In this document: positions 1 to 64,000 of the stretch, one piece after another
Layout of the letters: every line of letters starts with the position of its first letter
Position numbering within the stretch: position 1 is the first letter of the stretch
NCBI RefSeq assembly: GCF_009914755.1
Contig: NC_060939.1
Strand: one strand, 5' to 3'
DNA length: 64,000 nucleotides
Origin: the human T2T-CHM13v2.0 reference genome, Homo sapiens
The notes under the pieces: model-generated
Seen by the model: only the letters and a program-made list of their open reading frames with translations
Databases searched by the model: none
Told to the model about the DNA's origin: nothing
Made by a program: the position numbers and the translations under genes

Positions 1-641
1 CAGGCCTGGGGCTCATCCATCCGTCAGATGGGGCTGGCTGCCTTCCCTCCCCTTCTATGTGTCCTCTCATACCGCCCTCCAACTCCAACTGCTCCCCTGC
101 CAAGGGAGTGCTCTTGGTCACAGGCACAGGAAGCAGCCCCTTGAAGGCTCAGCACCACCCCTCTGTCCTCCTTTATTTGCTTCCCACTCCTTTTTGTATC
201 CATTGAGCTAGACATGGATCTCTAAAGATACCACGCCCTGGGATAGGATTCTGGGGAGGAGCTATCAGACAGTCACACCTTAGTGATAATTGACTTGATA
301 TTTTGCCAGGGGAAAAATAGACTTGACAGAAGAGAGGGCATGTCCAGAGCCTGGGAGGTAGGTGGGAGAGGCAGGGGGTAGAGAGCCCCCAGGGGGCTGT
401 GTGTGCTGCACAAACCCTTCACCCATGACCCACCAACCCTTTCCATTCCTTTCCCCAACCTTAGGGCACCCACTGGGAGTGAAGCGCTAGCTGATACGTA
501 ACACCATCTCTCCATTTCCCTTCCCTGACCCAGGGTCCTGGGGACCCCCAGGCCACTTGGCCTGGTTGGTGATGGGGGACAGTGGGATAGTCAGGGTTCC
601 ATAACTAAGCTCCCAGCATAGAATTTCCACGCCGCAGTTCA

Positions 642-707
642 GGCGCCATGGCAACCAGGGGAAATAAACACTACGAGTTTCACAGTCCAAGCTCTGCCGT
701 GACGTCA
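642..707 (+). promoter_or_regulatory. ODF3L1 proximal promoter: RFX X-box, forkhead site and palindromic CRE
   Basis: GGCGCCATGGCAAC at 642-655 (12/14 to X-box GTTGCCATGGCAAC), ATAAACA at 664-670 and TGACGTCA at 700-707, all 200-270 bp upstream of the ATG. Confidence 0.65.
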
Positions 708-848
708 TCTCCAGCTCCAGCCTGCTGGGGCCTGTGCTGACTGTGCCCCAGACAGCCTTAGCTGCTCAAGCTGGAGAACTGTCTTCCTTCCCAGCTTCCT
801 CCGTGTCTGGGGTGGGGGATGGGGGGGTCTCAGGCAGGGATACTCTAG

Positions 849-4249
<3,401 letters not shown>

Positions 4250-5679
4250 GGCCCCTCTTGGGGCACTCACTGCCCCTCATCCCCAGAAATTATTTTTCTA
4301 CACCAAATTGAGCAATTTGACCAAGATTTCTAGTAGCAGAGCCGGTACCTGCTGAGTGTCCGGCACACAGAAGACATTAGAGATACATTTTCATGTATTT
4401 GTTTTTTCCTTTTCTGTTCACAGTTGCTTCCTGTGGGTCCTGCTCTGGGTGAGGGGCTGGGGACACTGGAAGGAATGATACAGTCCCTGTCCTTGAAGAG
4501 TTCCATTCTGGTTCACCAGGTGGGGAAGCCATGTGTCTGTCCTCCAAGGAGCCCCAGGCAGAGACTCGGGAGAGCTGCATTCCAGTCCTAACTGCCATTA
4601 CAGGCTGTGTGGCCTTGTGCAGCTCCTGCCCCTCTCTGGGCTCAGGATTGCCCTTTAGACAGTGCACAGGGTAGGCTTGGAAGAGGTCTAGGTTCTCCCA
4701 AGTTCCAGAACTGTGGGACTGTGCTGACAGTGTGCAGTCCCCGAGACAGGGGCAGGGCAGGTCGGGGTGCAGGCAGAGGAGCGGAGTCCCTCTGGTTGGG
4801 AGTTGGGAGAGGAGTTTCCTCGGGGAGGGACCTAAGAGGACAAGAGGAGACTGCTGGGGAGGGCGAAGGTGGAGGTCAAGGTGAGAGCAAAGTATGCAGG
4901 TGCAGTGACAGGGAACTGGGGAGGCACAGAGCAGCAGGGGCCTGGGGTGCAGGGGGCGAGGCTGCTACCCGGGGCCACATTGTGGGCAGCCGGGAGGGGC
5001 CTCGGGCTTTGCCCTGAAGGTGTGAGGGCCGGAAGATGCTTTGGGAGAAGCTCGGACAGGATGGGCAGAGTGGGAGGCAGCTCCCAGCTGGGCAGACTGC
5101 AGGGAAGGTCAGCTTGTCACATGCTGTTTTTGGGGTCACTCACTATGTCCCCAACCTCAACAGCTTAGCCTGGCAGTGCCTGTCAGAGGAGCAGCCGTGA
5201 ATTAGCCAGGAGGGGGCAGCGCTGTCTCAATCTTCAAGCCCAGGCCTGTGCCTACCCACCCTGGCTGGCACCCGCTCTGGCTTTGCTGCTGCTGGGCGGA
5301 CAGGCGCCAGCTCCTGTTGGTCTTGAGGAGGTGAGGGTCTCTGGGGCTGGCATTTGTCCTTCCTCTGTTCTTGGCATCCAGAGCCCCAATTCACCTCTAC
5401 TCCTGGACACAGGAACCTGGCAGTCCCAGGCCAGTGTGAGGCATGGAGGGGATGCGGCTGAGGTCAGCAAAGAGGCTGGGTGGGAGGGTGGGAGCCATGG
5501 AGGGAGTGGGAGGGAGGAGGGGGGTGAGAAAGCCCCCAGACCTAATGGCTCAGGCAGAGGCAGACTGTTCCGCAGAGCAGAGGGTGACAGGAAGAGAGCA
5601 CCGCCTCAGAACCAGTGTCTAATGGTTCATCCTTATAAACCTGAACAATATCCAGGTTTTAATTTAAAGTGAAAATTGA

Positions 5680-5990
5680 GGCTGGGTGCAGTGGCCCAAG
5701 CCTGAAATCCCAGCATTTTGGGAGAGCAAGGCAAGCAGATCATTTGAGGTCAGGAGTTCAAGACCAGCCTGGACAACATGGCGAGACCCCGTGTCTACAA
5801 AATAAAATACAAAGATTAGCCAGGCATGGTAGCTGGCACCTATAGACCCAGCTACTCAGGTGGCTGAGGTGGGGGGATCGCTTGAGCCCAGGAGGTCAAG
5901 GCTGCAGTGAGCTGTGATTGTGCCACTGCACTCCAGCTTGGGCGATACAGCAAGACCCTGTCTAAAAAAAAGAAAGAAAAGAAAAGAAAA
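5680..5990 (+). mobile_element. AluJ
   Basis: Full dimer with A-rich tail; TSD GAAAATTGA on both sides. Confidence 0.9.
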
Positions 5991-6528
5991 TTGAATTGAA
6001 GCCCTAACTTTGGTCAGAAAGGAACAGAGCATATAATATTCTTTGGAATATTTTTAAAAGCACACATACAACTAAATATTTAGAAAAGAGCCTGTGGTAA
6101 ACCCCACTAGGGATGTCCTTGATTCTGGGCCCTGAGGTCTCCTCTCCATCCCACCCGCCCCCAGGCCCTGGGCTTTGCATCTGCCCATCCTCTCAACAAG
6201 GCTGGCCTGGGCTGGCTCTTGGGAGGCTGTGGGAGCTCGGGGACCCGTCTGTCTTGTGGCAGATTAGAAAGATGTCATTTTGCCAACAGTGCCATTTATC
6301 ATGGCAGCTGCAAAAATTAGTGATGCTTGGTGTGTAAGTGTTGGGTGGGGGTGGGAGCTGGCAGGTGACAGCAGCCAATGCTCCCCAGTGTTACCAGGTC
6401 AGGGAACTGCAGGCCAACCTCTGAATAGGGGCTTTCTGATTTAACACTTAGCCCAGGTGAAGGCCCTCTGTTGGAAAGATGAGGAAGCTGGCGCTCGGAG
6501 CCTGGAAATAACTTCGGCCACGTGATAA

Positions 6529-6770
6529 TTTTTTTTTGTGACAGGATCTTGCTCCGTTGCCCAGGCTGGAGTGCAGTGGCACAATCTTGGTTCACTGCAG
6601 TAGCTGGGACTACAGGCACATGCCACCAAACCTGGTTAATTTTTAAATCTTTTTGTAGAGACGTGGTCTTGTTATGTTGCCTAGGCTGGTCTCGAACTCA
6701 TGGCCTCAAGTGATCCTCCTGCTTGGGCCTCCCAAAGTGGGATTACAGGTTTGAGCCACCATGCCTAGCC
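6529..6770 (-). mobile_element. AluJ with internal deletion
   Basis: Reverse Alu; TTCACTGCAG joins TAGCTGGGAC directly, so about 45-50 bp is missing. Confidence 0.85.
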
Positions 6771-7429
6771 CACATGACAAATTAATGGTCCATCTCTAAA
6801 TAAAGGTCTAGGTTCTGTGTGTGACCAGGACCAGGGCTCATCTAGGGTGAAGTGCTTTACTTCTATTAGGAGTAAGTATTATTTTTGCCTTTATGGCTCA
6901 GTCTAGGACAGACCTTCAGCCTGGCCCCAGCTGCCACCAGACAGAGGCAGGATTGGGAGCTGGCCCTGGAGCTAGGACTCACTCTTGGGGTAGGTTTATG
7001 GTCCCAAGAGAAGGGGAGAAGGAGGATGGAGGGTTCAGAAGGAATATTGGGGGGGGGTGAAGATGTTCAGATGAGAGGTGGCCCCGCAATCAAAGGGATG
7101 CCGACTCCAGGGAAGATGAATGGGGCCTCCCTTGTGCCTCGGCCTGCAAAATGACAGGGTCATTTAGCTTGGGATTGACCTTTGGATGAAGCAGTCCCAT
7201 CACTTGACATTGCCTTTCCTGTGGTAGTGCCCCCAGAGAGGTGACTTGCAGAAGGTCAGGCACGGCCTCCCAGGTCTGGCCGACTGCTGCGTGGCCCCTT
7301 CTGAACAACTCAGGGGGTTCTCGCTTGACCTTGCAGGAAGCCCTGGTTTGATCCTTGTAGGACTTGAATCTGTATCTTCAGGTCACTAGACTCCGGAGCC
7401 TGGCACTTGATCACACACAAAGCCCCCAT

Positions 7430-7490
7430 CCGTGCATTCATTCATTCAACAAACATTTGCTAAGCTCCTGCCCTGTGCCAGGCTCTGGCT
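7430..7490 (-). mobile_element. L2 3' end fragment
   Basis: CATTCATTCATTCAACAAACATTTGCTAAGCTCCTGCCCTGTGCCAGGC, the typical reverse L2 tail. Confidence 0.6.
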
Positions 7491-10400
7491 GGGTCCGGGG
7501 GTACGAAGACTTGGTCTTCACCTGGAGCCCTGGCCTCCAGGAGGTCTGAGGCTGTGTCCGTGAGAGGGTGGGAATTCACCCTCTCCCACCACGAGCAGAT
7601 GTTGGAGGGTGGATGAGGCTCGGTGCCTGGCAGGAGACCCACCTGAGGTTCCTCTCTTCTCTCTAGGGGGCAAGACAGGCCTGGCTCCATGTTGGGTTAC
7701 CTCAGCCAGGGCTTGGTGGTGACATCACAGTCCCACGAGCCTCTTGGACACTGGCTGGGGTGGGGGCTGGTCTCTGTTGTTCCACTGTTGCTGGAGGGAA
7801 CCCCAAGGCCAATCACCACTCAGGTTCCCAGGACCTGGGGGGATGGTGGCCCTGGGCCAGGAGCAGAAGAGGGGCCCTGCCTGCAGGGACACATGGACAC
7901 ACCATCTGGAGGCACACAGGTAGGGGCTGTGCACACACACGTCCCTTACCGCACACACGTGGGGCAAGACACACACACAAATGCACAGACCCACACCTTA
8001 CTCTACGCACACACACCTGGTACCACCACTGCCTTCAAACACCCTGCCCCATCCCTCTCTCCCAGGCATCTCATCTCATGCACAGATACGCGCCCACCCA
8101 GGCTCACTGGCGCCCCTCACTGCCCTGGAGTAGTAAATCCACAAACCATGAGATGTCCCGACATGCAGAGAGAGGTGGGATGGGTGATGGGAGGGAGGTC
8201 AGGAGAGTCCCTGCATTCCCCCAGGAGAGGGGACCGCTGGCTGCTCTCAGCCCGCCAGCCTGGGACCTGGCCTCTGGGCGCTGTGCACGTGGTCGTGAGA
8301 GGGCACCCCCATGAAGACAAGCCAGGTCCCCACTCCTGCTCCCAGCACTCACAGACACCCACTCTCGGGGCTGCTCAGGTACGGGAGGACTAAACAGGAG
8401 CTCCTGCCACCCGGCTCCTTTCGGGGTGTGGTGGGGGGCTGGTGGGAGGACACATCCCCCTGAGTCCGTGGCCCTGCTCACTGGTGGAGAGTTGCCCGCC
8501 CTCCCGTTCCTTCTGCTCCCTCTTCCTCTCCACGCCCACATCCTCCCAGCTGGCCTTTCTCTCCCCCAGATCCTCTCCCATGACCAGGTTTCCTCTCTCT
8601 CTCTCTCTCTCTCGCTCCCTGTGTCCCTGTGACCTACTTATGCTCTAGAATAATGATCGACATTTTCAATTACCCCCAAAGTAACAGCCGTTCTTGGGGC
8701 CTGGCGGAGGACGGCTGCATGGGCGTGGGCACGGGCGCTGGTTTGAGTGTGGGGCCTGCGGGTGGTGGGGGTGGGGACGCCCATGGTCCCACTGTCCTTT
8801 GTTTGCTTTTTCTCATCCGGAGCCTTCAATTTTTCCTGGAAGATTGGAAGCACGTTTCCCTTCAGGGGAGGAAGGGAGATAAAACAGAGAAATAAAAACT
8901 GTCATCATTCTCTTGTAAACAGCGTAGAGCCAAGTGGGGGCTCGGCAGGAGAGAGCGACATGAGGGAGAGGCCAGGACAGAGAAAGGGGGCCGAGAGGGA
9001 TGGGGTGGGGAGGTGAGCAGGAGCCCCCCCTCAAGGCCGGGTGGGTGGGTGTCCTGCAGGAAGGACTGATGGGAGGGGAATGAGGCGAGGTGAGGCTGAT
9101 CCAGGGCTGGGGCCAGGTTGGGGGGTTGCGGTTTGAGGAGACACAGTGTCTGCTGAGTGCCAGGCAGGCCCTGGGAGGCAGGCGCTATTCTCCGAATCCC
9201 ACCCTGCGCCAGGCTCTGGGGGCGCTGAGGTGAGTGACAGACATGTCTTTGCACTCTTGGGGCATAAACTCTATTGGAAACAAAGCGGTGGCTTCATGTG
9301 TTCAGCACTTATATCAATTGAGGCTCAGAGAGGGTGGGTGACCTGCCCGATGACACACAGCTGGAGGTGAGGGGACCAGGATCCCAGCCAGGTCCGTGTG
9401 ACCGCAGTCTCCTTTCACACCACCTCCGCTGTGGGCACACTTGGCTCTTGCGTGACCTTGAGCAAGTCCTCACCTCTTGGCCATCAGTTTCCCCATCTGA
9501 AAAGCAGCCAGCATGCTGGCTCTCTGCAGGGCTGAGGGGAGCATCAGATGTCTGGATGTGAAGGACGCTCAGCTCTGGCTCTCTGGCGAGTTGGCGGGGG
9601 GACGGAGGAGCAAAGACCACCGGGTGCTGGGAGAGGGACTGGCCGGCAGGGAAAGGAGGCCGGACCGCAGATTTACTCCCTGCTGCTGCCCAGTGGCAAT
9701 AATTGGGTACTGCAGAGGGTGGGTCTGGAGGACCTTCTTCAGCTTGCAACAAGGCCAGAGCAGAAAGGTGCCTCTAGGGAGTGTTGTCTAGTCCTCCCGG
9801 CCCCATTTTGCTGATGCCCAGAGAAAGGAGGGACTCCTCCTCAGGTCATCCAGGGCAGAAGCTTGGGCTAGGCTTTCAGGGTAGGGTGCTTCCCTCCATC
9901 CCTGTGGCAATCAAGAAGCCCCCAGTCAGCTTCAGAGCAAGAGAAACAGAGTTCTACATCCTCTGCTTGATGCCACCACCTCCAGGGAGACTTCCAGGGT
10001 CTCCTCCAGTAGGAAGTGGCCTCACTCCTGCCCTGCAGTCCCACACTCAAACTCTCCTTGCTCCTCCTGCCCCACCCAACCATGACTGTCCTCCTGCCCG
10101 CAGCAAATCAGGCAGCGGGGCCCCTTGAGACACGAGAGATGGTGGAGAACCATTGTTACCACTCAGGGAGCATGTGCCAGGGGCCCACTCTGTCCTGCGG
10201 CTCTACCTGCATCCTCTCACTTGAACCTCGTAAGAACCTTGGTAAGTTGGGGTTATTTTGATCCCCATTTTTCAGGTGAGGGAACGGGCACAGAGAGTTT
10301 ATGACCTTTACACACAGAGTGGTGGGGCATGGACTCAAACCCAGGTCTGTCTGTTCTCTGGAGAGGCACCTGCATTTGGAGGTGAAAACTACCCCTGTGG

Positions 10401-10545
10401 CCATATGACAGTCCACTGTGACCGGACACTGAAATGACCAGTCCAGGGGGCTTGTGGGCTGGGGTCTCAGCTTCACCACTGTGCTGCTGGGTGACTTTGG
10501 GCAAGGCCCATTCCTCTCTGGACCCTGGTTTCTCATCTGTGTACT

Positions 10546-10602
10546 GTGTATGTGCATGCATGCATGTGTGTGTATATATGCGTGCGTGCGTGCGTGTGTG
10601 TG
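10546..10602. repeat. Mixed TG/CG/TA alternating purine-pyrimidine tract
   Basis: TGTATGTGCATGCATGCATGTGTGTGTATATATGCGTGCGTGCGTGCGTGTGTGTG. Confidence 0.8.
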
Positions 10603-11345
10603 TTCTGGGCTACCTCAGAGATCCATTCTGGCTTTGAGTGTGGTATATCCCATCTTGGGCTGGTCCCAAGGCTTGGGCCCTGGGATGGAAAGGTTTTAAA
10701 GGTCATGGGGAGGGGGTGCAGATGGCAGTGTGGGAGGCAGAGCTCTGGCTAAGAGCTGGGCCCCTTGGGTGCACCTCCTGCTTGCGTGTCACTGTGTAGG
10801 GCTGGGGATCAAGGGGAGGCATGGACTGTGAGGGCACGAGGGATCCGGCTCTGGGACAGGTATGGGGTTGGCCCTAGGGCCTGGATGTGTCTCCCTCCAC
10901 TGCCTGCCACAGAGGGAGTTTGTCTTACAGGAAACAGCCTCATCCATCAGCGGCAATGGGGGGCTGACAGTGGCCACTCCCCACCAGCCCTGGCTGGAGG
11001 CAGACTCATAAATCCCATGCCAGGCTGGGCTGTAAATTCCTGTGATTCACATCTGGCCTCTTGGAGGACAGAGACATTTGGGGCTGTGGGGCTGGCTGTT
11101 CTCTCTTGGACAGGACAGGTGGGTACCCGGGAGAAGCCTCTTCACTGGCCCAGCAGTCTCAGATGGCCCCCCCGAGGAGATGCGATGCTGAGCCCCTGGA
11201 TGCCTCAGGCCCAGCCCGAGCCATCTCTGCCCACGCCCAGGCCACCTCTGCCTGGGCCATTCCTGTGCTCTGGCCCGAATCACCCTGGAGGTCACGTGTG
11301 TGGACACACTCTGTGGCCTCAGAGATCTCATGGGGCCTGTGGCCC

Positions 11346-12295
11346 TGTGGGTGGAGGATTACTCAGGTGCTGGGGCAAGAGACTGAAGGCACAAACTGTT
11401 TCAATATAATAAAGAAAATAATTAGAATAAGAATAGTCATAATACAAATTAGATATAGAGATGATCATAGACAATTACCAATCATTACTATAAACATTAT
11501 TAATCATTAGCTTTTAATTACTAATATAACCTAGGAATAACCTGCGGGTATAGGGTCAGGTGCTGAAGGGACATTGTGAGAAGTGATGTAGAAGGCAAGA
11601 GGTGAGCCCTGTCATGCCCGCATAAGGTCCGCTTGAGGGCTCCTTGGTCAAGTGGTAACGCCAGTGTCTGGGAAGGCACCCGTTACTTAGCAGACCGCGA
11701 AAGGGAGTCTCCCTTTCCTTGGAGGAGTCAGGGAACACTCTGCTCCACCAGCTTCTTGTGGGAGGCTGGATAGTATCCAGGCCTGCCCGCAGTCATCCGG
11801 AGGCCTAAACCCCTCCCTGTGGTGCTGTGCTTCAATGGTCACGCTCCTTGTCCACTTTCATGTTCCTCCTGTACTCCTGGTTCCTCTTTGAAGTTTGTAG
11901 TAGACAGTGGTAGAAGGAATAGTGAAAGTCTTAAAGTCTTTGATCTTTCTTATAAGTGCATAGAAGAAAACGCTGACGTATGCTGCCTTCTCTCTCCCTG
12001 CTTCGGCTACCTAAGAGGGAAGGGCCCCCTGTTCTGTGATCACGTGACTTGCTTCACCTTGTCAATCACTTAGAAGATTCACCCTCCTTACCCTGCCCCC
12101 TTGTCTTGCATGCAATAAATATCAGCGGGCGCAGCTGTTTGGGGCCACTACCGGTCTCCGCGTCTTGATGGTAGTGGTCCCCTGGGCCCAGCTGTTTTCC
12201 CTTTATCTCTTTGTCTTGTGGCTTTATTTATTACAATCTCTCGTCTCCGCACACGGGGAGAACACCCACTAAGTCCCGTAGGGCTGGACCCTACA
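11346..12295 (+). mobile_element. Solo LTR13 (HERV-K13/HML-4 family)
   Basis: TG...CA ends (TGTGGGTGGAGGATTACTCAGG...GGACCCTACA); 6-bp TSD TGGCCC/TGGCCT; TATA-like at about 11950; AATAAA at 12114-12119. Family assigned from the recalled consensus. Confidence 0.85.
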
Positions 12296-15116
12296 TGGCC
12301 TGGAGGGTTGGCTCCAAGAACCCCACAGTGAGGTCTCCTGCCAATCCGCATGGCATTCTGTCTTGGGGCTGTGAGGACACGGTGGGAGATCAGGGCCCAG
12401 TCTGTGCATCTCTCATTCCAGGGAGGCCGGGGCCCCGAATCCACTGTCCCTTAGACAGGAAGGGGATAGGGACACTCAGACCAGGGCTGCAGCCATTTGT
12501 CGCCTTTCATCAGGACTTTTGCCACACTCAGATGCCACTGGAACTCTACTTAGCGTTTTTTAAAAATCAGCTTACTTTTAAAATTTAAGTGTGTGTTTTA
12601 GCCTCGTCTTTAGCCATATTTGTGAAATCAGGGTCTGATGTACTAGTCAAATACCCGCACACATGTACACATACACATGTGCACATACACGCTCAGACAC
12701 ATACATATACACATATATGTGAAAATATACACATGAAATATATCCATGAAAGTAAACAAAGTTAAAATAGCAAATGCTCAGCTCCATGTACCATCTAATC
12801 CTGCTTTAGGTTTAGAGTGGCTCTAGTCTCCCCCCATTATGGGTGATTCCTCACTGGTGAAACAAAGCAGGTTCAGATGGCTCACAGAGCTGAGCATTTA
12901 CCAGCCATTCTAGCCTTCCTCCATTTTACAGACAAGGAAACCAAGGTCCAGAGAGGTGTAGGGCCTTCCCGAGGTCACACAGCGCTGGGATTAGTGGCCA
13001 GCCTGCCTGACTCCCAGCTGAGTGATCCTTTTACGGAAGCACACTCCCTGTCTGTGGTGTGCAGGGCCCCTTCCTCCAGAAGCATATGTGGACTCACAGA
13101 GCCCTTTAGGAGACTGTGCCCTAACATGCCTCCTTCCCCGCCACCTCGCAGTGCCCAGCACCCTCACTGGCCGGCACGTGCAGCACAGATCTGGGTGTGC
13201 AGCCACTCAGCACACTGATCCACACACGTGGGCAGAGTCACAACACAGAAGCTCGCCTGCACACAGAGGCATTTGCACCAGCTCCCTGCACACTTGTGCC
13301 TGGTGTGTTCAGAGGACCACCTGTGCTGCTCATGGAGACAGGGCTTGCTCGCTAATGTCCAGCTGTCATTTCTCTACCTCAGGTCAGAGAGTCTGACCCA
13401 CCTAAGAGCCTTCCATGGCTCCCTACGGCCTGCAGCATTGAGCCCCAAAAGTCAAACTCTTCGGACTTTGAAGGTTCTCCACCCTATGCCCCACCCTCCC
13501 CACAGAGCTCTTCCTCATTCCGTCTCTGTTCCCTGCTTTGGCCAGTGGCTGTCCTGGATGCGGCCCACACTACACCTCTGCCCACACTGCAGCTCTGTAC
13601 CCAGATACCCTCCAGTTCCTCGCCACATAATTCTATCTCAGTCATGCCCCGGACTGCGTTGAAGCCAGGCTGCCTTGAAGCTCTCCTAGACTGCTCTTTT
13701 CCCCAAGGGAGGGTCATGATTTGCCAAATGTTTCGCATGTGTTAGCAAGACTGGAGTCGGAGCAGGCATCAAACCTTACATCCCATATGTCACACCTCAC
13801 CACAGACCTGGATGCCAAATACCCTGAAGAGTCTGAACTCACATTGGCAGTTAGCAAAGTGCTCCTACAGCCACATCTGCAGTTAACACAGCATCCCTAT
13901 GGCCACTGTCTCTCTTGATCCCCACGGCCACTCTGGGAGAAAGGCAGAGAGTCATCATTTGATAGAAAGGATGCTGAGGCTCTGGGAGGGAAAGGGACTT
14001 GCCTAAAGCCCCAGGGTGAAGCAGCGTCTCTGGACTCCCAGTCCAGTGCTCTTGCCCAGTGCTATGCTGCTTGCCTCTACCCATCTCCGTGGGTCATCAG
14101 CGCATCATAGGGCAAGCCCCAATCCCTGCCTCATTTTGGTTTATGGGCGCTGGACCCACAGCCCTACCCTACAGTCATTTGGAGACAAAAACAGATGCTA
14201 TTGTTCTTCCTTAGAGAACGTGGCCAGTGGATCCGGCACACTGGGAATCAGAGTGAATGTCCTTGAAAGAGGCCATGGGTCAACAAGGCCAAGCCAGAGG
14301 ATGCAGAACGCTTTTCCTTAGAAATCTTTGGGAGTGAAGCAGGCTTCAGACTCTCCCATCCCTGCCCCTGCAGCCACCCCTACCACATTGGTTTGGACCC
14401 AGTAGGTTGGGGCGGGGGCGGGGGCGGGGGCGGGGTGGGGGTGGAGGAAAAATCAGATTGCCCATGCCCCCCAGGCTCCTTCCCCAGCTGCTTCTGTCCT
14501 AGCCCAGGCCTGGTGCCATTCTTCCACTCACACTCGTGTGCAAACCCACACACACATCACACACCTTGATGCTCACAGTCACAGCCTGGCCTCTGCTCCT
14601 GTGGGCCAGCGGCCAGACACCCCCTGGGATGGCTCAGAGGAGTCAGGACTTGGAAGTGAGGACATCAGGGTAGCTGAAGGAAATCCACACACCCAGAACA
14701 TCTCGGGGTTCAGACTCTCTGACCTGAGGTAGGCTCCCCAGGGGCTGGGAGAGGGGTTTGACGGAATGGAGGATGGAGGACAGCGGGAAGAAGAAACGAG
14801 GAGGAATGCAACGTGTGGGGCGGCCGCCAAGAGTGAAAATAGAGGGAAGCGCCATGCAAGTGCTGGAAAGAAGGGGGCAGGTGGGACGAGCCCCACAGCC
14901 CCCTCCACAAAAAGACCACTTCCGGGACTCAGTGCTCCTTTGGGGGCAGGCTCCGCCAGCTCTCCGCCACTCAGGGCTCCGGTCCCACGGTCGGAGTGCC
15001 CGGGACGGAGACGGCCAGTTCTGGCGGCCAGGTCCGACGCTCTAGAATCCAGCCCCATTTCCCTCCCGGCCACGCCCGTCCGGCGGCCTCTCCTGTCATA
15101 TTCAGCCCCTACTCAC

Positions 15117-17178
<2,062 letters not shown>

Positions 17179-17730
17179 CTGGGAGGCCCACACACCAACA
17201 CTGCCACCACTGCTGGCACCAGGGAGCACAGCCAAAGTAGACACACACAGAGAGGAAAAGGGGAGAGGTTGAGTGAACCTGGAACACTGCACCCCAACTC
17301 TAAGTCTCCTCTAGACATTGCCACAGTGAAATAGGGGAGAAAAGAGAAGGCAGTCACAGGAAACCACCATCATAGAAAGGGCATGCAAGAAATGCCATCT
17401 GTGGCAGAGACGGAGACACAAAACTGCCACTGGAGAAGGATGGGAGGACCAGAAGACTTAACTCTGATCTCACCCCAGAGTAGGTAGTGGGGAGGATTCC
17501 TGGTTATTTCTGAGCCAAACAAGGGCTCAGAAACATGGCATGACTTGGCATCACTGTGGATGGTGCCCCAGGGCCCCCCTAGTATCAGCAGCTTGACCCT
17601 CCTCTCCTTGCCCTGCCGCTCACCCCAACACACTCAAGGTACACACCAGCCCTCAGAAAGTAGGACTTCCAGCTGTTCACCTCCTCCTGTGTCTCATGAG
17701 CCAGCTCCAGCTGCCAATAATCCTTGTAGA

Positions 17731-18193
<463 letters not shown>

Positions 18194-18243
18194 TCAGCCT
18201 CAGTTTCCTGATTGGGAAAATGGGTTAATAATAATTCCTGCCT

Positions 18244-20500
18244 TGTTATGGTTTGGCTGTGTCCCTATCCAAATCTCAACTTGAATTGTGTCTCTCAGAA
18301 TTCCACTTATTGTGGGAGGGACCCAGGGAGAGGTAATTGAATCATGGGGGCTGGTCTTTCCTGTGCTATTCTCATGATAGTGAATAAGTCTTATGAGATC
18401 TGATGGGTTGCTTTTGCTTCTCTCATTTTCTCCTGCTGCTGCCAATGTAAGAAGTACCTTTCGCCTCCCACCATGATTCTGAGGCCTCCCCAGCCATGTG
18501 GAACTGTAAGTCCAATTAAACCTCTTTTTCTTCCCAGTCTTGGGTATGTTTTCATTGGAAGTGTGAAAATGGACTAATACAGTAAATTGGTACCAGTAGA
18601 GTGGGGCATTGCTGAAAAGATACCTGAAAATGTGGAAGTAGCTTTGGAACTAGGTAACAGGCAAAGGTTGGAACAATTTGGAGGGCTCAGAAGAAGGCAG
18701 AAAAACGTGGGAAAGTTTGGAACTTCCTAGAGACTTGTTGAATGGCTTTACCCCGAATGCTGATAGTGATACGGACAATAAGATCCAGGCTAAGGTGGTC
18801 TCAGATGGTGACAAGGAACTTGTTGGGAAGTGGAGCAAAGATGATTCTTGTTATGTTTTAGCAAAGAGACTCGTGGCATTTTGCCCCTGCCCTAGAGATT
18901 TGTGGAATTTTGAACTTGAGAGAGAAGATTTAGGGTAATCTGGCTGAAGAAATTTCTAAGTAGCAAAGCATTTAAGAGGTGACTTGGGTACTGTTGGCAT
19001 TCAGTTTTATAAGGGAAGCAGGGCATAAGTTTGGAAAATTTGCAGCCCGACTATGCGATAGAAAAGAAAAACCCATTTTCTGGGGAGAAATTCAAGCCAG
19101 CTGCAGAAATTTGCATAAGTAGCAAGGAGCCTAATGTTAATCCCCAAGACCATGGGGAAAATGTCTCCAGGCTATGTCTCCAGACCTTCACAGCAGACCC
19201 TTCCATCACAGGCCCAGAGGCCCAGGAGGAAAAAGTGGTTTTGTGGGCCGGGGCCAGGGACCCTGTGCTGTGTGCAGCCTAGGGTTTTGGTGCCGTATGT
19301 CCCAGCCACTTAGCCGTGGCTGAAAGGGGCCAACGTACAGCTCAGGCTGTGGCTTCAGAGGGTGGAAGCCCCAAGCCTTGGCAGCTTCCATGTGGTGTTG
19401 AGTCTGTGAGTGCATAGAAGTTAAGAATTGAGGTTTGGGAACCTCCACCTAGATTTCAGAAGATGTATGGAAATGCCTGGATGCCCAGGCAAAAGTTTGC
19501 TGCCAGGGCCTTCATGGAGAACCTCTGCTAGGGCAGTGCAGAAGGGAAATGTGGGGTCAGAGCCCCCCCCCCCCCAGAGTCCCTCCTGGGGCACTGCCTA
19601 GTGGAGCTGTGAGAAGAGGACCACTATCCTCCAGACCCCAGAATGATAGATCCACTGACAGCTTGCACCATGTGCCTGGAAAAGCCACAGCACTCAATGC
19701 CAGCCTTTGAAAACAGCTGGGAGGGAGGCTGTACCCTGCAAAGCCCCAGGGGTGGAGCTGCCCAAGACCATGGGAACCCAATTCTTGCATCAATGTGACC
19801 TGGATGTGAGACAAAGGAGATAATTTTGGTGCTTTAAAATTTGACTGTCCCACTGGATTTTGGACTTGCATGGGCCTTGTAATCCCTTTGTTTTGGTCAG
19901 TTTCTCCCATTTGGAACAACTGTATTTACCCAATATCTGTACCCTCATTGTATCTAGGAAGTAACTAGTTTGTTTTTGATTTTACAAGCTCATAGGCGAA
20001 AGAGACTTCCCTTGTCTCAGATGAGACTTTGGACTGTGGACTTTTTGGGTTAATGCTGAAATGAGTTAAGATTTTGGGGGACTGTTGGGAAGGCATGATT
20101 GGTTTTGAAATATGAGGACATGAGATTTGGAGGGGCCAGGGGTGGAATGATATGGTTTGGCTGTGTCCCCACCCAAATCTCAACTTGAATTGTATCTCCT
20201 AGAATTCCCACATGTTGTGGGAAGGACCCAGGAGGTGGTAACTGAATCATGGGAGCTGGTCTTTCCCGTGCTATTCTCATGATAGTGAACAAGTCTCATG
20301 AGATCTGATGAGTTTATTGAGGTTTCTGCTTTTGCTTCTATCTCATTTTCTCCTGCCACCACCATGTAAGAAGTGCCTTCCGCCTCCCGCCATGATTCTG
20401 AGGCCTCCCCAGCCATATGGAGCTATAAGTCCAATTAAACCTCTTTTTCTCCCCAGTCTCAGGTATGTTTTTATGAGCAGTGTGAAAACGGACTAATACA
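18244..20500 (+). mobile_element. Full-length THE1A MaLR provirus (LTR 18244-18581, internal 18582-20147, LTR 20148-20500) inside a MIR
   Basis: Two direct LTRs TG(T/A)TATGGTTTGGCTG...GGACTAATACA; perfect 5-bp TSD TGCCT; MIR halves on both flanks. Confidence 0.93.
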
Positions 20501-21248
20501 TGCCTCCTCAGGTCACTGTGAGGATTTAGTGAAACATTATCCTAAAAAAAATAAGTTAAAAGTCTTGCTTAAATATGACAAGCTTATAAAAATTAACAGA
20601 AGCATTATATTAGAATTTCTAAAGTCATTTCCATTGAAATCAAGAATAAGAAAAACATGCTGCTTTCCCCAATGTTAGTCAACATTATTTAAAATGTTTA
20701 GCTAATCAAACTGAAAAAAATAAAACAATTGGTATGTATATTATATAAAAAAGGTAAAATTGCATATTTTTGTATATAATAGAGAAGAGAAAATCTAATA
20801 TTTTAATAAAATACAATAAATAATTTAATAAAATATCTCAAATCAAGATATATGGTACATAAAAATCATTAGCCTTTCTCAATATGAAGAATAACTAGTC
20901 ATGGATATAAATTTATTTTTTAAATAACACATAAAAGCATTATATATTGCTTAGGAATATATATAAAACCATTATCTATTATTTAGAAATGCAAAAATAC
21001 ATTTAAGAAATGTTTAAATGTCTGGGAATTATACACACTGGCTTCTAGACACTAGTCATATATCTAGAAAGGGGGAAGATGAAAGAATGTCATCATATTC
21101 TATAAATATGTCAAAATGTTAAAATCTAGTAAGTATGAGAAGAGGGTACATGTTGCCTGTAATATTTTTTTTATATTTCTCTGTATATTTGAAATATTTC
21201 ATAATACAATTTTAAATTTGAAATATCTTCTCTAAAGTCATGATAAGG

Positions 21249-22040
<792 letters not shown>

Positions 22041-22210
22041 TAATAATGGCTAAGAATGTTTGTATATGAAGTCATTTTTAAAGACAGAAAACAAGATCTA
22101 AGCAAGTGGAGAGACATGCCAGTACTCCAGAAAGGATAGTGTTAATGTTAATTCTTAGAAAAATTAATGTATAACTATGATGCAATTCCCATTAGAATCA
22201 CAGTGAATTA

Positions 22211-22575
22211 TGTCTTGGTCCATTGTGGCTGCTGTAACAAAATACTATAGACTGGATAGCTACTAAACAACATAAACTGACTTTTCCTAATTTTGAAGGC
22301 TGGGAAGTCCAAGATCAAGGCACAGGCAGGTCAGTGTCCAGTGAGAGCCCATTTCATTGTTTATTTACGGTGCCTTCTTGTTATGCCCTCAATGGGGGAA
22401 GGGACTAGGAAGCTCCCTTGGGCCTCTTTTATAAGAGGACTAATCCTGTTTATGGGAGCTCTGCCCTCACGACCTAGTTACCTCCCAAAAGCTCTACCTT
22501 TTAATACTGTCAACCTTGGGGGTTAGGGTTCCAACACAGGAATTTGGGGAGGGCACGAACATTCAAACCATAGCA
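22211..22575 (-). mobile_element. MLT1A-type solo LTR
   Basis: TGTCTTGGTCCATTGTGGCTGCTGTAACAAAATAC...CATTCAAACCATAGCA; TSD AATTA/AATCA. Confidence 0.75.
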
Positions 22576-23454
22576 AATCATTTTACAAAAACTACATGAA
22601 ATGAATGTAAAGTTCAAATGAAAAAATAAATGAGTGTCCAAGAATAGGCAAGAAAACTATGAAAATAAAAAATAGAAACAGGGAGAATTGCCCTACCAAA
22701 TATTAACCTACATTATAAAGTCACTATAATCAAAACAACATTAAAAGATGAATAAAAATGTATCTGTGGATCAGAAATTGATCCCAAAATCAATGTAAGT
22801 ATATATAAGAACATAAAATATGGACAGGGTACTATTTCAATGCAGTGGGAAAAGGTTAATTTTTTAAATATAAACTGGCCATCAATCTAGAAGAAAACAA
22901 AACTAAATCCACTATCTCATGCCATTCACAAAAATAAGGTTCTGACAGTTTAGAAATTTAAATATAAGGAACAAAGAATATGAACATGCAATGCACAGGA
23001 GAGAAACATGTGTTTTATAATATTATGAAAATACACTCAGTGTCATTAAAACTCAGGAATAAGCAAGCTGAATAGTTTGTGGTTTTACCAATAACTTGGA
23101 ATATGATGTAGCTTTAAAAAATATTGATCCAGAGTCTCACTTACTGAGACAGAGAGATGAAAAAAATCACACTGCTTAAGTGTGATTTTTTTTATCAATC
23201 ATAAAACACACTATACATGAATATAGCAATTTTTATAGGTCTGTACAAGCATAAGGATGTGGACCAAGGTACATCAAGCTATTACCATTATTTATTTATG
23301 GTGTGAGGATGGAAGGGACTGGAAGAAAGTTATTAATGAATACTTATTATATATATGTATATATTTCACTTTTTAAAATAAGCAGACTTGCTGATATAAT
23401 TTAAAAATAATAATTTTAAATATTTAGGCATATTGAGAAAAGAAAACCAAGGGA

Positions 23455-24186
23455 GGCTTTGCAGACACTGCCACCATCGGGAGCCCTGTACTATCAGCCA
23501 TGGTTAACCCCACTGTGTTTTTTGACATCGCCGTCGATGGCGAGCCCTTGGGCCACGTCTCCTTCGAGCTGCTTGCAGACAAGTTTCCAAAGACAGCAGA
23601 AAACTTTCATGCTCTGAGCACTGGAGAGAAAGGATTTGGTAATAAGGGTTCCTGCTTTCACAGAATTATCAGAGTTTATGTGTCAGGGTGGTGACTTCAC
23701 ATGCCATAATGGCACTGGTGGCAAGTCCATCTATGGGGAGAAATTTGATGATGAGAACTTCATCCTAAAGCATACAGGTCCTGGCATTTTGTCCATGGCA
23801 AATGCTGGATCCAATATAAATGGTTCCCAGTTTTTCATCTGCACTGCCAAGACTGAGTGGTGGATGGCAAGCATGTGGTCTTTGGCAAGGTGAAAGAAGG
23901 CATGAATATTGTGGAGGCCACGGAGCGCTTTGAGTCCAGGAATGGCAAGACCAGGAAGAAGATCACCATTGCTGACTGTGGACAACTCTAATAAGGTTGA
24001 CTTGTGTTTTATCTTAACCACCAGACCGTTCCTTCTGTAGCTCAGGACAGCACCCTCCACCCCACTTACTCGCAGTATCCTAGAATCTTTGTGCTCTCGC
24101 TGCAGTTCCCTTCCATGCCTAGCTGGACTGCAGAGTTGAGTTTATGATTATGAAATAAAAACTAAATAACCAAAAAAAAAAAAAAA
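23455..24186 (+). pseudogene. PPIAP47: Processed cyclophilin A (PPIA) pseudogene; CDS relic 23500-23994
   Basis: Intronless [18 protein letters not shown]...IADCGQL; 2-nt and 1-nt deletions; AATAAA at 24154; poly-A; TSD AAAAGAAAA(C/A)CAAGGGA. The pseudogene number is from recall only. Confidence 0.95.
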
Positions 24187-24290
24187 GAAAAACAAGGGAA
24201 AAAATGAATTGGACTTATGAGGTATAATGGCTATTATCCTAGAGTGGTGGTAGAAGAAAGGAGAGGATGGAGAGAGATTAAATAAATTAG

Positions 24291-24971
<681 letters not shown>

Positions 24972-25084
24972 TAAGGCACAGACCTTACTCTCTATTGGCA
25001 TTAAGTCTGATCGTGGATGAAATTAAAACACTTGAAACCATTTATATATAATGACGCAAGCCCCTCCAAAACTGTCAGGTCATA

Positions 25085-25490
25085 GAATGGATGTATCAGT
25101 TTGCTTTACCATTCACCTATTGGGGAGTATTTGGTTGTTTCCAGTTTGGGGCTATTACAAATAAATCTGCCATGAACAATCATGTATGAGTTTTTGTGCA
25201 GACATCAGTTTTATTTTCTGGTACAAATGCCCAGAAGCAATTGCTAGGTCATATATTGAGGTGTATGTTTAATTAAAGAAGCTGCCAAACTATTTTCTAG
25301 AGTGTCTGTATCATTTTATATTCCCACCAGCGATGTATGAGTTAGTTTTGTCTGCATCCTCGCCATTATTTGATACTATCACTATGCTTGATTTGAGCTG
25401 TTCTAATAGATCTGTAGTGATATCTTACTGTGGTTTTAATTTGCATTTCCCCAGTGGTTAGTGTTGAAGATCTATTCCTGTGCTTTAAGT
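25085..25490 (-). mobile_element. Old L1 3' fragment
   Basis: GGTTGTTTCCAGTTTGGGGCTATTACAAATAA...TTTAATTTGCATTTCCC, typical reverse L1M. Confidence 0.7.
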
Positions 25491-25539
25491 CAACTCATTT
25501 TTAAAACCTAAATAAATGTATTTAAAAAGGAAACTTTTG

Positions 25540-25805
25540 CTTTAGGAGGCCAAGGCAGGTGAATTGCTCAAGCCGAGGAGTTCACGACCAGCCTGAGCAA
25601 CATGGTGAAGCTCCATCTCTACAAAAAATACAAAAACATCCAGGCAAGGTAGCGTGCACCTATGGTTTCAGCTACTTGGGAAGTGAGGCAGGAGGATTGC
25701 TTGAGCCTGGGAGGTCGAGGCTGCCATGAGCCATGATTGCAGGATTGCACCATTATACTACAGCCTGGGTGTCACGGCAAAACCCTGCCTGAAATAAATG
25801 AATAA
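25540..25805 (+). mobile_element. 5'-truncated AluJ
   Basis: Degenerate Alu dimer. Confidence 0.8.
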
Positions 25806-25820
25806 AAGGAAACTTGTGGT

Positions 25821-25985
25821 TAGTGGTTCTCAGAGTGTGGTCCCTGAGCCAGCAGCATCAGCATCCCCATCAGCTGAGAACTTGTTAGAAATGCAGATTC
25901 TCAGGCGCCACCCCAGACCTCCTGAATCAGAACCTCTGAGGCGTGGGTTCAGCGACCTGTGGTTTAACAAGCCCTCCCGGTGAGA
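25821..25985. mobile_element. MER5A hAT DNA transposon fragment
   Basis: AGTGGTTCTCAGAGTGTGGTCCC...GAACTTGTTAGAAATGCAGATTCTCAGG...TTTAACAAGCCCTCC. Confidence 0.75.
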
Positions 25986-27080
25986 ATCAGTCTCATTCAC
26001 TACAGATAGAAGGAAATGGTAAAAATCAATTCATCCGCATATCGCCTAAAATCCTCCTGTGGGCCCCAGGTTGCCACAGCACACTTTTGGGCAGGAGCCC
26101 CACTCACAGAGGCCGTGACAAGAATGCTCCTGCCCCTGGGGTTGTGCAGTGACAGCTCACACAGCTCCACGTGGCGGTTCTGAGTTTGGGAAGCGCTGAT
26201 GTAGTCCTACTGCAGCCCTTCCTGCCCTTCACCGGACTGAGGAAATCCAGGCTCTGAGGAGGGCGAGACTTGCCCAAGGTCACCCAGCAACATGGTCAGT
26301 CTCCTTTCCCAGGGCCCTCACAATGCGTGGCCTGTTTAAAGCCTGCCTCTATTCACTGCTGAGTGAAAAATCCAGCTCCAAAACAGAATATGGGGAAGGA
26401 TACTATCTTGTGCAGCTTATGTTTATAGCTGCAGATACATGGGAAAACAAGTCAGAAAATACTGTTGAAGCAGTTATTTGGGGAGAGAAGGGGTTTGCTG
26501 GTTTTTTGTGTTTTTAACTTTTCTATATCTCATAATTTTTATCACAATAATGTTTAGTTACATAATCAAAATGTATTAAATATAATATTAAAAATCGACA
26601 TGAAGCCTGATCTAGCCACGGTCTATTGTTGGCAGAGTCAGGAAGCCTTCCAGATAGAGCAGGCCCTGCACCTGCCCCAGGTCACACCCTTACCCCATGG
26701 TGGCCTCCACATCCATACCCATGAGCATCTCCTGTGGGTGAGGCCCTCCCCTGCATCCAGCCCTGGGCACCCCCAGCCCAGAGGGCACCTCATGGTCTGA
26801 GAGTCCACCTGTCTGTCTCTAAAGAGAGGAAAGCTCCTTGGGACATGTGTTCTGCTTGACGCATCACCCCTGGCCTGGTACAGAAAGGTGGACAGTGGGT
26901 ATTTGGTGAATAAATGAATGAATGATTAGAACAAGTCCCCAAAATGGTGATTTCCTGAGGCCCTTCTCCAGCTTGCCTAGGTGGAACCAGTTCCACTTTT
27001 CACAGGAAAGCCAGGTGTGAGGAGTGGGGCAGGTATGTGTGAATGGCCAGGTTCTCGAAGGCTGGATGGATACAGGGCTT

Positions 27081-28825
27081 ATGGCAGGTCTGGGGTTGGC
27101 AGTGCTGCTGTGGGAGCCTGTAGGAGGGCTCGTCTTTGGAATCCCCCAGGGTATCCTGGTGCCCTCAGCTGCTGCATGGTGTGAGAAGGCCTGGCTTGTG
27201 GGGATGCACAGGGTCTTGTTTGGATTGGCCACCTGGTCCAGCCCAGGGAGCTATGCTTCCTGCCCCTCAGGGAAAACTCACTTTTGATGTGTAACAACAG
27301 CTGCAGGCAAGGGGAGGTAGAGGTGTGCTGGGCCTCGGCCTTAGAAGCCAGAAGCCAGTTCATGCCCCTACGTGGGAAAAGGATGATATACGTGGGAAAG
27401 GGATGGGGCCTTGGCTAGCTCTAGGGTCCTGGGTTATGGTCAGAACCATATGGACTTATATGAGTCACTTATGGACTCAGTGACTTGGGCTGACCCAGCC
27501 CCTCCCTGAACCTCATCAGTGAAACCAGGACGGGGCCAGGGCTCTCGACGCCTCCCAGCTCCAACCTCTGGCTTTCTCCCAGGAGGGCAGGAGATCAGAC
27601 AGAGGTAACCTGGGCTCCCCTGTTTACGTCAACCTCCTTGTGAAGCCTCCCTCTTTCTGCCTGTGAGGTGGGTGGGGCCAGAAGGAGAGGCATTCACCTG
27701 TGGGTCTCTGACTTCTCTGCCCAGGTGTGCCTGGAGAGCCTGGTCTATACCCGGTGCTTTGCTACACCCCACAGCCTGGCCAAAGCCTCCCTGCCTCCAG
27801 AGCAGCCCTGGCCCTGGGAAGAAGCTGGTCTCTGCATTGAATGACAGGTAGAAAATTAAAGTGGGGATGATAGCTCTGGAAAGGAGTCAAGGAGGAGTTG
27901 CCTTCCCAAGGACACAGAGGGTTTTTCCAGAATGGAACTTGACTGGTGTGGGCAAACATCAGGAGGTGGGAAGGGTGGCTCCCTCTGCGGGAGCTGGGGC
28001 AACTTGCCTGGGCCAAATGGTGGTAGGTTGTGGGTAGGGCAGGCAGAGCTGGGGTGCTCAGAGCCTGGGTTCTCTGTCCTTGCAGAGGACTGGAATTCAA
28101 AACAAGTGTCCCCTGCCCTGTGGCTGGGGGACATCCTCTACTTCCAAGCCCAGACATACACCAGCTGCCACAAGCCCCTGAGGCTCTTTAGAGGACCAAT
28201 GGACAGCCACACCCACAATGGGCCAGCCTGCTGGGCCACCTGCACCCTGGTCAGAGCCCATGACTGAGGGGACTCTCTGGGGACAATGGGGGCAGTCCCA
28301 TGCTGCCCTCTTACAGGTGGATCAGTCCCTGGGATCTGGTGTTGGGCTAGGGTGGGCTGAGGCTGTTCTCTGCCAGGGTGCCTGGTGGACAGCAGGTAGA
28401 GCAACTTGTCCTTGGCTTTCCTGGACCCCAGGACACAGCTGAACACTGCACTTTACCCTGGATGTCTTCAGATTCTCAGGGGACCCTGGGAAGGAAGAGG
28501 GGGATGCCCCAGCAGGAGGCCAGGGCCCTGGGCTATGCTTGCTCCCCCCAGTCCCTCCAGCAGGCACCTCCTCTCCACATCAACATCACCTGATTCCTGA
28601 AGGCCTGGGCTACTGACAAGAGCCCCAAAACCCTCACCAAGGCCTGTTCTTGTATCAGAGCAACTAGTACGAGTTCGGAGCTGAAGGGGGCGGAGAGAAA
28701 ACTCAGGGCTCTGTAAGAGTTCTCAGCTCCCTACTGTGGTGGGCCCCGTAGAAGTCCCCCCAGAAATCTGCAGCTGCTGTAAGTCACTGGGAGGAAGCTA
28801 CAGCAGACATGTGTTTCCCAGCCTG
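27081..28825 (+). pseudogene. Unprocessed zona pellucida ZP3-family pseudogene; exons about 27081-27306, 27605-27667, 27725-27847, 28086-28263, 28377-28493, 28579-28670, 28739-28825
   Basis: Collinear peptides match ZP3 exons 1-7: WCEKAWLVGMHRVLFG-IGHLVQPREL; KKLV..SLH*MTE; EDWNSKQVSPALWLGDILYFQAQTYTSCHKPLRLF-EDQWTATPT; CLVDSR*SNLSLAFLDPR..LHFTLDVFRFSGD; INIT*FLKAWATDKSPKTLTKACS; PVEVPPEICSCCK. Many stops, indels and broken splice sites. Confidence 0.88.
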
Positions 28826-29414
28826 GTAGATGCAGAGGGGTGTCCGGGCCCCGAGTGGGAGGCCCAAACACAGCCTTGGATATGGCAGTGCAGGATTCTA
28901 GACAGCTCTGGGGCCCTGGGCAAGTCATTTAGCCTCTCAGAACCCCATTCCTGGTCATCATGGGGCTCTTGTGTGGATGTAAAGAACCCCCCTGGCCACT
29001 TATGTCCCATCAGTGGAAGCCTAGCATGGGTGGAGACCCCTGAGACTGAACTCAGTGGTGGGATCCAGCCTGCCCAGCTCTCCTACATAGAGCCCAGAGC
29101 CAGGAGGATGGGCTTCCTGGAGAAGCAGGCACTCCTGTGGGCTGGAGAGCATGAGCAGGGGTCCCCTTGGGGAGGTGGAAGAGGCTGCGGTCAGTGAAGG
29201 CCATAATGAGGCAGAGCTTGGGCAAAAAAGGCATGATGATCAGGGGATCTGAAACCCAACAGAGACTGGACTGAGGACACTGTGGCCACCTCCTCCAGGT
29301 GTCGCTCAGGAGGTGGAAGCTGAGCTAGGGCTGGGCCCTTGTCCTGAGTAACGCCTCACCAGTCTTGGAAGCTATACCCAAGGTGGCTTCATGTAAGGGT
29401 GCATCTGCGCACTC

Positions 29415-29570
29415 TTTTTGAGATGGGGTCTTCCTCTGTCATTCAGGCTGCAATTCAGTGGCACAATCATAGCTCACTGCAGCCTCAAACTCCTGGGCTC
29501 AAGTGATCCTCCCACCTCAGCCTCACAAAGTATTATAATTATAGGCCTGAGCTATGGAGCCTGGTTTAAA
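29415..29570 (-). mobile_element. Alu monomer (FLAM-like)
   Basis: Single reverse Alu arm. Confidence 0.75.
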
Positions 29571-30713
29571 ATCTTAATAAATATCTCCTCCTGGTCTGCT
29601 TCCCTGGCTGACACACATGCTGGCATCTTGCGCCTAGACAGACATGTCTCTGGACTTGGTTCCATTTGTTCTGTCGGGCTCCTCTCTCTCAATGACCGCA
29701 CATTACAGTATGTGGCTATTCTTACACATTTCTGTATAGAACTGAGGGTTAGTATATTAACGTCAAAGTTCTACTGGTTTTTCGAGGCTGGGTGGAAAGT
29801 TTGGGTTAATTTAGGAGTGGGCATCTTGACAATATAGGCTTTTCTTCCAGGAACGGTGATTCTGGGACGCAGGTTTTGCACATTCTGGTTTATTGCTTGA
29901 CTCGCTGCCACAGAGGGATGTCACTGCTCCACACGCCATGCCCAAGAGATGTCCCACCTTATCTTTCTAAATCAAGCTGAATGTTTTCAGCTGACAGGAT
30001 ATCACGAGTGCTGCGGGGACTCACTCCCCTCAACCCGAGATGAAGTGAGGCGGAGACTATGGAGCAGATCCGTGCTGAGTGCATTTGCCCTTCCTGACCT
30101 GCACTGCTGCTGGCTGGGGCTGTGTCTGAGCTGTCAGAGGGCATTGATTTGGGGATGGGGTGGGGGGCAGTGCTGGAGAGATGCCCCTCACCTTCCTCAG
30201 CTCCTCCTGTCCAGCCGACACTTGGCCACCAAGGCCCCTGACTTCCAGGCCCCAGTCACCACTAACAGGGTGCTGCATGGGAACAAAGTGTAGCCCCAGA
30301 ACCTGGAGTTCAGGTCACTCCTCCTTCCAGTCGAAGCCTCTGCCCCTCCCAGGTGATTCCAGCCTCGTTCCTCCATGGGCCAAATATCCTAAACAAAGGC
30401 CTGGACAGGGGGTCTTTATCTGACTGCCCAGAAAACACACACAGAAAGGCTCTGCATGCCCTCTGTGGCCTGCCAGGGGTAAGAGCCTGCCCGTCAAAAT
30501 GCACAGTCCTGGTTCTTGCAGGGAGTTGAGGAGCAGAAGAAGAAACAAAGGTCCATCTCATTCTTTCAGCAGGAACCTAAACTTGGGAAAGCCAGACGCA
30601 GTACATTTCTTAATCCTGATACTTTTATAACTGGTTATAGCTGGGTCACATGCACAACTGTTTTCCAACATCTTTCAACAGGCCACATAACATCCTGTAA
30701 CTTCTTTTTTTAA

Positions 30714-31163
<450 letters not shown>

Positions 31164-31243
31164 TAGACTGCCATTGGCAAATGCCAGTTGATTATCCACC
31201 CACATGTATGTTAATGGATTTCCCATGTTTTATTTGTCTAGAC

Positions 31244-31451
31244 CAGGCTTTCTCCACAGCAGCACTGTTGATGTTTAGGGCTGGACAGTTCTCTGTTCTG
31301 GAGCTGTTTGCGCCTCGCAGGATGTTTAGCAGCATCCCCAGCCTCCGCCTGCCACATGCCAGCAGCACTCCTCAGTGTGACAGCCAAAGTGATTTCAGAT
31401 ACTGTCAAATATCCCCAGGGCGGCAAAATCACCTCCAGTTGAGAACTGCTG
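31244..31451. mobile_element. MER20 DNA transposon
   Basis: GCAGGATGTTTAGCAGCATCCCC...GGCAAAATCACCTCCAGTTGAGAACTGCTG. Confidence 0.75.
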
Positions 31452-31584
31452 ACCTAAAACCCTCTGGAACAATGTTAGATCATGGTAACGATAGCGCATA
31501 CTGCTCCTGACCTTAATGGGAATACCTCTAGCATCAAAGTATAGTAGTACCTGTATACTACTGTCTGGGCTGTTATTAGTACAC

Positions 31585-32807
<1,223 letters not shown>

Positions 32808-33311
32808 TTAACATATATACATATTCTCCAGTATATTCATAACATATTCTCTAGTATATTTCCCTATATTTGTGGTTTTCAAAGCATAGTCTCAAATTGG
32901 AAGTATCAGCGTCACCTGGGAACATAGACATGCAATGCTCAGGCCCCACCTCAGTCCTATTGAGTTAGAAACTCTGGTGTGGGGCCCAGCAGCCCGTTTC
33001 ACAAGCCCTGCAGGGGATTATGATGCACTCTAATGTATGAGAACCACGGCTCTAAATAGTCAAATCATCTTTAATTGTAAAACAAGTATCTGTGAAATAA
33101 TGCTCCAGTATGACATTAAAATGCTCCAGCACGCCACCCACTTTATTTCTGAATTTAAATACTTTGTCTGTCTGATGTTAAATTTGCTGTTTTTTTCAAA
33201 TACTCTTAAGACAGTTTTTCATCGGTTCTTAATTTTCTCTTTTTAAATAAAAAATGGTTTTCCAAATCTATCCATTTTTCTCTTCTTTAACCTATTGATA
33301 GGATGAAATAA

Positions 33312-33935
<624 letters not shown>

Positions 33936-34208
33936 ATGTTCTTAAAATTTTTCTTTGACATGGTATAGGATAGTCTAGTAACTTAACATACTGTTGTTTT
34001 CAACAGGCTAGTGCTTATGATTTGTAAAAGAACTCTTCAGAAATGAGTTCAATTTTACCATGAATTGGGACATTTTCCATTTCTTTCTATTCCATAGAGC
34101 AGTTTACTTGTCATGAGCTCTGTCTTTTGAAAACCTGAAAGCCTGCAATAAAACCAGCTGCACCTGGTGCATGGGATAGGCATGGAATTGAGGAGAGAGC
34201 TCAAACTA

Positions 34209-34501
34209 CGGTCAGCCCTCTGTATCCTCGGGTTCTGGATCCTTGGATTTGACCAACTGTGCATCAAAAATATTTGGAAAAAGTAAAATAAAAAAACAAA
34301 TTTAAAAATACTTCATACAGCTATTTACAAAGCATTTACGTTGTATTAAGTATTATAGTAATCTAGAGGTGATTTAAAGTCTACGGAAGGATGTGCATAG
34401 GTTATATGCAAATACTATGCCATATTATATCAGAGCATCTGTGAATTTTGGTATCTCTGGGGTCCTGGAACCAATATCCTGAGGTTTCTAAGGGACAACT
34501 G
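34209..34501. mobile_element. MER2 (Tigger-family) element
   Basis: TA flanks; inverted ends CGGTCAGCCCTC / AAGGGACAACTG; internal GGATGTGCATAGGTTATATGCAAATACTA. Confidence 0.75.
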
Positions 34502-35119
34502 TATTCAATTTCTTCTCTGGTTATTAGTCTATTCTCTAATGTATTTTTGTTGTTGTTTTGTCTTTTTGTTTTTGCCTCTTCAAGTCAATGTCGGAAACTT
34601 AGTTGTTTTAGACAACCCATTAGCTCAGAGCTACCAGTAAGCAGACTACCACTGCAATCTAAGCAACGGATTTTTTCCCCCATCAGACTGGCAAAAAATA
34701 AGCATCTATTGATGTTGAAATTGTAGGGAGTTTTCCTGAGCATGTTAATTATGACAGCCCTTTTTGCTAGGCACCTACACAATTCATCAAAATGAAATAA
34801 AACACCCATGCACTTGAAGAAGTTATCTGGTTATTTCCTTATCTGGGTGCTGGTTATGTGAGGTCTACAGTTAATGAACACTTATTAAGCTTTATATTTC
34901 TAATAGGTACAATTTTCTGCATGTGTAGTAGATTTCAATAGTTTTTAAAATGTCTTTTGCCGCAGCCCGCAGCTGTGTATAATGCTATTCGCTTAACAGT
35001 GGAAAACATGACAATGACCTGAATCCCCCTGGCTCCCGGGATCCTACCCCCTTAAGTTAAACAAATGAAATAACTTCCACTGTCTTTCCTAATGCCTTAA
35101 TTCGGTCCTCAGTTAAACT

Positions 35120-35352
35120 GGCGGTGGGCGCTGCTTTTTTTCCAGGGAAGGATTCTGGAAGACATAGGAGGAGACGCCAGCATTTCGCCCTCCAGCACCC
35201 CCTGCGGGCTGCGGTCCGCTTCCGGCCTCACTCGAGCAGGCCCCGCCCTCCCAGAGGCCGTTTGTCCAAGTCACGTGATCGTCGAATCTGTTGACCTGGC
35301 GCCACCGGAAAAAGAAATTCCCGGGCCCTGGCTTCTTGGCCTGATGGTGAGG
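35120..35352 (+). promoter_or_regulatory. Duplicated housekeeping-type CpG promoter with an ATG-only first exon (COMMD4-like)
   Basis: ETS CTTCCGG at 35219, GC box at 35240, GTCACGTGA at 35270, CCGGAA at 35305, then GGCTTCTTGGCCTGATG|GTGAGG at 35344-35352. Resembles my recollection of the COMMD4 5' UTR; no exon 2 found downstream. Confidence 0.6.
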
Positions 35353-35584
35353 CACCAGAGGTGAAGCGAGGCATGGGCTGCTGGAGCGGGAATGAGGGGG
35401 CGACAGTGGCTCCGGAAACGGGGGGAGGGTGTCTTCACTGGCCTCTCCGCAAACACAGTGTGTGCGGGTGTGAGGGCTGCAGGTCTGGTAGAGAAGAGTC
35501 CACCGCCATCCCGCTCCTGAGACGGGGGCAGGAGTGGGGGGCAGGAGTGGGGGGCGGGTAAGACAGAGCAGGCCGGCCGGCTTG

Positions 35585-35845
35585 TGGAGGGCGAGGCAGG
35601 CAGATCCCTTGAGCTCAGGAGTTTGAGACCAGACTGGGCAACATGGCAAAACCCCATCTCTACTAAAAATACAAAAAATTAGCTGGGCATGGTGGCACAT
35701 GCCTGTAGTCCCAGGTAGTTAGGAGGCTAGGGTGGGAGCACTGCTTGAGCCCAGGAAGTAGAGGCTGCAGTGAGCCGAGATCATGATGTCACTGCACTCC
35801 AGCCTGGGCAACAGAGTGGGACCCTGTCTCAAAAAATAAAAATAA
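35585..35845 (+). mobile_element. 5'-truncated Alu
   Basis: Alu body with A tail. Confidence 0.85.
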
Positions 35846-37525
35846 AGTGGAAGCATCAGTATGCATGATTGAAGTCATGCTTTCCATCTATTTTTTTCCA
35901 CCTTCCCTTTTTTCTGTCTAAAACATTGTATCTTAAGCTTTTGCCTATGTTATCAAGTACTCATAAGCATTATTTGAATGGTTGTATCATAATCCATTAT
36001 CTGGACTCATTGTCATTTATCCATCTGCAGTTGCTGGAGATACTGCTCTTTCTGCCACACTCAGTCACCCTTCTGACCTTGCACTGTGTCCAGTTACCTA
36101 CTAATACCCATACTGGTCATTTAGGACTTAAGAATAGTTATCATAGTTTTTAACATTCCAAAAAGAATGTGTCTTCCTAAAAATAGAATGGCTTGGTGGT
36201 TATACTTTTAAAGCAAAATAGACAAAGCCATGTTGAAATTAATGTTTTATTTTCTTCTTGTATCTATTTTCACTTCTCTTGTCATTTTGATGGATAAAGT
36301 TTCATTTGGAAGGATTTTTATTTCAAAACAGAAATAGCATATGACATGAGAAGGGGAACTCTGAAAGGTTCAACTTCCTAGTTTACTAAGTTTGTCACAA
36401 AAGCTACTGATAGTCAATCATGATTGGCCTGTATTGAAAGTGAGTTAACATTATGTACAACTTAAGCACTATACTTTCTATCCGATACAGAAAAATAGGT
36501 GGTGTGTTTGGAAAAGTGTTGGGCTAGGAGTCAGGAAGCTTGATTGTTAGTCCCAACCCTGCTTCTTGAGCTGAGCACCCCTAGGCAATAATTCAGCAGC
36601 TATTTCTTAAATACCTAATGAATTTCAGGCTTTGTAGTTGGGCTGGGAATATAGACATAGATACTGCATTCATGATTCTCCAAGCCTCCCTTCCTCACCC
36701 CGGCTCACAGTGAGCTTTCTTATGCATTGTGTAAATTTGTCTCCTAACAGGCCCCAACTCTGTCTCCAACCTCCTTCCCAGGGCAGTTGTGAGGATCAGA
36801 TGAGGGAGAATATGTGTGAAAGCAAATTGTAAATTATTTTAAAATGCAATAAAAATATGATCCATGGAAAATTATTTAAAGATCCTTATTAAAATTATTA
36901 AAGATCCTTAGAATTTTAAATAAACAGTACATTAGGCCGGGCATTGTGGCTTAGGAGAGCGCTGGGTCAAATCAGTCCCCTCCAGCTACGCATTGCCTGG
37001 AGCTGCTCTCCAAGGACCCCTCAGCCACAGAAGGCGCTGGTCCTCCTACAGTGCTGCCCCACCCCCACCACCACAGCCTCCTGGGGGTGCAGTCAGGGGT
37101 GCCCTCCTTCAGGCTCTGCCCCTGCACCCACTCCTACACAACTACTCTCCCGGCCGGCAGCCCCAGAGACCAGATTGGTTTGGGCCTCTGCCTCCGCAGG
37201 CCCGAACCACCATCTCTTCTGCTCCCCAGAAAGCCAGCTCCCAGCACACAGGCAGCGTTCCCTCTTCATTCCTCAACACAGAGGGCCCCTCACAACCCTC
37301 TCAGCAGATGGTAGAGCTCCCCACGCATCCTCTTAAAGAGGCTTCACCGTTGATGGCCACAAGCCCCACCATGACCTCCTCCCAGGGAGTGAATTTTCTT
37401 ACATGTCTCCCACCAGAGCAGGGACAAAATAAAACATAAAAGCAGCAGCTGTTAAATTATCAGTAACATTTCCTACTAGGATCAACTCACGGAGTGGGCA
37501 GTGTATTCCATTAGGTGGATCAGTG

Positions 37526-37861
37526 CAGGGGTTAGCAAGCGTTTTCTGTAAAGGGCCCGATGGGAACTCTTTAAGGCTCTGCAGGCCACTGGGTCTCTGT
37601 CACCACCTACTCAAACCCTCCCCTGTAGCAAGAAAGCAGCCCTAGCAACATGTCAACAGATAAGCGTGGCCACATTCCCAGAAACCTTTCTTTATGGACA
37701 TGGAAGTTTGCATCTCACGTAATTCTCATGTGTCACAAGATACGACTCTACTTTCCATGTTTTCAACCATTTAAACATGTAAAAGCCATTCTTAGCGCGT
37801 GGGCCACACAAAAGCAGGCAGCAAGAAATTTGGCCTTTACACCAACAGCAGCTGACCCCTG
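37526..37861. mobile_element. MER58B hAT element
   Basis: CAGGGGTTAGCAAGCGTTTTCTGTAAAGGGCC...GCTGACCCCTG terminal inverted repeats. Confidence 0.75.
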
Positions 37862-38945
37862 GATGGAGCATTAGAGCTTGGGTGTGTGTCCCACTCCAGG
37901 GCTTCCAGGAGAGGGGATGCAGGCCGATGCCACCTCCACCCCTGTCGCTCTAGGGGAGAGGGCAGAGCTGGTGCTGTATGAAGTTTGGCTGCAGATCCTG
38001 GGCCAGCCCTACACCAAGGCCTTGGAGGACAAAACCAGCCTTGAGTTCTGGGCACTTCAGGGGCAACCGACAAGATGGGTGAAGTGGCGGGATGAAGTGG
38101 GGGGGCGGGGAAGAAGCCTCGGGAAGATGGGGGATGACTGGACAAGACTTTGGTAGAGCTGTGACCCTCTTCATCCTCTCCTGACCCCCCAGCTGACCCT
38201 CGTCCTCAGATCTCTGCAGAACTTTGACCAGTGGTGGTGGAGGAATTCCGGTGGGTCCAGGGTGGCCCTGGGTGACCCAGGGCTCAGACCTGGGTTCTGG
38301 GGTTGAAGGCAGGAGGCTGGAAGAGATGACCTCCCCTAGTCCCCCAAGGCTGCCCAGCCCCCTGAAGTGGGATGATCCTCCCACCAGGCTGGACCCACTG
38401 ACCGTCAGAGTGGGTGCCACCTTCTTCAGGGCGGCATCAGCCCAGGCTCTCGTGTGGGTCTGCACACCCTGGGGGAGGCAGAGGGCCTCTTGGTAGACAC
38501 GGTCATCTCAGACCTCGGTCAGTACCTCCTTCCCTCTGCAGGCCCCCTCCCTCTGTCCATCTGCCTCCTCCCTTGGGCTTGCTGCCTCTACATGCCCTGA
38601 TCTGAAACCTGCCTCCCCTCCTCATGGAGCCCTCCAAGATGCTCCTAGCCCCAGCTCTCTGGTCCCGCAGCAACTTCTGGTGCCAGATTCTGCCTTCTCA
38701 GAAGTCTGGGAGGCAGGGCCCCGCCTGGCCATAGCCTTCTTGGTCTGCTCTAGGCACTGCTAGCCTTGAAGCCTCCAGCCTGCTGGATGCCTCCATCCCC
38801 GGCTATGCTGTGGCTCTCCTCATTCTAGGCCTCCTGCTCGTCACATTCACCCTTGTCCTGGTGAGTGTCTGGCTGGGCCCAGGCTCCTTCCTGAGGGGCA
38901 GGCTGAGCCTTTGATGCCTTGAGCCTTGAGCCAAGCTGAGGAGTG

Positions 38946-39046
38946 AGCAGGCCCCTTTACACCCCTGATTCCCCCACCCAAGCCCAGCATCTCCTCATCC
39001 TCCAGCTGGGGCTGCAGGGTTTGGGGCCAGGGGGCTGGGCCTGATC
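38946..39046 (-). ncRNA. MIR4313: Annotated microRNA hairpin; mature AGCCCCCUGGCCCCAAACCC at 39036-39017
   Basis: The reverse complement matches the miR-4313 precursor as I recall it. Confidence 0.65.
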
Positions 39047-42000
39047 CCAGTGTCCCCACCCTTCTTGTCAAGGTGCTAAAGTGGAGGGCCTCCCATGGGG
39101 TGTTCAGCCTGGGTGTGTAGAAGCACACAGTGTGGTACAGAGGACCCTCTCCAGACAGGTAAGTGGAGGGCGGTTCTCCCTGACCCCACCCCAATTGTTT
39201 GTTCTGGGTGGGGTCCACCGAGCCCCCTGCCAAGGCCTTCTGCAAACACTCCCCAGGGGCTGTTGTGGGCAGCACCTGGGTGGTGCAGTTGGTGTGCCAG
39301 AAAAGCTCCCCAGTACTGTGGGCAGTGGCCCAGGCAGTCAAGCAGACTCCCTCAAGCAGGCCCCACCTACCCCTCGCCTGTTCCCAGCTGCCTCCCACCA
39401 ACCCTAGAAATGATGCTGGGAGCTGACAGAAACTGAACTTAGGAGCACAGGAGGCCAGGAGACCTGGGACAGAGAACAGGAGGTATGGGGAGGGAATCTT
39501 CCTTCCCCCACTTCCCACTGCATGAGGGCCAGACAGTGGCACCTCCAGGTCCTGGAAGGACACGTGTGGACCCAACTCAGTTGGCCCTTTGTCTTATGGC
39601 CTTTCTTCTCCCTCCCCCGGGGCCAGGTGGATGTGGGAGGAGACGAACCACCATCCTGGGTGCACTCAGACTCATTCCCCACTCCTGGCCTTCACTCCCT
39701 TTCCTCTACACACAGGTGACCCCTCATGCTGCTGCTCCCTCTGCTGAAACCCAAACTGCAAACCTCTCCTCTCCCTGCCTTCACCTTGCCCCACGGCTTC
39801 CACAGACAGTGCCTCAACCCCGAGGAATGAATCCGAAGTTCCAACACCACTGACTTTCCCAGGAACTCAGAGCCAGAGAGGGCCAAGGACCAGCTCGAGG
39901 ACACACAGCCAGGGCTTCTTCCCTCCGAAACCCCCAAGGACTGGACTTGCAGGGCTGGGACAGAGGTGGGGTGGGGGAAAGCAATGCCTTGTCAACCCAC
40001 GTGGGGAGCCCCACTCCCATCCCCAAGGTGCATAAAGTTGAGGAACACCCCTGCTCCCACGTCCATGCTCATTCAGGGCCCTGCTCCAAGTGCTTGGCAC
40101 TCACACCAGCCTCCTGCCCTCCACAGGTATTGGTCTCGTTTACAGATGGGGAAATGGTGGCCAAGAGCCTCCCCCAGCACATATAGCTAGACCACACAGA
40201 GGACTTAGGCACAGCTGGGGGGTCCGCAGTCTCTGCTGCCTCACCTGCCACCAAAGTGTGGTCCTGCTGCCAGGTGGCAGGAAGGGGACAGAAGCCCGCC
40301 CCAAAGAGGGCTGGGGCAGGGGCACCCTTACGCCTGCCTGGTCTGGCCCAGTAGGGCTGGAGAGACTGTCAGTCCTAAGAGAAACACTGGCCTTTTGGGA
40401 GTATGGAAAAGTCAGGAAGCAATCCAAAGTTGGTATTTAAAATATTGATTTCTAGATATTTAGATGGTCATCTGGTGTGAGGAGCTGGGAGGGCCCCAGG
40501 GTAGAGTCCACAAGAGGAGGAAGATTGAAAAGGGGTCAGAGTGGAAATGGGAGCTGCTGAGGGCAAGGCCCAACCCCCTCCTTGACTCCCCAAAGCCAGC
40601 CACAGAGCCAGTCAGCCTCAGGCCAGAGGGTGTGAGCAACGGGGACCCTGGCTGCTCTACAGTGGATCAGAGCCACTGGGTGTGGGGAGTCTTCCAGGGC
40701 AGGTGTGGGGCCGCCGGGGCAAGGCAAGCTCCCAGGGCAGAGACTGAGGCCACCCCCTGCAGCCCCACTGCAGGGGGGAACACCGGGATAGGCAAGGGTC
40801 TTAACCCAGAAAGCCCCAGCAGCTCCCGTGCCCATCAGGACACCATTGAGGCTTGGCGGTGGTGGAACCCAGGAATGGTCTTTGAACCCATGACCTGGAA
40901 GGGGGAGCCAAGGATAGTCCTGGCCTGAAAGCTCTCTACCTGCAGGCAGTGTGGAGGCCCAGCGAGGGGACCCCAGGAGCCCAGACCATGAGCTTACGTG
41001 GCCAAAGACAGCAGCCAGCACCAAGACATCAAAGAGGGCGGGTAGAAAGATCATCACATAGGGGTTGACTGCGGCCGGCACCAGGTTCCTCTGTACTTCT
41101 GGAACACACAGGCCTCTCCTTCCTATCCCTGAAGCGCCCATGCCCCCACCCCGGCACCCCGAAAACCAGCCTAACATATGCATTTGTCCTGGGTCAGCCC
41201 CACTGTCCAAGCAACTGCAATTTCTGACTAGAGAGCCAGGGCAGGGCAGGGTGTAGGAGGGGTCCCTGGAAGATGCCCCCAGAATGCCCTGATGCCTAAA
41301 ACGTTCCCCGTTGGGCCTTCTCAGGGAGGGAGGGTTAAGACAGCCTTGTTCTCTCCAGCTACCTCCATCACCACTGGAGCCCTTACAGGCGTCAGGGGAG
41401 AGAATTGGCTCAATGGAGCCAGGAACAGCATGGACACAGCCCTGGGGCTGAGGCTAAGTGGGCTCTGGGAGACCGTCACTCTCTCTTCAAGCTTTGGTCT
41501 CCTGGCCCTCTACAAGCCAGGCTGTTTCAGGCTTTGCGTTAGGCCTTGCTCAGAGACAGAGTTGAAACACAGCTGGTGGACACAGTGGGCTTTAGGGAGG
41601 GGGCACGTACCTGGGGGTGGGGGCTGGGTAACAGGGAACGGAGGCCCTGGGGCTAGCGTGGCCTGTCTGGTGGTGGTGCAATGGGACCTGCACCACCTGA
41701 GGACAGAGGGTCCACCTGGAAGACTGGACCAGCCAGATGGCCACCAAGCTGGATGGCCACCGTCAGAGCCTGCAGGACAGCAGAGGGGGCTGGGAAGGGA
41801 CAGAGGACAGCTGAGGGGCAGGGAACATGGGTTCCTCCATACAGACACATGAGTCTTCCCTAAGTGGGTCTTCCCCGTGAGGGCGAGGGGGCATTCAAGA
41901 CACACCTCCAGCCCACCTCAAACCATCTCAGGAGGCCACCACCAACTCACACAGGCCAGTTGCATTGTCACAGTGACCCCAGAACAGCACAGCCCTGTCC

Positions 42001-44161
42001 TTCAGATGAATAAACAGAGGGAGAGACGCATGTCACAGCCAGGAGCTGGGACTCAGACCCAGGTCCAGCTGCAGTGCTTTCTCGATGGCTCTGCCTGCAC
42101 CTCCTCCAGGACTTAGTTCCTGCTAACAAGTGAGCACTTGAGTACAAGTGAAATAGGTGCTATTATCCCTGTCCAGCTGTCTGGCTGCTGGGGAAAGGGA
42201 AGCAAGGCACAGGTGACTTGCCCAAGGCCAAAGTGACAGGGCTGGTTCAACCCCATCTGTCTCAGCCAGCACATCCCCATGGCAGAGGCTTTACTGTGAT
42301 CCAAACCTGGAAGGTGGAACTCCTTCCAATGTCCCACCCAGGGCACAGAGTATGCAGCCCCATGTTTGGGGAAGTGACCGGGTGGGGAGGTGACAGTGTG
42401 GGAAACAATCCAGCTAGGCCAAGGCCTCATGGAGCCCAGGGTTCCCTAGGACCAGGAGAGCTCTGGAGCCCACCCCGACACCCATTGGAAACCTGGAATC
42501 CGCACCTGCAGGAGATCAGGAGAGGGGTTTGGCCTCCGATGCACCTGCAGCAAGGTGAGACAGGCACAGGTGGGCGCCCTGCTTCCAACCAGCGTCAGGA
42601 GAGCAGGAAGCAGATCTCCTGCCTGACCTTCCTCTCCTGCCTCCCCCAAGCAGAGGAGAAGGGGCAGCCGCCCATCAGGCCATTGCCCAGATTGAAGCCA
42701 CTGAAGCTAGGTCCCAACAGGTGAGTGTGACCCCTGACTATCCCAGGCCCGGCCCAATGCAGTCCTGTCTCTGGTGAGGACCTGGTAGACAGGAGATGTG
42801 ACATCCCCAAGTGGCTCTATAAACCTCTTATTGAGGATAATCAAGGAAATGGGCAAGACCATCACGCTCAGCAAAGAACCTGGCAGGCACGAGGGGGACC
42901 AGGGGCAGGCAAAAGTCAGTTTGGGCCCAGGCCTGGCCCCTGGAAGGATGGTGGATGAGGGGCCAGCCACGGTGAAGGGGAATGGATGGCCACGGGCTGG
43001 GTGGTCAGGACTGTCAGCTCCTGCAGCCCCTGCGGAATGTCTGCCCAGGCCTGGCTCTGCGCTCAGCCTTCTGCCTGGAGCCACAGGTGCCTGGACACCA
43101 GCCTCAAGTAGGGATGGTGGTAGGAAAGGCACTTGTGGCCACACGTGGGCACCTAAGCATGGGACAGAGGGGTATCATGCCCCAAAGAGACTATAGAGGC
43201 CAAGAACTTAAGCAGGTCTGACACCATCAATAAATCCCCTTGTCCTGGGTCACATCAATTAAGTCAGCGCCTACCCTGACCCTGAAGCTGCAGCTCAGTC
43301 TGGTTGAGACACACAGAGATGTTAGTGCTGGGCAGGGGGCCTGGCCCAGCCTGCGATGTCCAGCAAAGCTGTGGGCTGGACAAGATCTCTGAAGATTAGT
43401 CCAGGACAAGGACAGCTGTGTCTGGGCAGGGAGTGGGGGCAATGCTCAGGGGGCAGGAGGCCTGAGGACCTTTAACTAGGTAGGATGCCAGGTCAGGACG
43501 TGCAGAAGGGAAGGTGGCATGACAGCATCCTGCCCGAGGCCAGGCTATAAACCTCGGGGCTGCCCTGTCTAGCCTAAACCATGCTGCCACCCAGATGCCA
43601 TCCTTCAAATGTGAGGCTGGGCTGGGAGAGCCCCCAGACCCCTTATCCCTCCCGCCCCAAGCTGGTTCCCATCCCTCACCAGAAGGAAAGTGAACTCTTC
43701 TATGGGGCACATCCTGCCAGGTTCTCTATCACCTGGGGGAAGGGGTTGGGGGGAGGGGGAGCTGCAGCTGGGTGAGAAAGAGCCCAGGTCCACTCTGTCC
43801 CTACCTGACAGGTGACCTCGGGCAAGCTGCTTTCTTTGCCTGGGGCCAAGGAGAGTCACAGGGGAAGGGCCAGGTTAAGAGGGCTCCACCCTGGAGCCCA
43901 GAGCTACCCACAGAGAAAACCGCCCATCCTCTTGATTCTGCTCCCAGCTCATGCTGCTGGGATAACATCCCCCCCATCAGAGAGGCCGTGGGAGGCAGAG
44001 GCTGACCTTTGCTCCTTCAGGCACCTCAGCAGGTTTGGGTCCACCTTCATCATGATCAGGGAGTGGGTCCCTGGGATCACAAAGGTGAGGGGCAGCTTCT
44101 TGGGCTCCAGGTGCTCCAAGGTACACCCTGCAGGGCACCAGAGCTAGAAGGGCATTGGGGA

Positions 44162-44381
44162 GGCTGGGTGCAGTGGCTCATGCCTGTAATCTCAGCACTT
44201 TGAAAGGCTGATGTGGGTGGATCATGAGGTCAGGAGATTGAGACCATCCTGGCTAACATGGTGAAACCCCATCTCTACTAAAACTACAAAAAATAGCTGG
44301 GCGTGGTGGCACTTGCCTGTAGTCCCAGCTACTCGGGAGGCTGAGGCAGGAGAATCACTTGAACCTGGGAGGCAGAGGTTG
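44162..44381 (+). mobile_element. 3'-truncated AluSc/Y
   Basis: Alu sequence stops abruptly at GGCAGAGGTTG. Confidence 0.85.
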
Positions 44382-45016
44382 AACAGGGCTAGGACCTGAG
44401 CTCTGCCTGGCCATGGTGACTCTGAGCCAAGTAACCCTACATTAGTCTCAGTCTGTCACTGTGTCTCATAGGGGATGTCAGCATTACCTTTGGAGTCAAA
44501 GTAGGTAAGCCAGGGTAACCAGAGTTCCCTGCAGGGACCAAGACCAAAGGATGCAGGGGTCAGGCCTGTCCCAGAAGGTCAGGCTGAACAAGAGGCTGTG
44601 TCAAGCTGGGGCAGCTGAGGTCCTGCCCTTCAGGTTATAGGCATCTGGGTCCTGGTCTAGACCCTCATATGCCATCCAGAGACCCAACCCTAGGGACAAT
44701 TCCTCCCAAGCTGGTAGAAAGAGTAGATCATTGTACTCACCGCACCAAAAGCTCTGAAATGATAGGGCCTGTGGGTGGGGAGAAAGACTCTTCAGGAAAA
44801 TGTTCTCAGGGGCAGGGAAGGTTTGAGCTGGATCTTAGGGCAGCCAGAGAGGTAGGTGACAGGCCCCCTCACAAAGCCTGTCAGATAATGCAGGAGGGAC
44901 ACAGGTGTAGTGGTGGGAATGTTCTGGAAGACAGCAGGAAGCCTCCCACTCACTGATGGGGCTGAGTGAGGTCAGGTCCACACACCAGGAGAAGCTGGAA
45001 TCCGCACACCGGTGCA

Positions 45017-45295
45017 CTTTGTTTTTTGTTTTAGAGACAGGGTCTTACTCTGTTGCCCAGGCTGGAGTGTAGTGGCACAATCATAGCTCATCACAGCCTG
45101 GACCTCCTGGGTTCATGAAATCTTCCCACCTCAGCCTCCTGAGGAGCTGGGACTACAAGTGCATGCCACCGTGCCTAATTTTATTTTTTGTGGAGACAGT
45201 ATCTGGCTATGTTGCCCAGGCTGGTCTCAAGTGATCTTTCCACCTCAGCCTCTAAAAACACTGAGATTACAGGGACAAGCCAGTGCTCCTGGTCA
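45017..45295 (-). mobile_element. AluJ inserted into a relic SEA exon
   Basis: Reverse AluJ; TSD GTGCA(C/T)TTT at 45012-45020 and 45301-45309. Confidence 0.85.
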
Positions 45296-45616
45296 TGCTA
45301 GTGCATTTTGGCTGCCATGGTGCACAGGAGGTATGAGCTGGGGGGTAGAATCTGCTCCTGGACCTCTACCCAGGCCTGCACCCAGACTGACTCCTGGGCT
45401 GCAGGGAGCAGGTGTGGAGAGAATGCAGTGAGCAGAGCGGGCTAGCCAGTGATGGAGACCCAGGCTGGGACTAGGAGAGATAGGGCTGCAACCCTCGGCC
45501 TAGTGGCCCTGCCCAACCCACTGGGGCCAAGATGACTTCCTAGGAGCCAGGCATGGAGGCCAGCATGCACCTGAACTGAGGACAGAAGATTCTGATGAGA
45601 GGGAGGGGGAGGCCTC

Positions 45617-46651
<1,035 letters not shown>

Positions 46652-49351
46652 GCCTCCACGCTTGGTGCCCACTGGACCTGACACTCAGGGAAGGGCTGGT
46701 CTTGACTCTGCCATTAACAGCCAGACTATGACAGAGTTGTTCCCCTGCTCTGCCTCAGTTTGTCCTCTCTCAGCTAAGCAGAGCAGGGATAATTGCTTCT
46801 CATGTGGGCCCCAGGACAAAACAAAGCCCTGAGTCCCACAGGAAGGTAGATGGGTTATGTCCAAGGGAAGACAGACCTGAGGCAGTATTTTATGTTCCCG
46901 AGGTGGCAGAGGTACATGGAGAAGATGCTTCCTTTGTGGGCCAGGGAGAAGGGAAGATAAGCAGAGAGGTGCCAGACACCTGCCTCACCCCTACCTCCCC
47001 CACCCCATGCCAGGCCCATTCCCACTTAGCCCCCAACTCAGGCAGCACCATTCTACTTATGGTCAGCATGACTTCCCAGCCAAGCTGATGAAAGCTGACA
47101 GCTTGGATTCATCAGGGACAGCATGTAGTATAGGTGATGTGCAGGACGGAAGTGGAGAGGGGACATGGGAGCCACGGTGTCAGGTCTGGGGCTGCCAACA
47201 TGGTACCTGCCTTGGCTGTAAAAAAAAAAAAAAGTCACTGTTTTGGGGTTTTCTGGATGAAACCTCTGATTCCATTTTTTAAAAAAGGGTCGAGACAGTA
47301 TGTATTATTGATTCAAAGTCATAACCAGATGCTTAGAGTAAATCATTGCATCTATTGTTTCAAAAACCAACCTCAGGATTATTAAAAGTTAGTTTTATTG
47401 GATTTTTCTTTAGCTGTGCTTATTCACTCAGGTGAGACTCACTCAGGTCTGTCATTTCCAAGCCCATGTTTTACTACTTTGTAACCCTATTTGGAAGGAA
47501 AACTGCAGCTAAGATTATGACCCATCCTGCCATGAAAAGTTTCACACATATACACCACATATACCCCCCACCACAGTATGATGACACAGCAACCCAACCT
47601 CGGGCAAATGGTACCACTGCCAGCAAATGCATGTTTTCTTTATTTCTTCAAAATGTTTTTTCTTTATTTCTTCTAATAGCAGCAAATGCATTTAACATTT
47701 TATTGAGATTCTCAACAGCTGTCATTTGGTTTGTATAGCAAATTGTTTACAAAGTAACCTTTTTCCATTTTTGATATTTTAATGAAAATTATGTTCTTCA
47801 GTTTTAAAGCCCCATCCCTCTCCCAAAGAAAGGTTAATAACTAACTACCAAGTAATGATTATTTAGGAAAAGAAGAAAAGCAAAACCAGCTTGTAAACAC
47901 TTCTGGAATGTGGGTAAGGGGCCAAAGTCAAGCCCTTCCGGGCCCAGTGCAGGTGCTAGGCTTGCCTCGGGACACCATCAGCACTTCCCCATCCACAACA
48001 TCCTCAACAGCTGGGAGCCATGTGTGGACCCAGGGGGCTTCCTGTTCCACAAGCTCCCCTCTCTTTTTCCTCTCCACGCTTGCTGTTGGGCCTCCCTTCC
48101 AAATCTGCCTAACAAAGGCAGCAGGATCTTTAATACTGTTCAGCTTTGTCAATGGAGACAGGATACTCTAGAAAGTTGAGAGATCCCTGGTCCAGTCTGG
48201 GGGAGGAAAAAATATACAGTGTAGCATAGATGGTTTTACTTGTCCATTCAGACACATGCTCATACTTATTAGATGGATGTATCAGATGCTTCAAAAGTCC
48301 TGATGTGTAGTAGCACAAAAGCTGCTTGTAAAAAAAGAAGTTGCAAAATGATAAAAATTTCTGCAGCAGTTCAGGCTCCTGATGACAAAGCTGGTTCTGA
48401 TAAGTAGTTATTTTGACATGCACAGCAGGTTTCACTGTAAGTCCTGTGTTCCAGCGGTTTCATTTAGACCATAGGAAGTTGAAAGCAAAGTTTAAATGTT
48501 CTCTGCTGACAAAATGTGGTATATATCCATCAATGGACTTCTACTCAGTAATGAAAGGAACAAACGACCAAAACCTGTTATATGTCATGGACCAACCTCA
48601 AAAACATTAGCTAAGTAAAAAAGCCAGACACTTATTGTATAATTCCATTGATTTGAAATGTCCAAAAAAGGCAAGTTGATAGAGACGGAAATGGTCTGAT
48701 TTACCTCAAGAGGTAGGGATTCAAGCTCTCTAGAGTACATGTGATACATACATGAGAAAAAATAAGGAAAAGAAAATAAATTTATATGTAAATAAATGAA
48801 AATAATACTTCTCCCTGATTATAAAGAAAATCACTTTCTTTTTGTAATAATTTGGAAGACAAAATATGAAGAAAAGTCTTAAATTTTGCCACTCAAAACA
48901 TTCTGGTTTGTTGCTTTTTGTATTTTTTATGCATATGAACATTTTAAAAAGTAGAATTGTAATATATAGTCTTTTGTCACTATGTTTTGGGCATATTTCT
49001 ATGGCAGTAAATATATCCTTGGCATCATCCTCTTTAAAAGCCCGATGTATATTAAGTTAATCATTGCCACCCCAGAAGTAAATTTTCTTATACAAATATA
49101 GTTTAATGGATGCAAGCAAGCATTTTTGGGCTGAATTCATAGAAGTAGAATTTCTGGAGGAAAATAACATAAAGCAGTTTTAAGATTTTTAATAGAAATT
49201 TTCAAATTATCCTGCAGAAAAATTGGTTCAGTTTATACTCCCAACAGGGGCAGAGCTCCAGTGTCCCCTTCCATTTGTCCTCTTTGCTGGTATTTAAGCA
49301 GAAAATCTCATTGTTTTCATTACATTTATTTGGTTTCTAGTGCTTTTGAAC

Positions 49352-50125
49352 CTTTTTTTTTTTTTTTTTTTTTTTTTTGAGATGGACTCTTGCTCTATAG
49401 CCCAGGCTGGAGTGTAACAGTGTGATCTTGGCTCACTGCAACCTCCACCTCCTGGGTTCTGGGTTCAAGAGATTCTCCTGCCTCAGCTTCCCGAGTAGCT
49501 GGGATTACAGGTGCCCACCACCATGCCTGGCTAATTTTTGTATTTTTTAGTAGAGACGGGGTTTCACCATGTTGATCAGGCCAGTCTTGAACTCCTGACC
49601 TCAGGTGATCCACCCACCTCGGCCTCCTAAAGTGCTGAGATTACAGGCGTGAGCCACTGTACCTGGCCTTGAATCTTTTTTATATGCTTATTGGCCATTT
49701 TTATTCTTGTGGGAAATGTCTGTTTCTCCATTGCCTGTTTTCTGGCCAACCTCCAAAGTCACATTTCACTTTTATCCTGTTGATTGAAAGCATTTTAACT
49801 TAGTGATTTTTTAACATAACCAGGAGCAGGACAGACTGTAATTATCTAGATCTTGCTCTGTCACCCAGGCTGGAGTGCAGTGGCATGATCATAGCTACTG
49901 CAGTCTCATACTCCTGAGCTGAAGCAATTTTCCTACCTCACCCTCCCAAGTAGCTAGGACTACAGGTGTGTGCCACCATGCCCAGCTAATTTTTAAAATT
50001 TTTTTATAGAGATGTGAATTCGCTATGCTACCCAGGCTGTTCTTGAACTTCTGACTTCAAGTAATCCTCCCACCTTGGCTTGTCAAAGTGCTGGAATTAC
50101 AGGTGTGAACTACTGCTCCCAGCCA
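49352..50125 (-). mobile_element. AluS (49352-49668) and AluJ (49850-50125)
   Basis: Reverse Alu consensus. Confidence 0.88.
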
Positions 50126-51273
50126 AGAGCTCATTTTGTTTGCTAGTGGTGTTCTTGGTATCTTTTTATATTTGAGGCTTTGGTGCTAGTGCTGAAGTAT
50201 TACACTCACCATCCAAGGTTTAAAGGACTTTTGCGGTAATATTGAACAGATGGAACTGTTAAGTTCTGCATCTTTGCAGGCATACAAAATGTGCCTACCA
50301 GGACTCTGCTTTATAGCCATTGATAGCAAGAAGTAATACAGTAAAACTTTGCCTTACTAGAGGCTTTGAAAGAATGGAGTATTCTGATTTAATTCTATTA
50401 ACTTGGAAGTATGAAGGTAAAAAGAATTCAAAACTTACATTTCCTGTTGAATGCAATTTGAAAATATAGCCAATGATTCCACTTTTCTTCTCTAGTAAGT
50501 TTGGACATTCTGATCTACTTGCTGTTTTATTATAGAACTGCTAGTGTGCCTGAGACTTACATTGTGAAGACACTTTTTAAAAAACTTGAGCGGTAAGAGG
50601 GTGTAAATGGTATTGTGTGAGATCAGGCTGGATGAGAACTGACACTTGTAAACATACTTTTTAGGCTGAATCTCTGATTGCCATTTGTTTTCTTATTTAA
50701 CTCATAAAAATAAAACACATTGGATGGAGGGTGGGAGTAGGAAGGAGATTTATGTCTTTTAATTGCATGTCATTGTTTCATATCAAGACAGAACATATGG
50801 TATCCTTGGCTTTGGACCTACAGAGGAAACACATTTTTCTACCTGCCGTATGCCAGAGGTTCTTGAACACCTGGAGGGATGACTGCAGCACAGATTGCCG
50901 AGCCCTACTCCAGAGTTTCTGATTCACCAGGTCTGGGGTGGGGCCTGAGAATTTGCACTTATAAAAGGTTCTCAGGTTCTGCTGGTGCTGCCAGTCCAGA
51001 GACTACATTTTTGAGAACCACTCTTGTCTACTAACTGTAAATTGTAGAACTCTAGAACAAAGCTTAGTTTGGTGTAGGAAAAGACGCTCACAGGTTATGG
51101 AGCAAATCATGAAAGATTCAACCCTTGATCCCAGCCTAGTGTGGAATTCAGGTAACAGTCAATACACAGTGACATAACACAATTCTTGGTTTTCATGATT
51201 GCAAGTCATAGCCAAGTATCAAGTGAGAAATTCAGTTTCATTTGCAAGGCTTAGAGAGGCCAGGTGATTCTAG

Positions 51274-51650
<377 letters not shown>

Positions 51651-54600
51651 AAAAGCTTTGTGTTTTTAAAGATATTAGACATGTTTCTTGTTTTTTAAAA
51701 AATCTTAACGATGTAGGAGAATAAGAGAAATGTTTTTCCAAAAAAGAGAAATCATGGTGATCATTTTACCTTATTGGAATGTTGGATAATATAGTCCGCT
51801 TCATTATTCATCAAACATGCTATGGATTTTCCATTTTTATAGGATTTATGTCTCAATTGAGGTAATACTGGTAATTCTTATACTCCATCTGAAGATGAAA
51901 AATGTAGGCCACAATCATAGACCATGCATAGGAGCTGGATAATGAAGACAGCTCTGGAGGAACATGTAGACACACACACACTGACACACATATATATATA
52001 AAGTATAAATACATATTTTTTAAAGTTTATTTTTAAAGTTTTAAAGCAAAAGCCGGCCCCTCCCCTCTCCCAGAGTAGGCAGGCCCCACCCCTCTCCCCA
52101 AGTGGGTGGGGACAGCATTTGCATAGGCAGCTTTCCCTGTGATGCCACAGGTTCCTCGGGACACACTGCTGCCTGGCCATGCCTCCTTTCCCTTTCATCT
52201 TTCTCATTGACCAATGGGCTTGGAGCATTAAGGCCACACCCCTATTCTGTGTTCTAGTGGGGCCCTGGTTACGCCTCCTCTGGCTCAGTCACACAGGTGC
52301 CTGGTACGTGACTGGAGGTGTTCGCTGATGTGGCCCCAACCCTGCCTTCCTCCCCACCCCACGATGTTAGAAGAAACTCGACAGAGTAAATTGGCAGCAG
52401 CCAAGAAAAAGGTAAAACACACGAGTTCATGGCCCCCCAACCCAGCCAGAGATCCCTCCAATGACAAGACCACTGCTAGAGTCCATACCACTCCTGAGGC
52501 ATACCGGGCTGGGCCCCCCCAATTTGGGGCCTCTGGACTCCCCCCACCAAAGTCTTGTCAGTCAGCCCTGCCCCTTCAAGCAAGCAGCCCAGCCCCTGCC
52601 CTCACCAACCACCCCAGGGTGACTTTGGGTGGGTGACTCCTAGTGCTCCCTGCTCCACACTCTGCCCTCATGTCCTGCCACCCCAAGCCTGACCTCCCTG
52701 GGTTCTTTGGGCTCATCTCTCCAAGGACCTGGGTCCCCAGCCCCAGCCCCTCCCGTCACCAGTCATCCCTGGGTGACTTTGGGCTGGTGATTCCTGGGGT
52801 TCCCTGCTGCAGACTCTGCTCTCCCCTCCTGCTGACCCAAGCCCAACATCCCTGGGCTCTTTGGACTGGAGTCTCCAAGGACCTGGGTCCCAGCCCTAAG
52901 TCCCCCTCCCCCATCGTGGATCGGTGACTCAGCCATCACACTGATGTGGTTCCCCCCACCCCCGGGAGGAGTGGAATGTAGTGATGTCACAGGCCCCCTA
53001 GGAACTGTCATTACTGCTGCAAGACCAGCCTTTGATCTTATGACCCAGTCCCCTAAGCATTCTCCCCCCATTTCTGGTTCCTCTGGTTGCAGCACAAATT
53101 TCCAGCTGGAAGGGGAATGGGGACTATGGGACCTAAGAGCAAGAGGTTTCAGGCTGCTTTATTCCCTTCACATAGACATCGACAGTGTGAAAAGCCTACA
53201 CTTCCCCCGTGAGCTCAAAATGTTGACAGTATCTCTGGGTGACAATGGAAAATGGGTTTGGTTTTGTTTTCTCCCAGGCTTCTACTCTCCAGAGAGACTT
53301 CAACATTTTTTTCTGAGTTCTCCACCTCATATTCTAATTCTCCATGGTTCTGGGACCAGACTGCCCTTCAGTCAGTGGTCTCTGAAGTGAGATTAGCTCA
53401 TCTTCTATGGAATAGATCTTGGAAAACTAAACTTGACAGCTTGAATCTTCCTCATATCATCTCAACTTGGGGTACATTGAGTGCCACAGGATAAATGCGG
53501 GAGATCTTTCTGAAGCATCAGTTTCCCTTGATTCTCTTGAGACAGAAAAAACATTAATATACTTAGGGATGACCCTCACATAGGTTTCTAAGAGTATACC
53601 AGACTTTTCTCTGAAATGAGATGGGTTGTACTCTTTCTGATAAATTCCCAGATTTAACAAAAAAGCTGCCTTCTGCCATGAGGACACATAGATATAAAAG
53701 TTTGAGAGGTACTGGTGCACTTCTTCACACTAACAGACATGTGAGGATGTATGACTCTAAACCACAGAGTGTGCAGTTCCTGCCTACTTAATGTTTACTT
53801 TTCTACTTCTGCCTCTGGTTTTGGTCCCTGGCAGCTGCTGATTCATGGCAAAACCCCAGAGCTTGGAGTCAGAAGACTGAGTTTAAGTTCCATTATTGCC
53901 CCCTCCTTTTTTAGCCATAATATCAATCTCTCTCAGTCACTAAGTGATTGTGACAACACATTGTACAGTTGTTAGTGGCATTAAATCAGATGGTGTATAA
54001 GAGTATTTTGCAAAAACTGTAAAGGAGGCTGTGGCTGTAGGGACTGGTAGTTCTCATGTGTATTACTGTTCTTCTTTCCCACAGCTAAAAGAATATCAGC
54101 AGAGGAACAGCCCTGGTGTTCCAGCAGGAGTGAAGATGAAAAAGAAAAACACTGGCAGTAGCCCTGAGACAGCCACTTTTGGTGGTTGCCACTCACCTGG
54201 GGCTGTGAGTCTTGGCTGGCCAGGCTCCTGGGGACAGGGGGCCCAAGGGGCAGTAGAGGGTAATTGTTGAGATTGCTGGGTACTGGTTAAGAATTCTGGG
54301 TTTGAATCCTGCTTCTCCATCTTCTAGGGATCTGATTTACAGCAAATTGCTTGAGCTCTTTGGGCCTGTCTTTTCACATCTGTACAATAGGGGTAGTATT
54401 GTTTGACTTCCATTTGTAAAGTTTAAATGAGATTCCTTATTGCTGTTTTTATGTTAATCCCTAGTACATGGTCTGCTGTAAAGACCAAGGATACCCAGGA
54501 AATGGTCATTGCTCTTTGATTTTCCTGATCCCCATTCTCAAGGGGAAGCTGGGCCAATGAGTACAGCCACTTGCCATCAGGCTGTCCCCTATAGGAGTCA

Positions 54601-55478
54601 CTGAAGGGGCCTGGTGTGGTGAGGAGAGTCCCGGGTACTAGGAGTAAGAGAAGATCTAAGTTGCCACCAGCTTGCTGGGTGACCACAGAAAAATTGCTTC
54701 TTCCCCTGGGCCTCAGTTTCCTCCTCTGTAAGATGATACTGGATAAGATCAGTGCCTTTCAAACTTGTTTTTTAGCTGGAGCCCCCTTAGTTCCAGTGAA
54801 CCCTTACTCAGAAGTCTGGTTTTTTTAATGGAGGTGGAGGTCTGGAGCTCTACCAGATTCATCACCCACGTCCTGGGCCTGAGGAGAGGGGTTCAGTGAG
54901 CATATGAAGAGCTGCATTGGTCAGGTGACTCCACTCTGTGACTGCATTGTTCAGGAGACTTTTCCATCTATTTGTTCCTGCCCTGGCAAGGCAGCAGGTG
55001 GCCATTTCAAAGAGTGGGACAGGCCAAGGTTTTAATCTCCTCTGCTCTTCTTCAGCATTTCATTTTCCTGAACCCACATCCTCCTCCTACCCTGACTTTC
55101 TTGCTTCTCTCTAAGACACTTCTGTCTTTCTCCCCCTGCCCTTGTTTTTTCCTTTTCACCTCCTGTAGATTCAGGACATTCTGAAGGTGCTGGTGTCCAA
55201 TCTTAACCATTCCAATGGGGTAGCACTCCCCCATTGGATAAGTGGAAGGTGAGGCAGTGCCAAGACCCTTCTCTGGCTTGCTGTCTCCGGCTATGCATGG
55301 CCCTGAGGCTTCTGTGGTTTGGGGGATACCTTTCCTCTGCCTTGTTTTATGTTGCTGCCATTGACCTTCAGCCTGTTTATGTCTGCTTCTTCACCTGCTT
55401 GATTGATTGGGTTTTTTCCTTCCCTGCATCTTTTATCATCTTAGAAATGGTGAGATATACCTTAAAGTTTAAAAGTAA

Positions 55479-55857
<379 letters not shown>

Positions 55858-58145
55858 TAACTGTTTCCCATGTAAGTTTTTGTTTTTTTGAATTTCTCAT
55901 TTTTATTACTTCTGCATCATCTGTTACCCTGAAGGATCTGGAGGTAAGAGGCCCTGGGCCAAGGTGCAGTGACCCTGCAGGCCAGCCCTCCAACCTCCTT
56001 TCACAGCAGGGGCTAGGTGCCCCTCTGCCAGCTGAGACAGCCCACACACACCCCAGCCCTAATGATTGTTCTCTCCACCTCTCCCCACAATCCTCCTCCA
56101 ACTCCTCCTCTCTGCATGCGCCTCAGAGTCGGTACCAAGAACTGGAATTAGCCCTGGACTCAAGCTCCGCAATAATCAATCAACTCAATGAAAACATAGA
56201 ATCATTGGTAAGAGTCCAGTAGGGTCCCCTGAGTCCATGCTTCTATTCCTGGGCTTTAGTTTCCCCTTGGGGTCCTGAAGAAAGGGGCTGGGGGGCCCTG
56301 GTGCCAAGGGCAAATGGGGAGCTGGAGCACCCAGGCCTCACCTGGAGGGACCCCAGAGCAAGGAGCATGCAGCATGGCTCTTCTGTTGCTGCCCTCTTTG
56401 CCAACTCTCTCTTCTCTAGATACCCCTGCTCCAGTCCTTGCCACACTCGCCCTGGGGTTGTCGTCTCTCAGGGAAGTACTAGCCTGACTGGTTGTCAGGG
56501 AACCTGCGTTTCTACCCTGAGTCAGTCCCTAATTTGCTCTTTGAGTTTGGACAAGCCACCTGTCCTCCTTGGGCTCGTGTTTCCGGAGAAGGTAGAGCAT
56601 CAAAGGTCTCTATTAGCTCTGAGAATCTGAGATTTAAAGGCCTCCAGAATGGAAACCTCAGGGTCAATGGCTCCTGTCTGTCCTTTTCCATCCTATATCT
56701 GCTGTGAAGAAGCATACCTGGCCCATACGTGCTCAGTAAATGTTTGTTGAATGAAGGCACCTTTCTAAATCACAAACTGGCAGAAGAGTGGGCATTTCTC
56801 AGACTCCATCTCTAGAGGTTTATGTTACTGTCCTTTCAAGAGAATCCAGATTCAGACTTTGAGTTCTGTGGCTGTGGGTGAAAACCAACAAAGACCCACA
56901 TCCTCTGTCCTTGGGAGCTTGAGGAGAGTTGACCAGTTCGTGTTGCCACTGGGTCTGAGAATGTTGCCTTTAAAATCCATTGCTGGCCCCTGCCTACCGC
57001 TTCCTGGTCTGGGAAATAGAGTTGAGGGGGCCACTCTCAGTCACCTGAATTTGACTCTCCCCACAGAAACAACAGAAGAAACAAGTGGAACATCAGCTGG
57101 AAGAAGTAACGTGATTTTTTGTTTGCTCACAACGTGACTGCTGGGTTTGGGGGGCACTCAGATGCAGAGGCGCCAGTCTCATCTTGCCCTCTCCCAGCCT
57201 GGGGAAGAAGGCTCACCCCTCAGATTCCACCCCATCCCCACAGGGTCCCTGATAACCTGGTCCCATGGGTGGGCCTGTCCTGGGGCATTGGTGGCATTCT
57301 GGGAGCATGTCTCTTGCTGTGCCATCTCGGCCTCCCCCTAGTAAGAGCTCTGTCTTCCTCTTCCTATAGGAAAAGAAAACCAACAGTGAAATACACAAAG
57401 CACAGATGGAGCAGTTAGAGGTGAGTGGAGGGTGGGGAGCTTTCTCCTGTCCTCTGGAGAATATTTCTTTCCTTCTCTTTCAGCATTTGCTTGGCTTTTC
57501 TCCCAAACATTCAATTCCAGGCAATCGACATCCTCACATTGGAAAAGGCAGACTTGAAGACCACCCTTTACCATACTAAACGTGCTGCCCGACACTTCGA
57601 AGGTGGGAACATGGGCACCCCATCATCCTTCAACCTGTCACTTTGACAGGTCTTTAGGGGGAGTCCTTTGGGCCCCATCTCAACCTCTCTCATTACAGAA
57701 GAGTCCAAGGATCTGGCTGGCCGCCTGCAATACTCCTTACAGCGTATTCAAGAATTGGAGCGGGCTCTCTCTGCTGTGTCTACACAGCAGCAGGAAGAGG
57801 ACAGGGTGAGTCCAACCAGCAGCCCCATCCCCTGGCAGCCTGGCTTCCCAGATTGAGGAGTGAGCCTAAAGGTCCCTTCTGCAGGACGGAGTGTCCTGCC
57901 CAGAAGGCAGCATGGTCATTTCTCGCTACTTTTGTGTATGGCTGTTAGAGGCAGCTGCTGTGGGTGAGTTGGGGGGCACTGTGGAGAGTGAGCACTGGAT
58001 GCAGAGCTCAGAGGCCAAGTGCTTGCCCTGCCCTTTCCTGGCTGTGGCCTTGGCCAAATCCTAGGTGGGGTATTGGGTACTTATACTGTGAAGGTACAGA
58101 AGAGTACCTTTAGTATGTTACCATTTCTGTAGAGAGAAGAAAGGG

Positions 58146-58146
<1 letters not shown>

Positions 58147-58176
<30 letters not shown>
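58147..58176. repeat. (TG)n microsatellite
   Basis: About 14 TG units. Confidence 0.9.
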
Positions 58177-58177
<1 letters not shown>

Positions 58178-59714
58178 ACTATGATGATATACAAAAACAT
58201 GTCTGCAAGGGTTCATAAAAAACTCAGGAGAGAGTAACAGGGTGGCTGGGAGACTCTTCCCTTCTGTATCTTCTGAGTTTTGGACTATGCGAATGTATCA
58301 TCCTTTCAAAAAGTGAACAAAAGATTAATTTCCCCCTCCTATCTGTGTCCCCACCCCCAGCAAGAAAAATGGGCTTAGAGAATAGGATAGACCTGGGTGT
58401 TCAAATCCCAGCTCTGTCTAAGTGATCTTAGGCAAGCACTTAACCTTGAACACTCGATGTTTTTCATCTACACAATAGAGGTAATCCTAGTAACTGTGTC
58501 ATATGGTGGTTGTGAGGATTAAATGGGATTGCTAGCATGGAACCTGGTGAAGCACTCCATAACGGTTCAAACAGTGGTAGTAATAACAGTAATAACAATA
58601 GCAATATTATCTGATCTCTCTGGGCCTCTGTTAGCAAGCTGTAAATTCGATCTCTTTCCCTGTCCCTTCCAACTTTACTGAGTTCTTTTAAAAATTGGGC
58701 CATGGGCTTGGAAATGCCTTGATCTTTACTAACCGAGTTGTATATTGAGCCTAGCCCTAGCCCTTTTAAGGGGCACTGCCCGGGATCCCCAGATTGAAAC
58801 TTCTCACTCTTCACCCTCCAGTCCTCGAGCTGCAGAGAAGCGGTCCTCCAGTGGCGGTTACAGCAGACCATAAAGGAGCAGGCACTGCTGAACGCACACG
58901 TGACACAGGTGAGGCTTTGCAGAGGGAGGGATGTGGAAGGAAGATGACCCCAGGTGGCCAGGAGCAGGTGAGGACCAGTGACAGCCCTTCCTAACTTGTG
59001 TGCCCATTCTTGCAGGTGACAGAGTCACTTAAACAAGTCCAGCTAGAGAGAGATGAATATGCTCAACATATAAAAGAAGAGAGGGCCCGGTGGCAGGAGA
59101 GGATGTGGAAAATGTCGGTGGGGGTGAGGTCTGACCCTTCAGCCCCCACTTTAGATAGGTCACTGGATCTTTCTGGGCATCTGTAAAATGGGAATAGTAC
59201 AGCCAGAGGTGGTCATGGGTCTCGGCTTTGTGGAGGTGGGGACACAGAGGGAGATGGTAGCCTGTCCAGCCACCAGCCCCTCTCTCCAGGGCCCTTTCCC
59301 ATGTGCTTTGGGCAGGCTCGCACATTGAAGAAGGAGAAGAAGCGTGTCATACATCAGATACAGGAGCTGGAGAGGAGCTTGTCCAAACTCTCTATGTGAA
59401 AGTGGCTTGGAAATTGGCTACCGTCGGGTGGGAGGAATCGTTAGCAGTGAGGCCAAGTTTGGGAAGCCTGAGAGGAGCTGTGCATCAAGAGGAGGGTTTT
59501 TTTTGGAGGGGGGGTGGGGAATCCAGAGGCCCTTATTGTCTGCTTTGTTTCTCAGCTGAGCCCCCATCCCCGGCACCCCCAGCAGTGACCTCTGTGGTGG
59601 AGCAGCTACAAGATGAGGCCAAACACCTGAGGAAGGAGGTGGAGAGTTTGGAGGGAAAGCTCCAATCCAAGGTGGAAAACAACCAGGCCTTGAGTCTCCT
59701 GAGCAAGGAACAAA

Positions 59715-60020
59715 AGTAGAGGCTCCAGGAGCAGGACGAGAGGCTCCGAGAGCAGGAGGAGTGGAGGGTGCGGGAGCAGGAGAGACTGTGTGAGCAAAAT
59801 GAGAGGCTTCGGGAGCAGCAGAAGACGCTACGGGAGCAGGGTGAGAGGCTGCGAAAGCAGGAGCAGAGGCTATGCAAGCAGGAGGAGAGGCTGCGAAAGG
59901 AGGAGGAGAGGCTGCGAAAGCAGGAAAAGAGGCTGTGGGACCAGGAGGAGAGGCTGTGGGACCAGGAGGAGAGGCTGTGGGAGAAGGAGGAGAGGCTACA
60001 AAAGCAGGAGGAGAGGCTCA
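59715..60020 (+). repeat. 21-bp coding-type tandem repeat (QEERLRK heptads)
   Basis: Repeated units like AAGCAGGAGGAGAGGCTGCGA, roughly 14 copies. Confidence 0.85.
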
Positions 60021-60707
60021 TGCTCTCCCAGAACCACAAGCTCAACAAGCAGCTGGCCGAGCCACAGTGCAGCTTCGAGGATCTGGTGGGTTGCCCCACC
60101 TGGGGAGCCTGCCCTCATCCCTATCCCTCCAGGCCTTTGTTTCCCCACCTGTAAAATGGGGCAGTGTAGCTCTCACATGAAATGGTACTTCTAAAGGCAC
60201 CTGTGAGCCAGAGCTCATCAGGCCTTGCTCTGATGGCTGTGGGGGAGAAGGGATGATTTTTCTAACCTGCCTCCACCCTTCCTGGTGACATGGGAGGCAG
60301 ACACCAAGTTCTGGTGTCTCCAGCTGCAGTGGATGGCAACTGATTGCTTCTCTCTGTCCAGAATAACGAGAACAAGAGCGCACTGCAGTTGGAGCAGCAA
60401 GTAAAGGAGCTGCAGGAGAGGCTGGGCGAGAAGGAGACAGTAACCTCTGCCCCATCCAAGAAGGGCTGGGAGGTGGGCACCAGCCTCTGGGGAGGGGAGG
60501 TGCCAGGCCAAAGGCAGCTCCAGCTGGGGGGCAGCTGACCCCAGCACCCTCCAGGGCAGCCCTATGACTGTTTCTTGCTTCCTGCCCTCTGACTTTTAGA
60601 GGTGGGTAGCCCTGGGCTCCTCCCAGGTCTCAAAATCATCATCCCAGCTAGAGGCATGGATTCCCCCAGTCATAGGGGAAGAGACAGTGGTATAAGAGGC
60701 TCCTTAT

Positions 60708-60990
60708 GCCAGGCATGGTGGCTCATGCCTGTAATCCCAGCACTTTGGGAGGCTGAGGCAGGAGAATCACTTGAGGTCAGGAGTTTGAGACCAGCCTGGC
60801 CAACATGGTGAAACCTCATTTCTACTAAAATTACAACAACAATGAAAAATGGTGATGTATGCCTGTAATCCCAGATATGAGAATCACTTGAGCCTGGGAG
60901 GTGGCGGTTGCAGTGAGCTGAGATTGCACCACTGCACTCCAGCCTGGGCCACAGAGTGACACTCTGTCTCAAAACAAAACAAAACAAAAA
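60708..60990 (+). mobile_element. AluS with internal deletions
   Basis: Alu consensus with an (AAAAC)n tail. Confidence 0.85.
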
Positions 60991-61909
60991 AGCCTCCTTG
61001 GATTCAAACTGGATTCTGGCCTCGGTTCCACTGGTGACCATTCAACTACTTTTCATCTCTAGGTCTCTGTTTCTTTAACTTCAAAAGGAAGTTAGCATTT
61101 TCCTTGCAGAGGTGCTGAGGATTGAATGAGAGAATACATGGAAAGCATTAGGCATGTAGCACACTTAGCAGATGGTGGTTGGCTCCCTCTGCTTTTCCAC
61201 CAGTCTGTGGCCTACAGTTTAAATGGGGGGGAAAAGGACATGAGATTTGAGGCTAGGGAAGGAGGTATGGGGTTCTAGGCAAGGGAGGAAGTCTCTTAAG
61301 CCTGGAGCAAGGGGCCAGGGGCCTGGGCAGGTGACAGAGCCCCACAGGCCCTCTCTACCCTATTAATGGGCCCAGAATCTGGAAGCCAGCCACCACGTGC
61401 CCTCATGCCCAGGGCCTTCCTGCAGGTGAAGCTGAAGAGCCAAGAGTCTCAGAGTCTGCAGCAGCAGCGAGACTAGTACCTGGGACACCTGCAGCAGTAC
61501 GTAACCACCTATCAGCAGCTGACCTCTGAGAAGGAGGCGCTGCACAGGCAGTTACTGCTGCAGACCCAGCTCATGGACCAGCTGTAGCAGCAGGAAGCTT
61601 GGGGCAAAGCGGTGGCTGAGATGGCCCACCAAAAGTTGCAGGAGACCTAGGAGAGGGTGTTGCTGAGGACAGGGCCCCGAGGGGGATGACCTGGCAACCT
61701 CTGTGCCTTCTCACTCTGTTTTCCATCCCCTTAGGAACCAGCTGCCAGCCACCAGAACCAACAGCTAGAGACCCAGCTAAGCCTCGTGGCTCTCCCTGGA
61801 GAAGGTACAGGAGACCACTCAGAGGAAGAGGAGAGAGCCCCAGGAGGAAGGGGGGACTGTTAGCAGCATAGGATTGAGGGGTTGGAAGAGACCTTTAGAA
61901 CAGCTGGTC

Positions 61910-62092
61910 GTTATGCCAACCGGGTGTCCGCACTAAGTTCAGCATCAATATGGTGACCTCCTGGGAGCAGGGGGCCACCAGGTTGCCTAAGGATGAGTGA
62001 ACTGGCCAGATCAGAAAGAGAGCAGGTCAGGACTCCCGCACCGACCGGTAGTGGGACTGTGCCTGGGCAATATAGCAAGATCTTGGTTCTTA
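61910..62092 (+). pseudogene. 5'-truncated 7SL (SRP RNA) retropseudogene in golgin intron
   Basis: CGGGTGTCCGCACTAAGTTCAGCATCAATATGGTGACCTCC...CCACCAGGTTGCCTAAGG S-domain sequence; A-rich tail; TSD AGAACAGC. Confidence 0.9.
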
Positions 62093-64000
62093 AAAGGAAA
62101 AATAAAGAACAGCAGCTCATTCCCCTCTGGGGAGAGGCTGGCTCAGGGTTACACAGTCAGGGTGGGGACAGAGGTAGGCCCACAGTACCTCCCTTGTTGG
62201 GTTGTCTGAGGACCCCTCTGGCCACCTCCCTACAGGAGATGGAGGACAACATCTGGACAGTGAGGAGGAGGAGGCGCCTCGGCCCACGCCAAACATCCCA
62301 GAGGACCTGGAGAGCCGGGAGGCCACGGTGAGCCTGACTTTCCCTGCCCCACTTTGCCACCTTCCTCTGTGGTCCCTCCCAGAGCCCCTTATGCTCTTGG
62401 TTTTCCCGCCTTCTGATTGCTCTGGCCTCTCACCCCTTCCAGGAGCCAGTGATCAGACACCATTTCACCTGTGACCAACAGGTGCACTCTCTGAGGCCCC
62501 AAGGGAAGGGGTTGTTCTCCACCTCCCTGCCTCATTTGTTCTGTGTATGCCCCTACAAGAATACTCACCTCTTGCCTTCAAGTGGCATTTTTCAACTCTG
62601 CTGGAGCCAGTTCCCAGGAGGAGCAGGCACGGCTATGTGGGCAGTGGAAGGTGCGAAGGCTGTGCCACCTGCACCTGGCTCATCTGGTGGCCTTGGCCTG
62701 GAAGGAGCCAGAGGCAGAGGCCCCAGCCCCAGGGACTGGGGGTGACTTTGTGTGTGGGGAGAGCTACCAGGCCCTCAAGGAGGCTATGGAGAAGGTGAAG
62801 GTGAGTGAGTCCTGGCAAGGGCCAAGAAAAGTAGGGGCAGGGCAGGACAGGTCACTCCCGAGATGTGACCCCATTATTTTGGCTCCAGAGCGGCTTTATG
62901 GACCTCCCGAAGGAGAAGGTGGGCAGGAAGGAGCAGGTGGAAAAACTAGAGCTTGGATTCATCCAGCTCTCTGGAGCGACAGACGGCATGAGTGAGCGGG
63001 AGGCCAGGGCACGGCAGGGGGAGCTGCAGGGCTGTCGGAGGGACCCCAGCGTCTGAGCCGTGTCCTCTCACAGGAGAGTACATCACTGAATATGAGAGCC
63101 AGGGGGCAGTGCCAAACACGCGGCACCAGGAGAAGGAAGACATCATCAGGCTGGCCCAGAAGGAGGAGGAGATGAAGGTAGGGCGTGCAACATCTCTGCA
63201 GGGGTAGGGGTGGGCGTGGGCACTGGAGCCGGCTCCGGTGTGGCGGCTGAGCACCCCTCCCTTCAGGTGAAGCTGCTGGAGCTGCAGGAGCTGGTGTTGC
63301 CCCTTGTGGGCGACCACGAGGGGCATGGCAAATTCCTCACCGCTGCCCAGAACCCTGCCGATGAGCCCGCTCCAGGGGCCCCAGCCCCCCAGGAACTTGG
63401 GGCTGCCGATGAGCAGGGTGGTGAGTAGAGCCCTCAGGCGGGGTGGGCAGGCAGGAGCAGGGGAGGCTGGCGCTGCCCTCAGACCCCCGCCTCCCTCTCT
63501 CTGAAGATTTTTATGAAGTGAGCCTGGACGATAGCGAGGAGCCTGCACCGGGAGCGGCCGGGGAGGGTTCTCCCCATGACAACCCCACTGCACAGCAGAT
63601 CGTGCAGCTGCCTCCTGTAATGCAGGACACCCAGGAGCACCCAGGCTTGCCCGGCAACCCCTGTGTGTCATTCTTTTACCAGGCAGCCGAGAACAGGGAG
63701 ATAAACATCATCATCTAAGAGCTGGTCAAGAAATTAAAAAAAAAAAAAACAAAAAGTTATGGGGTTCATCTCCTACACAATTCATTTACTCCATTTGAAT
63801 GTTAGAGCCACTCATGTTTATTTGTGTTTCTAATTTACAGTTTAAATTTATTTGTAAAAAGTTAAGGGAGAGTGGGTCTTTCCCTGATGTTCACTCTGGC
63901 ATCCTTTAGCATTTTTGTTTTTAATTTGATAATTGTAGGTCATTAGCACGCATATCGAGTTTGCCCTTATGTGGTGGGAGTTCAAACACACAAAGACCTA

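What the first reader, a model, noticed from the sequence alone, without database searches (positions are those of the whole stretch)
27081..47185. A cluster of three lost extracellular glycoprotein genes carried inside a segmental duplication
The ZP3-like relic, the single-SEA relic and the three-SEA relic lie within 20 kb, and the two SEA genes converge tail to tail near 39.7-40.8 kb. Shared 125-nt first SEA exons and GTGGGT-type donors on the short exons suggest the SEA genes arose by ancient local duplication. Inference: an ancestral ZP/SEA gene neighbourhood next to COMMD4 was inactivated and later copied by GOLGA/DNM1 duplicons, so more copies should exist on 15q.
Basis: inference. Interest (0 to 1): 0.7.

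Follow-up and report, generated by a model that had tools for sequence, protein, structure and literature searches.

The report
Duplicated fossil egg-coat and taste genes
This stretch of human chromosome 15 is a patchwork of duplicated DNA that holds broken pieces of an egg-coat gene related to ZP3, the tail end of a gene matching the taste-cell gene TRCG1 and likely a third, mucin-like gene; none is predicted to make a protein, and the egg-coat relic is likely what remains of a ZP3-type gene that birds keep in the matching chromosome region.

Summary
The relics are mostly real, but the 20-kb cluster is a duplication mosaic. (1) The ZP3-type pseudogene is confirmed: exons 4-7 match human ZP3 in order (0 of 180 controls) and chicken ZP3 (E 1e-5). 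Five more copies lie on 15q; three compared copies share lesions, so it died before copying. (2) The 'single-SEA gene' is wrong: it is the cut-off 3' end (SEA3, membrane exon, tail) of a three-SEA TRCG1-like gene at chr15:73.095-73.104 Mb whose SEA and membrane exons are still open. (3) The minus-strand relic is probable: one exon matches TRCG1 SEA1 (0 of 130 controls), a 125/59-nt exon pair and a membrane exon exist, but three SEA repeats are unproven and no intact homologue was found. At the source locus the ZP and SEA relics are about 93 kb apart on opposite strands. Chicken has ZP3 and ZP3L1 in the COMMD4 region, so the ZP relic is likely a placental-lost ZP3 paralogue; no paper found reports it. 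Solid genome archaeology, no function.

The parts
25080..35583 (+). Duplicated block 1: ZP3-type relic plus COMMD4 promoter and exon 1; copy of chr15:73195542-73206375 (+)
   Evidence: about 90% with gaps; 8.2% substitutions over 4141 sites
27081..27860 (+). Presumed 5' part (exons 1-3) of the ZP3-type relic; not detected statistically
   Evidence: ATG and hydrophobic stretch in the sequence; no significant match
28086..28263 (+). ZP3-type exon 4 (178 nt as in human ZP3); frameshifted, donor GT lost in 3 of 3 copies compared
28378..28495 (+). ZP3-type exon 5; frameshift and a window-specific stop
28574..28665 (+). ZP3-type exon 6; in-frame TGA shared by 3 of 3 copies compared
28728..28800 (+). 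ZP3-type exon 7, cysteine-rich start
35116..35360 (+). Copy of COMMD4 promoter/exon 1, used as exon 1 of lncRNA LOC101929408
   Evidence: aligns to chr15:73.206 Mb, upstream of COMM_HN exons; RefSeq exon from the hub table
35586..36886 (.). Alu plus 1.3-kb spacer from another duplicon family (copies on chr15, chr10, chr5): junction between blocks
36951..47218 (.). Duplicated block 2: inverted copy of chr15:73098043-73087179 carrying the 3' ends of two convergent genes
   Evidence: about 5% substitutions
37954..38078 (+). TRCG1-like SEA3 exon a (125 nt, open)
   Evidence: 78-96% identity to 11 proteins, 6 named 'taste receptor cell protein 1(-like)'; Pfam SEA E=0.2
38193..38250 (+). TRCG1-like SEA3 exon b, 58 nt against 59 at the source (frameshift); GTGGGT donor
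38388..38517 (+). TRCG1-like SEA3 exon c, 130 nt against 146 at the source (16-nt deletion)
38754..38860 (+). TRCG1-like membrane exon (107 nt); exon 2 of LOC101929408, out of frame with the COMMD4 ATG
   Evidence: hydropathy 2.67 over 19 residues
38943..39220 (.). 278-bp tract identical to the source locus, covering MIR4313 and the first tail exon; likely recent gene conversion
   Evidence: 0 of 5000 simulations
39073..40055 (+). TRCG1-like tail exons, now exons 3-5 of LOC101929408
   Evidence: hub table
40830..40894 (-). Candidate tail exon of the minus-strand relic
   Evidence: acceptor and short frame; inference
40998..41097 (-). Candidate membrane exon of the minus-strand relic, open in 3 of 3 copies
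   Evidence: hydropathy 2.46, GTAAG donor
41688..41833 (-). Candidate SEA exon c (frameshifted) of the minus relic
   Evidence: resemblance by eye to TRCG1 SEA1 exon c; not significant
42486..42544 (-). Candidate SEA exon b, 59 nt; donor ATGGGT here, GTGGGT in two other copies
42755..42879 (-). Candidate SEA exon a, 125 nt, open, donor lost
   Evidence: hhalign to SEA first exons P=0.003, probability 10.5%
43805..43935 (-). Exon remnant homologous to TRCG1 SEA1 exon c
   Evidence: score 56; 0 of 200 shuffles, 0 of 130 control regions
47058..47185 (-). Weak candidate first SEA exon a, next to the GOLGA junction; upstream signal-peptide exon lies only at the source locus
   Evidence: no significant match
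47210..64000 (+). Duplicated block 3: GOLGA6 core duplicon (GOLGA6EP), which cuts off the 5' end of the minus relic
   Evidence: hub table

Best explanation
The region is a mosaic of duplicated 15q24 blocks that carries a broken ZP3-type gene, the cut-off 3' end of a TRCG1-like three-SEA membrane gene and, likely, the 3' part of a second, long-dead SEA/membrane gene, none of them predicted to make protein. How it arose: (shown) all three derive from the interval chr15:73.08-73.21 Mb, where the order is DUF5525 gene (+), second relic (+), TRCG1-like (-), two GOLGA6 repeats, ZP relic (+), COMMD4 (+). (Shown) block 1 (ZP + COMMD4 exon 1) is 8% diverged from its source, block 2 (SEA genes, inverted) and the GOLGA block about 5%; the blocks meet at an Alu and a foreign 1.3-kb spacer. 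(Inferred) two rounds of GOLGA-duplicon copying in the primate lineage brought them together. (Shown) the ZP relic's lesions are shared between copies; (inferred) it is a ZP3 paralogue lost in placentals, at the old ZP3-COMMD4 site that birds keep. (Shown) the source TRCG1-like SEA and membrane exons are open and the window copy has its own frameshifts; (inferred) TRCG1 was copied while largely intact and was lost late. (Shown from RefSeq plus alignment) the copied COMMD4 promoter now drives a chimeric non-coding RNA through the TRCG1 membrane and tail exons.
For: Block map and strands; divergences; copies; ZP exon tests; shared ZP lesions in 3 of 3 copies; TRCG1 names and full source gene; Pfam SEA in homologues E 7e-9 and 1.5e-14; neighbours DUF5525 and COMM_HN; chicken ZP3 at chr10:3.088-3.091 Mb, 2.8 kb long like the compact relic; ZP3, ZP3L1, COMMD4, NEIL1, MAN2C1, CSPG4, UBE2Q2 in one chicken chr10 interval; an unnamed gene merged with COMMD4 at about 13,000 FPKM in turkey egg-coat tissue; minus relic: one search match, 125/59-nt exon pair, membrane exon, signal-peptide-like start at the source.
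Against: ZP exons 1-3 and 8 were not detected. Exon 4 is as close to human ZP3 (18 of 37) as to chicken ZP3 (16 of 37 by my count), so sequence does not assign the subfamily. The turkey gene beside COMMD4 is unnamed in the table. The minus relic has no Pfam hit, no DNA-level likeness to TRCG1 exons (0 of 20 tests with z>3), chained SEA2 and SEA3 tests at control level (94 and 83 of 130), no intact homologue and unrelated Atlas hits. Late loss of TRCG1 is not backed by codon counts (source lineage 3 synonymous, 5 non-synonymous), and every named primate protein found is a fragment of 194-445 aa, which could mean an older loss. No non-human genome could be aligned.
Confidence: 0.75

Rival explanations
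1. One reading: a compact ancestral cluster of three genes (ZP, single-SEA, three-SEA) that died together and was copied as one unit.
For: All three map to one source interval; ZP block and SEA pieces also lie within about 20 kb at 70.45, 71.96 and 75.80 Mb; much of the 93 kb between them at the source is GOLGA6 repeat, so they may once have been closer.
Against: No single-SEA gene; blocks differ in divergence, 8% against 5%; strand relation differs from the source; TRCG1 exons open at the source.
Confidence: 0.08
2. The minus-strand 'gene' is not a gene: chance splice-like sites and hydrophobic frames in GC-rich DNA behind TRCG1, or a scrambled old fragment of TRCG1 itself.
For: Negative results; only 1 of 10 exon queries significant, and it includes a proline-rich motif; exon order between 44.1 and 43.3 kb is ambiguous; the 2-kb source exon has 14-18 stops per frame and only slightly raised P/S/T content.
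Against: The SEA1-c match beats 130 controls in the window and in the source copy; 125-nt and 59-nt exons in the phases of TRCG1 SEA3; membrane exon open in 3 of 3 copies; strong start context with a signal-peptide-like stretch at the source.
Confidence: 0.2
3. The ZP relic is a remnant of ZP3.2/ZP3.3 or an old stray duplicate of placental ZP3, not the positional orthologue of bird ZP3/ZP3L1.
For: Feng et al. report ZP3.2 pseudogenes in cat, panda and opossum; some residues match human better than chicken; where chicken ZP3L1 falls among the subfamilies was not checked.
Against: Position directly upstream of COMMD4 on the same strand, compact introns, and two ZP3-type genes in the chicken COMMD4 region; 62-68% DNA identity to human ZP3 excludes a recent copy.
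Confidence: 0.25
4. The window copy has a function as RNA (LOC101929408 / MIR4313 host), kept by selection.
For: RefSeq transcript models; a 278-bp tract over MIR4313 identical to the source.
Against: Models are predicted; longest ATG frame 34 aa; no Rfam match for MIR4313 at gathering score; identity between two paralogues is what gene conversion gives.
Confidence: 0.05

Closest known systems
ZP3 subfamily (human ZP3 at 7q11; chicken ZP3, PDB 3NK3; marsupial ZP3-1a/1b/1c of PMC8005149)
   Same: Exons 4-7 in order, exon 4 of 178 nt with the same acceptor, cysteine-rich exon 7 start
   Different: Broken, intron-containing, 42-67% identical in the matched stretches, six copies on 15q; ZP-N exons, furin site and membrane exon not detected
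Trcg1 / taste receptor cell protein 1 (LopezJimenez 2005, PMID 15780750; seen only as a reference title)
   Same: 78-96% identity to primate proteins of that name or their unnamed kin; SEA exon triplet, membrane exon, tail
   Different: The window holds only the last of three SEA repeats, with two frameshifts; promoter replaced by a COMMD4 copy
SEA-domain transmembrane mucins (MUC16, MUC1 type)
   Same: P/S/T-rich large exon, repeated three-exon SEA units, one membrane segment; Atlas neighbours of the TRCG1 homologue are MUC16 clusters at 0.89 (a lead only)
   Different: Three repeats only; the minus relic's SEA identity is supported by one exon match
15q24 segmental duplication blocks A-E (PMC3261729)
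   Same: Copies at 70.45, 71.9, 73.1-73.2, 73.6 and 75.8 Mb fit five blocks; COMMD4 lies between C and D; C and D share 27 kb at over 93%
   Different: The passages read do not describe the gene relics; a sixth ZP copy lies at 76.6 Mb; the block letters are my assignment by position
ZPAX pseudogene and other human gene-loss relics (Goudet 2008, cited in PMC8005149)
   Same: Unprocessed remnant of an egg-coat gene lost in placentals
   Different: Multiplied by later duplication, which would hide it from unitary-pseudogene screens (inference)

Membership tests
ZP3 subfamily (as pseudogene) | ZP-C exons 4-7 in order, closest to ZP3 | tested here: met
ZP3 subfamily (as pseudogene) | ZP-N exons 1-3 and signal peptide | tested here: inconclusive
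   no score above controls; resemblance by eye only
ZP3 subfamily (as pseudogene) | Furin site and membrane exon 8 | tested here: not met
   120 of 180 controls as high
ZP3 subfamily (as pseudogene) | Pfam ZP domain hit | tested here: inconclusive
   no hit; the genome search found only one exon of the intact human ZP3, so it is insensitive
Positional orthologue of bird ZP3/ZP3L1 (ZP3-1a or 1b) | Conserved synteny with COMMD4 | tested here: inconclusive
   same chicken chr10 interval; unnamed highly expressed neighbour in turkey; exact gene order not seen
Positional orthologue of bird ZP3/ZP3L1 (ZP3-1a or 1b) | Phylogenetic grouping | not testable with these tools
   no marsupial or bird sequences could be fetched (one search returned 3 unnamed near-identical fragments)
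TRCG1 | High identity to named TRCG1 proteins | tested here: met
TRCG1 | P/S/T exon, three SEA repeats, membrane segment | tested here: met
   at the source locus; the window has the last third only
TRCG1 | Position between C15orf39 and COMMD4 as in mouse | not testable with these tools
   human side shown; mouse order is recalled
TRCG1 | Taste-cell expression | not testable with these tools
   title of PMID 15780750 only
SEA transmembrane mucin (minus-strand relic) | SEA domain by profile search | tested here: inconclusive
   no hit, but positive controls also missed; hhalign P=0.003
SEA transmembrane mucin (minus-strand relic) | Homology to a SEA exon of TRCG1 | tested here: met
   1 of 10 exons; 0 of 130 controls
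SEA transmembrane mucin (minus-strand relic) | Three complete SEA repeats | tested here: inconclusive
   two repeats have some support, exon order ambiguous
SEA transmembrane mucin (minus-strand relic) | Signal peptide and membrane segment | tested here: met
   hydropathy 2.25 (source only) and 2.46; prediction by hydropathy alone
Duplicated (unprocessed) pseudogenes in a segmental duplication | Introns kept, over 1 kb at about 90% or more to a source, disabling lesions | tested here: met

The most novel reading that the evidence does not exclude
The human genome keeps, in six unannotated copies, the fossil of the original COMMD4-linked ZP3 locus, the positional orthologue of the bird egg-coat ZP3, so placental ZP3 on 7q11 is a relocated paralogue; beside it lie a taste-cell mucin gene (TRCG1) lost only late in the ape line and an undescribed sister gene of TRCG1 that died earlier.
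Probability: 0.45. Interest if true: 0.6.

Novelty: new member of a known kind. Interest (0 to 1): 0.42.

Why it matters
It gives a physical address for one of the ZP3 paralogues that reviews say placentals lost without naming a human remnant (PMC8005149), and makes the orthology of bird ZP3 (the structural model of the sperm-binding protein) to mammalian ZP3 testable by synteny. It points to a nearly intact human TRCG1 locus whose date of loss can be fixed from ape genomes and population data, and to a possible unknown SEA-mucin gene to look for in other mammals. It also explains LOC101929408 as a COMMD4-TRCG1 chimera. Nothing suggests a working protein in this window, so medical weight is low.

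Tried and rejected
Pfam on 31 raw frames and 20 read-through frames: no SEA or ZP hit, positive controls included, so uninformative. Genome-wide Pfam searches for SEA and ZP listed nothing on chr15. A home-made SEA profile from MUC16 and TRCG1 exons missed the known positive exon: discarded. Self-alignment of the window showed no DNA likeness between the two SEA genes, nor did exon-wise DNA alignment. In one search the ZP3 exon-3 score (55) passed all 200 shuffles but at the wrong place, so I counted it as false; exon 7 did not pass there (51 against a maximum of 52.5) although it did at protein level. Searches for intact homologues of the minus relic and of the ZP relic returned only unnamed fragments close to the query (4 of 16 and 3 of 3 candidates; 10 hits). 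PDB search with the minus exon: nothing relevant. Atlas with a stored fragment of the minus relic: unrelated clusters under 0.9. A recent copy of human ZP3 was rejected (62-68% DNA identity). A chimeric COMMD4-TRCG1 membrane protein was rejected (out of frame in both exon-1 forms). Literature: 10 searches found no report of a ZP3 pseudogene at 15q24 or of a human TRCG1 pseudogene; supplements of three gene-loss screens had no Trcg1 or ZP3 row (Zp3r rows only). The Feng 2018 supplement with its pseudogene table and synteny figures could not be read, and Goudet 2008, Moros-Nicolas 2018 and LopezJimenez 2005 were not seen; they may bear on novelty. No structure prediction was run: no contiguous domain exists in the window.
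Full report
Question.

1. The window is a mosaic. Searching the genome with the ZP stretch gave five other loci on chr15 (70.445, 71.97, 73.197, 75.81, 76.606 Mb; 86-91%; the remaining rows of 58 are Alu matches). The SEA stretch gave one whole copy at 73.09 Mb, three loci with pieces of both genes (70.46, 71.96, 75.80), three with the minus-gene piece only (73.145, 71.93, 71.906) and a 1-kb copy on chr1. I fetched 160 kb of chr15:73.06-73.22 Mb, 30 kb at 76.6 Mb and the chr1 copy; the copies at 70.4, 71.9 and 75.8 Mb were not fetched, so lesion comparisons use 3 of 6 ZP copies and 2-3 of 8 minus-gene copies. Alignment splits the window: 25080-35583 matches 73,195,542-73,206,375 (+); 35586-36886 matches a spacer of another duplicon family; 36951-47218 matches 73,098,043-73,087,179 (-); 47210 onward is GOLGA6. 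Substitution divergence is 7.5-8.3% among three ZP blocks and 4.8-5.2% for the SEA and GOLGA blocks. At the source the ZP relic and the TRCG1-like gene are about 93 kb apart on opposite strands, with a 20.7-kb GOLGA6 repeat pair between; in the window they are 9 kb apart on one strand. The source interval is flanked by a DUF5525 frame and by COMM_HN exons; the names C15orf39 and COMMD4 are recalled and fit PMC3261729 (passages), which also describes five duplication blocks A-E in 15q24.

2. The ZP3-type relic is real. One exon hits chicken ZP3 in the PDB (E 0.0022); a read-through gives three collinear pieces (E 9.7e-6). Against human ZP3 (fetched), exons 4-7 match in order and 0 of 180 control regions score as high; exons 1-3 and 8 do not stand out. 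At DNA level exons 4-6 pass 200 shuffles, exon 7 does not. Identity is 62-68%, so this is an old paralogue with its own short introns, not a recent copy. The lost exon-4 donor and the exon-6 TGA are shared by 3 of 3 copies: dead before duplication. A review (PMC8005149, passages) states that placentals lost two of three ZP3 subfamilies and names human remnants only for ZPAX; Feng 2018 (PMC6262864, parts 1-2 of 5 read) lists ZP3.2 pseudogenes in cat, panda and opossum, none in human. Chicken ZP3 is a 2.8-kb gene at chr10:3.088-3.091 Mb (PMC10030024, one passage). A chicken GWAS table lists ZP3 and ZP3L1 in one chr10 interval with COMMD4, NEIL1, MAN2C1, CSPG4 and UBE2Q2 (PMC10976558, one passage). 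In a turkey egg-coat transcript table an unnamed gene shares one assembled locus with COMMD4 at about 13,000 FPKM, while NEIL1 and MAN2C1 are near 10 (PMC8508634, supplement rows); I infer it is ZP3. Inference: the relic sits at the old ZP3-COMMD4 site. Against: residues are no closer to chicken than to human, and no tree could be built. In the same turkey table C15orf39 is 16 locus numbers from COMMD4, so the C15orf39-COMMD4 interval is probably not a bird arrangement.

3. The 'single-SEA gene' is truncated TRCG1. The 125-nt exon at 37954 found 11 proteins among 37 candidates, 6 named taste receptor cell protein 1(-like) in primates; two homologues carry Pfam SEA. They map to 73,103k-73,094k as a large P/S/T exon, three SEA repeats of three exons each, and a membrane exon. 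All ten SEA and membrane exons of the source translate without a stop and keep phase; the large exon has one stop in 633 codons, with frame differences from a monkey prediction around it; the first tail exon stops after 15 codons in both copies. The window has only SEA3, membrane and tail, cut at 36951, with a 1-nt and a 16-nt deletion of its own. So the order 'inactivated, then copied' is doubtful for this gene. Against late loss: codon counts are not informative (source 3 synonymous and 5 non-synonymous, window 2 and 10) and all primate proteins found are fragments. LOC101929408 joins the copied COMMD4 exon 1 to the TRCG1 membrane and tail exons, out of frame; longest ATG frame 34 aa.

4. 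The minus-strand relic is probable, not proven. For: TRCG1 SEA1 exon c matches 43874-43803 (score 56; 0 of 200 shuffles; 0 of 130 overlapping control regions in the window and in the source copy); a 125-nt and a 59-nt exon have the sizes and phases of TRCG1 SEA3, with hhalign P=0.003 in register; a membrane exon is open in 3 of 3 copies; the source has a start codon with a signal-peptide-like stretch 2.6 kb beyond the point where GOLGA6 cuts the window copy. Against: 9 of 10 TRCG1 exons give nothing; SEA2 and SEA3 chains are at control level and the whole chain is matched by 17 of 130 controls in the window, 4 of 130 in the source; no DNA likeness; no Pfam, PDB, Atlas or homologue support, though Pfam and my own profile also missed positive controls; exon order at 44.1-43.3 kb admits two readings. 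I put it at about 0.75 that this is a decayed TRCG1-related SEA/membrane gene, and lower that it had exactly three repeats.

5. Mechanism. Shown: source interval, block structure, divergences, lesions, truncations, chimeric transcript structure. Inferred: loss of the ZP paralogue and the second gene long before the duplications; an older copying of ZP + COMMD4 exon 1 and a younger, inverted copying of the SEA ends with GOLGA6, both in primates (by recalled human-macaque divergence of about 6-7%); later gene conversion over MIR4313. No product is expected from the window.

6. Known or new. The duplication blocks are known; TRCG1 is known from mouse (title only seen) and a human pseudogene name may exist (recalled, unverified). 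RefSeq shows no ZP or SEA pseudogene in this window (hub table). Ten literature searches (listings and abstracts) and three gene-loss supplements did not report the ZP3 relic or the second gene; subscription papers and the Feng supplement were out of reach. Verdict: new members of a known kind; interest 0.42.

Noticed in passing
window 38943-39220; G000:C15:73095741-73096019: 278 bp over MIR4313 and the first tail exon are identical between window and source amid 5% divergence (0 of 5000 simulations), so the genome holds a second identical miR-4313 hairpin; three other copies are 89%. Likely recent gene conversion between blocks 500 kb apart.
   Followed up: partly
window 37954-38860: TRCG1 exons differ from the source more than the introns between them: 42 of 420 against 18 of 487 sites (p=1.5e-4; without CpG sites 28 of 388 against 17 of 474, p=0.02). 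Unexplained: conversion mosaic or fast protein evolution.
   Followed up: partly
L025:4393-5364 (G000:C1:168506393-168507364): A 1-kb intron-containing copy of TRCG1 SEA3 exons on chr1, 14-15% diverged, with stops, in AT-rich flanks: an older stray duplication.
   Followed up: partly
L012-L013 (G000:C15:73094700-73104500, minus): The human source TRCG1-like gene is nearly intact: ten open exons and one stop in the 633-codon large exon. Worth checking for polymorphism.
   Followed up: partly
window 43751-43855 and P0025: A stored unnamed protein joins COMMD4 exons to the minus-strand relic at about 43.84 kb, hinting that another duplicate makes a different COMMD4-relic chimera.
   Followed up: no
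G000:C15:70459111-70459114, 71961353-71961356, 75802007-75802009: Three other copies fuse the large exon of the second relic directly to TRCG1 SEA3 exon b in opposite orientation, a junction absent from window and source.
   Followed up: no
PMC8508634 Table S1: The paper's report of COMMD4 as a top transcript in the turkey egg coat is probably an artefact of merging with an unnamed neighbour, likely ZP3.
   Followed up: partly
window 62992-63073: Rfam mir-1233 family match inside GOLGA6EP, not in the RefSeq table.
   Followed up: no
G000:C2:17870354, C2:19915235, C22:30896400, C3:68050799: Other ZP-domain matches with internal stops in the genome-wide Pfam search; not examined.
   Followed up: no

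What the first reader, a model, noticed from the sequence alone, without database searches (positions are those of the whole stretch)
27081..28825. Fossil of an additional ZP3-type egg-coat gene in apparently intergenic DNA
Seen: seven ordered segments on + translate to a signal-peptide-like start (MAGLGLAVLLW), ZP-N and ZP-C motifs, and the ZP3-specific Cys cluster (PVE..EICSCC). Exon 28086-28263 is 178 nt and exon 28579-28670 is 92 nt, the sizes I recall for ZP3 exons 4 and 6, with matching phases. Two conserved Cys codons are mutated (TGG, TGA) and several splice sites are dead (GCAAGG, CTGAGG, CAC acceptor). Known: functional human ZP3 is on chromosome 7, and non-eutherian vertebrates have extra ZP3 paralogues. 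Inference: retained introns and deep divergence point to a lost ancestral paralogue, not a recent copy of ZP3. It could be the orthologue of the chicken ZP3 that I recall lying on GGA10, which is syntenic with human 15q.
Basis: partly seen in the sequence, partly recalled or inferred. Interest (0 to 1): 0.92.

Follow-up and report, generated by a model that had tools for sequence, protein, structure and literature searches.

The report
Ancient ZP3-family egg-coat pseudogene, six copies
This stretch of human chromosome 15 holds the decayed remains of a second ZP3-type egg-coat gene that placental mammals lost long ago, later copied six times along 15q by segmental duplication.

Summary
The fossil is real. 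Spliced human ZP3 (rebuilt from chr7 of the same genome) searched by tblastn against all 64 kb gives its four best HSPs at 28076-28780 (+), colinear with ZP3 exons 4-7 (E 1e-6 and 2e-4); every other HSP has E>2. The joined exon 4-7 reading matches human ZP3 at E 2e-21 (38% identity over 147 aa). Frameshift-tolerant alignment also recovers exon 1 (ZP-N part, about 27162-27301) and exon 2 (27725-27847). Exons 3 and 8 were not found.

It is not a chr7 ZP3/POMZP3 copy: there is no DNA match to chr7. The ML tree places it with the monotreme and marsupial "ZP3-like" paralogue (SH-aLRT 98), but sister to ZP3 proper is not rejected (p 0.30-0.46). An origin within Eutheria is disfavoured (p 0.04-0.08).

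Lesions shared by all six copies predate the duplications. The ATG, the CAC acceptor and two AG "acceptors" are private to this copy.

Chicken ZP3 and ZP3L1 lie in the chromosome-10 block that also holds COMMD4, NEIL1, CSPG4, SNX33, SNUPN and UBE2Q2, the genes flanking the human copies. I found no published description of the human remnant.

The parts
27081..27308 (+). Exon 1 remnant. Contains the ATG at 27081 (this copy only), the ZP-N block of about 27162-27265 read in two frames, and a 3' end followed by a GC donor at 27309.
   Evidence: In one search all 13 ZP3 queries put their best frameshift-tolerant path here (ending 27253-27301). Five of 13 beat all 107 null chunks, 2 had 1/107, 3 had 3-4/107 and 3 had 10-18/107. 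Plain searches missed it. The ATG is absent from the other five copies, and the GC donor is shared by all six.
27725..27847 (+). Exon 2 remnant, 123 nt against 119 nt in ZP3. AG acceptor and GT donor are intact in all six copies. Two internal frameshifts.
   Evidence: In one search, 11 of 13 queries end at 27809. The four monotreme/marsupial ZP3-like queries score 45-50 against a null maximum of 38-41 (0/107). Human ZP3 scores only 28 (28/107). Blocks are shown and splice sites.
28086..28263 (+). Exon 4 remnant, 178 nt as in true ZP3. The Cys position reads ATG at 28199-28201. The donor is CT at 28264.
   Evidence: tblastn E 1.1e-6. PDB hit to chicken ZP3, E 0.0022. HMM i-E 4e-7. The other five copies carry a shared +1 nt insertion, and the dead donor is shared by all six.
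28377..28493 (+). Exon 5 remnant, 117 nt against 118 nt. Frameshift near 28441-28443, shared by all six copies. TAG at 28397-28399 in copies A and E only. Donor decayed.
   Evidence: tblastn HSP 28443-28484. HMM hits in two frames, 28376-28444 and 28440-28490. Six-copy alignment.
28579..28670 (+). Exon 6 remnant, 92 nt as in true ZP3. TGA replaces a conserved Cys at 28591-28593 in all six copies. The acceptor is CAC in this copy only. The donor is not GT in any copy.
   Evidence: tblastn HSP 28579-28689. HMM i-E 5e-5. Six-copy alignment.
28727..28825 (+). Exon 7 remnant (first part), carrying the ZP3-type Cys cluster PVE..ICSCC at 28745-28780.
   Evidence: tblastn HSP 28745-28780, 8/12 identical. 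28 blastx HSPs. The six-copy consensus is closer to ZP3 (PVEG...) and keeps one more Cys, TGC where the window has TAC.
25080..35584 (.). The roughly 10.5-kb chr15 duplicon that carries the fossil. Six copies on chr15, 87-91% identity over the 2.3-kb fossil stretch and 90-92% over the matched flanks.
   Evidence: Own-genome DNA searches. Copies lie at C15 70.45, 71.97, 73.20, 73.62 (this window), 75.81 and 76.61 Mb.
29299..29361 (+). Possible start of exon 8. This is a lead only and is not statistically supported.
   Evidence: In one search, 8 of 13 queries end their best path at 29339-29361, but 14-81 of 105 null chunks score as high for those eight (4-99 of 105 across all 13).

Best explanation
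This is an unprocessed, long-dead pseudogene of a ZP3-family (ZPC-type) egg-coat gene. It is a paralogue of the functional ZP3 on chr7 and was inactivated in the placental lineage. Decayed remains of exons 1, 2, 4, 5, 6 and 7 lie in order on the + strand over about 1.75 kb. The spacers are short (56-416 nt), as in the compact roughly 2.8-kb chicken ZP3 gene. Its closest living relatives by score and by ML tree are the "ZP3-like" genes of monotremes and marsupials, so it is most likely the placental relic of that lost paralogue (the ZP3-1a/1b type of the reviews; which of the two cannot be told here). After it had died, a roughly 10.5-kb block holding it was copied to six places on 15q as part of the chr15 segmental duplications. 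It has no coding function now. Shown: the ZP3 homology, the exon structure, the lesions, the six copies, and equal decay of exon and non-exon columns. Inferred: which subfamily it belongs to, when it died, and which copy sits at the original site.
For: Homology:
- tblastn top four HSPs, colinear.
- Family HMM hits only in the fossil.
- Joined exon 4-7 peptide against human ZP3, E 2e-21; against P0014, E 3e-28.
- 140, 56, 34 and 28 blastx HSPs pile on exons 4, 5, 6 and 7.
- Exons 1 and 2 recovered by frameshift-tolerant alignment.

Structure: exon 4 is 178 nt and exon 6 is 92 nt with matching phases.

Not a chr7 copy: no chr7 DNA match.

Dead before duplication:
- The TGA at the exon 6 Cys, the CT donor of exon 4, the non-GT donor of exon 6 and the exon 5 frameshift are shared by all six copies.
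- Exon and non-exon columns diverged alike among copies: 0.0718 (347/4836) against 0.0783 (1370/17492).
- The six-copy consensus scores higher against ZP3 than the window copy does (27.6 against 20.0 bits on exon 4; 92 against 82 bits against human ZP3).

Affinity:
- For the consensus, monotreme/marsupial ZP3-like proteins take ranks 1-4 and 6 of 303.
- The fossil sits in a 7-row clade with them, SH-aLRT 98, using the consensus, the extended consensus and the window-only peptide.
- Exon 2 scores best with that clade.

Context: placental loss of two ZP3 subfamilies is stated in PMC8005149.
Against: - AU tests do not reject placing the fossil beside the ZP3-proper clade (p 0.295; p 0.458 with exons 1-2 added) or beside a long lepidosaur/alligator ZP3-like group (p 0.306).
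- FastTree placed it differently in two runs. Its branch is very long (1.9-2.5 changes per column).
- Only two of the three marsupial ZP3 classes that the reviews describe were in my sample.
- Exons 3 and 8 were not found.
- Exons 1-2 escaped every standard search. They rest on a home-made aligner judged against 107 null chunks.
- Within-Eutheria nesting is only marginally rejected (p 0.082 and 0.042).
Confidence: 0.88

Rival explanations
1. It is a recent (primate-era) duplicate of the chr7 ZP3 or POMZP3 gene that decayed quickly.
For: POMZP3 shows that ZP3 pieces have been duplicated in primates (recalled, not tested). The fossil lies in duplication-rich DNA. The AU test against a clade with Eutheria alone gave p 0.082 in one run.
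Against: No chr7 match to the 2.3-kb stretch. Only 38-40% protein identity to human ZP3, which ranks 164th-166th of about 300. Spacers of 56-416 nt compared with kilobase-sized ZP3 introns. The six chr15 copies differ by only 6-10%, yet all are equally far from ZP3. AU p 0.042 with more data.
Confidence: 0.02
2. It is the relic of a different lost subfamily, the "ZP3.2" of Feng et al. 2018, for which pseudogene traces were reported in panda, cat, opossum and horse. On this reading it is not the relic of the monotreme/marsupial ZP3-like paralogue. The two published naming schemes may also overlap.
For: Feng et al. report ZP3.2 pseudogene traces in placentals (PMC6262864, passages read). The AU test does not reject a clade of the fossil with the long lepidosaur/alligator ZP3-like group (p 0.306), and FastTree joined them. 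Opossum is said to carry a ZP3.2 pseudogene in one paper and a ZP3-1a pseudogene in the other, so the names may refer to one gene (my inference).
Against: ML trees and pairwise ranks favour the monotreme/marsupial clade. I could not identify which of my proteins are Feng's ZP3.2. Their Table S3 and Fig. S7 are in a PDF supplement that I could not open.
Confidence: 0.2
3. It is sister to ZP3 proper. On this reading it is the parent copy left at the old locus when the therian ZP3 (now at 7q11.23) arose by duplication.
For: This placement is only 0.56-4.98 lnL worse than the ML tree (p-AU 0.458 and 0.295). PMC8005149 states that one ZP3 gene duplicated in the common ancestor of marsupials and placentals.
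Against: ML support of 98 for the other placement. Exon 2 and the pairwise ranks are closer to the ZP3-like clade.
Confidence: 0.2
4. The similarity is due to chance or to a repeat element.
For: None, beyond the fact that some single exons are weak alone (the exon 7 ORF piece had no PDB hit).
Against: Four colinear significant hits and nothing comparable elsewhere in 128 kb of translated sequence. Joined E 2e-21. Exon sizes and phases match. The hub table lists no masked repeat of 100 bases or more within 27081-28825 among those it names.
Confidence: 0.01

Closest known systems
Human ZP3 (chr7, 7q11.23; the functional egg-coat gene)
   Same: Same family and the same exon plan where testable. 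Exons 4 and 6 are 178 and 92 nt with the same phases. The ZP-C motifs and the C-x-C-C cluster are present.
   Different: Only 38-40% identical over exons 4-7. On a different chromosome. Compact spacers. Stop codons, frameshifts and dead splice sites. No detectable exon 3 or exon 8.
Monotreme and marsupial "ZP3-like" paralogues (Tachyglossus P0155; Dromiciops P0189; Trichosurus P0185; Petaurus P0202; Notamacropus P0200), probably the ZP3-1a or ZP3-1b of PMC8005149
   Same: Best pairwise scores (42-46% identity to the six-copy consensus). The ML clade with them has SH-aLRT 98. Best exon 2 scores.
   Different: Those are intact predicted proteins. The human sequence is a wreck on a very long branch, and AU tests leave two other deep placements open. 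Their chromosomal neighbours were not available to me.
Chicken ZP3/ZPC and ZP3L1 on chromosome 10
   Same: They lie in the block holding COMMD4, NEIL1, CSPG4, SNX33, SNUPN and UBE2Q2, the neighbours of the human copies (PMC10976558; PMC10030024; hub table). The chicken gene is compact at about 2.8 kb, like the fossil. Chicken ZPC gives the best PDB hit and strong exon 1 scores.
   Different: Classical chicken ZPC ranks only 171st-173rd by pairwise score. Nesting inside the bird ZPC clade is rejected (p 0.011). Clade-level orthology is unresolved (p 0.053 against 0.011). The synteny is at about 1-Mb resolution and comes from a gene list, not a map.
Known ZP-family pseudogenes (ZPAX in human and other primates, ZP1 in dog and cow, Zp4 in mouse; ZP3.2 traces in panda, cat, opossum, horse)
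   Same: The same kind of event: progressive loss of egg-coat genes in mammals, leaving unprocessed relics (PMC8005149, PMC3434135, PMC6262864).
   Different: The passages I read do not name a human ZP3-family relic. This one has also been multiplied six-fold by segmental duplication after its death.

Membership tests
ZP3/ZPC subfamily of zona pellucida module proteins | Significant sequence similarity to ZP3 proteins, with ZP3 as the best match | tested here: met
   In every search the best or only hits are ZP3. The joined peptide matches human ZP3 at E 2e-21.
ZP3/ZPC subfamily of zona pellucida module proteins | ZP-C cysteine pattern including the ZP3-type C-x-C-C cluster | tested here: met
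   Of the eight Cys positions in exons 4-7 of human ZP3, six are kept in the six-copy consensus and five in the window copy. Two are lost in all copies (ATG at 28199, TGA at 28591). This is my count from the peptides printed.
ZP3/ZPC subfamily of zona pellucida module proteins | The eight-exon ZP3 gene plan with conserved exon sizes and phases | tested here: met
   Exon 4 is 178 nt and exon 6 is 92 nt in both genes, with the same phases. Exon 2 is 123 against 119 nt and exon 5 is 117 against 118 nt. Exons 3 and 8 were not located.
ZP3/ZPC subfamily of zona pellucida module proteins | ZP-N domain upstream of ZP-C | tested here: inconclusive
   Standard searches found nothing. Frameshift-tolerant alignment finds exon 1 and exon 2 blocks at consistent places, above all 107 nulls for 5 of 13 queries (exon 1) and 6 of 13 (exon 2). 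Exon 3 is absent.
ZP3/ZPC subfamily of zona pellucida module proteins | Signal peptide, furin-type cleavage site, external hydrophobic patch and C-terminal transmembrane segment | tested here: not met
   The in-frame ATG with a hydrophobic start exists only in the window copy. No furin site or TM exon was found. Exon 8 search: 4-99 of 105 nulls score as high. This is expected for a wreck; it bears on completeness, not on ancestry.
Unprocessed (unitary-type) pseudogene | Disabling lesions, retained intron positions, and no near-identical functional parent in the genome | tested here: met
   Stops, frameshifts and dead splice sites. Spacers at ZP3 intron positions. The only genome-wide relative outside chr15 is ZP3, at 47% identity on exon 4. 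No excess conservation of exons among copies.
Chr15q segmental duplication (low-copy repeat) module | Several copies on one chromosome at about 90% identity, extending beyond the feature | tested here: met
   Six copies, 87-91% identity over the fossil. The block spans roughly window 25080-35584.
Monotreme/marsupial ZP3-like paralogue (ZP3-1a/1b type) | Monophyly with those genes to the exclusion of ZP3 proper | tested here: inconclusive
   ML clade with SH-aLRT 98 in three builds, but AU p 0.295 and 0.458 for the alternative beside ZP3 proper.
Positional orthologue of chicken ZP3 (GGA10) | Same conserved gene neighbourhood | tested here: inconclusive
   A gene list for one chicken chromosome-10 interval holds ZP3 and ZP3L1 with COMMD4, NEIL1, CSPG4, SNX33, SNUPN and UBE2Q2. 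The human copies lie among these genes (hub table). Fine gene order in chicken, and the marsupial and monotreme loci, could not be checked.

The most novel reading that the evidence does not exclude
The chr15 relic marks the ancestral amniote ZP3 locus, in the COMMD4-NEIL1 ... CSPG4-UBE2Q2 block. On this reading, the chicken ZP3 used as the structural model of the sperm-binding egg-coat protein is the positional orthologue of the gene that placentals lost. Human ZP3 at 7q11.23 would then descend from a later, relocated duplicate. "ZP3" of birds and of placentals would be paralogues, not 1:1 orthologues. The human genome would keep six dated snapshots of the dead original.
Probability: 0.35. 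Interest if true: 0.6.

Novelty: new member of a known kind. Interest (0 to 1): 0.5.

Why it matters
Egg-coat genes were lost stepwise in mammals, and the relics are the direct record of when and where. A human relic of a lost ZP3 paralogue gives a fixed genomic address for that gene in placentals. This makes three questions testable by simple genome alignment:
- Which ZP3 of marsupials, monotremes and birds is orthologous to which.
- Whether the loss was a single early-placental event. The shared TGA and dead donors can be looked for in other orders.
- How the 7q11.23 gene arose.

It also matters practically. Six unannotated ZP3-like stretches in 15q24 duplicons can attract cross-mapping reads or be mistaken for novel exons, and one overlaps a RefSeq-listed enhancer.

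Tried and rejected
- Plain searches for the N-terminal half all failed. These were PDB searches of the exon 1 and "exon 3" ORF pieces, Smith-Waterman of human exons 1-3 against the 1.1 kb upstream (null at or above target in 27/110, 96/110 and 46/110), blastx with 150 ZP3-family proteins, the family HMM and a clade-specific HMM.
- A low-penalty intron-jumping chain gave many 2-6-aa noise blocks. It was used only as a pointer.
- I first read 27725-27847 as exon 3. The tracebacks show that it is exon 2.
- The idea that exon 3 is fused to exon 4 without an intron was not supported. Shuffled controls reached the observed extension in 27-633 of 1000 trials.
- The exon 8 search was not significant.
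- The search for homologous proteins with the fossil exon 4 peptide returned only three near-identical 111-aa ORFs from ENA contigs.
- The ESM Atlas call gave only phylum-level taxa.
- Two scripts timed out: a brute-force splice search and IQ-TREE with bootstraps. One script call returned no answer and was rerun in a leaner form.
- FastTree placements were unstable. I relied on IQ-TREE and AU tests instead.
- PMC5922311 held nothing on ZP3 synteny.
Full report
WHAT IS THERE

To test them I rebuilt the real human ZP3 from the same genome.

- A genome-wide six-frame search with the fossil's exon 4 peptide found six chr15 places. The next best was C7:77721876-77721983 (47% identity, E 0.004). All other places had E>1.
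- I fetched 30 kb around that chr7 place. It holds all eight ZP3 coding exons.
- Their boundaries give sizes of 312, 119, 104, 178, 118, 92, 137 and 215 nt. The sum is 1275 nt, or 424 codons plus stop.
The phases also agree with the fossil's 28086-28263 and 28579-28670.

SIGNIFICANCE

- tblastn of spliced ZP3 against the whole 64-kb window, both strands: the four best HSPs are 28076-28189 (exon 4, E 1.1e-6, 45% identity), 28443-28484 (exon 5), 28579-28689 (exon 6) and 28745-28780 (exon 7). The last three are linked at E 2.3e-4. All are on the + strand and colinear. Every other HSP has E>2.
- The exon 4 ORF piece alone has chicken ZP3 (3nk3) as its best PDB match, E 0.0022. The exon 7 piece alone found nothing.
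- The exhaustive HMMER job with true ZP3 exon 4 returned 308 proteins at E of 0.001 or better. blastx of the region against the 150 listed proteins piles 140, 56, 34 and 28 HSPs on exons 4, 5, 6 and 7.
- An HMM built from 66 full-length members hits the six-frame window only four times, all in the fossil. Exon 5 is hit in two frames, which confirms the frameshift. The next hit has i-E 5.8.
- Joined with X at stops, exons 4-7 match human ZP3 at E 2e-21 (38% identity over 147 aa).

THE N-TERMINAL HALF

Standard tools found nothing upstream. I then wrote a frameshift-tolerant protein-to-DNA aligner and judged it against 107 equal-sized chunks of the same window, both strands, using 13 ZP3 proteins as queries.

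- Exon 1 (ZP-N part): all 13 queries place their best path at the same spot, ending at 27253-27301. The number of null chunks reaching the target score was 0 for five queries, 1 for two, 3-4 for three and 10-18 for three.
- Exon 2: 11 of 13 queries end at 27809, inside the AG/GT-bounded block 27725-27847. Six queries beat all nulls. The four monotreme/marsupial ZP3-like queries score 45-50 against a null maximum of 38-41.
- Exon 3: no consistent place (7-87 of 107 nulls reach the target). The idea that it is fused to exon 4 failed a shuffle test.
- Exon 8: not significant. Eight of 13 queries point to 29339-29361, which I keep as a lead only.

Six of the eight ZP3 exons therefore leave detectable remains.

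SIX COPIES

- The 2.3-kb stretch occurs six times on chr15, at 70.45, 71.97, 73.20, 73.62 (this window), 75.81 and 76.61 Mb, with 87-91% identity. It does not occur on chr7.
- Flank searches show a shared block of about 10.5 kb, roughly window 25080-35584.
- Shared by all six copies, and therefore older than the duplications: the TGA at the exon 6 Cys, the CT donor of exon 4, the non-GT donor of exon 6, the exon 5 frameshift and the GC donor of exon 1.
- Private to the window copy: the ATG at 27081, the CAC acceptor of exon 6, and the AG before exons 5 and 7. The other copies read CGG or TGG at those two sites, so the ancestor probably had a CpG there, not AG. The 178-nt length of exon 4 is also private. 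The other five copies share a 1-nt insertion that breaks the ZP3 frame, which makes the window copy the outgroup on that one character.
- The TAG in exon 5 is in copies A and E only.
- Exon and non-exon columns have diverged equally among copies: 0.0718 against 0.0783.
- The six-copy consensus matches ZP3 proteins better than any single reading I tested. This is what true but decayed homology predicts.

WHICH ZP3

Two searches with organism names gave labelled anchors.

- Against about 300 family proteins, the consensus peptide's best matches are P0014 (46% identity; its nearest named relative is echidna ZP3-like at 71%), Dromiciops, Petaurus, Tachyglossus and Trichosurus ZP3-like. These take ranks 1-4 and 6 of 303. 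Human ZP3 ranks 166th, Dromiciops ZP3 proper 170th and classical chicken ZPC 173rd.
- IQ-TREE (LG+G4, 38 rows) puts the fossil in a 7-row clade with the monotreme and marsupial ZP3-like proteins, SH-aLRT 98. It lies apart from the clade of marsupial plus placental ZP3 proper (support 100). The result is the same with exons 1-2 added and with the window-only peptide.
- AU tests are less decisive:
  - Beside ZP3 proper: p 0.295 and 0.458.
  - Beside a long lepidosaur/alligator group: p 0.306.
  - Inside the bird ZPC clade: p 0.011.
  - With Eutheria alone: p 0.082 and 0.042.
- FastTree placements moved between runs.
- My reading is that this is an old mammalian paralogue, most likely the one still alive in monotremes and marsupials, but the subfamily is not settled.

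POSITION

- The hub table puts CSPG4, SNX33, IMP3 and SNUPN before the window and UBE2Q2 after it.
- Copy F ends 1.7 kb before exons that the PDB search names as COMMD4 (8f2r_D, E 1e-32).
- Chicken ZP3 is on chromosome 10 at 3,088,060-3,090,874 of GRCg6a (PMC10030024, passage read).
- A chicken GWAS table lists ZP3 and ZP3L1 in one chromosome-10 interval with NEIL1, COMMD4, MAN2C1, SIN3A, PTPN9, SNUPN, SNX33, CSPG4, UBE2Q2 and FBXO22 (PMC10976558, passage read).
The protein trees neither confirm nor exclude clade-level orthology.
- Which human copy sits at the original site is open. The window copy is the outgroup on one indel, and copy F is the one beside COMMD4.

LITERATURE

- PMC8005149 (passages and section 2.2 read) says that mammals began with several ZP3 genes and that placentals lost two of three subfamilies.
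- PMC6262864 (passages read) reports ZP3.2 pseudogene traces in panda, cat and opossum, and segments in horse. Its Table S3 and Fig. S7 are in a PDF that I could not open, and they may list more species.
- PMC3434135 (passages) lists the known ZP pseudogenes, with none of ZP3.
- The phrases "ZP3 pseudogene", "ZPC pseudogene", "pseudogene of ZP3" and "ZP3-like pseudogene" occur in no paper of the library.
- The human unitary-pseudogene survey PMC2864566 has no occurrence of zona, ZP3 or ZPAX.
- Goudet 2008 and Moros-Nicolas 2018 were seen only in reference lists.
- The RefSeq table supplied for this window has no gene at 27081-28825.

VERDICT

This is a genuine, previously unannotated (as far as I could check) relic of a lost ZP3-family gene. 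It is an ordinary kind of thing (gene-loss pseudogene plus segmental duplication), but it is informative for egg-coat gene history.

Noticed in passing
window 28106-28667: The hub table lists a RefSeq "enhancer" functional element that covers fossil exons 4-6 almost exactly. I do not know whether this reflects residual regulatory activity, exaptation or an assay artefact.
   Followed up: no
L003 (C15:75812851-75815091, -) and L004 (C15:76606570-76608812, +): Copies C and D differ by only 0.13% (JC 0.0013) and lie in opposite orientation about 0.8 Mb apart. All other pairs differ by 6-10%. This indicates a very recent duplication or gene conversion.
   Followed up: partly
L007 (C15:73197493-73199820): Copy F matches the query in two pieces that overlap by about 80 query bases (818-897, window about 27817-27896). 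This suggests a small tandem duplication covering the 3' end of exon 2 and the following spacer. Copy F is 2328 nt against about 2250 nt for the others.
   Followed up: no
L021 (C15:73206000-73215999) and L022 (C15:73216000-73225999): COMMD4 exons start about 1.7 kb past the end of copy F's duplicon (PDB 8f2r_D, E 1e-32). Further ORFs in L022 look like the next gene. I recall NEIL1 but did not test this.
   Followed up: partly
protein P0209: A 449-aa protein deposited as [quoted passage not shown] is a typical bird/reptile-type ZP3 carrying ZP-N and Zona_pellucida Pfam domains. This is almost certainly vertebrate contamination in a bacterial assembly.
   Followed up: no
proteins P0001-P0003: Three 111-aa ORFs from ENA contigs are 97-98% identical to the fossil's exon 4 reading frame. 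They are probably human or primate DNA in environmental or other assemblies.
   Followed up: no
window 27298-27314 compared with chr7 ZP3 exon 1 end: By eye, the last bases of fossil exon 1 plus the donor (…AACAGCTGCAG|GCAAGG, all six copies) resemble the true ZP3 exon 1 end (…AACAGCATGCAG|GTAAGA) apart from a 1-nt deletion. A GC donor in a strong context is not necessarily dead. I did not test this for significance.
   Followed up: no
window 36950-42000: Beyond the duplicon, other modules match different chr15 sites at 94-95% identity (for example 73.09 Mb, and several copies near 70.46, 71.9, 73.15 and 75.79 Mb). The window is therefore a mosaic of duplicons of different ages.
   Followed up: no

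What the first reader, a model, noticed from the sequence alone, without database searches (positions are those of the whole stretch)
27081..28825. Fossil of an additional ZP3-type egg-coat gene in apparently intergenic DNA
Seen: seven ordered segments on + translate to a signal-peptide-like start (MAGLGLAVLLW), ZP-N and ZP-C motifs, and the ZP3-specific Cys cluster (PVE..EICSCC). Exon 28086-28263 is 178 nt and exon 28579-28670 is 92 nt, the sizes I recall for ZP3 exons 4 and 6, with matching phases. Two conserved Cys codons are mutated (TGG, TGA) and several splice sites are dead (GCAAGG, CTGAGG, CAC acceptor). Known: functional human ZP3 is on chromosome 7, and non-eutherian vertebrates have extra ZP3 paralogues. 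Inference: retained introns and deep divergence point to a lost ancestral paralogue, not a recent copy of ZP3. It could be the orthologue of the chicken ZP3 that I recall lying on GGA10, which is syntenic with human 15q.
Basis: partly seen in the sequence, partly recalled or inferred. Interest (0 to 1): 0.92.

Follow-up and report, generated by a model that had tools for sequence, protein, structure and literature searches.

The report
Dead ZP3-like egg-coat gene, six copies
The stretch is a real but long-dead, intron-containing remnant of a ZP3-type egg-coat gene that RefSeq does not annotate, and it is one of six copies that the 15q24 segmental duplications spread along human chromosome 15.

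Summary
Window 27180-28804 (+) holds collinear remnants of ZP3 exon 1 (part) and exons 4, 5, 6 and 7, far above chance. Exon 4 is 178 nt and exon 6 is 92 nt, as in human ZP3. Two conserved Cys codons read TGG and TGA. Exons 2 and 3 are not demonstrable, and the ATG at 27081 is private to this copy.

Five more copies lie on chr15 at 87-91% identity, inside the 15q24 segmental-duplication blocks. At least five lesions are shared by all six, so the gene was dead before it was copied. The likely source copy lies about 6 kb upstream of the real COMMD4. Chicken ZP3 and ZP3L1 share a chr10 interval with COMMD4 and NEIL1.

There is no nucleotide similarity to chr7 ZP3, so it is not a recent copy. Protein trees cannot place it. 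The best reading is a relic of a ZP3.1-type paralogue (ZP3-1a or -1b) that the literature already records as lost in placentals. I found no published or RefSeq record of the relic. Interest is moderate.

The parts
27075..27113 (+). Possible signal-peptide remnant (hydrophobic G-L-G-x-A-V-L-L-W stretch). The ATG at 27081 is private to this copy.
   Evidence: Per-exon aligner score 25 vs control max 21.0 (n=40), window copy only. 13/35 identity to tortoise ZP3 aa 2-35. ATG present in 1 of 6 copies. Marginal.
27180..27265 (+). Exon 1 remnant, first part of ZP-N (equivalent to gibbon ZP3 aa 46-75), with a 1-nt deletion near 27226.
   Evidence: Scores 41-56 in all six copies at the same place vs control max 32.4. 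14/30 identical to tortoise ZP3. The frameshift is shared 6/6.
27689..27848 (+). Possible remnant of the end of exon 1 (GIH.CGS, cf. GLHECGS) joined to exon 2 (..SLVY..). cag|GTG at 27726 and a GT donor after 27848.
   Evidence: As one block, 43 in 3 of 6 copies vs control max 38.5. Exon 2 alone is not above noise. Splice-like sites are conserved 6/6. Suggestive only.
28086..28263 (+). Exon 4 remnant (ZP-C), 178 nt as in human ZP3. Acceptor ttgcag is intact, donor is dead (CTGAGG). There is a 1-nt insertion at about 28190 with a later compensating shift, and the conserved Cys reads TGG.
   Evidence: HMM 27.1 bits. Aligner 65-92 in six copies vs control max 42.7. Whole-genome E = 0.011. Chicken ZP3 3nk3_A E = 0.0046. 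Size and phase. Lesions shared 6/6.
28377..28493 (+). Exon 5 remnant (GCLVD ... TLHFTLDVFRF). It has one extra codon (TAG in this copy) and a 2-nt frameshift near 28442.
   Evidence: Aligner 43-76 vs control max 33.3. 21/39 identical to tortoise ZP3. Extra codon 6/6, frameshift at the same place 5/6. TAG in 2/6.
28579..28670 (+). Exon 6 remnant, 92 nt as in human ZP3. TGA replaces the conserved Cys (I-T-stop-F-L-K). The acceptor reads CAC in this copy only.
   Evidence: Aligner 43-57 vs control max 33.9. HMM 11.4 bits. TGA 6/6. The other five copies read CAG.
28740..28825 (+). Exon 7 remnant with the ZP3-specific Cys cluster (W.PVE....ICSCC), with a 1-nt frameshift near 28744.
   Evidence: Aligner 51-65 vs control max 39.7. 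tblastx PVEVPPEICSCC vs PVEGPADICQCC. Frameshift seen in 5/6.
29316..29346 (+).
   Evidence: Scores 21-29 vs control max 27.1. Same place in 5 of 6 copies. Marginal.
25080..35583 (+). Duplicon: a collinear copy of chr15:73195542-73206375, the region upstream of and into the first 250 bp of COMMD4, at 88-94% identity. It carries the fossil.
   Evidence: megablast of the window vs the COMMD4 locus. Gene table.

Best explanation
This is a non-functional relic of a ZP3-type (ZP3.1-like) egg-coat glycoprotein gene. It keeps its own short introns and the ZP3 exon sizes and phases, so it descends from a genomic gene copy and not from an mRNA. It had already accumulated frameshifts, a stop and lost cysteines before the 15q24 segmental duplications copied about 10 kb of the COMMD4-upstream region to at least five other places on chr15. 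The window holds one of these secondary copies (block D). The source is most likely the copy about 6 kb upstream of the real COMMD4. That position matches where birds keep ZP3 and ZP3L1. I therefore read the relic as the remains of the ancestral amniote ZP3 locus, meaning one of the two ZP3-1 paralogues (1a or 1b) that the literature records as lost in placental mammals. The working human ZP3 on chr7 (ZP3-1c) would then be the relocated therian duplicate. SHOWN: homology, exon anatomy, lesions, six copies, adjacency to COMMD4, and absence of nucleotide similarity to chr7 ZP3. INFERRED: which copy is ancestral, orthology to sauropsid ZP3, the 1a/1b assignment, and the timing.
For: Homology and anatomy:. 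Exon 4 = 178 nt and exon 6 = 92 nt, as in human ZP3. Introns 4, 5 and 6 are about 113, 85 and 69 nt, against 390, 6074 and 133 nt in ZP3 (coordinates). Six copies at 87-91% BLAST identity. Substitution distances are 6.5-9.3%, except the 75.81/76.61 Mb pair at 0.2%. Lesions shared 6/6: 1-nt deletion in exon 1, 1-nt insertion in exon 4, Cys>TGG, extra codon in exon 5, Cys>TGA, and the dead donors GCAAGG and CTGAGG. The copy at chr15:73197493-73199820 lies upstream of intact COMMD4 (73206125, +) followed by NEIL1, MAN2C1 and SIN3A. The copies at 71.97 and 75.81 Mb lie beside COMMD4P2 and COMMD4P1. Window 25080-35583 is collinear with the COMMD4 upstream region. The 15q24 paper places COMMD4-PTPN9 between SD blocks C and D, which share about 27 kb of directly oriented sequence at >93% identity. 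Chicken ZP3 and ZP3L1 are listed in one chr10 interval with NEIL1, COMMD4, MAN2C1 and SIN3A. The bird clade I used is the chicken ZP3 lineage (kiwi vs 3nk3_A, E = 8e-146). The review states that eutherian ZP3 = ZP3-1c, that a therian duplication occurred, and that ZP3-1a and -1b were lost. The fossil keeps 31-36 of the 43-46 aligned columns that are invariant in 51 functional ZP3.1 proteins. It is 40-47% identical to each clade, while the clades are 65-70% identical to each other. No significant blastn hit to the ZP3 gene (best E = 0.18).
Against: Phylogeny gives no positive support. With only therian ZP3-1c and sauropsid ZP3 available there is no outgroup. AU tests do not reject fossil+Eutheria (lnL 3.98 lower, p 0.41) or even fossil+primates (lnL 1.63 lower, p 0.45). 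Clade-diagnostic columns are too few (2, 5 and 7) and split evenly. The fossil is marginally more similar to eutherian than to marsupial or sauropsid ZP3 (0.43-0.47 vs 0.40-0.46). No ZP3-1a, -1b or ZP3.2 sequence could be obtained: 323 of 443 hits were not listed. The chicken synteny rests on one unordered gene list covering an interval of unstated exact size. No non-human vertebrate genome could be examined, so the presence of the relic upstream of COMMD4 in other eutherians, and of an intact gene there in marsupials, monotremes or sauropsids, is untested. Pfam's ZP models do not score any piece.
Confidence: 0.68

Rival explanations
1. It is an old DNA-level duplicate of the therian or eutherian ZP3 itself (ZP3-1c, now on chr7). 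It landed near COMMD4 in a stem eutherian, then died and was later copied by the 15q24 duplications.
For: AU tests do not reject grouping with Eutheria or with primates. Identity to eutherian ZP3 is slightly the highest. Exon 4 shares some eutherian-like residues (W-N and S-P-x-F). Exon nucleotide identity of 59-63% is not far below what I would expect for a duplicate more than 100 My old with one neutral partner (my estimate).
Against: It would have to land, by coincidence, in the very interval where birds keep ZP3 and ZP3L1. The introns are 2-70 times shorter than those of human ZP3 and have no detectable similarity. The free tree keeps Theria together without the fossil (SH-aLRT 97). The N-terminal hydrophobic stretch resembles the tortoise signal peptide (13/35) more than that of human ZP3.
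Confidence: 0.12
2. It is a relic of the more distant ZP3.2 subfamily, the kind of pseudogene that Feng et al. 2018 reported in panda, cat and opossum.
For: Feng et al. report ZP3.2 pseudogenes or similar segments in several mammals (passages seen). An outgroup sequence would also attach on the branch between sauropsid and therian ZP3.1, which is where the fossil attaches.
Against: After long neutral decay the fossil still keeps about 75-80% of the columns invariant in ZP3.1 proteins and 40-47% identity to them. That implies an original identity near the 65-70% seen between ZP3.1 clades. My recollection, untested here, is that ZP3.2 is considerably more distant. It shares ZP3.1 motifs (GCLVD, TLxFTxDVFxF, IxITC, NKACS, PVEG...C.CC). 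The characterised chicken ZP3 in the syntenic interval belongs to ZP3.1 according to Feng et al..
Confidence: 0.12
3. It is a recent (primate-era) segmental copy or a processed pseudogene of chr7 ZP3, like POMZP3, ZP3P1 or ZP3P2.
For: chr15q24 is full of recent duplications. The AU test on protein columns cannot reject grouping with primates.
Against: No nucleotide similarity to the ZP3 gene (best blastn E = 0.18), and exon identity is only 59-63%. Introns are present, so it is not processed. By contrast, the true ZP3 retro-fragment on chr1 is 79% identical at protein level and runs across exon junctions. ZP3P1, ZP3P2 and POMZP3 score 40-130 bits per exon against 18-25 bits here. The founder of the six copies was already riddled with lesions when they split at 6.5-9.3% divergence.
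Confidence: 0.02
4. It is chance similarity, or the sequence still has a function of its own, as a coding gene or as an exapted regulatory element.
For: Pfam finds nothing. RefSeq places an 'H3K27ac-H3K4me1 hESC enhancer' feature at window 28106-28667, over exons 4-6, with similar marks on two other copies.
Against: Chance is excluded by the controls and by the genome-wide E = 0.011. A coding function is excluded by at least five lesions shared by six copies, plus private ones. The copies diverge at 6.5-9.3%, in a near-star pattern, with no sign of constraint. An enhancer mark in a catalogue does not show function.
Confidence: 0.04

Closest known systems
ZP3-1a and ZP3-1b (the ZP3-a and ZP3-b of marsupials, present in monotremes), stated to be lost in placental mammals (Moros-Nicolas et al. 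2021 review, PMC8005149)
   Same: They are ZP3.1-type genes distinct from the eutherian ZP3 (ZP3-1c). Their loss in placentals is exactly what a relic like this would document.
   Different: No 1a or 1b sequence or map position could be obtained here, so the assignment is inferred. The parts of the review I read (passages and section 2.2) name no relic in any placental.
ZPAXP, the human ZPAX pseudogene on chr2 (RefSeq; Goudet et al. 2008 as cited in PMC3434135 and PMC8005149)
   Same: It is a relic of an egg-coat ZP gene that is still functional in birds and amphibians and is dead in human. It documents the progressive loss of ZP genes.
   Different: ZPAXP is annotated, single-copy and from another subfamily. 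The chr15 relic is unannotated and exists in six copies.
ZP3.2 pseudogenes of panda, cat and opossum (Feng et al. 2018, PMC6262864)
   Same: They are tBLASTn-detected remains of a ZP3 paralogue in mammals that lack the gene.
   Different: The subfamily is probably different (see rivals). Human is not named in the main-text passages I saw, and the supplements were closed.
ZP3P1 (chr5), ZP3P2 (chr7), POMZP3 (chr7) and an unannotated fragment at chr1:237679867-237679992
   Same: They are ZP3-derived non-functional or chimeric sequences in the human genome.
   Different: These derive from the chr7 gene. They are close in sequence (40-130 bits per exon; 79% aa identity for the chr1 piece) and intron-less, or, for POMZP3, a partial recent genomic copy. 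The chr15 relic is far more diverged and keeps its own introns.
15q24 segmental-duplication blocks A-E (breakpoints of the 15q24 microdeletion syndrome; PMC3261729)
   Same: The six copies lie among GOLGA6, DNM1P and COMMD4P duplicons. COMMD4-PTPN9 lie between blocks C and D, which share a directly oriented stretch of about 27 kb at >93% identity, matching the window-to-COMMD4-locus alignment.
   Different: The paper does not mention ZP3-like content. Assigning the other copies to blocks A, B and E is my inference from their order along the chromosome.

Membership tests
ZP3 subfamily of egg-coat ZP-module genes | Significant sequence similarity to ZP3 proteins across the ZP-C part | tested here: met
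   Exons 4-7: HMM hits (27.1, 6.3, 11.4, 7.1 bits) collinear, with controls at or below 2.5 bits. Per-exon aligner scores exceed all 40 controls in six copies. Genome-wide E = 0.011.
ZP3 subfamily of egg-coat ZP-module genes | Match to Pfam Zona_pellucida models at the curated cut-off | tested here: not met
   0 families for the ZP3-like pieces at E <= 10. No chr15 hit for PF00100. The 133-position model hit only 1 exon of the real ZP3 in that scan.
ZP3 subfamily of egg-coat ZP-module genes | ZP-N part with its conserved cysteines | tested here: inconclusive
   The first part (C-E-x-A-x-L-V ... L-F-G-x-G) is significant in 6/6 copies. The GLHECG region and exons 2-3 are not above noise alone and only suggestive as a block.
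ZP3 subfamily of egg-coat ZP-module genes | ZP3-specific subdomain with the C-x-C-C cluster after P-V-E-G | tested here: met
   PVE(V/G)PPEICSCC at 28745-28780. Exon 7 scores 51-65 vs control max 39.7.
ZP3 subfamily of egg-coat ZP-module genes | ZP3 exon-intron structure (sizes and phases) | tested here: met
   Exon 4 is 178 nt and exon 6 is 92 nt, equal to human ZP3, and exon 4 enters in the same phase. Not testable for exons 2, 3 and 8.
ZP3 subfamily of egg-coat ZP-module genes | Furin-type cleavage site, external hydrophobic patch and C-terminal transmembrane segment (exons 7-8) | tested here: inconclusive
   Only a marginal EAELGLGP match at 29316-29346 (21-29 vs control max 27.1).
Unitary (lost-gene) pseudogene at an ancestral locus | Disabling mutations and no intact copy of this paralogue in the genome | tested here: met
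   At least 5 lesions shared by six copies. The genome scan with profile A1 finds no other deep ZP3-like locus besides ZP3 and its known derivatives.
Unitary (lost-gene) pseudogene at an ancestral locus | A functional orthologue at the syntenic position in other species | not testable with these tools
   No vertebrate genome other than human is reachable. The only evidence is one chicken gene list placing ZP3 and ZP3L1 with COMMD4 and NEIL1 on chr10.
Processed pseudogene of ZP3 | Intron-less, with contiguous exon junctions | tested here: not met
   Exon remnants are separated by 69-113 nt introns with recognisable splice-site remains. Contrast the chr1 fragment.
Recent duplicate of chr7 ZP3 (POMZP3-like) | Nucleotide similarity that includes the introns | tested here: not met
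   Best blastn E = 0.18 over 2.4 kb vs 25 kb. Exon identity 59-63%.
Segmental duplication (15q24 blocks) | Several copies longer than 1 kb at roughly 90% identity or more, within described SD blocks | tested here: met
   Six copies of about 2.3 kb at 87-91%. About 10.5 kb is collinear with the COMMD4 upstream region at 88-94%. Neighbours are GOLGA6, DNM1P and COMMD4P duplicons. Blocks C and D are as described in PMC3261729.

The most novel reading that the evidence does not exclude
The relic upstream of COMMD4 marks the original amniote ZP3 locus. On that reading the true positional orthologue of chicken and reptile ZP3 died in stem placentals. The ZP3 that all eutherians use for fertilisation (chr7, ZP3-1c) is a relocated therian duplicate. 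The corpse of the original was then amplified six-fold by the primate 15q24 duplications, so it now sits in every breakpoint block of the 15q24 microdeletion region.
Probability: 0.5. Interest if true: 0.55.

Novelty: new member of a known kind. Interest (0 to 1): 0.4.

Why it matters
The loss of egg-coat genes along the line to placental mammals is inferred mostly from presence and absence in gene sets. A physical relic gives that loss a locus, a set of datable lesions and a test of orthology. If the relic at COMMD4 is the positional orthologue of sauropsid ZP3, comparisons that treat chicken ZP3 (the crystal-structure model) and human ZP3 as simple orthologues would need a caveat. The shared lesions listed here could be traced across eutherian genomes to date the loss. 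The relic is also a compact, recognisable marker present in each of the 15q24 duplication blocks, useful for working out their order of origin. None of this changes what is known about human fertilisation, because the sequence itself is dead.

Tried and rejected
Pfam scan of six stop-free pieces and a PF00100 genome scan: no hit for the fossil. Uninformative, because the model catches only one exon of the real ZP3.

Protein word search with the exon-4 piece: blank, because the length filter admits only 61-194 aa proteins.

Phylogenetic placement. The careful IQ-TREE search did not finish in 288 s, so the quick tree was used (57 rows x 182 columns). Of the 124 stored proteins I used 51: 20 eutherians, all 9 marsupials and 22 sauropsids. 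These were all taken from the 106 proteins of 400-480 aa (75 eutherian, 9 marsupial, 22 sauropsid) and were chosen before any tree was seen. AU tests rejected nothing. The narrower constraint scored better than the broader one, which shows the quick constrained searches were not optimal. I treat both tests as powerless, not as support for anything. Counting clade-diagnostic columns gave only 2, 5, 7 and 2 usable columns, so no verdict.

The apparent exon 3 directly abutting exon 4 (27995-28075, 'WGN...W.V...GFS') adds nothing to the exon-4 score and is rejected as unsupported.

The 'intron identity' figures printed (0.84, 0.70) are artefacts of global alignment between sequences of unequal length and are not used.

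No second relic lies nearby: an HMM scan of both strands of the whole window and of 30 kb around COMMD4 found only the one fossil each, with noise up to 5.4 bits.

Literature searches for a prior report found none linking a ZP3 paralogue relic to 15q24 or human chr15. Goudet 2008 and Moros-Nicolas 2018 were not seen and are known to me only through papers that cite them. The supplements of Feng 2018 (Table S3, Fig. S7) were closed and may bear on novelty. GENCODE/Ensembl pseudogene tracks could not be consulted.

Dating is rough. The copy-to-copy distances (6.5-9.3% raw; ML paths 0.09-0.13) are, from my recollection of human-macaque and human-marmoset divergences, of the order of 25-50 My. The retention of about 78% of invariant residues suggests very roughly 50-150 My of neutral decay. 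Both are inferences with recalled calibrations.
Full report
WHAT IS THERE. Reading window 26800-29400 and comparing it with the human ZP3 gene fetched from chr7 shows translated matches on the + strand in ZP3 exon order. These are exon 4 (28079-28189; 18/37 aa), the start of exon 5 (GCLVD), the middle of exon 5 (TLHFTLDVFRFSGD vs TLQFTVDVFHFAND), exon 6 and exon 7 (PVEVPPEICSCC vs PVEGPADICQCC). The same exons are found with gibbon, possum, tortoise and kiwi ZP3. The exon-4 piece also matches the solved chicken ZP3 (3nk3_A, E = 0.0046).

A profile HMM built from 106 full-length ZP3 proteins gives four collinear forward hits. Nothing on the reverse strands of the six copies reaches 3 bits (0 of 160 hits, max 2.5), and 30 shuffles reach at most 1.4.

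A frameshift- and intron-aware profile-to-DNA aligner that I wrote scores the six copies at 250-328. Reverse complements score 113-121, 20 shuffles score 107.6 +/- 8.1 (max 125.1), and ten other stretches of the window score 84-125.

Exon by exon, against 40 controls each:
- Clearly real, at one place in all six copies: the first part of exon 1 (27180-27265) and exons 4, 5, 6 and 7.
- Marginal: the signal-peptide region and an exon-8 remnant at 29316-29346.
- Not above noise: the end of exon 1, exon 2 and exon 3. The end of exon 1 plus exon 2, taken as one block at 27689-27804, is only suggestive.

A six-frame scan of the whole genome with a stored ZP3 alignment lists the window's exon 4 at E = 0.011. 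Pfam sees nothing.

ANATOMY. Human ZP3 coding exons measure 312, 119, 104, 178, 118, 92 and 137 nt, then the last exon.
- The fossil's exon 4 (28086-28263) is 178 nt. It enters in the same phase after an intact ttgcag and ends at a dead CTGAGG donor.
- Exon 6 (28579-28670) is 92 nt.
- Introns 4-6 are about 113, 85 and 69 nt, far shorter than in human ZP3.

NOT UNIQUE. The 2.3-kb stretch has five more copies on chr15 at 87-91% identity. Their positions are 70.45, 71.97, 73.20, 75.81 and 76.61 Mb. They lie among GOLGA6, DNM1P and COMMD4P duplicons. RefSeq annotates no gene or pseudogene over any of them.

Substitution distances are 6.5-9.3%, except 0.2% between the 75.81 and 76.61 Mb copies. The DNA tree is nearly a star, with the window copy pairing with the 71.97 Mb copy (93/97).

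Lesions and sites:
- Shared by all six: a 1-nt deletion in exon 1, a 1-nt insertion after PLRLF in exon 4, TGG for the VDxCVAT cysteine, an extra codon in exon 5, TGA for the ITCHLK cysteine, and the GCAAGG and CTGAGG donors.
- Private to the window copy: the ATG at 27081 (made by a 1-nt insertion) and the CAC acceptor of exon 6 (the other five read CAG).
- In two of six copies: the TAG in exon 5.

The gene was therefore dead well before it was copied.

WHICH COPY CAME FIRST. The copy at chr15:73197493-73199820 lies about 6 kb upstream of the intact COMMD4, which is followed by NEIL1, MAN2C1 and SIN3A. The copies at 71.97 and 75.81 Mb lie beside COMMD4P2 and COMMD4P1. Window 25080-35583 is a collinear copy of chr15:73195542-73206375, ending 250 bp inside COMMD4. 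The 15q24 microdeletion literature places COMMD4-PTPN9 between duplication blocks C and D, which share about 27 kb of directly oriented sequence at >93% identity (passages seen). I infer that the COMMD4-adjacent copy is the source and that the window holds a block-D duplicate.

RELATION TO KNOWN ZP3 GENES. A sensitive blastn of the fossil against 25 kb of the ZP3 gene finds nothing better than E = 0.18. Exon nucleotide identity is 105/177 and 57/91. This excludes a recent copy. A true ZP3 retro-fragment that I came across on chr1 (79% identical, continuous across exon junctions) shows what such a copy looks like.

The literature supplies the frame:
- Feng et al. 2018 split ZP3 into ZP3.1, ZP3.2 and ZP3.3, and report ZP3.2 pseudogenes in panda, cat and opossum (passages).
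- Moros-Nicolas et al. 2021 state that marsupials have ZP3-1a, 1b and 1c, that eutherian ZP3 is 1c and arose by a therian duplication, and that ZP3-1a and 1b were lost (passages and section 2.2).
- A chicken GWAS table lists ZP3 and ZP3L1 with NEIL1, COMMD4, MAN2C1, SIN3A, ISLR2 and CSPG4 in one chr10 interval (one passage). The bird proteins I retrieved belong to the lineage of the crystallised chicken ZP3.

Position therefore argues that the relic sits at the ancestral amniote ZP3 locus.

WHAT THE SEQUENCES CANNOT SAY. I could retrieve only eutherian and marsupial ZP3-1c and sauropsid ZP3: 120 of 443 hits were listed, after a seeding search. The quick tree keeps Theria together without the fossil (SH-aLRT 97). 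However, AU tests reject neither fossil+Eutheria (p 0.41) nor fossil+primates (p 0.45), and diagnostic columns are too few.

The fossil is about equally distant from all three clades, at 40-47% identity. The clades are 65-70% identical to each other. The fossil keeps 31-36 of the 43-46 aligned columns that are invariant in 51 functional proteins. That fits a decayed ZP3.1-type gene but does not prove it.

VERDICT. This is a real, unannotated, multi-copy relic of a ZP3-type gene. This window, though, holds a secondary duplicate and not the ancestral locus. The loss itself is already in print, and the subfamily assignment remains open. It is a new member of a known kind, of moderate interest.

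Noticed in passing
G000 chr1:237679867-237679992 (-), locus L046: An unannotated, intron-less ZP3 fragment. It is 79% identical to gibbon ZP3 aa 276-309 and runs continuously across the exon 5/6 and 6/7 junctions, so it is a processed retrocopy fragment of the chr7 gene. No gene is annotated within 50 kb.
   Followed up: partly
window 28106-28667 (chr15:73622106-73622667); also chr15:75813872-75814372 and chr15:70445940-70446532: RefSeq 'hESC enhancer' features (H3K27ac-H3K4me1 or H3K4me1) overlap the fossil in 3 of 6 copies. In the window copy the feature covers exons 4-6. Whether this reflects real activity or multi-mapping in duplicated sequence is unknown.
   Followed up: no
window 34290-35583 and lncRNA LOC101929408 exon 1 (35116-35360): The duplicon ends about 250 bp inside a copy of the COMMD4 5' end. 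By approximate mapping, the first exon of the lncRNA coincides with the duplicated COMMD4 promoter and first exon, so the lncRNA appears to be driven by a copied COMMD4 promoter.
   Followed up: partly
chr15:75812851-75815091 (-) and chr15:76606570-76608812 (+), loci L038 and L039: These two copies differ by only 0.2% while all other pairs differ by 6.5-9.3%. They are in inverted orientation about 0.8 Mb apart. This points to a very recent duplication or gene conversion.
   Followed up: no
window 27072-27083, six-copy alignment: Three other copies carry an ATG at the position of window 27072-27074, where the window reads ACA. In the 73.20 Mb copy, which I checked by hand, that ATG is out of frame with the hydrophobic stretch. 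The window's own ATG at 27081 arises from a 1-nt insertion.
   Followed up: yes
proteins P0106/P0108, P0097/P0115, P0114/P0100: Turtles have two ZP3 forms of about 475 and about 434-444 aa on contigs of the same length (88% identical in Gopherus). They nearly coincide in the tree. They may be tandem duplicates or isoforms, reminiscent of chicken ZP3 and ZP3L1.
   Followed up: no
literature: Gene lists for the orthologous interval in pig and cattle papers (PMC10741191, PMC8306006, PMC8520274, PMC9602073) show 0 occurrences of ZP3 in the search listings, while the chicken list includes it. This fits the absence of an annotated ZP3 gene at this locus in eutherians. I saw the search listings only.
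   Followed up: no

What the first reader, a model, noticed from the sequence alone, without database searches (positions are those of the whole stretch)
36955..39158. MUC1-architecture mucin relic (PTS region, SEA, TM, tail) resembling taste-cell TRCG1
Seen: the order and phases of the SEA, TM and tail exons match MUC1. A 125-nt SEA exon ends in phase 0; a short exon ends EEFR in phase 2 (58 nt, one base short); the third SEA exon ends VISDL in phase 1; an open 107-nt TM exon IPGYAVALLILGLLL (MUC1: VPGWGIALLVLVCVL) is followed by basic VLKWR. The GSVVV autocleavage position reads DPLTV, so this SEA is probably non-cleaving. The visible lesions in the SEA-TM-tail part are two frameshifts and a TAG at 39118. 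Inference: the peptide resembles my memory of the mouse Trcg1 C-terminal region, a gene near Commd4, so this would be a lost TRCG1-family chemosensory or epithelial gene. A further tail exon may start at 39627.
Basis: partly seen in the sequence, partly recalled or inferred. Interest (0 to 1): 0.8.

Follow-up and report, generated by a model that had tools for sequence, protein, structure and literature searches.

The report
Duplicated tail of dead TRCG1 gene
This stretch is a decayed, partial copy of the last exons of the taste-cell gene TRCG1, carried here by a segmental duplication and now spliced into a non-coding RNA, so it is an ordinary pseudogene fragment and not a lost gene in its own right.

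Summary
The exon observations hold. Window 37954-39158 carries, in order and on the + strand, three exons of a SEA-like domain, a 107-nt transmembrane exon and a tail exon. All have AG/GT borders, and the junction phases (0, 2, 1, 0) are those I measured in the MUC1 gene.

The first exon is 78-96% identical to 11 proteins, 7 of them primate models named "taste receptor cell protein 1(-like)". Full-length TRCG1 (777-922 aa) occurs in many non-anthropoid mammals.

The lesions are real:
- a 1-bp deletion in exon 2;
- a 16-bp deletion in exon 3;
- TAG at 39118.

The "PTS region" (36955-37439) is not an exon. It is the copy of a parental intron.

The complete TRCG1 exon set lies about 535 kb away, at T2T chr15:73.096-73.104 Mb (- strand). 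That locus is itself broken in its large mucin-like exon. The window holds only a 3' duplicate, which starts at 36951 and differs from the parent by K2P 0.053.

The TM and tail exons now serve as exons 2 and 3 of lncRNA LOC101929408. Its first exon is a copy of sequence that lies 3.6 kb upstream of the only COMM-domain exon found on chr15.

This is a pseudogene fragment of a known family, of low to moderate interest.

The parts
36951..40251 (+). First block of the segment duplicated from the parental TRCG1 locus. Homology continues in further blocks to at least 47218.
   Evidence: blastn of the window against the 30-kb parental region gives 36951-40251 = parental 14958-18295 at 93.7%, followed by 40277-44161, 44371-45150 and 45147-47218. 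The junction was read.
36955..37439 (+). It is the copy of the parental intron between the last exon of SEA module 2 and the first exon of SEA module 3, and is not an exon.
   Evidence: Searches place it between parental exons 14390-14548 and 15972-16096. One search gives only low-complexity matches. One search gives its P/S/T fraction as 0.34-0.37.
37954..38078 (+). SEA module 3, exon 1 (125 nt, open, ends in phase 0).
   Evidence: 78-96% identity to 11 proteins, 7 of them named primate TRCG1(-like) models. 71% identity to Otolemur TRCG1, E 2.8e-14. Pfam SEA E 0.2 for this exon alone.
38193..38250 (+). SEA module 3, exon 2 (58 nt). A 1-bp deletion at 38229/38230 shifts the frame. The exon ends in phase 2.
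   Evidence: In the alignment of six genomic copies, 4 of 4 other chr15 copies have 59 nt.
38388..38517 (+). SEA module 3, exon 3 (130 nt). A 16-bp deletion lies at about 38455/38456. The exon carries DPLTV at the position of the G|SVVV cleavage motif and ends in phase 1.
   Evidence: 146 nt in 4 of the 5 other copies, 136 nt in L005 through a different deletion at its 3' end; none shares the window's gap. tblastn gives two pieces in different frames.
38754..38860 (+). Transmembrane exon (107 nt, open). It is identical in extent to exon 2 of lncRNA LOC101929408.
   Evidence: 60-65% identity to the TM segment of deer (P0046) and marsupial (P0048) TRCG1, and 47.5% over a 40-aa alignment to elephant shrew (P0029). 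lncRNA exon borders come from the hub's annotation table.
39073..39158 (+). First cytoplasmic-tail exon (86 nt) with TAG at 39118-39120. It is identical in extent to lncRNA exon 3.
   Evidence: The exon is identical in the parental copy. The marsupial tail reads on past this position.
38943..39220 (.). A 278-bp tract with no difference from the parental copy, flanked by 4-12% divergence. The likely cause is gene conversion.
   Evidence: Mismatch list and sliding divergence. The older copies differ by 11-12% in the same tract.
38946..39046 (-). Annotated MIR4313 hairpin, antisense, in the intron between the TM and tail exons and inside the identical tract.
   Evidence: Position from the hub's annotation table.
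39716..40055 (+). Last lncRNA exon. It lies within the duplicated block and overlaps sequence weakly similar to the C-terminal ends of pig and cattle TRCG1 gene models.
   Evidence: (E 0.02 and 4.7e-4), and the annotation table.
34500..35583 (+). A different duplicon that supplies lncRNA exon 1 (35116-35346/35360). It is a 90% copy of sequence lying 3.6 kb upstream of, and on the same strand as, the only COMM-domain exon found on chr15.
   Evidence: The donor after ATG at 35346/35347 is shared with that paralogue.

Best explanation
Window 36951 onward is a partial copy of the 3' end of the TRCG1 gene (taste receptor cell gene 1), made by segmental duplication.

TRCG1 encodes a single-pass membrane protein. 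It has a long P/S/T-rich region, three SEA-like modules, a transmembrane helix and a short tail.

The copy begins inside the intron that precedes the third SEA module. It therefore carries only that module's three exons, the TM exon, the tail exon(s) and downstream sequence. It has no promoter, signal peptide, mucin-like exon or first two SEA modules.

Since the duplication it has picked up two frameshifting deletions. It encodes no TRCG1 protein. Its TM and tail exons keep working splice sites and are used as internal exons of lncRNA LOC101929408.

The first exon and presumed promoter of that lncRNA come from another duplicon, one that resembles the 5' end of the neighbouring COMM-domain gene.

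Shown: the homology, the exon structure, the lesions, the duplication breakpoint and the SEA fold of the orthologous module.

Inferred: the direction and rough age of the duplication, the absence of function, and the COMMD4 identity of the promoter donor.
For: - Identity. Exon 1 matches 11 proteins at 78-96% identity. Seven are primate models named TRCG1 or TRCG1-like, 2 are unnamed hypothetical proteins of primates, and 4 come from sources that give no name. One of these proteins in turn retrieves 37 full-length proteins of 635-922 aa, which are either named TRCG1 or SEA domain-containing, or left unnamed.
- Copies in the genome. The region has 6 copies. Only the one at chr15:73.096-73.104 Mb matches the whole 362-aa primate protein, exon by exon. 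The window matches residues 246-342 only.
- Breakpoint. Homology to that locus starts abruptly at 36951, inside a parental intron, and runs for at least 10 kb downstream. The sequence upstream of 36951 belongs to other duplicons.
- Lesions. Neither the 1-bp nor the 16-bp deletion is seen in any of the other copies that cover those exons.
- Relaxed constraint. Coding differences from the parent are 26 nonsynonymous against 14 synonymous codons.
- SEA fold. All 11 of 11 orthologous third modules hit Pfam SEA (best E 9.9e-6). An AlphaFold2 model of the Otolemur module has pLDDT 87 and beta-alpha-beta-beta-alpha-beta topology. Its 7 best PDB matches are all SEA domains, from TMPRSS6, a mouse transmembrane protease and MUC16, at E 6e-7 to 1e-3.
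- Exon phases equal those of MUC1.
- No coding potential. No ATG-led ORF of 25 aa or more in any of the 3 lncRNA models I spliced reads the TM exon in the TRCG1 frame.
Against: - Exon-level Pfam evidence in the window itself is weak. Only 1 of 8 translations matched SEA, at E 0.2 and 12 bits against a cut-off of 26.4.
- A six-frame SEA search of the genome listed 65 exon matches and none on chr15.
- Even the intact orthologous module scores just under the Pfam cut-off (25.5 against 26.4 bits).
- The sequence profile of module 3 reaches a solved SEA chain only at E 0.26.
- Patches of gene conversion make the direction and date of the duplication less certain than a simple divergence suggests. 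One tract is identical to the parent; exon 2 is identical to copy L005.
- The TM exon is open in all 5 chr15 copies, and the window's transcript is annotated. Some use of the RNA therefore cannot be excluded.
Confidence: 0.9

Rival explanations
1. The window is the original TRCG1 locus that lost its 5' half by deletion or rearrangement, and the complete-looking locus at 73.10 Mb is the derived copy.
For: Both loci lie in the same duplication-rich part of chr15. Gene conversion blurs which copy is older.
Against: Only the 73.10 Mb locus has all exons in order. The window's homology ends at a sharp junction inside an intron, next to unrelated duplicons. The 73.10 Mb locus lies about 105 kb from the only COMM-domain exon found on chr15.
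Confidence: 0.03
2. The fragment still makes a small membrane protein, or another peptide, from the lncRNA.
For: The TM exon is open, spliced and transcribed. One annotated first-exon variant ends in ATG directly before the donor.
Against: That ATG enters the TM exon in a different frame and gives a 25-aa ORF that ends inside the exon. No ORF of 25 aa or more in the three models I built reads the TRCG1 frame. The only other ORFs are 27-34 aa.
Confidence: 0.03
3. The exons are a relic of a MUC1-type mucin unrelated to TRCG1, or a chance pattern of open frames and splice motifs.
For: The exon phases match MUC1. The upstream region is P/S/T-rich.
Against: Identity to TRCG1 proteins is 60-96% across four exons. 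With E-values up to 10 allowed, exon 1 hit no mucin among solved chains; the only hit was an unrelated phycobilisome protein at E 0.22. Phase identity is what shared SEA ancestry predicts.
Confidence: 0.01
4. The fragment has been taken over as a functional non-coding unit, either as the chimeric lncRNA or as the host of MIR4313. The 278-bp tract identical to the parent would then be kept by selection. This reading is compatible with the origin given above.
For: The annotated lncRNA reuses the ancestral splice sites, and MIR4313 is annotated (annotation table). The identical tract begins 3 bp outside the annotated hairpin.
Against: The same tract differs by 11-12% in the three older copies. 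That pattern fits gene conversion between two copies better than constraint. I have no expression or conservation data outside this genome.
Confidence: 0.12

Closest known systems
TRCG1 / taste receptor cell protein 1 (mouse Trcg1; LopezJimenez et al. 2005, Genomics 85:472, of which I saw only the title in reference lists)
   Same: Direct homology of the third SEA module, the TM exon and the tail exon, in the same exon order and with the same splice positions as the parental human locus.
   Different: Only the 3' third of the gene is present, with two frameshifts and a stop. It lies at a non-ancestral position and is transcribed from a foreign first exon as a lncRNA.
MUC1 (membrane mucin with SEA, TM and tail)
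   Same: The overall plan of the parent protein: a P/S/T-rich region (0.39-0.46 in four TRCG1 sequences), then SEA, TM and a short tail. The intron phases through SEA, TM and tail are identical, including the split codon before the cleavage site.
   Different: No significant sequence similarity between module 3 and MUC1. Even the family profile reaches MUC1 only at E 0.096, and through module 1. TRCG1 has three SEA-like modules. Module 3 lacks the G|SVVV motif in 11 of 11 orthologues. Tandem repeats were not examined.
Non-cleaving SEA domains of MUC16 and of type II transmembrane serine proteases
   Same: These are the best structural matches of the modelled module 3 (TMq 0.60-0.73, E 6e-7 to 1e-3). 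The same beta-alpha-beta-beta-alpha-beta fold is predicted.
   Different: Sequence identity is 10-18%. The comparison concerns the intact orthologue, not the broken window copy.
Duplicated pseudogene fragments in chr15 q-arm segmental duplications (the window also holds DNM1P35, GOLGA6EP and PPIAP47)
   Same: A partial genomic copy with introns, mosaic junctions with other duplicons, patches of gene conversion, and transcription as a non-coding RNA.
   Different: This fragment is not annotated as a pseudogene in the table supplied with the finding.

Membership tests
TRCG1 (taste receptor cell protein 1) | Significant sequence similarity to named TRCG1 proteins | tested here: met
   11 hits at E 1e-15 to 2e-7 and 78-96% identity. 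Otolemur, E 2.8e-14; the TM exon is 60-65% identical to deer and marsupial TRCG1.
TRCG1 (taste receptor cell protein 1) | Collinear exons with conserved splice sites (SEA3 exons 1-3, TM, tail) | tested here: met
   The borders are shared with the parental locus and the other chr15 copies.
TRCG1 (taste receptor cell protein 1) | Complete gene: signal peptide, P/S/T-rich exon, and SEA modules 1 and 2 | tested here: not met
   The window matches only residues 246-342 of the 362-aa probe and 708-824 of Otolemur TRCG1. Homology starts at 36951, inside an intron.
TRCG1 (taste receptor cell protein 1) | Uninterrupted reading frame | tested here: not met
   A 1-bp deletion, a 16-bp deletion and TAG at 39118.
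TRCG1 (taste receptor cell protein 1) | Ancestral chromosomal position (orthology) | tested here: not met
   The full exon set lies at chr15:73.096-73.104 Mb, about 535 kb from the window and about 105 kb from the chr15 COMM-domain exon. Mouse synteny is recalled and was not tested.
TRCG1 (taste receptor cell protein 1) | Expression in taste receptor cells | not testable with these tools
   No expression data are available here. Passages in PMC5479815 and bioRxiv 10.1101/2025.08.26.672487 list Trcg1 among taste markers in mouse organoids and in shark.
SEA domain (Pfam PF01390) | Match to the family profile above the curated cut-off | tested here: inconclusive
   Window exon 1 scores E 0.2 and 12.2 bits against a cut-off of 26.4. 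Of the intact orthologous modules, 11 of 11 match; the one whose score was shown (Otolemur) reaches 25.5 bits at E 1.5e-5, and the best E-value among the 11 is 9.9e-6. Whole orthologues pass, at 37.9-63.9 bits.
SEA domain (Pfam PF01390) | Alpha/beta sandwich fold (beta-alpha-beta-beta-alpha-beta) | tested here: met
   Tested on the Otolemur orthologue of the module, not on the broken copy. pLDDT 87; the top 7 Foldseek matches are SEA domains.
SEA domain (Pfam PF01390) | G|SVVV autoproteolysis motif (present in a subset of SEA domains) | tested here: not met
   The window reads DPLTV. All 11 of 11 orthologues read P-(D/E/S)-P-(L/T)-T-A at this position. Module 1 of the family keeps FRPGS.
MUC1-type membrane mucin | P/S/T-rich (mucin) domain encoded upstream of the SEA domain at this locus | tested here: not met
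   The claimed region is a parental intron. The true P/S/T-rich exon exists only at the parental locus.
MUC1-type membrane mucin | Same intron phases through SEA, TM and tail | tested here: met
   phases 0, 2, 1, 0 in both genes.

The most novel reading that the evidence does not exclude
Two linked readings remain open.

(a) Human TRCG1 may be a unitary pseudogene whose loss goes back at least to the common ancestor of humans and macaques. No anthropoid protein model found here is full length. The human parental locus has a stop or frameshift pair in its mucin-like exon and no ATG where the rodent initiator aligns. This would be a loss of a taste-cell surface protein that I did not find described in the searchable literature.

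(b) The window's fragment may have been turned into a primate-specific chimeric transcript. A duplicated 5' exon of a COMM-domain gene, ending in its ATG, is spliced onto the TRCG1 TM and tail exons. That transcript also harbours MIR4313 inside a tract kept identical to the parent. It could be a functional non-coding unit rather than transcriptional noise.
Probability: 0.15. Interest if true: 0.5.

Novelty: new member of a known kind. Interest (0 to 1): 0.3.

Why it matters
- It gives an origin for an uncharacterised lncRNA (LOC101929408) and for the sequence around MIR4313. Both sit on exons and an intron inherited from TRCG1.
The human genome keeps a nearly complete, broken TRCG1 about 535 kb proximal, plus at least five partial copies. 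This matters for annotating pseudogenes in the chr15 duplication blocks. It also bears on comparative work on taste-cell genes, because rodents, artiodactyls, a strepsirrhine and a marsupial all have full-length models.
- Apart from that, the finding is an ordinary product of segmental duplication.

Tried and rejected
- Pfam on 8 window translations: only exon 1 matched, weakly.
- phmmer of exon 1 against solved structures: one irrelevant hit at E 0.22.
- Profile of 26 TRCG1 proteins against solved structures: only weak hits (E 0.096-0.53), and those through module 1.
- Profile of module 3 against solved structures: a SEA chain at E 0.26, next to an apolipoprotein at E 0.23.
- Six-frame SEA search of the genome: 65 matches, none on chr15. 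It served only to locate MUC1.
- PTS reading of 36955-37439: rejected.
- Coding reading of the lncRNA: rejected.
- The primary Trcg1 paper is not held.
- A paper search with too long a term failed. A shorter term found 0 papers.
- "LOC101929408" found 2 papers and "miR-4313" found 58. I saw the listings only, and neither set looked relevant.
- The tail beyond the TAG and the suggested exon at 39627 could not be settled. Few orthologue models carry the TM isoform, and the matches are weak.
- Dating by divergence is unreliable because of the conversion patches.


Full report
**What is in the sequence**

On the + strand between 37954 and 39158 there are five candidate exons with canonical AG and GT borders:
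- 37954-38078: 125 nt, open, ends in phase 0.
- 38193-38250: 58 nt, ends in phase 2.
- 38388-38517: 130 nt, ends in phase 1.
- 38754-38860: 107 nt, open, hydrophobic core IPGYAVALLILGLLL, ends in phase 0.
- 39073-39158: begins VLKWR, with TAG at 39118-39120.

**Is it more than chance, and what is it?**

The 41-aa translation of the first exon was searched against 5.8 billion proteins. It returned 11 hits at E 1e-15 to 2e-7 and 78-96% identity.
- Seven are primate gene models named "taste receptor cell protein 1" or "-like": bonobo, gibbon, baboon, macaque, squirrel monkey and titi.
- Two are colobine "hypothetical proteins" carrying a precomputed Pfam SEA domain.

One of the colobine proteins (P0011, 362 aa) was then used as a query for longer proteins. 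It retrieved 37 proteins of 635-922 aa from rodents, artiodactyls, an elephant shrew, a bushbaby and a marsupial. Most are named TRCG1 or SEA domain-containing. No anthropoid primate is among them.

**Architecture of the family**

Full-length orthologues have these parts in order:
- a hydrophobic N-terminus;
- about 450 residues with a P+S+T fraction of 0.39-0.46;
- three SEA-like modules;
- in the marsupial, deer, elephant-shrew and some rodent models, a TM segment and a short basic tail.

Module 1 keeps FRPGS at the autoproteolysis position. Module 3, the one present in the window, reads P-(D/E/S)-P-(L/T)-T-A there in 11 of 11 orthologues. The window's DPLTV is thus a family trait and not a sign of decay.

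**Is module 3 a SEA domain?**

- Pfam SEA matches all 11 of 11 isolated modules. The best E-value is 9.9e-6; the Otolemur module, the only one whose score was shown, reaches 25.5 bits at E 1.5e-5, just under the 26.4 cut-off.
- In whole Otolemur TRCG1 the best-scoring SEA stretch is this module.
- An AlphaFold2 model of the Otolemur module, built from an 11-row alignment, has mean pLDDT 87 and pTM 0.78. Its order of elements is beta-alpha-beta-beta-alpha-beta.
- The seven best Foldseek matches in the PDB are all SEA domains: TMPRSS6, a mouse transmembrane protease and MUC16, at E 5.9e-7 to 1.0e-3 and TMq 0.60-0.73.

Sequence-only searches were weak:
- The window's exon 1 alone gives Pfam SEA at E 0.2.
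- The module profile reaches a solved SEA chain only at E 0.26.
- A genome-wide six-frame SEA scan listed no chr15 exon among its 65 matches.

**The MUC1 comparison**

I located MUC1 through that scan and read its exons from the same genome.
- The repeat-bearing exon ends in phase 0.
- A 56-nt exon then ends AG|G, in phase 2, directly before PGSVVV.
- A 137-nt exon ends in phase 1.
- The 122-nt TM exon ends in phase 0.

The undamaged TRCG1 copies have 59, 146 and 107 nt with the same phases, and the same split arginine codon before the cleavage position. It is what common descent of SEA modules predicts and does not make this a MUC1 relative. Even the family profile reaches MUC1 only at E 0.096, and through module 1.

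**Where the gene really is**

The region 37900-39200 has six copies in this genome:
- the window;
- chr15:73,095,762-73,097,082 on the - strand, at 93%;
- three copies at chr15:70.46, 71.96 and 75.80 Mb, at 88-89% and lacking SEA exon 1;
- one on chr1 at 168.5 Mb, at 82% and holding the SEA exons only.

Mapping P0011 and Otolemur TRCG1 onto the genome shows that only the 73.10 Mb locus carries every exon in order. These are the large P/S/T-rich exon (73,102,414-73,104,063), the exons of modules 1 and 2, module 3, and the TM exon. The window matches residues 246-342 of P0011 and 708-824 of the Otolemur protein, and nothing further upstream.

blastn of the whole window against 30 kb around that locus shows homology starting sharply at window 36951. 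It runs in blocks to at least 47218 at 90-94%; everything else that matches is Alu. In the parent, the start point lies in the intron between the last exon of module 2 and the first exon of module 3.

The sequence just upstream in the window belongs to other duplicons. Copies of those lie on chr15, chr10 and chr5.

The window therefore holds a 3' partial duplicate.

**The "PTS region"**

Positions 36955-37439 fall entirely inside the intron-derived part.
- The three overlapping open frames there are P/S/T-rich: 0.34-0.37, against 0.26 +/- 0.06 for the window's 143 long ORFs.
- TRCG1 proteins give only scattered low-identity matches there, in varying frames and at unrelated query positions (E 0.001-0.04).
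- All orthologues run directly from module 2 into module 3.

This part of the finding is not supported.

**Lesions**

- Exon 2 lacks one A at 38229/38230. All 4 other chr15 copies have 59 nt. The chr1 copy has a different 1-bp loss.
- Exon 3 lacks 16 bp at about 38455/38456. Four of the 5 other copies have 146 nt, L005 has 136 nt through a different deletion at its 3' end, and none shares the window's gap.
- The tail TAG is shared with the parent. The marsupial tail reads on past this position, so the TAG is probably premature. Few TM-isoform models were available to judge by.
- Coding differences from the parent are 26 nonsynonymous against 14 synonymous codons, as expected without constraint.

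**State of the parental gene**

From module 3 to the tail TAG the parental copy is open. In the large exon, however, the TRCG1 frame runs into a stop.
- For about a dozen codons the ancestral reading, seen in colobine, bushbaby and artiodactyl proteins, continues in another frame and then returns. This indicates two nearby frameshifts.
- Where the rodent initiator methionine aligns, the human sequence has no ATG.
- A search with the human open part found only an unnamed identical fragment and a 320-aa macaque "uncharacterized protein". That model starts at an internal methionine and skips part of the exon.

No anthropoid model is longer than 445 aa. Together these points suggest that TRCG1 was already broken in the common ancestor of humans and macaques. 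This is an inference from gene models, not from aligned genomes.

**Age and gene conversion**

The window and the parent differ by K2P 0.053 over 3230 aligned sites. From general knowledge of primate divergence, that is roughly the human-macaque level.

The figure is unreliable, because the copies have exchanged sequence:
- Positions 38943-39220 (278 bp) show no difference, between flanks at 4-12%. The three older copies differ by 11-12% in the same tract.
- Exon 2 is identical to the 75.80 Mb copy.

The identical tract contains the annotated MIR4313 hairpin and the tail exon. The shared TAG may therefore have spread by conversion.

**Present use**

According to the supplied annotation, lncRNA LOC101929408 uses 38754-38860 and 39073-39158 as exons 2 and 3. 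It thus uses exactly the TRCG1 TM and tail exons, with their ancestral splice sites.

Its first exon (35116-35346 or -35360) lies in a separate duplicon.
- The 90% paralogue of that duplicon sits at chr15:73,205,3xx-73,206,4xx.
- That is 3.6 kb upstream of, and on the same strand as, the only COMM-domain exon found on chr15.
- In both copies the shorter exon variant ends in ATG directly before the GT donor.

I infer, from recalled map knowledge and not from a named record, that this is a copy of the COMMD4 promoter and first exon. The lncRNA would then be a chimera of two duplicons.

None of the three transcript models I spliced has an ATG-led ORF of 25 aa or more in the TRCG1 frame. The ATG at the end of the exon gives a 25-aa ORF in another frame.

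**Literature**

A search for "Trcg1" found 10 papers. I read the matching passages of five of them.
- Two (PMC3652417, PMC2712080) only cite LopezJimenez et al. 2005 in their reference lists.
- One (PMC7997960) uses the symbol for T-cell receptor gamma transcripts.
- Two (PMC5479815, bioRxiv 10.1101/2025.08.26.672487) list Trcg1 among taste-cell markers in mouse organoids and in shark.

The other five I saw only in the listing. "Taste receptor cell protein" found 0 papers. "LOC101929408" found 2, which I saw in the listing only. The primary 2005 paper is not held and may discuss a human orthologue. I therefore cannot say that the human pseudogene is undescribed, only that I found no description of it.

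**Verdict**

The exon-level observation and the TRCG1 and SEA inference are right. The PTS part and the idea that this is the lost gene itself are not. The feature is a partial duplicated pseudogene of a known family that has been reused as lncRNA exons.

Noticed in passing
G000 chr15:73,095,8xx-73,104,1xx (- strand; loci L002, L007, L008, L011): A nearly complete human TRCG1 locus with all exons in order. It has a stop and an apparent pair of frameshifts in the large P/S/T-rich exon, no ATG where the rodent initiator aligns, and a TAG in the tail exon. It is probably a unitary pseudogene.
   Followed up: partly
window 38943-39220: A 278-bp tract with zero differences from the parental copy, amid 4-12% divergence. 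It covers the annotated MIR4313 hairpin (38946-39046, - strand) and the tail exon. A second, identical copy of the MIR4313 hairpin therefore exists at the parental locus.
   Followed up: partly
window 34500-35583 and L012:810-1875: The first exon of lncRNA LOC101929408 is a 90% copy of sequence lying 3.6 kb upstream of the only COMM-domain exon found on chr15. Both copies have ATG directly before the splice donor. The transcript is probably a promoter-capture chimera of two duplicons.
   Followed up: partly
L006 = G000 chr1:168,506,619-168,507,364 (+): An older genomic copy of the three SEA module 3 exons with their introns, without the TM exon. It differs from the chr15 copies by K2P about 0.16 and has TAG and TGA stops in its exon 1, plus TAG and TAA stops inside its protein matches.
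   Followed up: no
L003 (chr15:71.96 Mb) and L004 (chr15:70.46 Mb): Two TRCG1 fragments in opposite orientation that are identical over 951 aligned sites. This points to a very recent duplication or to conversion. Both lack SEA exon 1 and the stretch corresponding to window 39110-39850.
   Followed up: no
window 38754-38860: The TM exon interval is the most diverged 100-bp bin in every pair of chr15 copies compared (13-16 differences per 100 sites), against about 5% overall between the window and the parent. The cause was not examined.
   Followed up: no
window 36936-36950: About 17 nt resembling the 5' end of an Alu sit exactly at the junction between the upstream duplicon and the TRCG1-derived block.
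   Followed up: no
Proteins P0001-P0010: Nearly all anthropoid TRCG1-like gene models read through the donor of SEA module 3 exon 1 into the intron and stop there, instead of splicing to exon 2. They also start inside module 1 or later.
   Followed up: no
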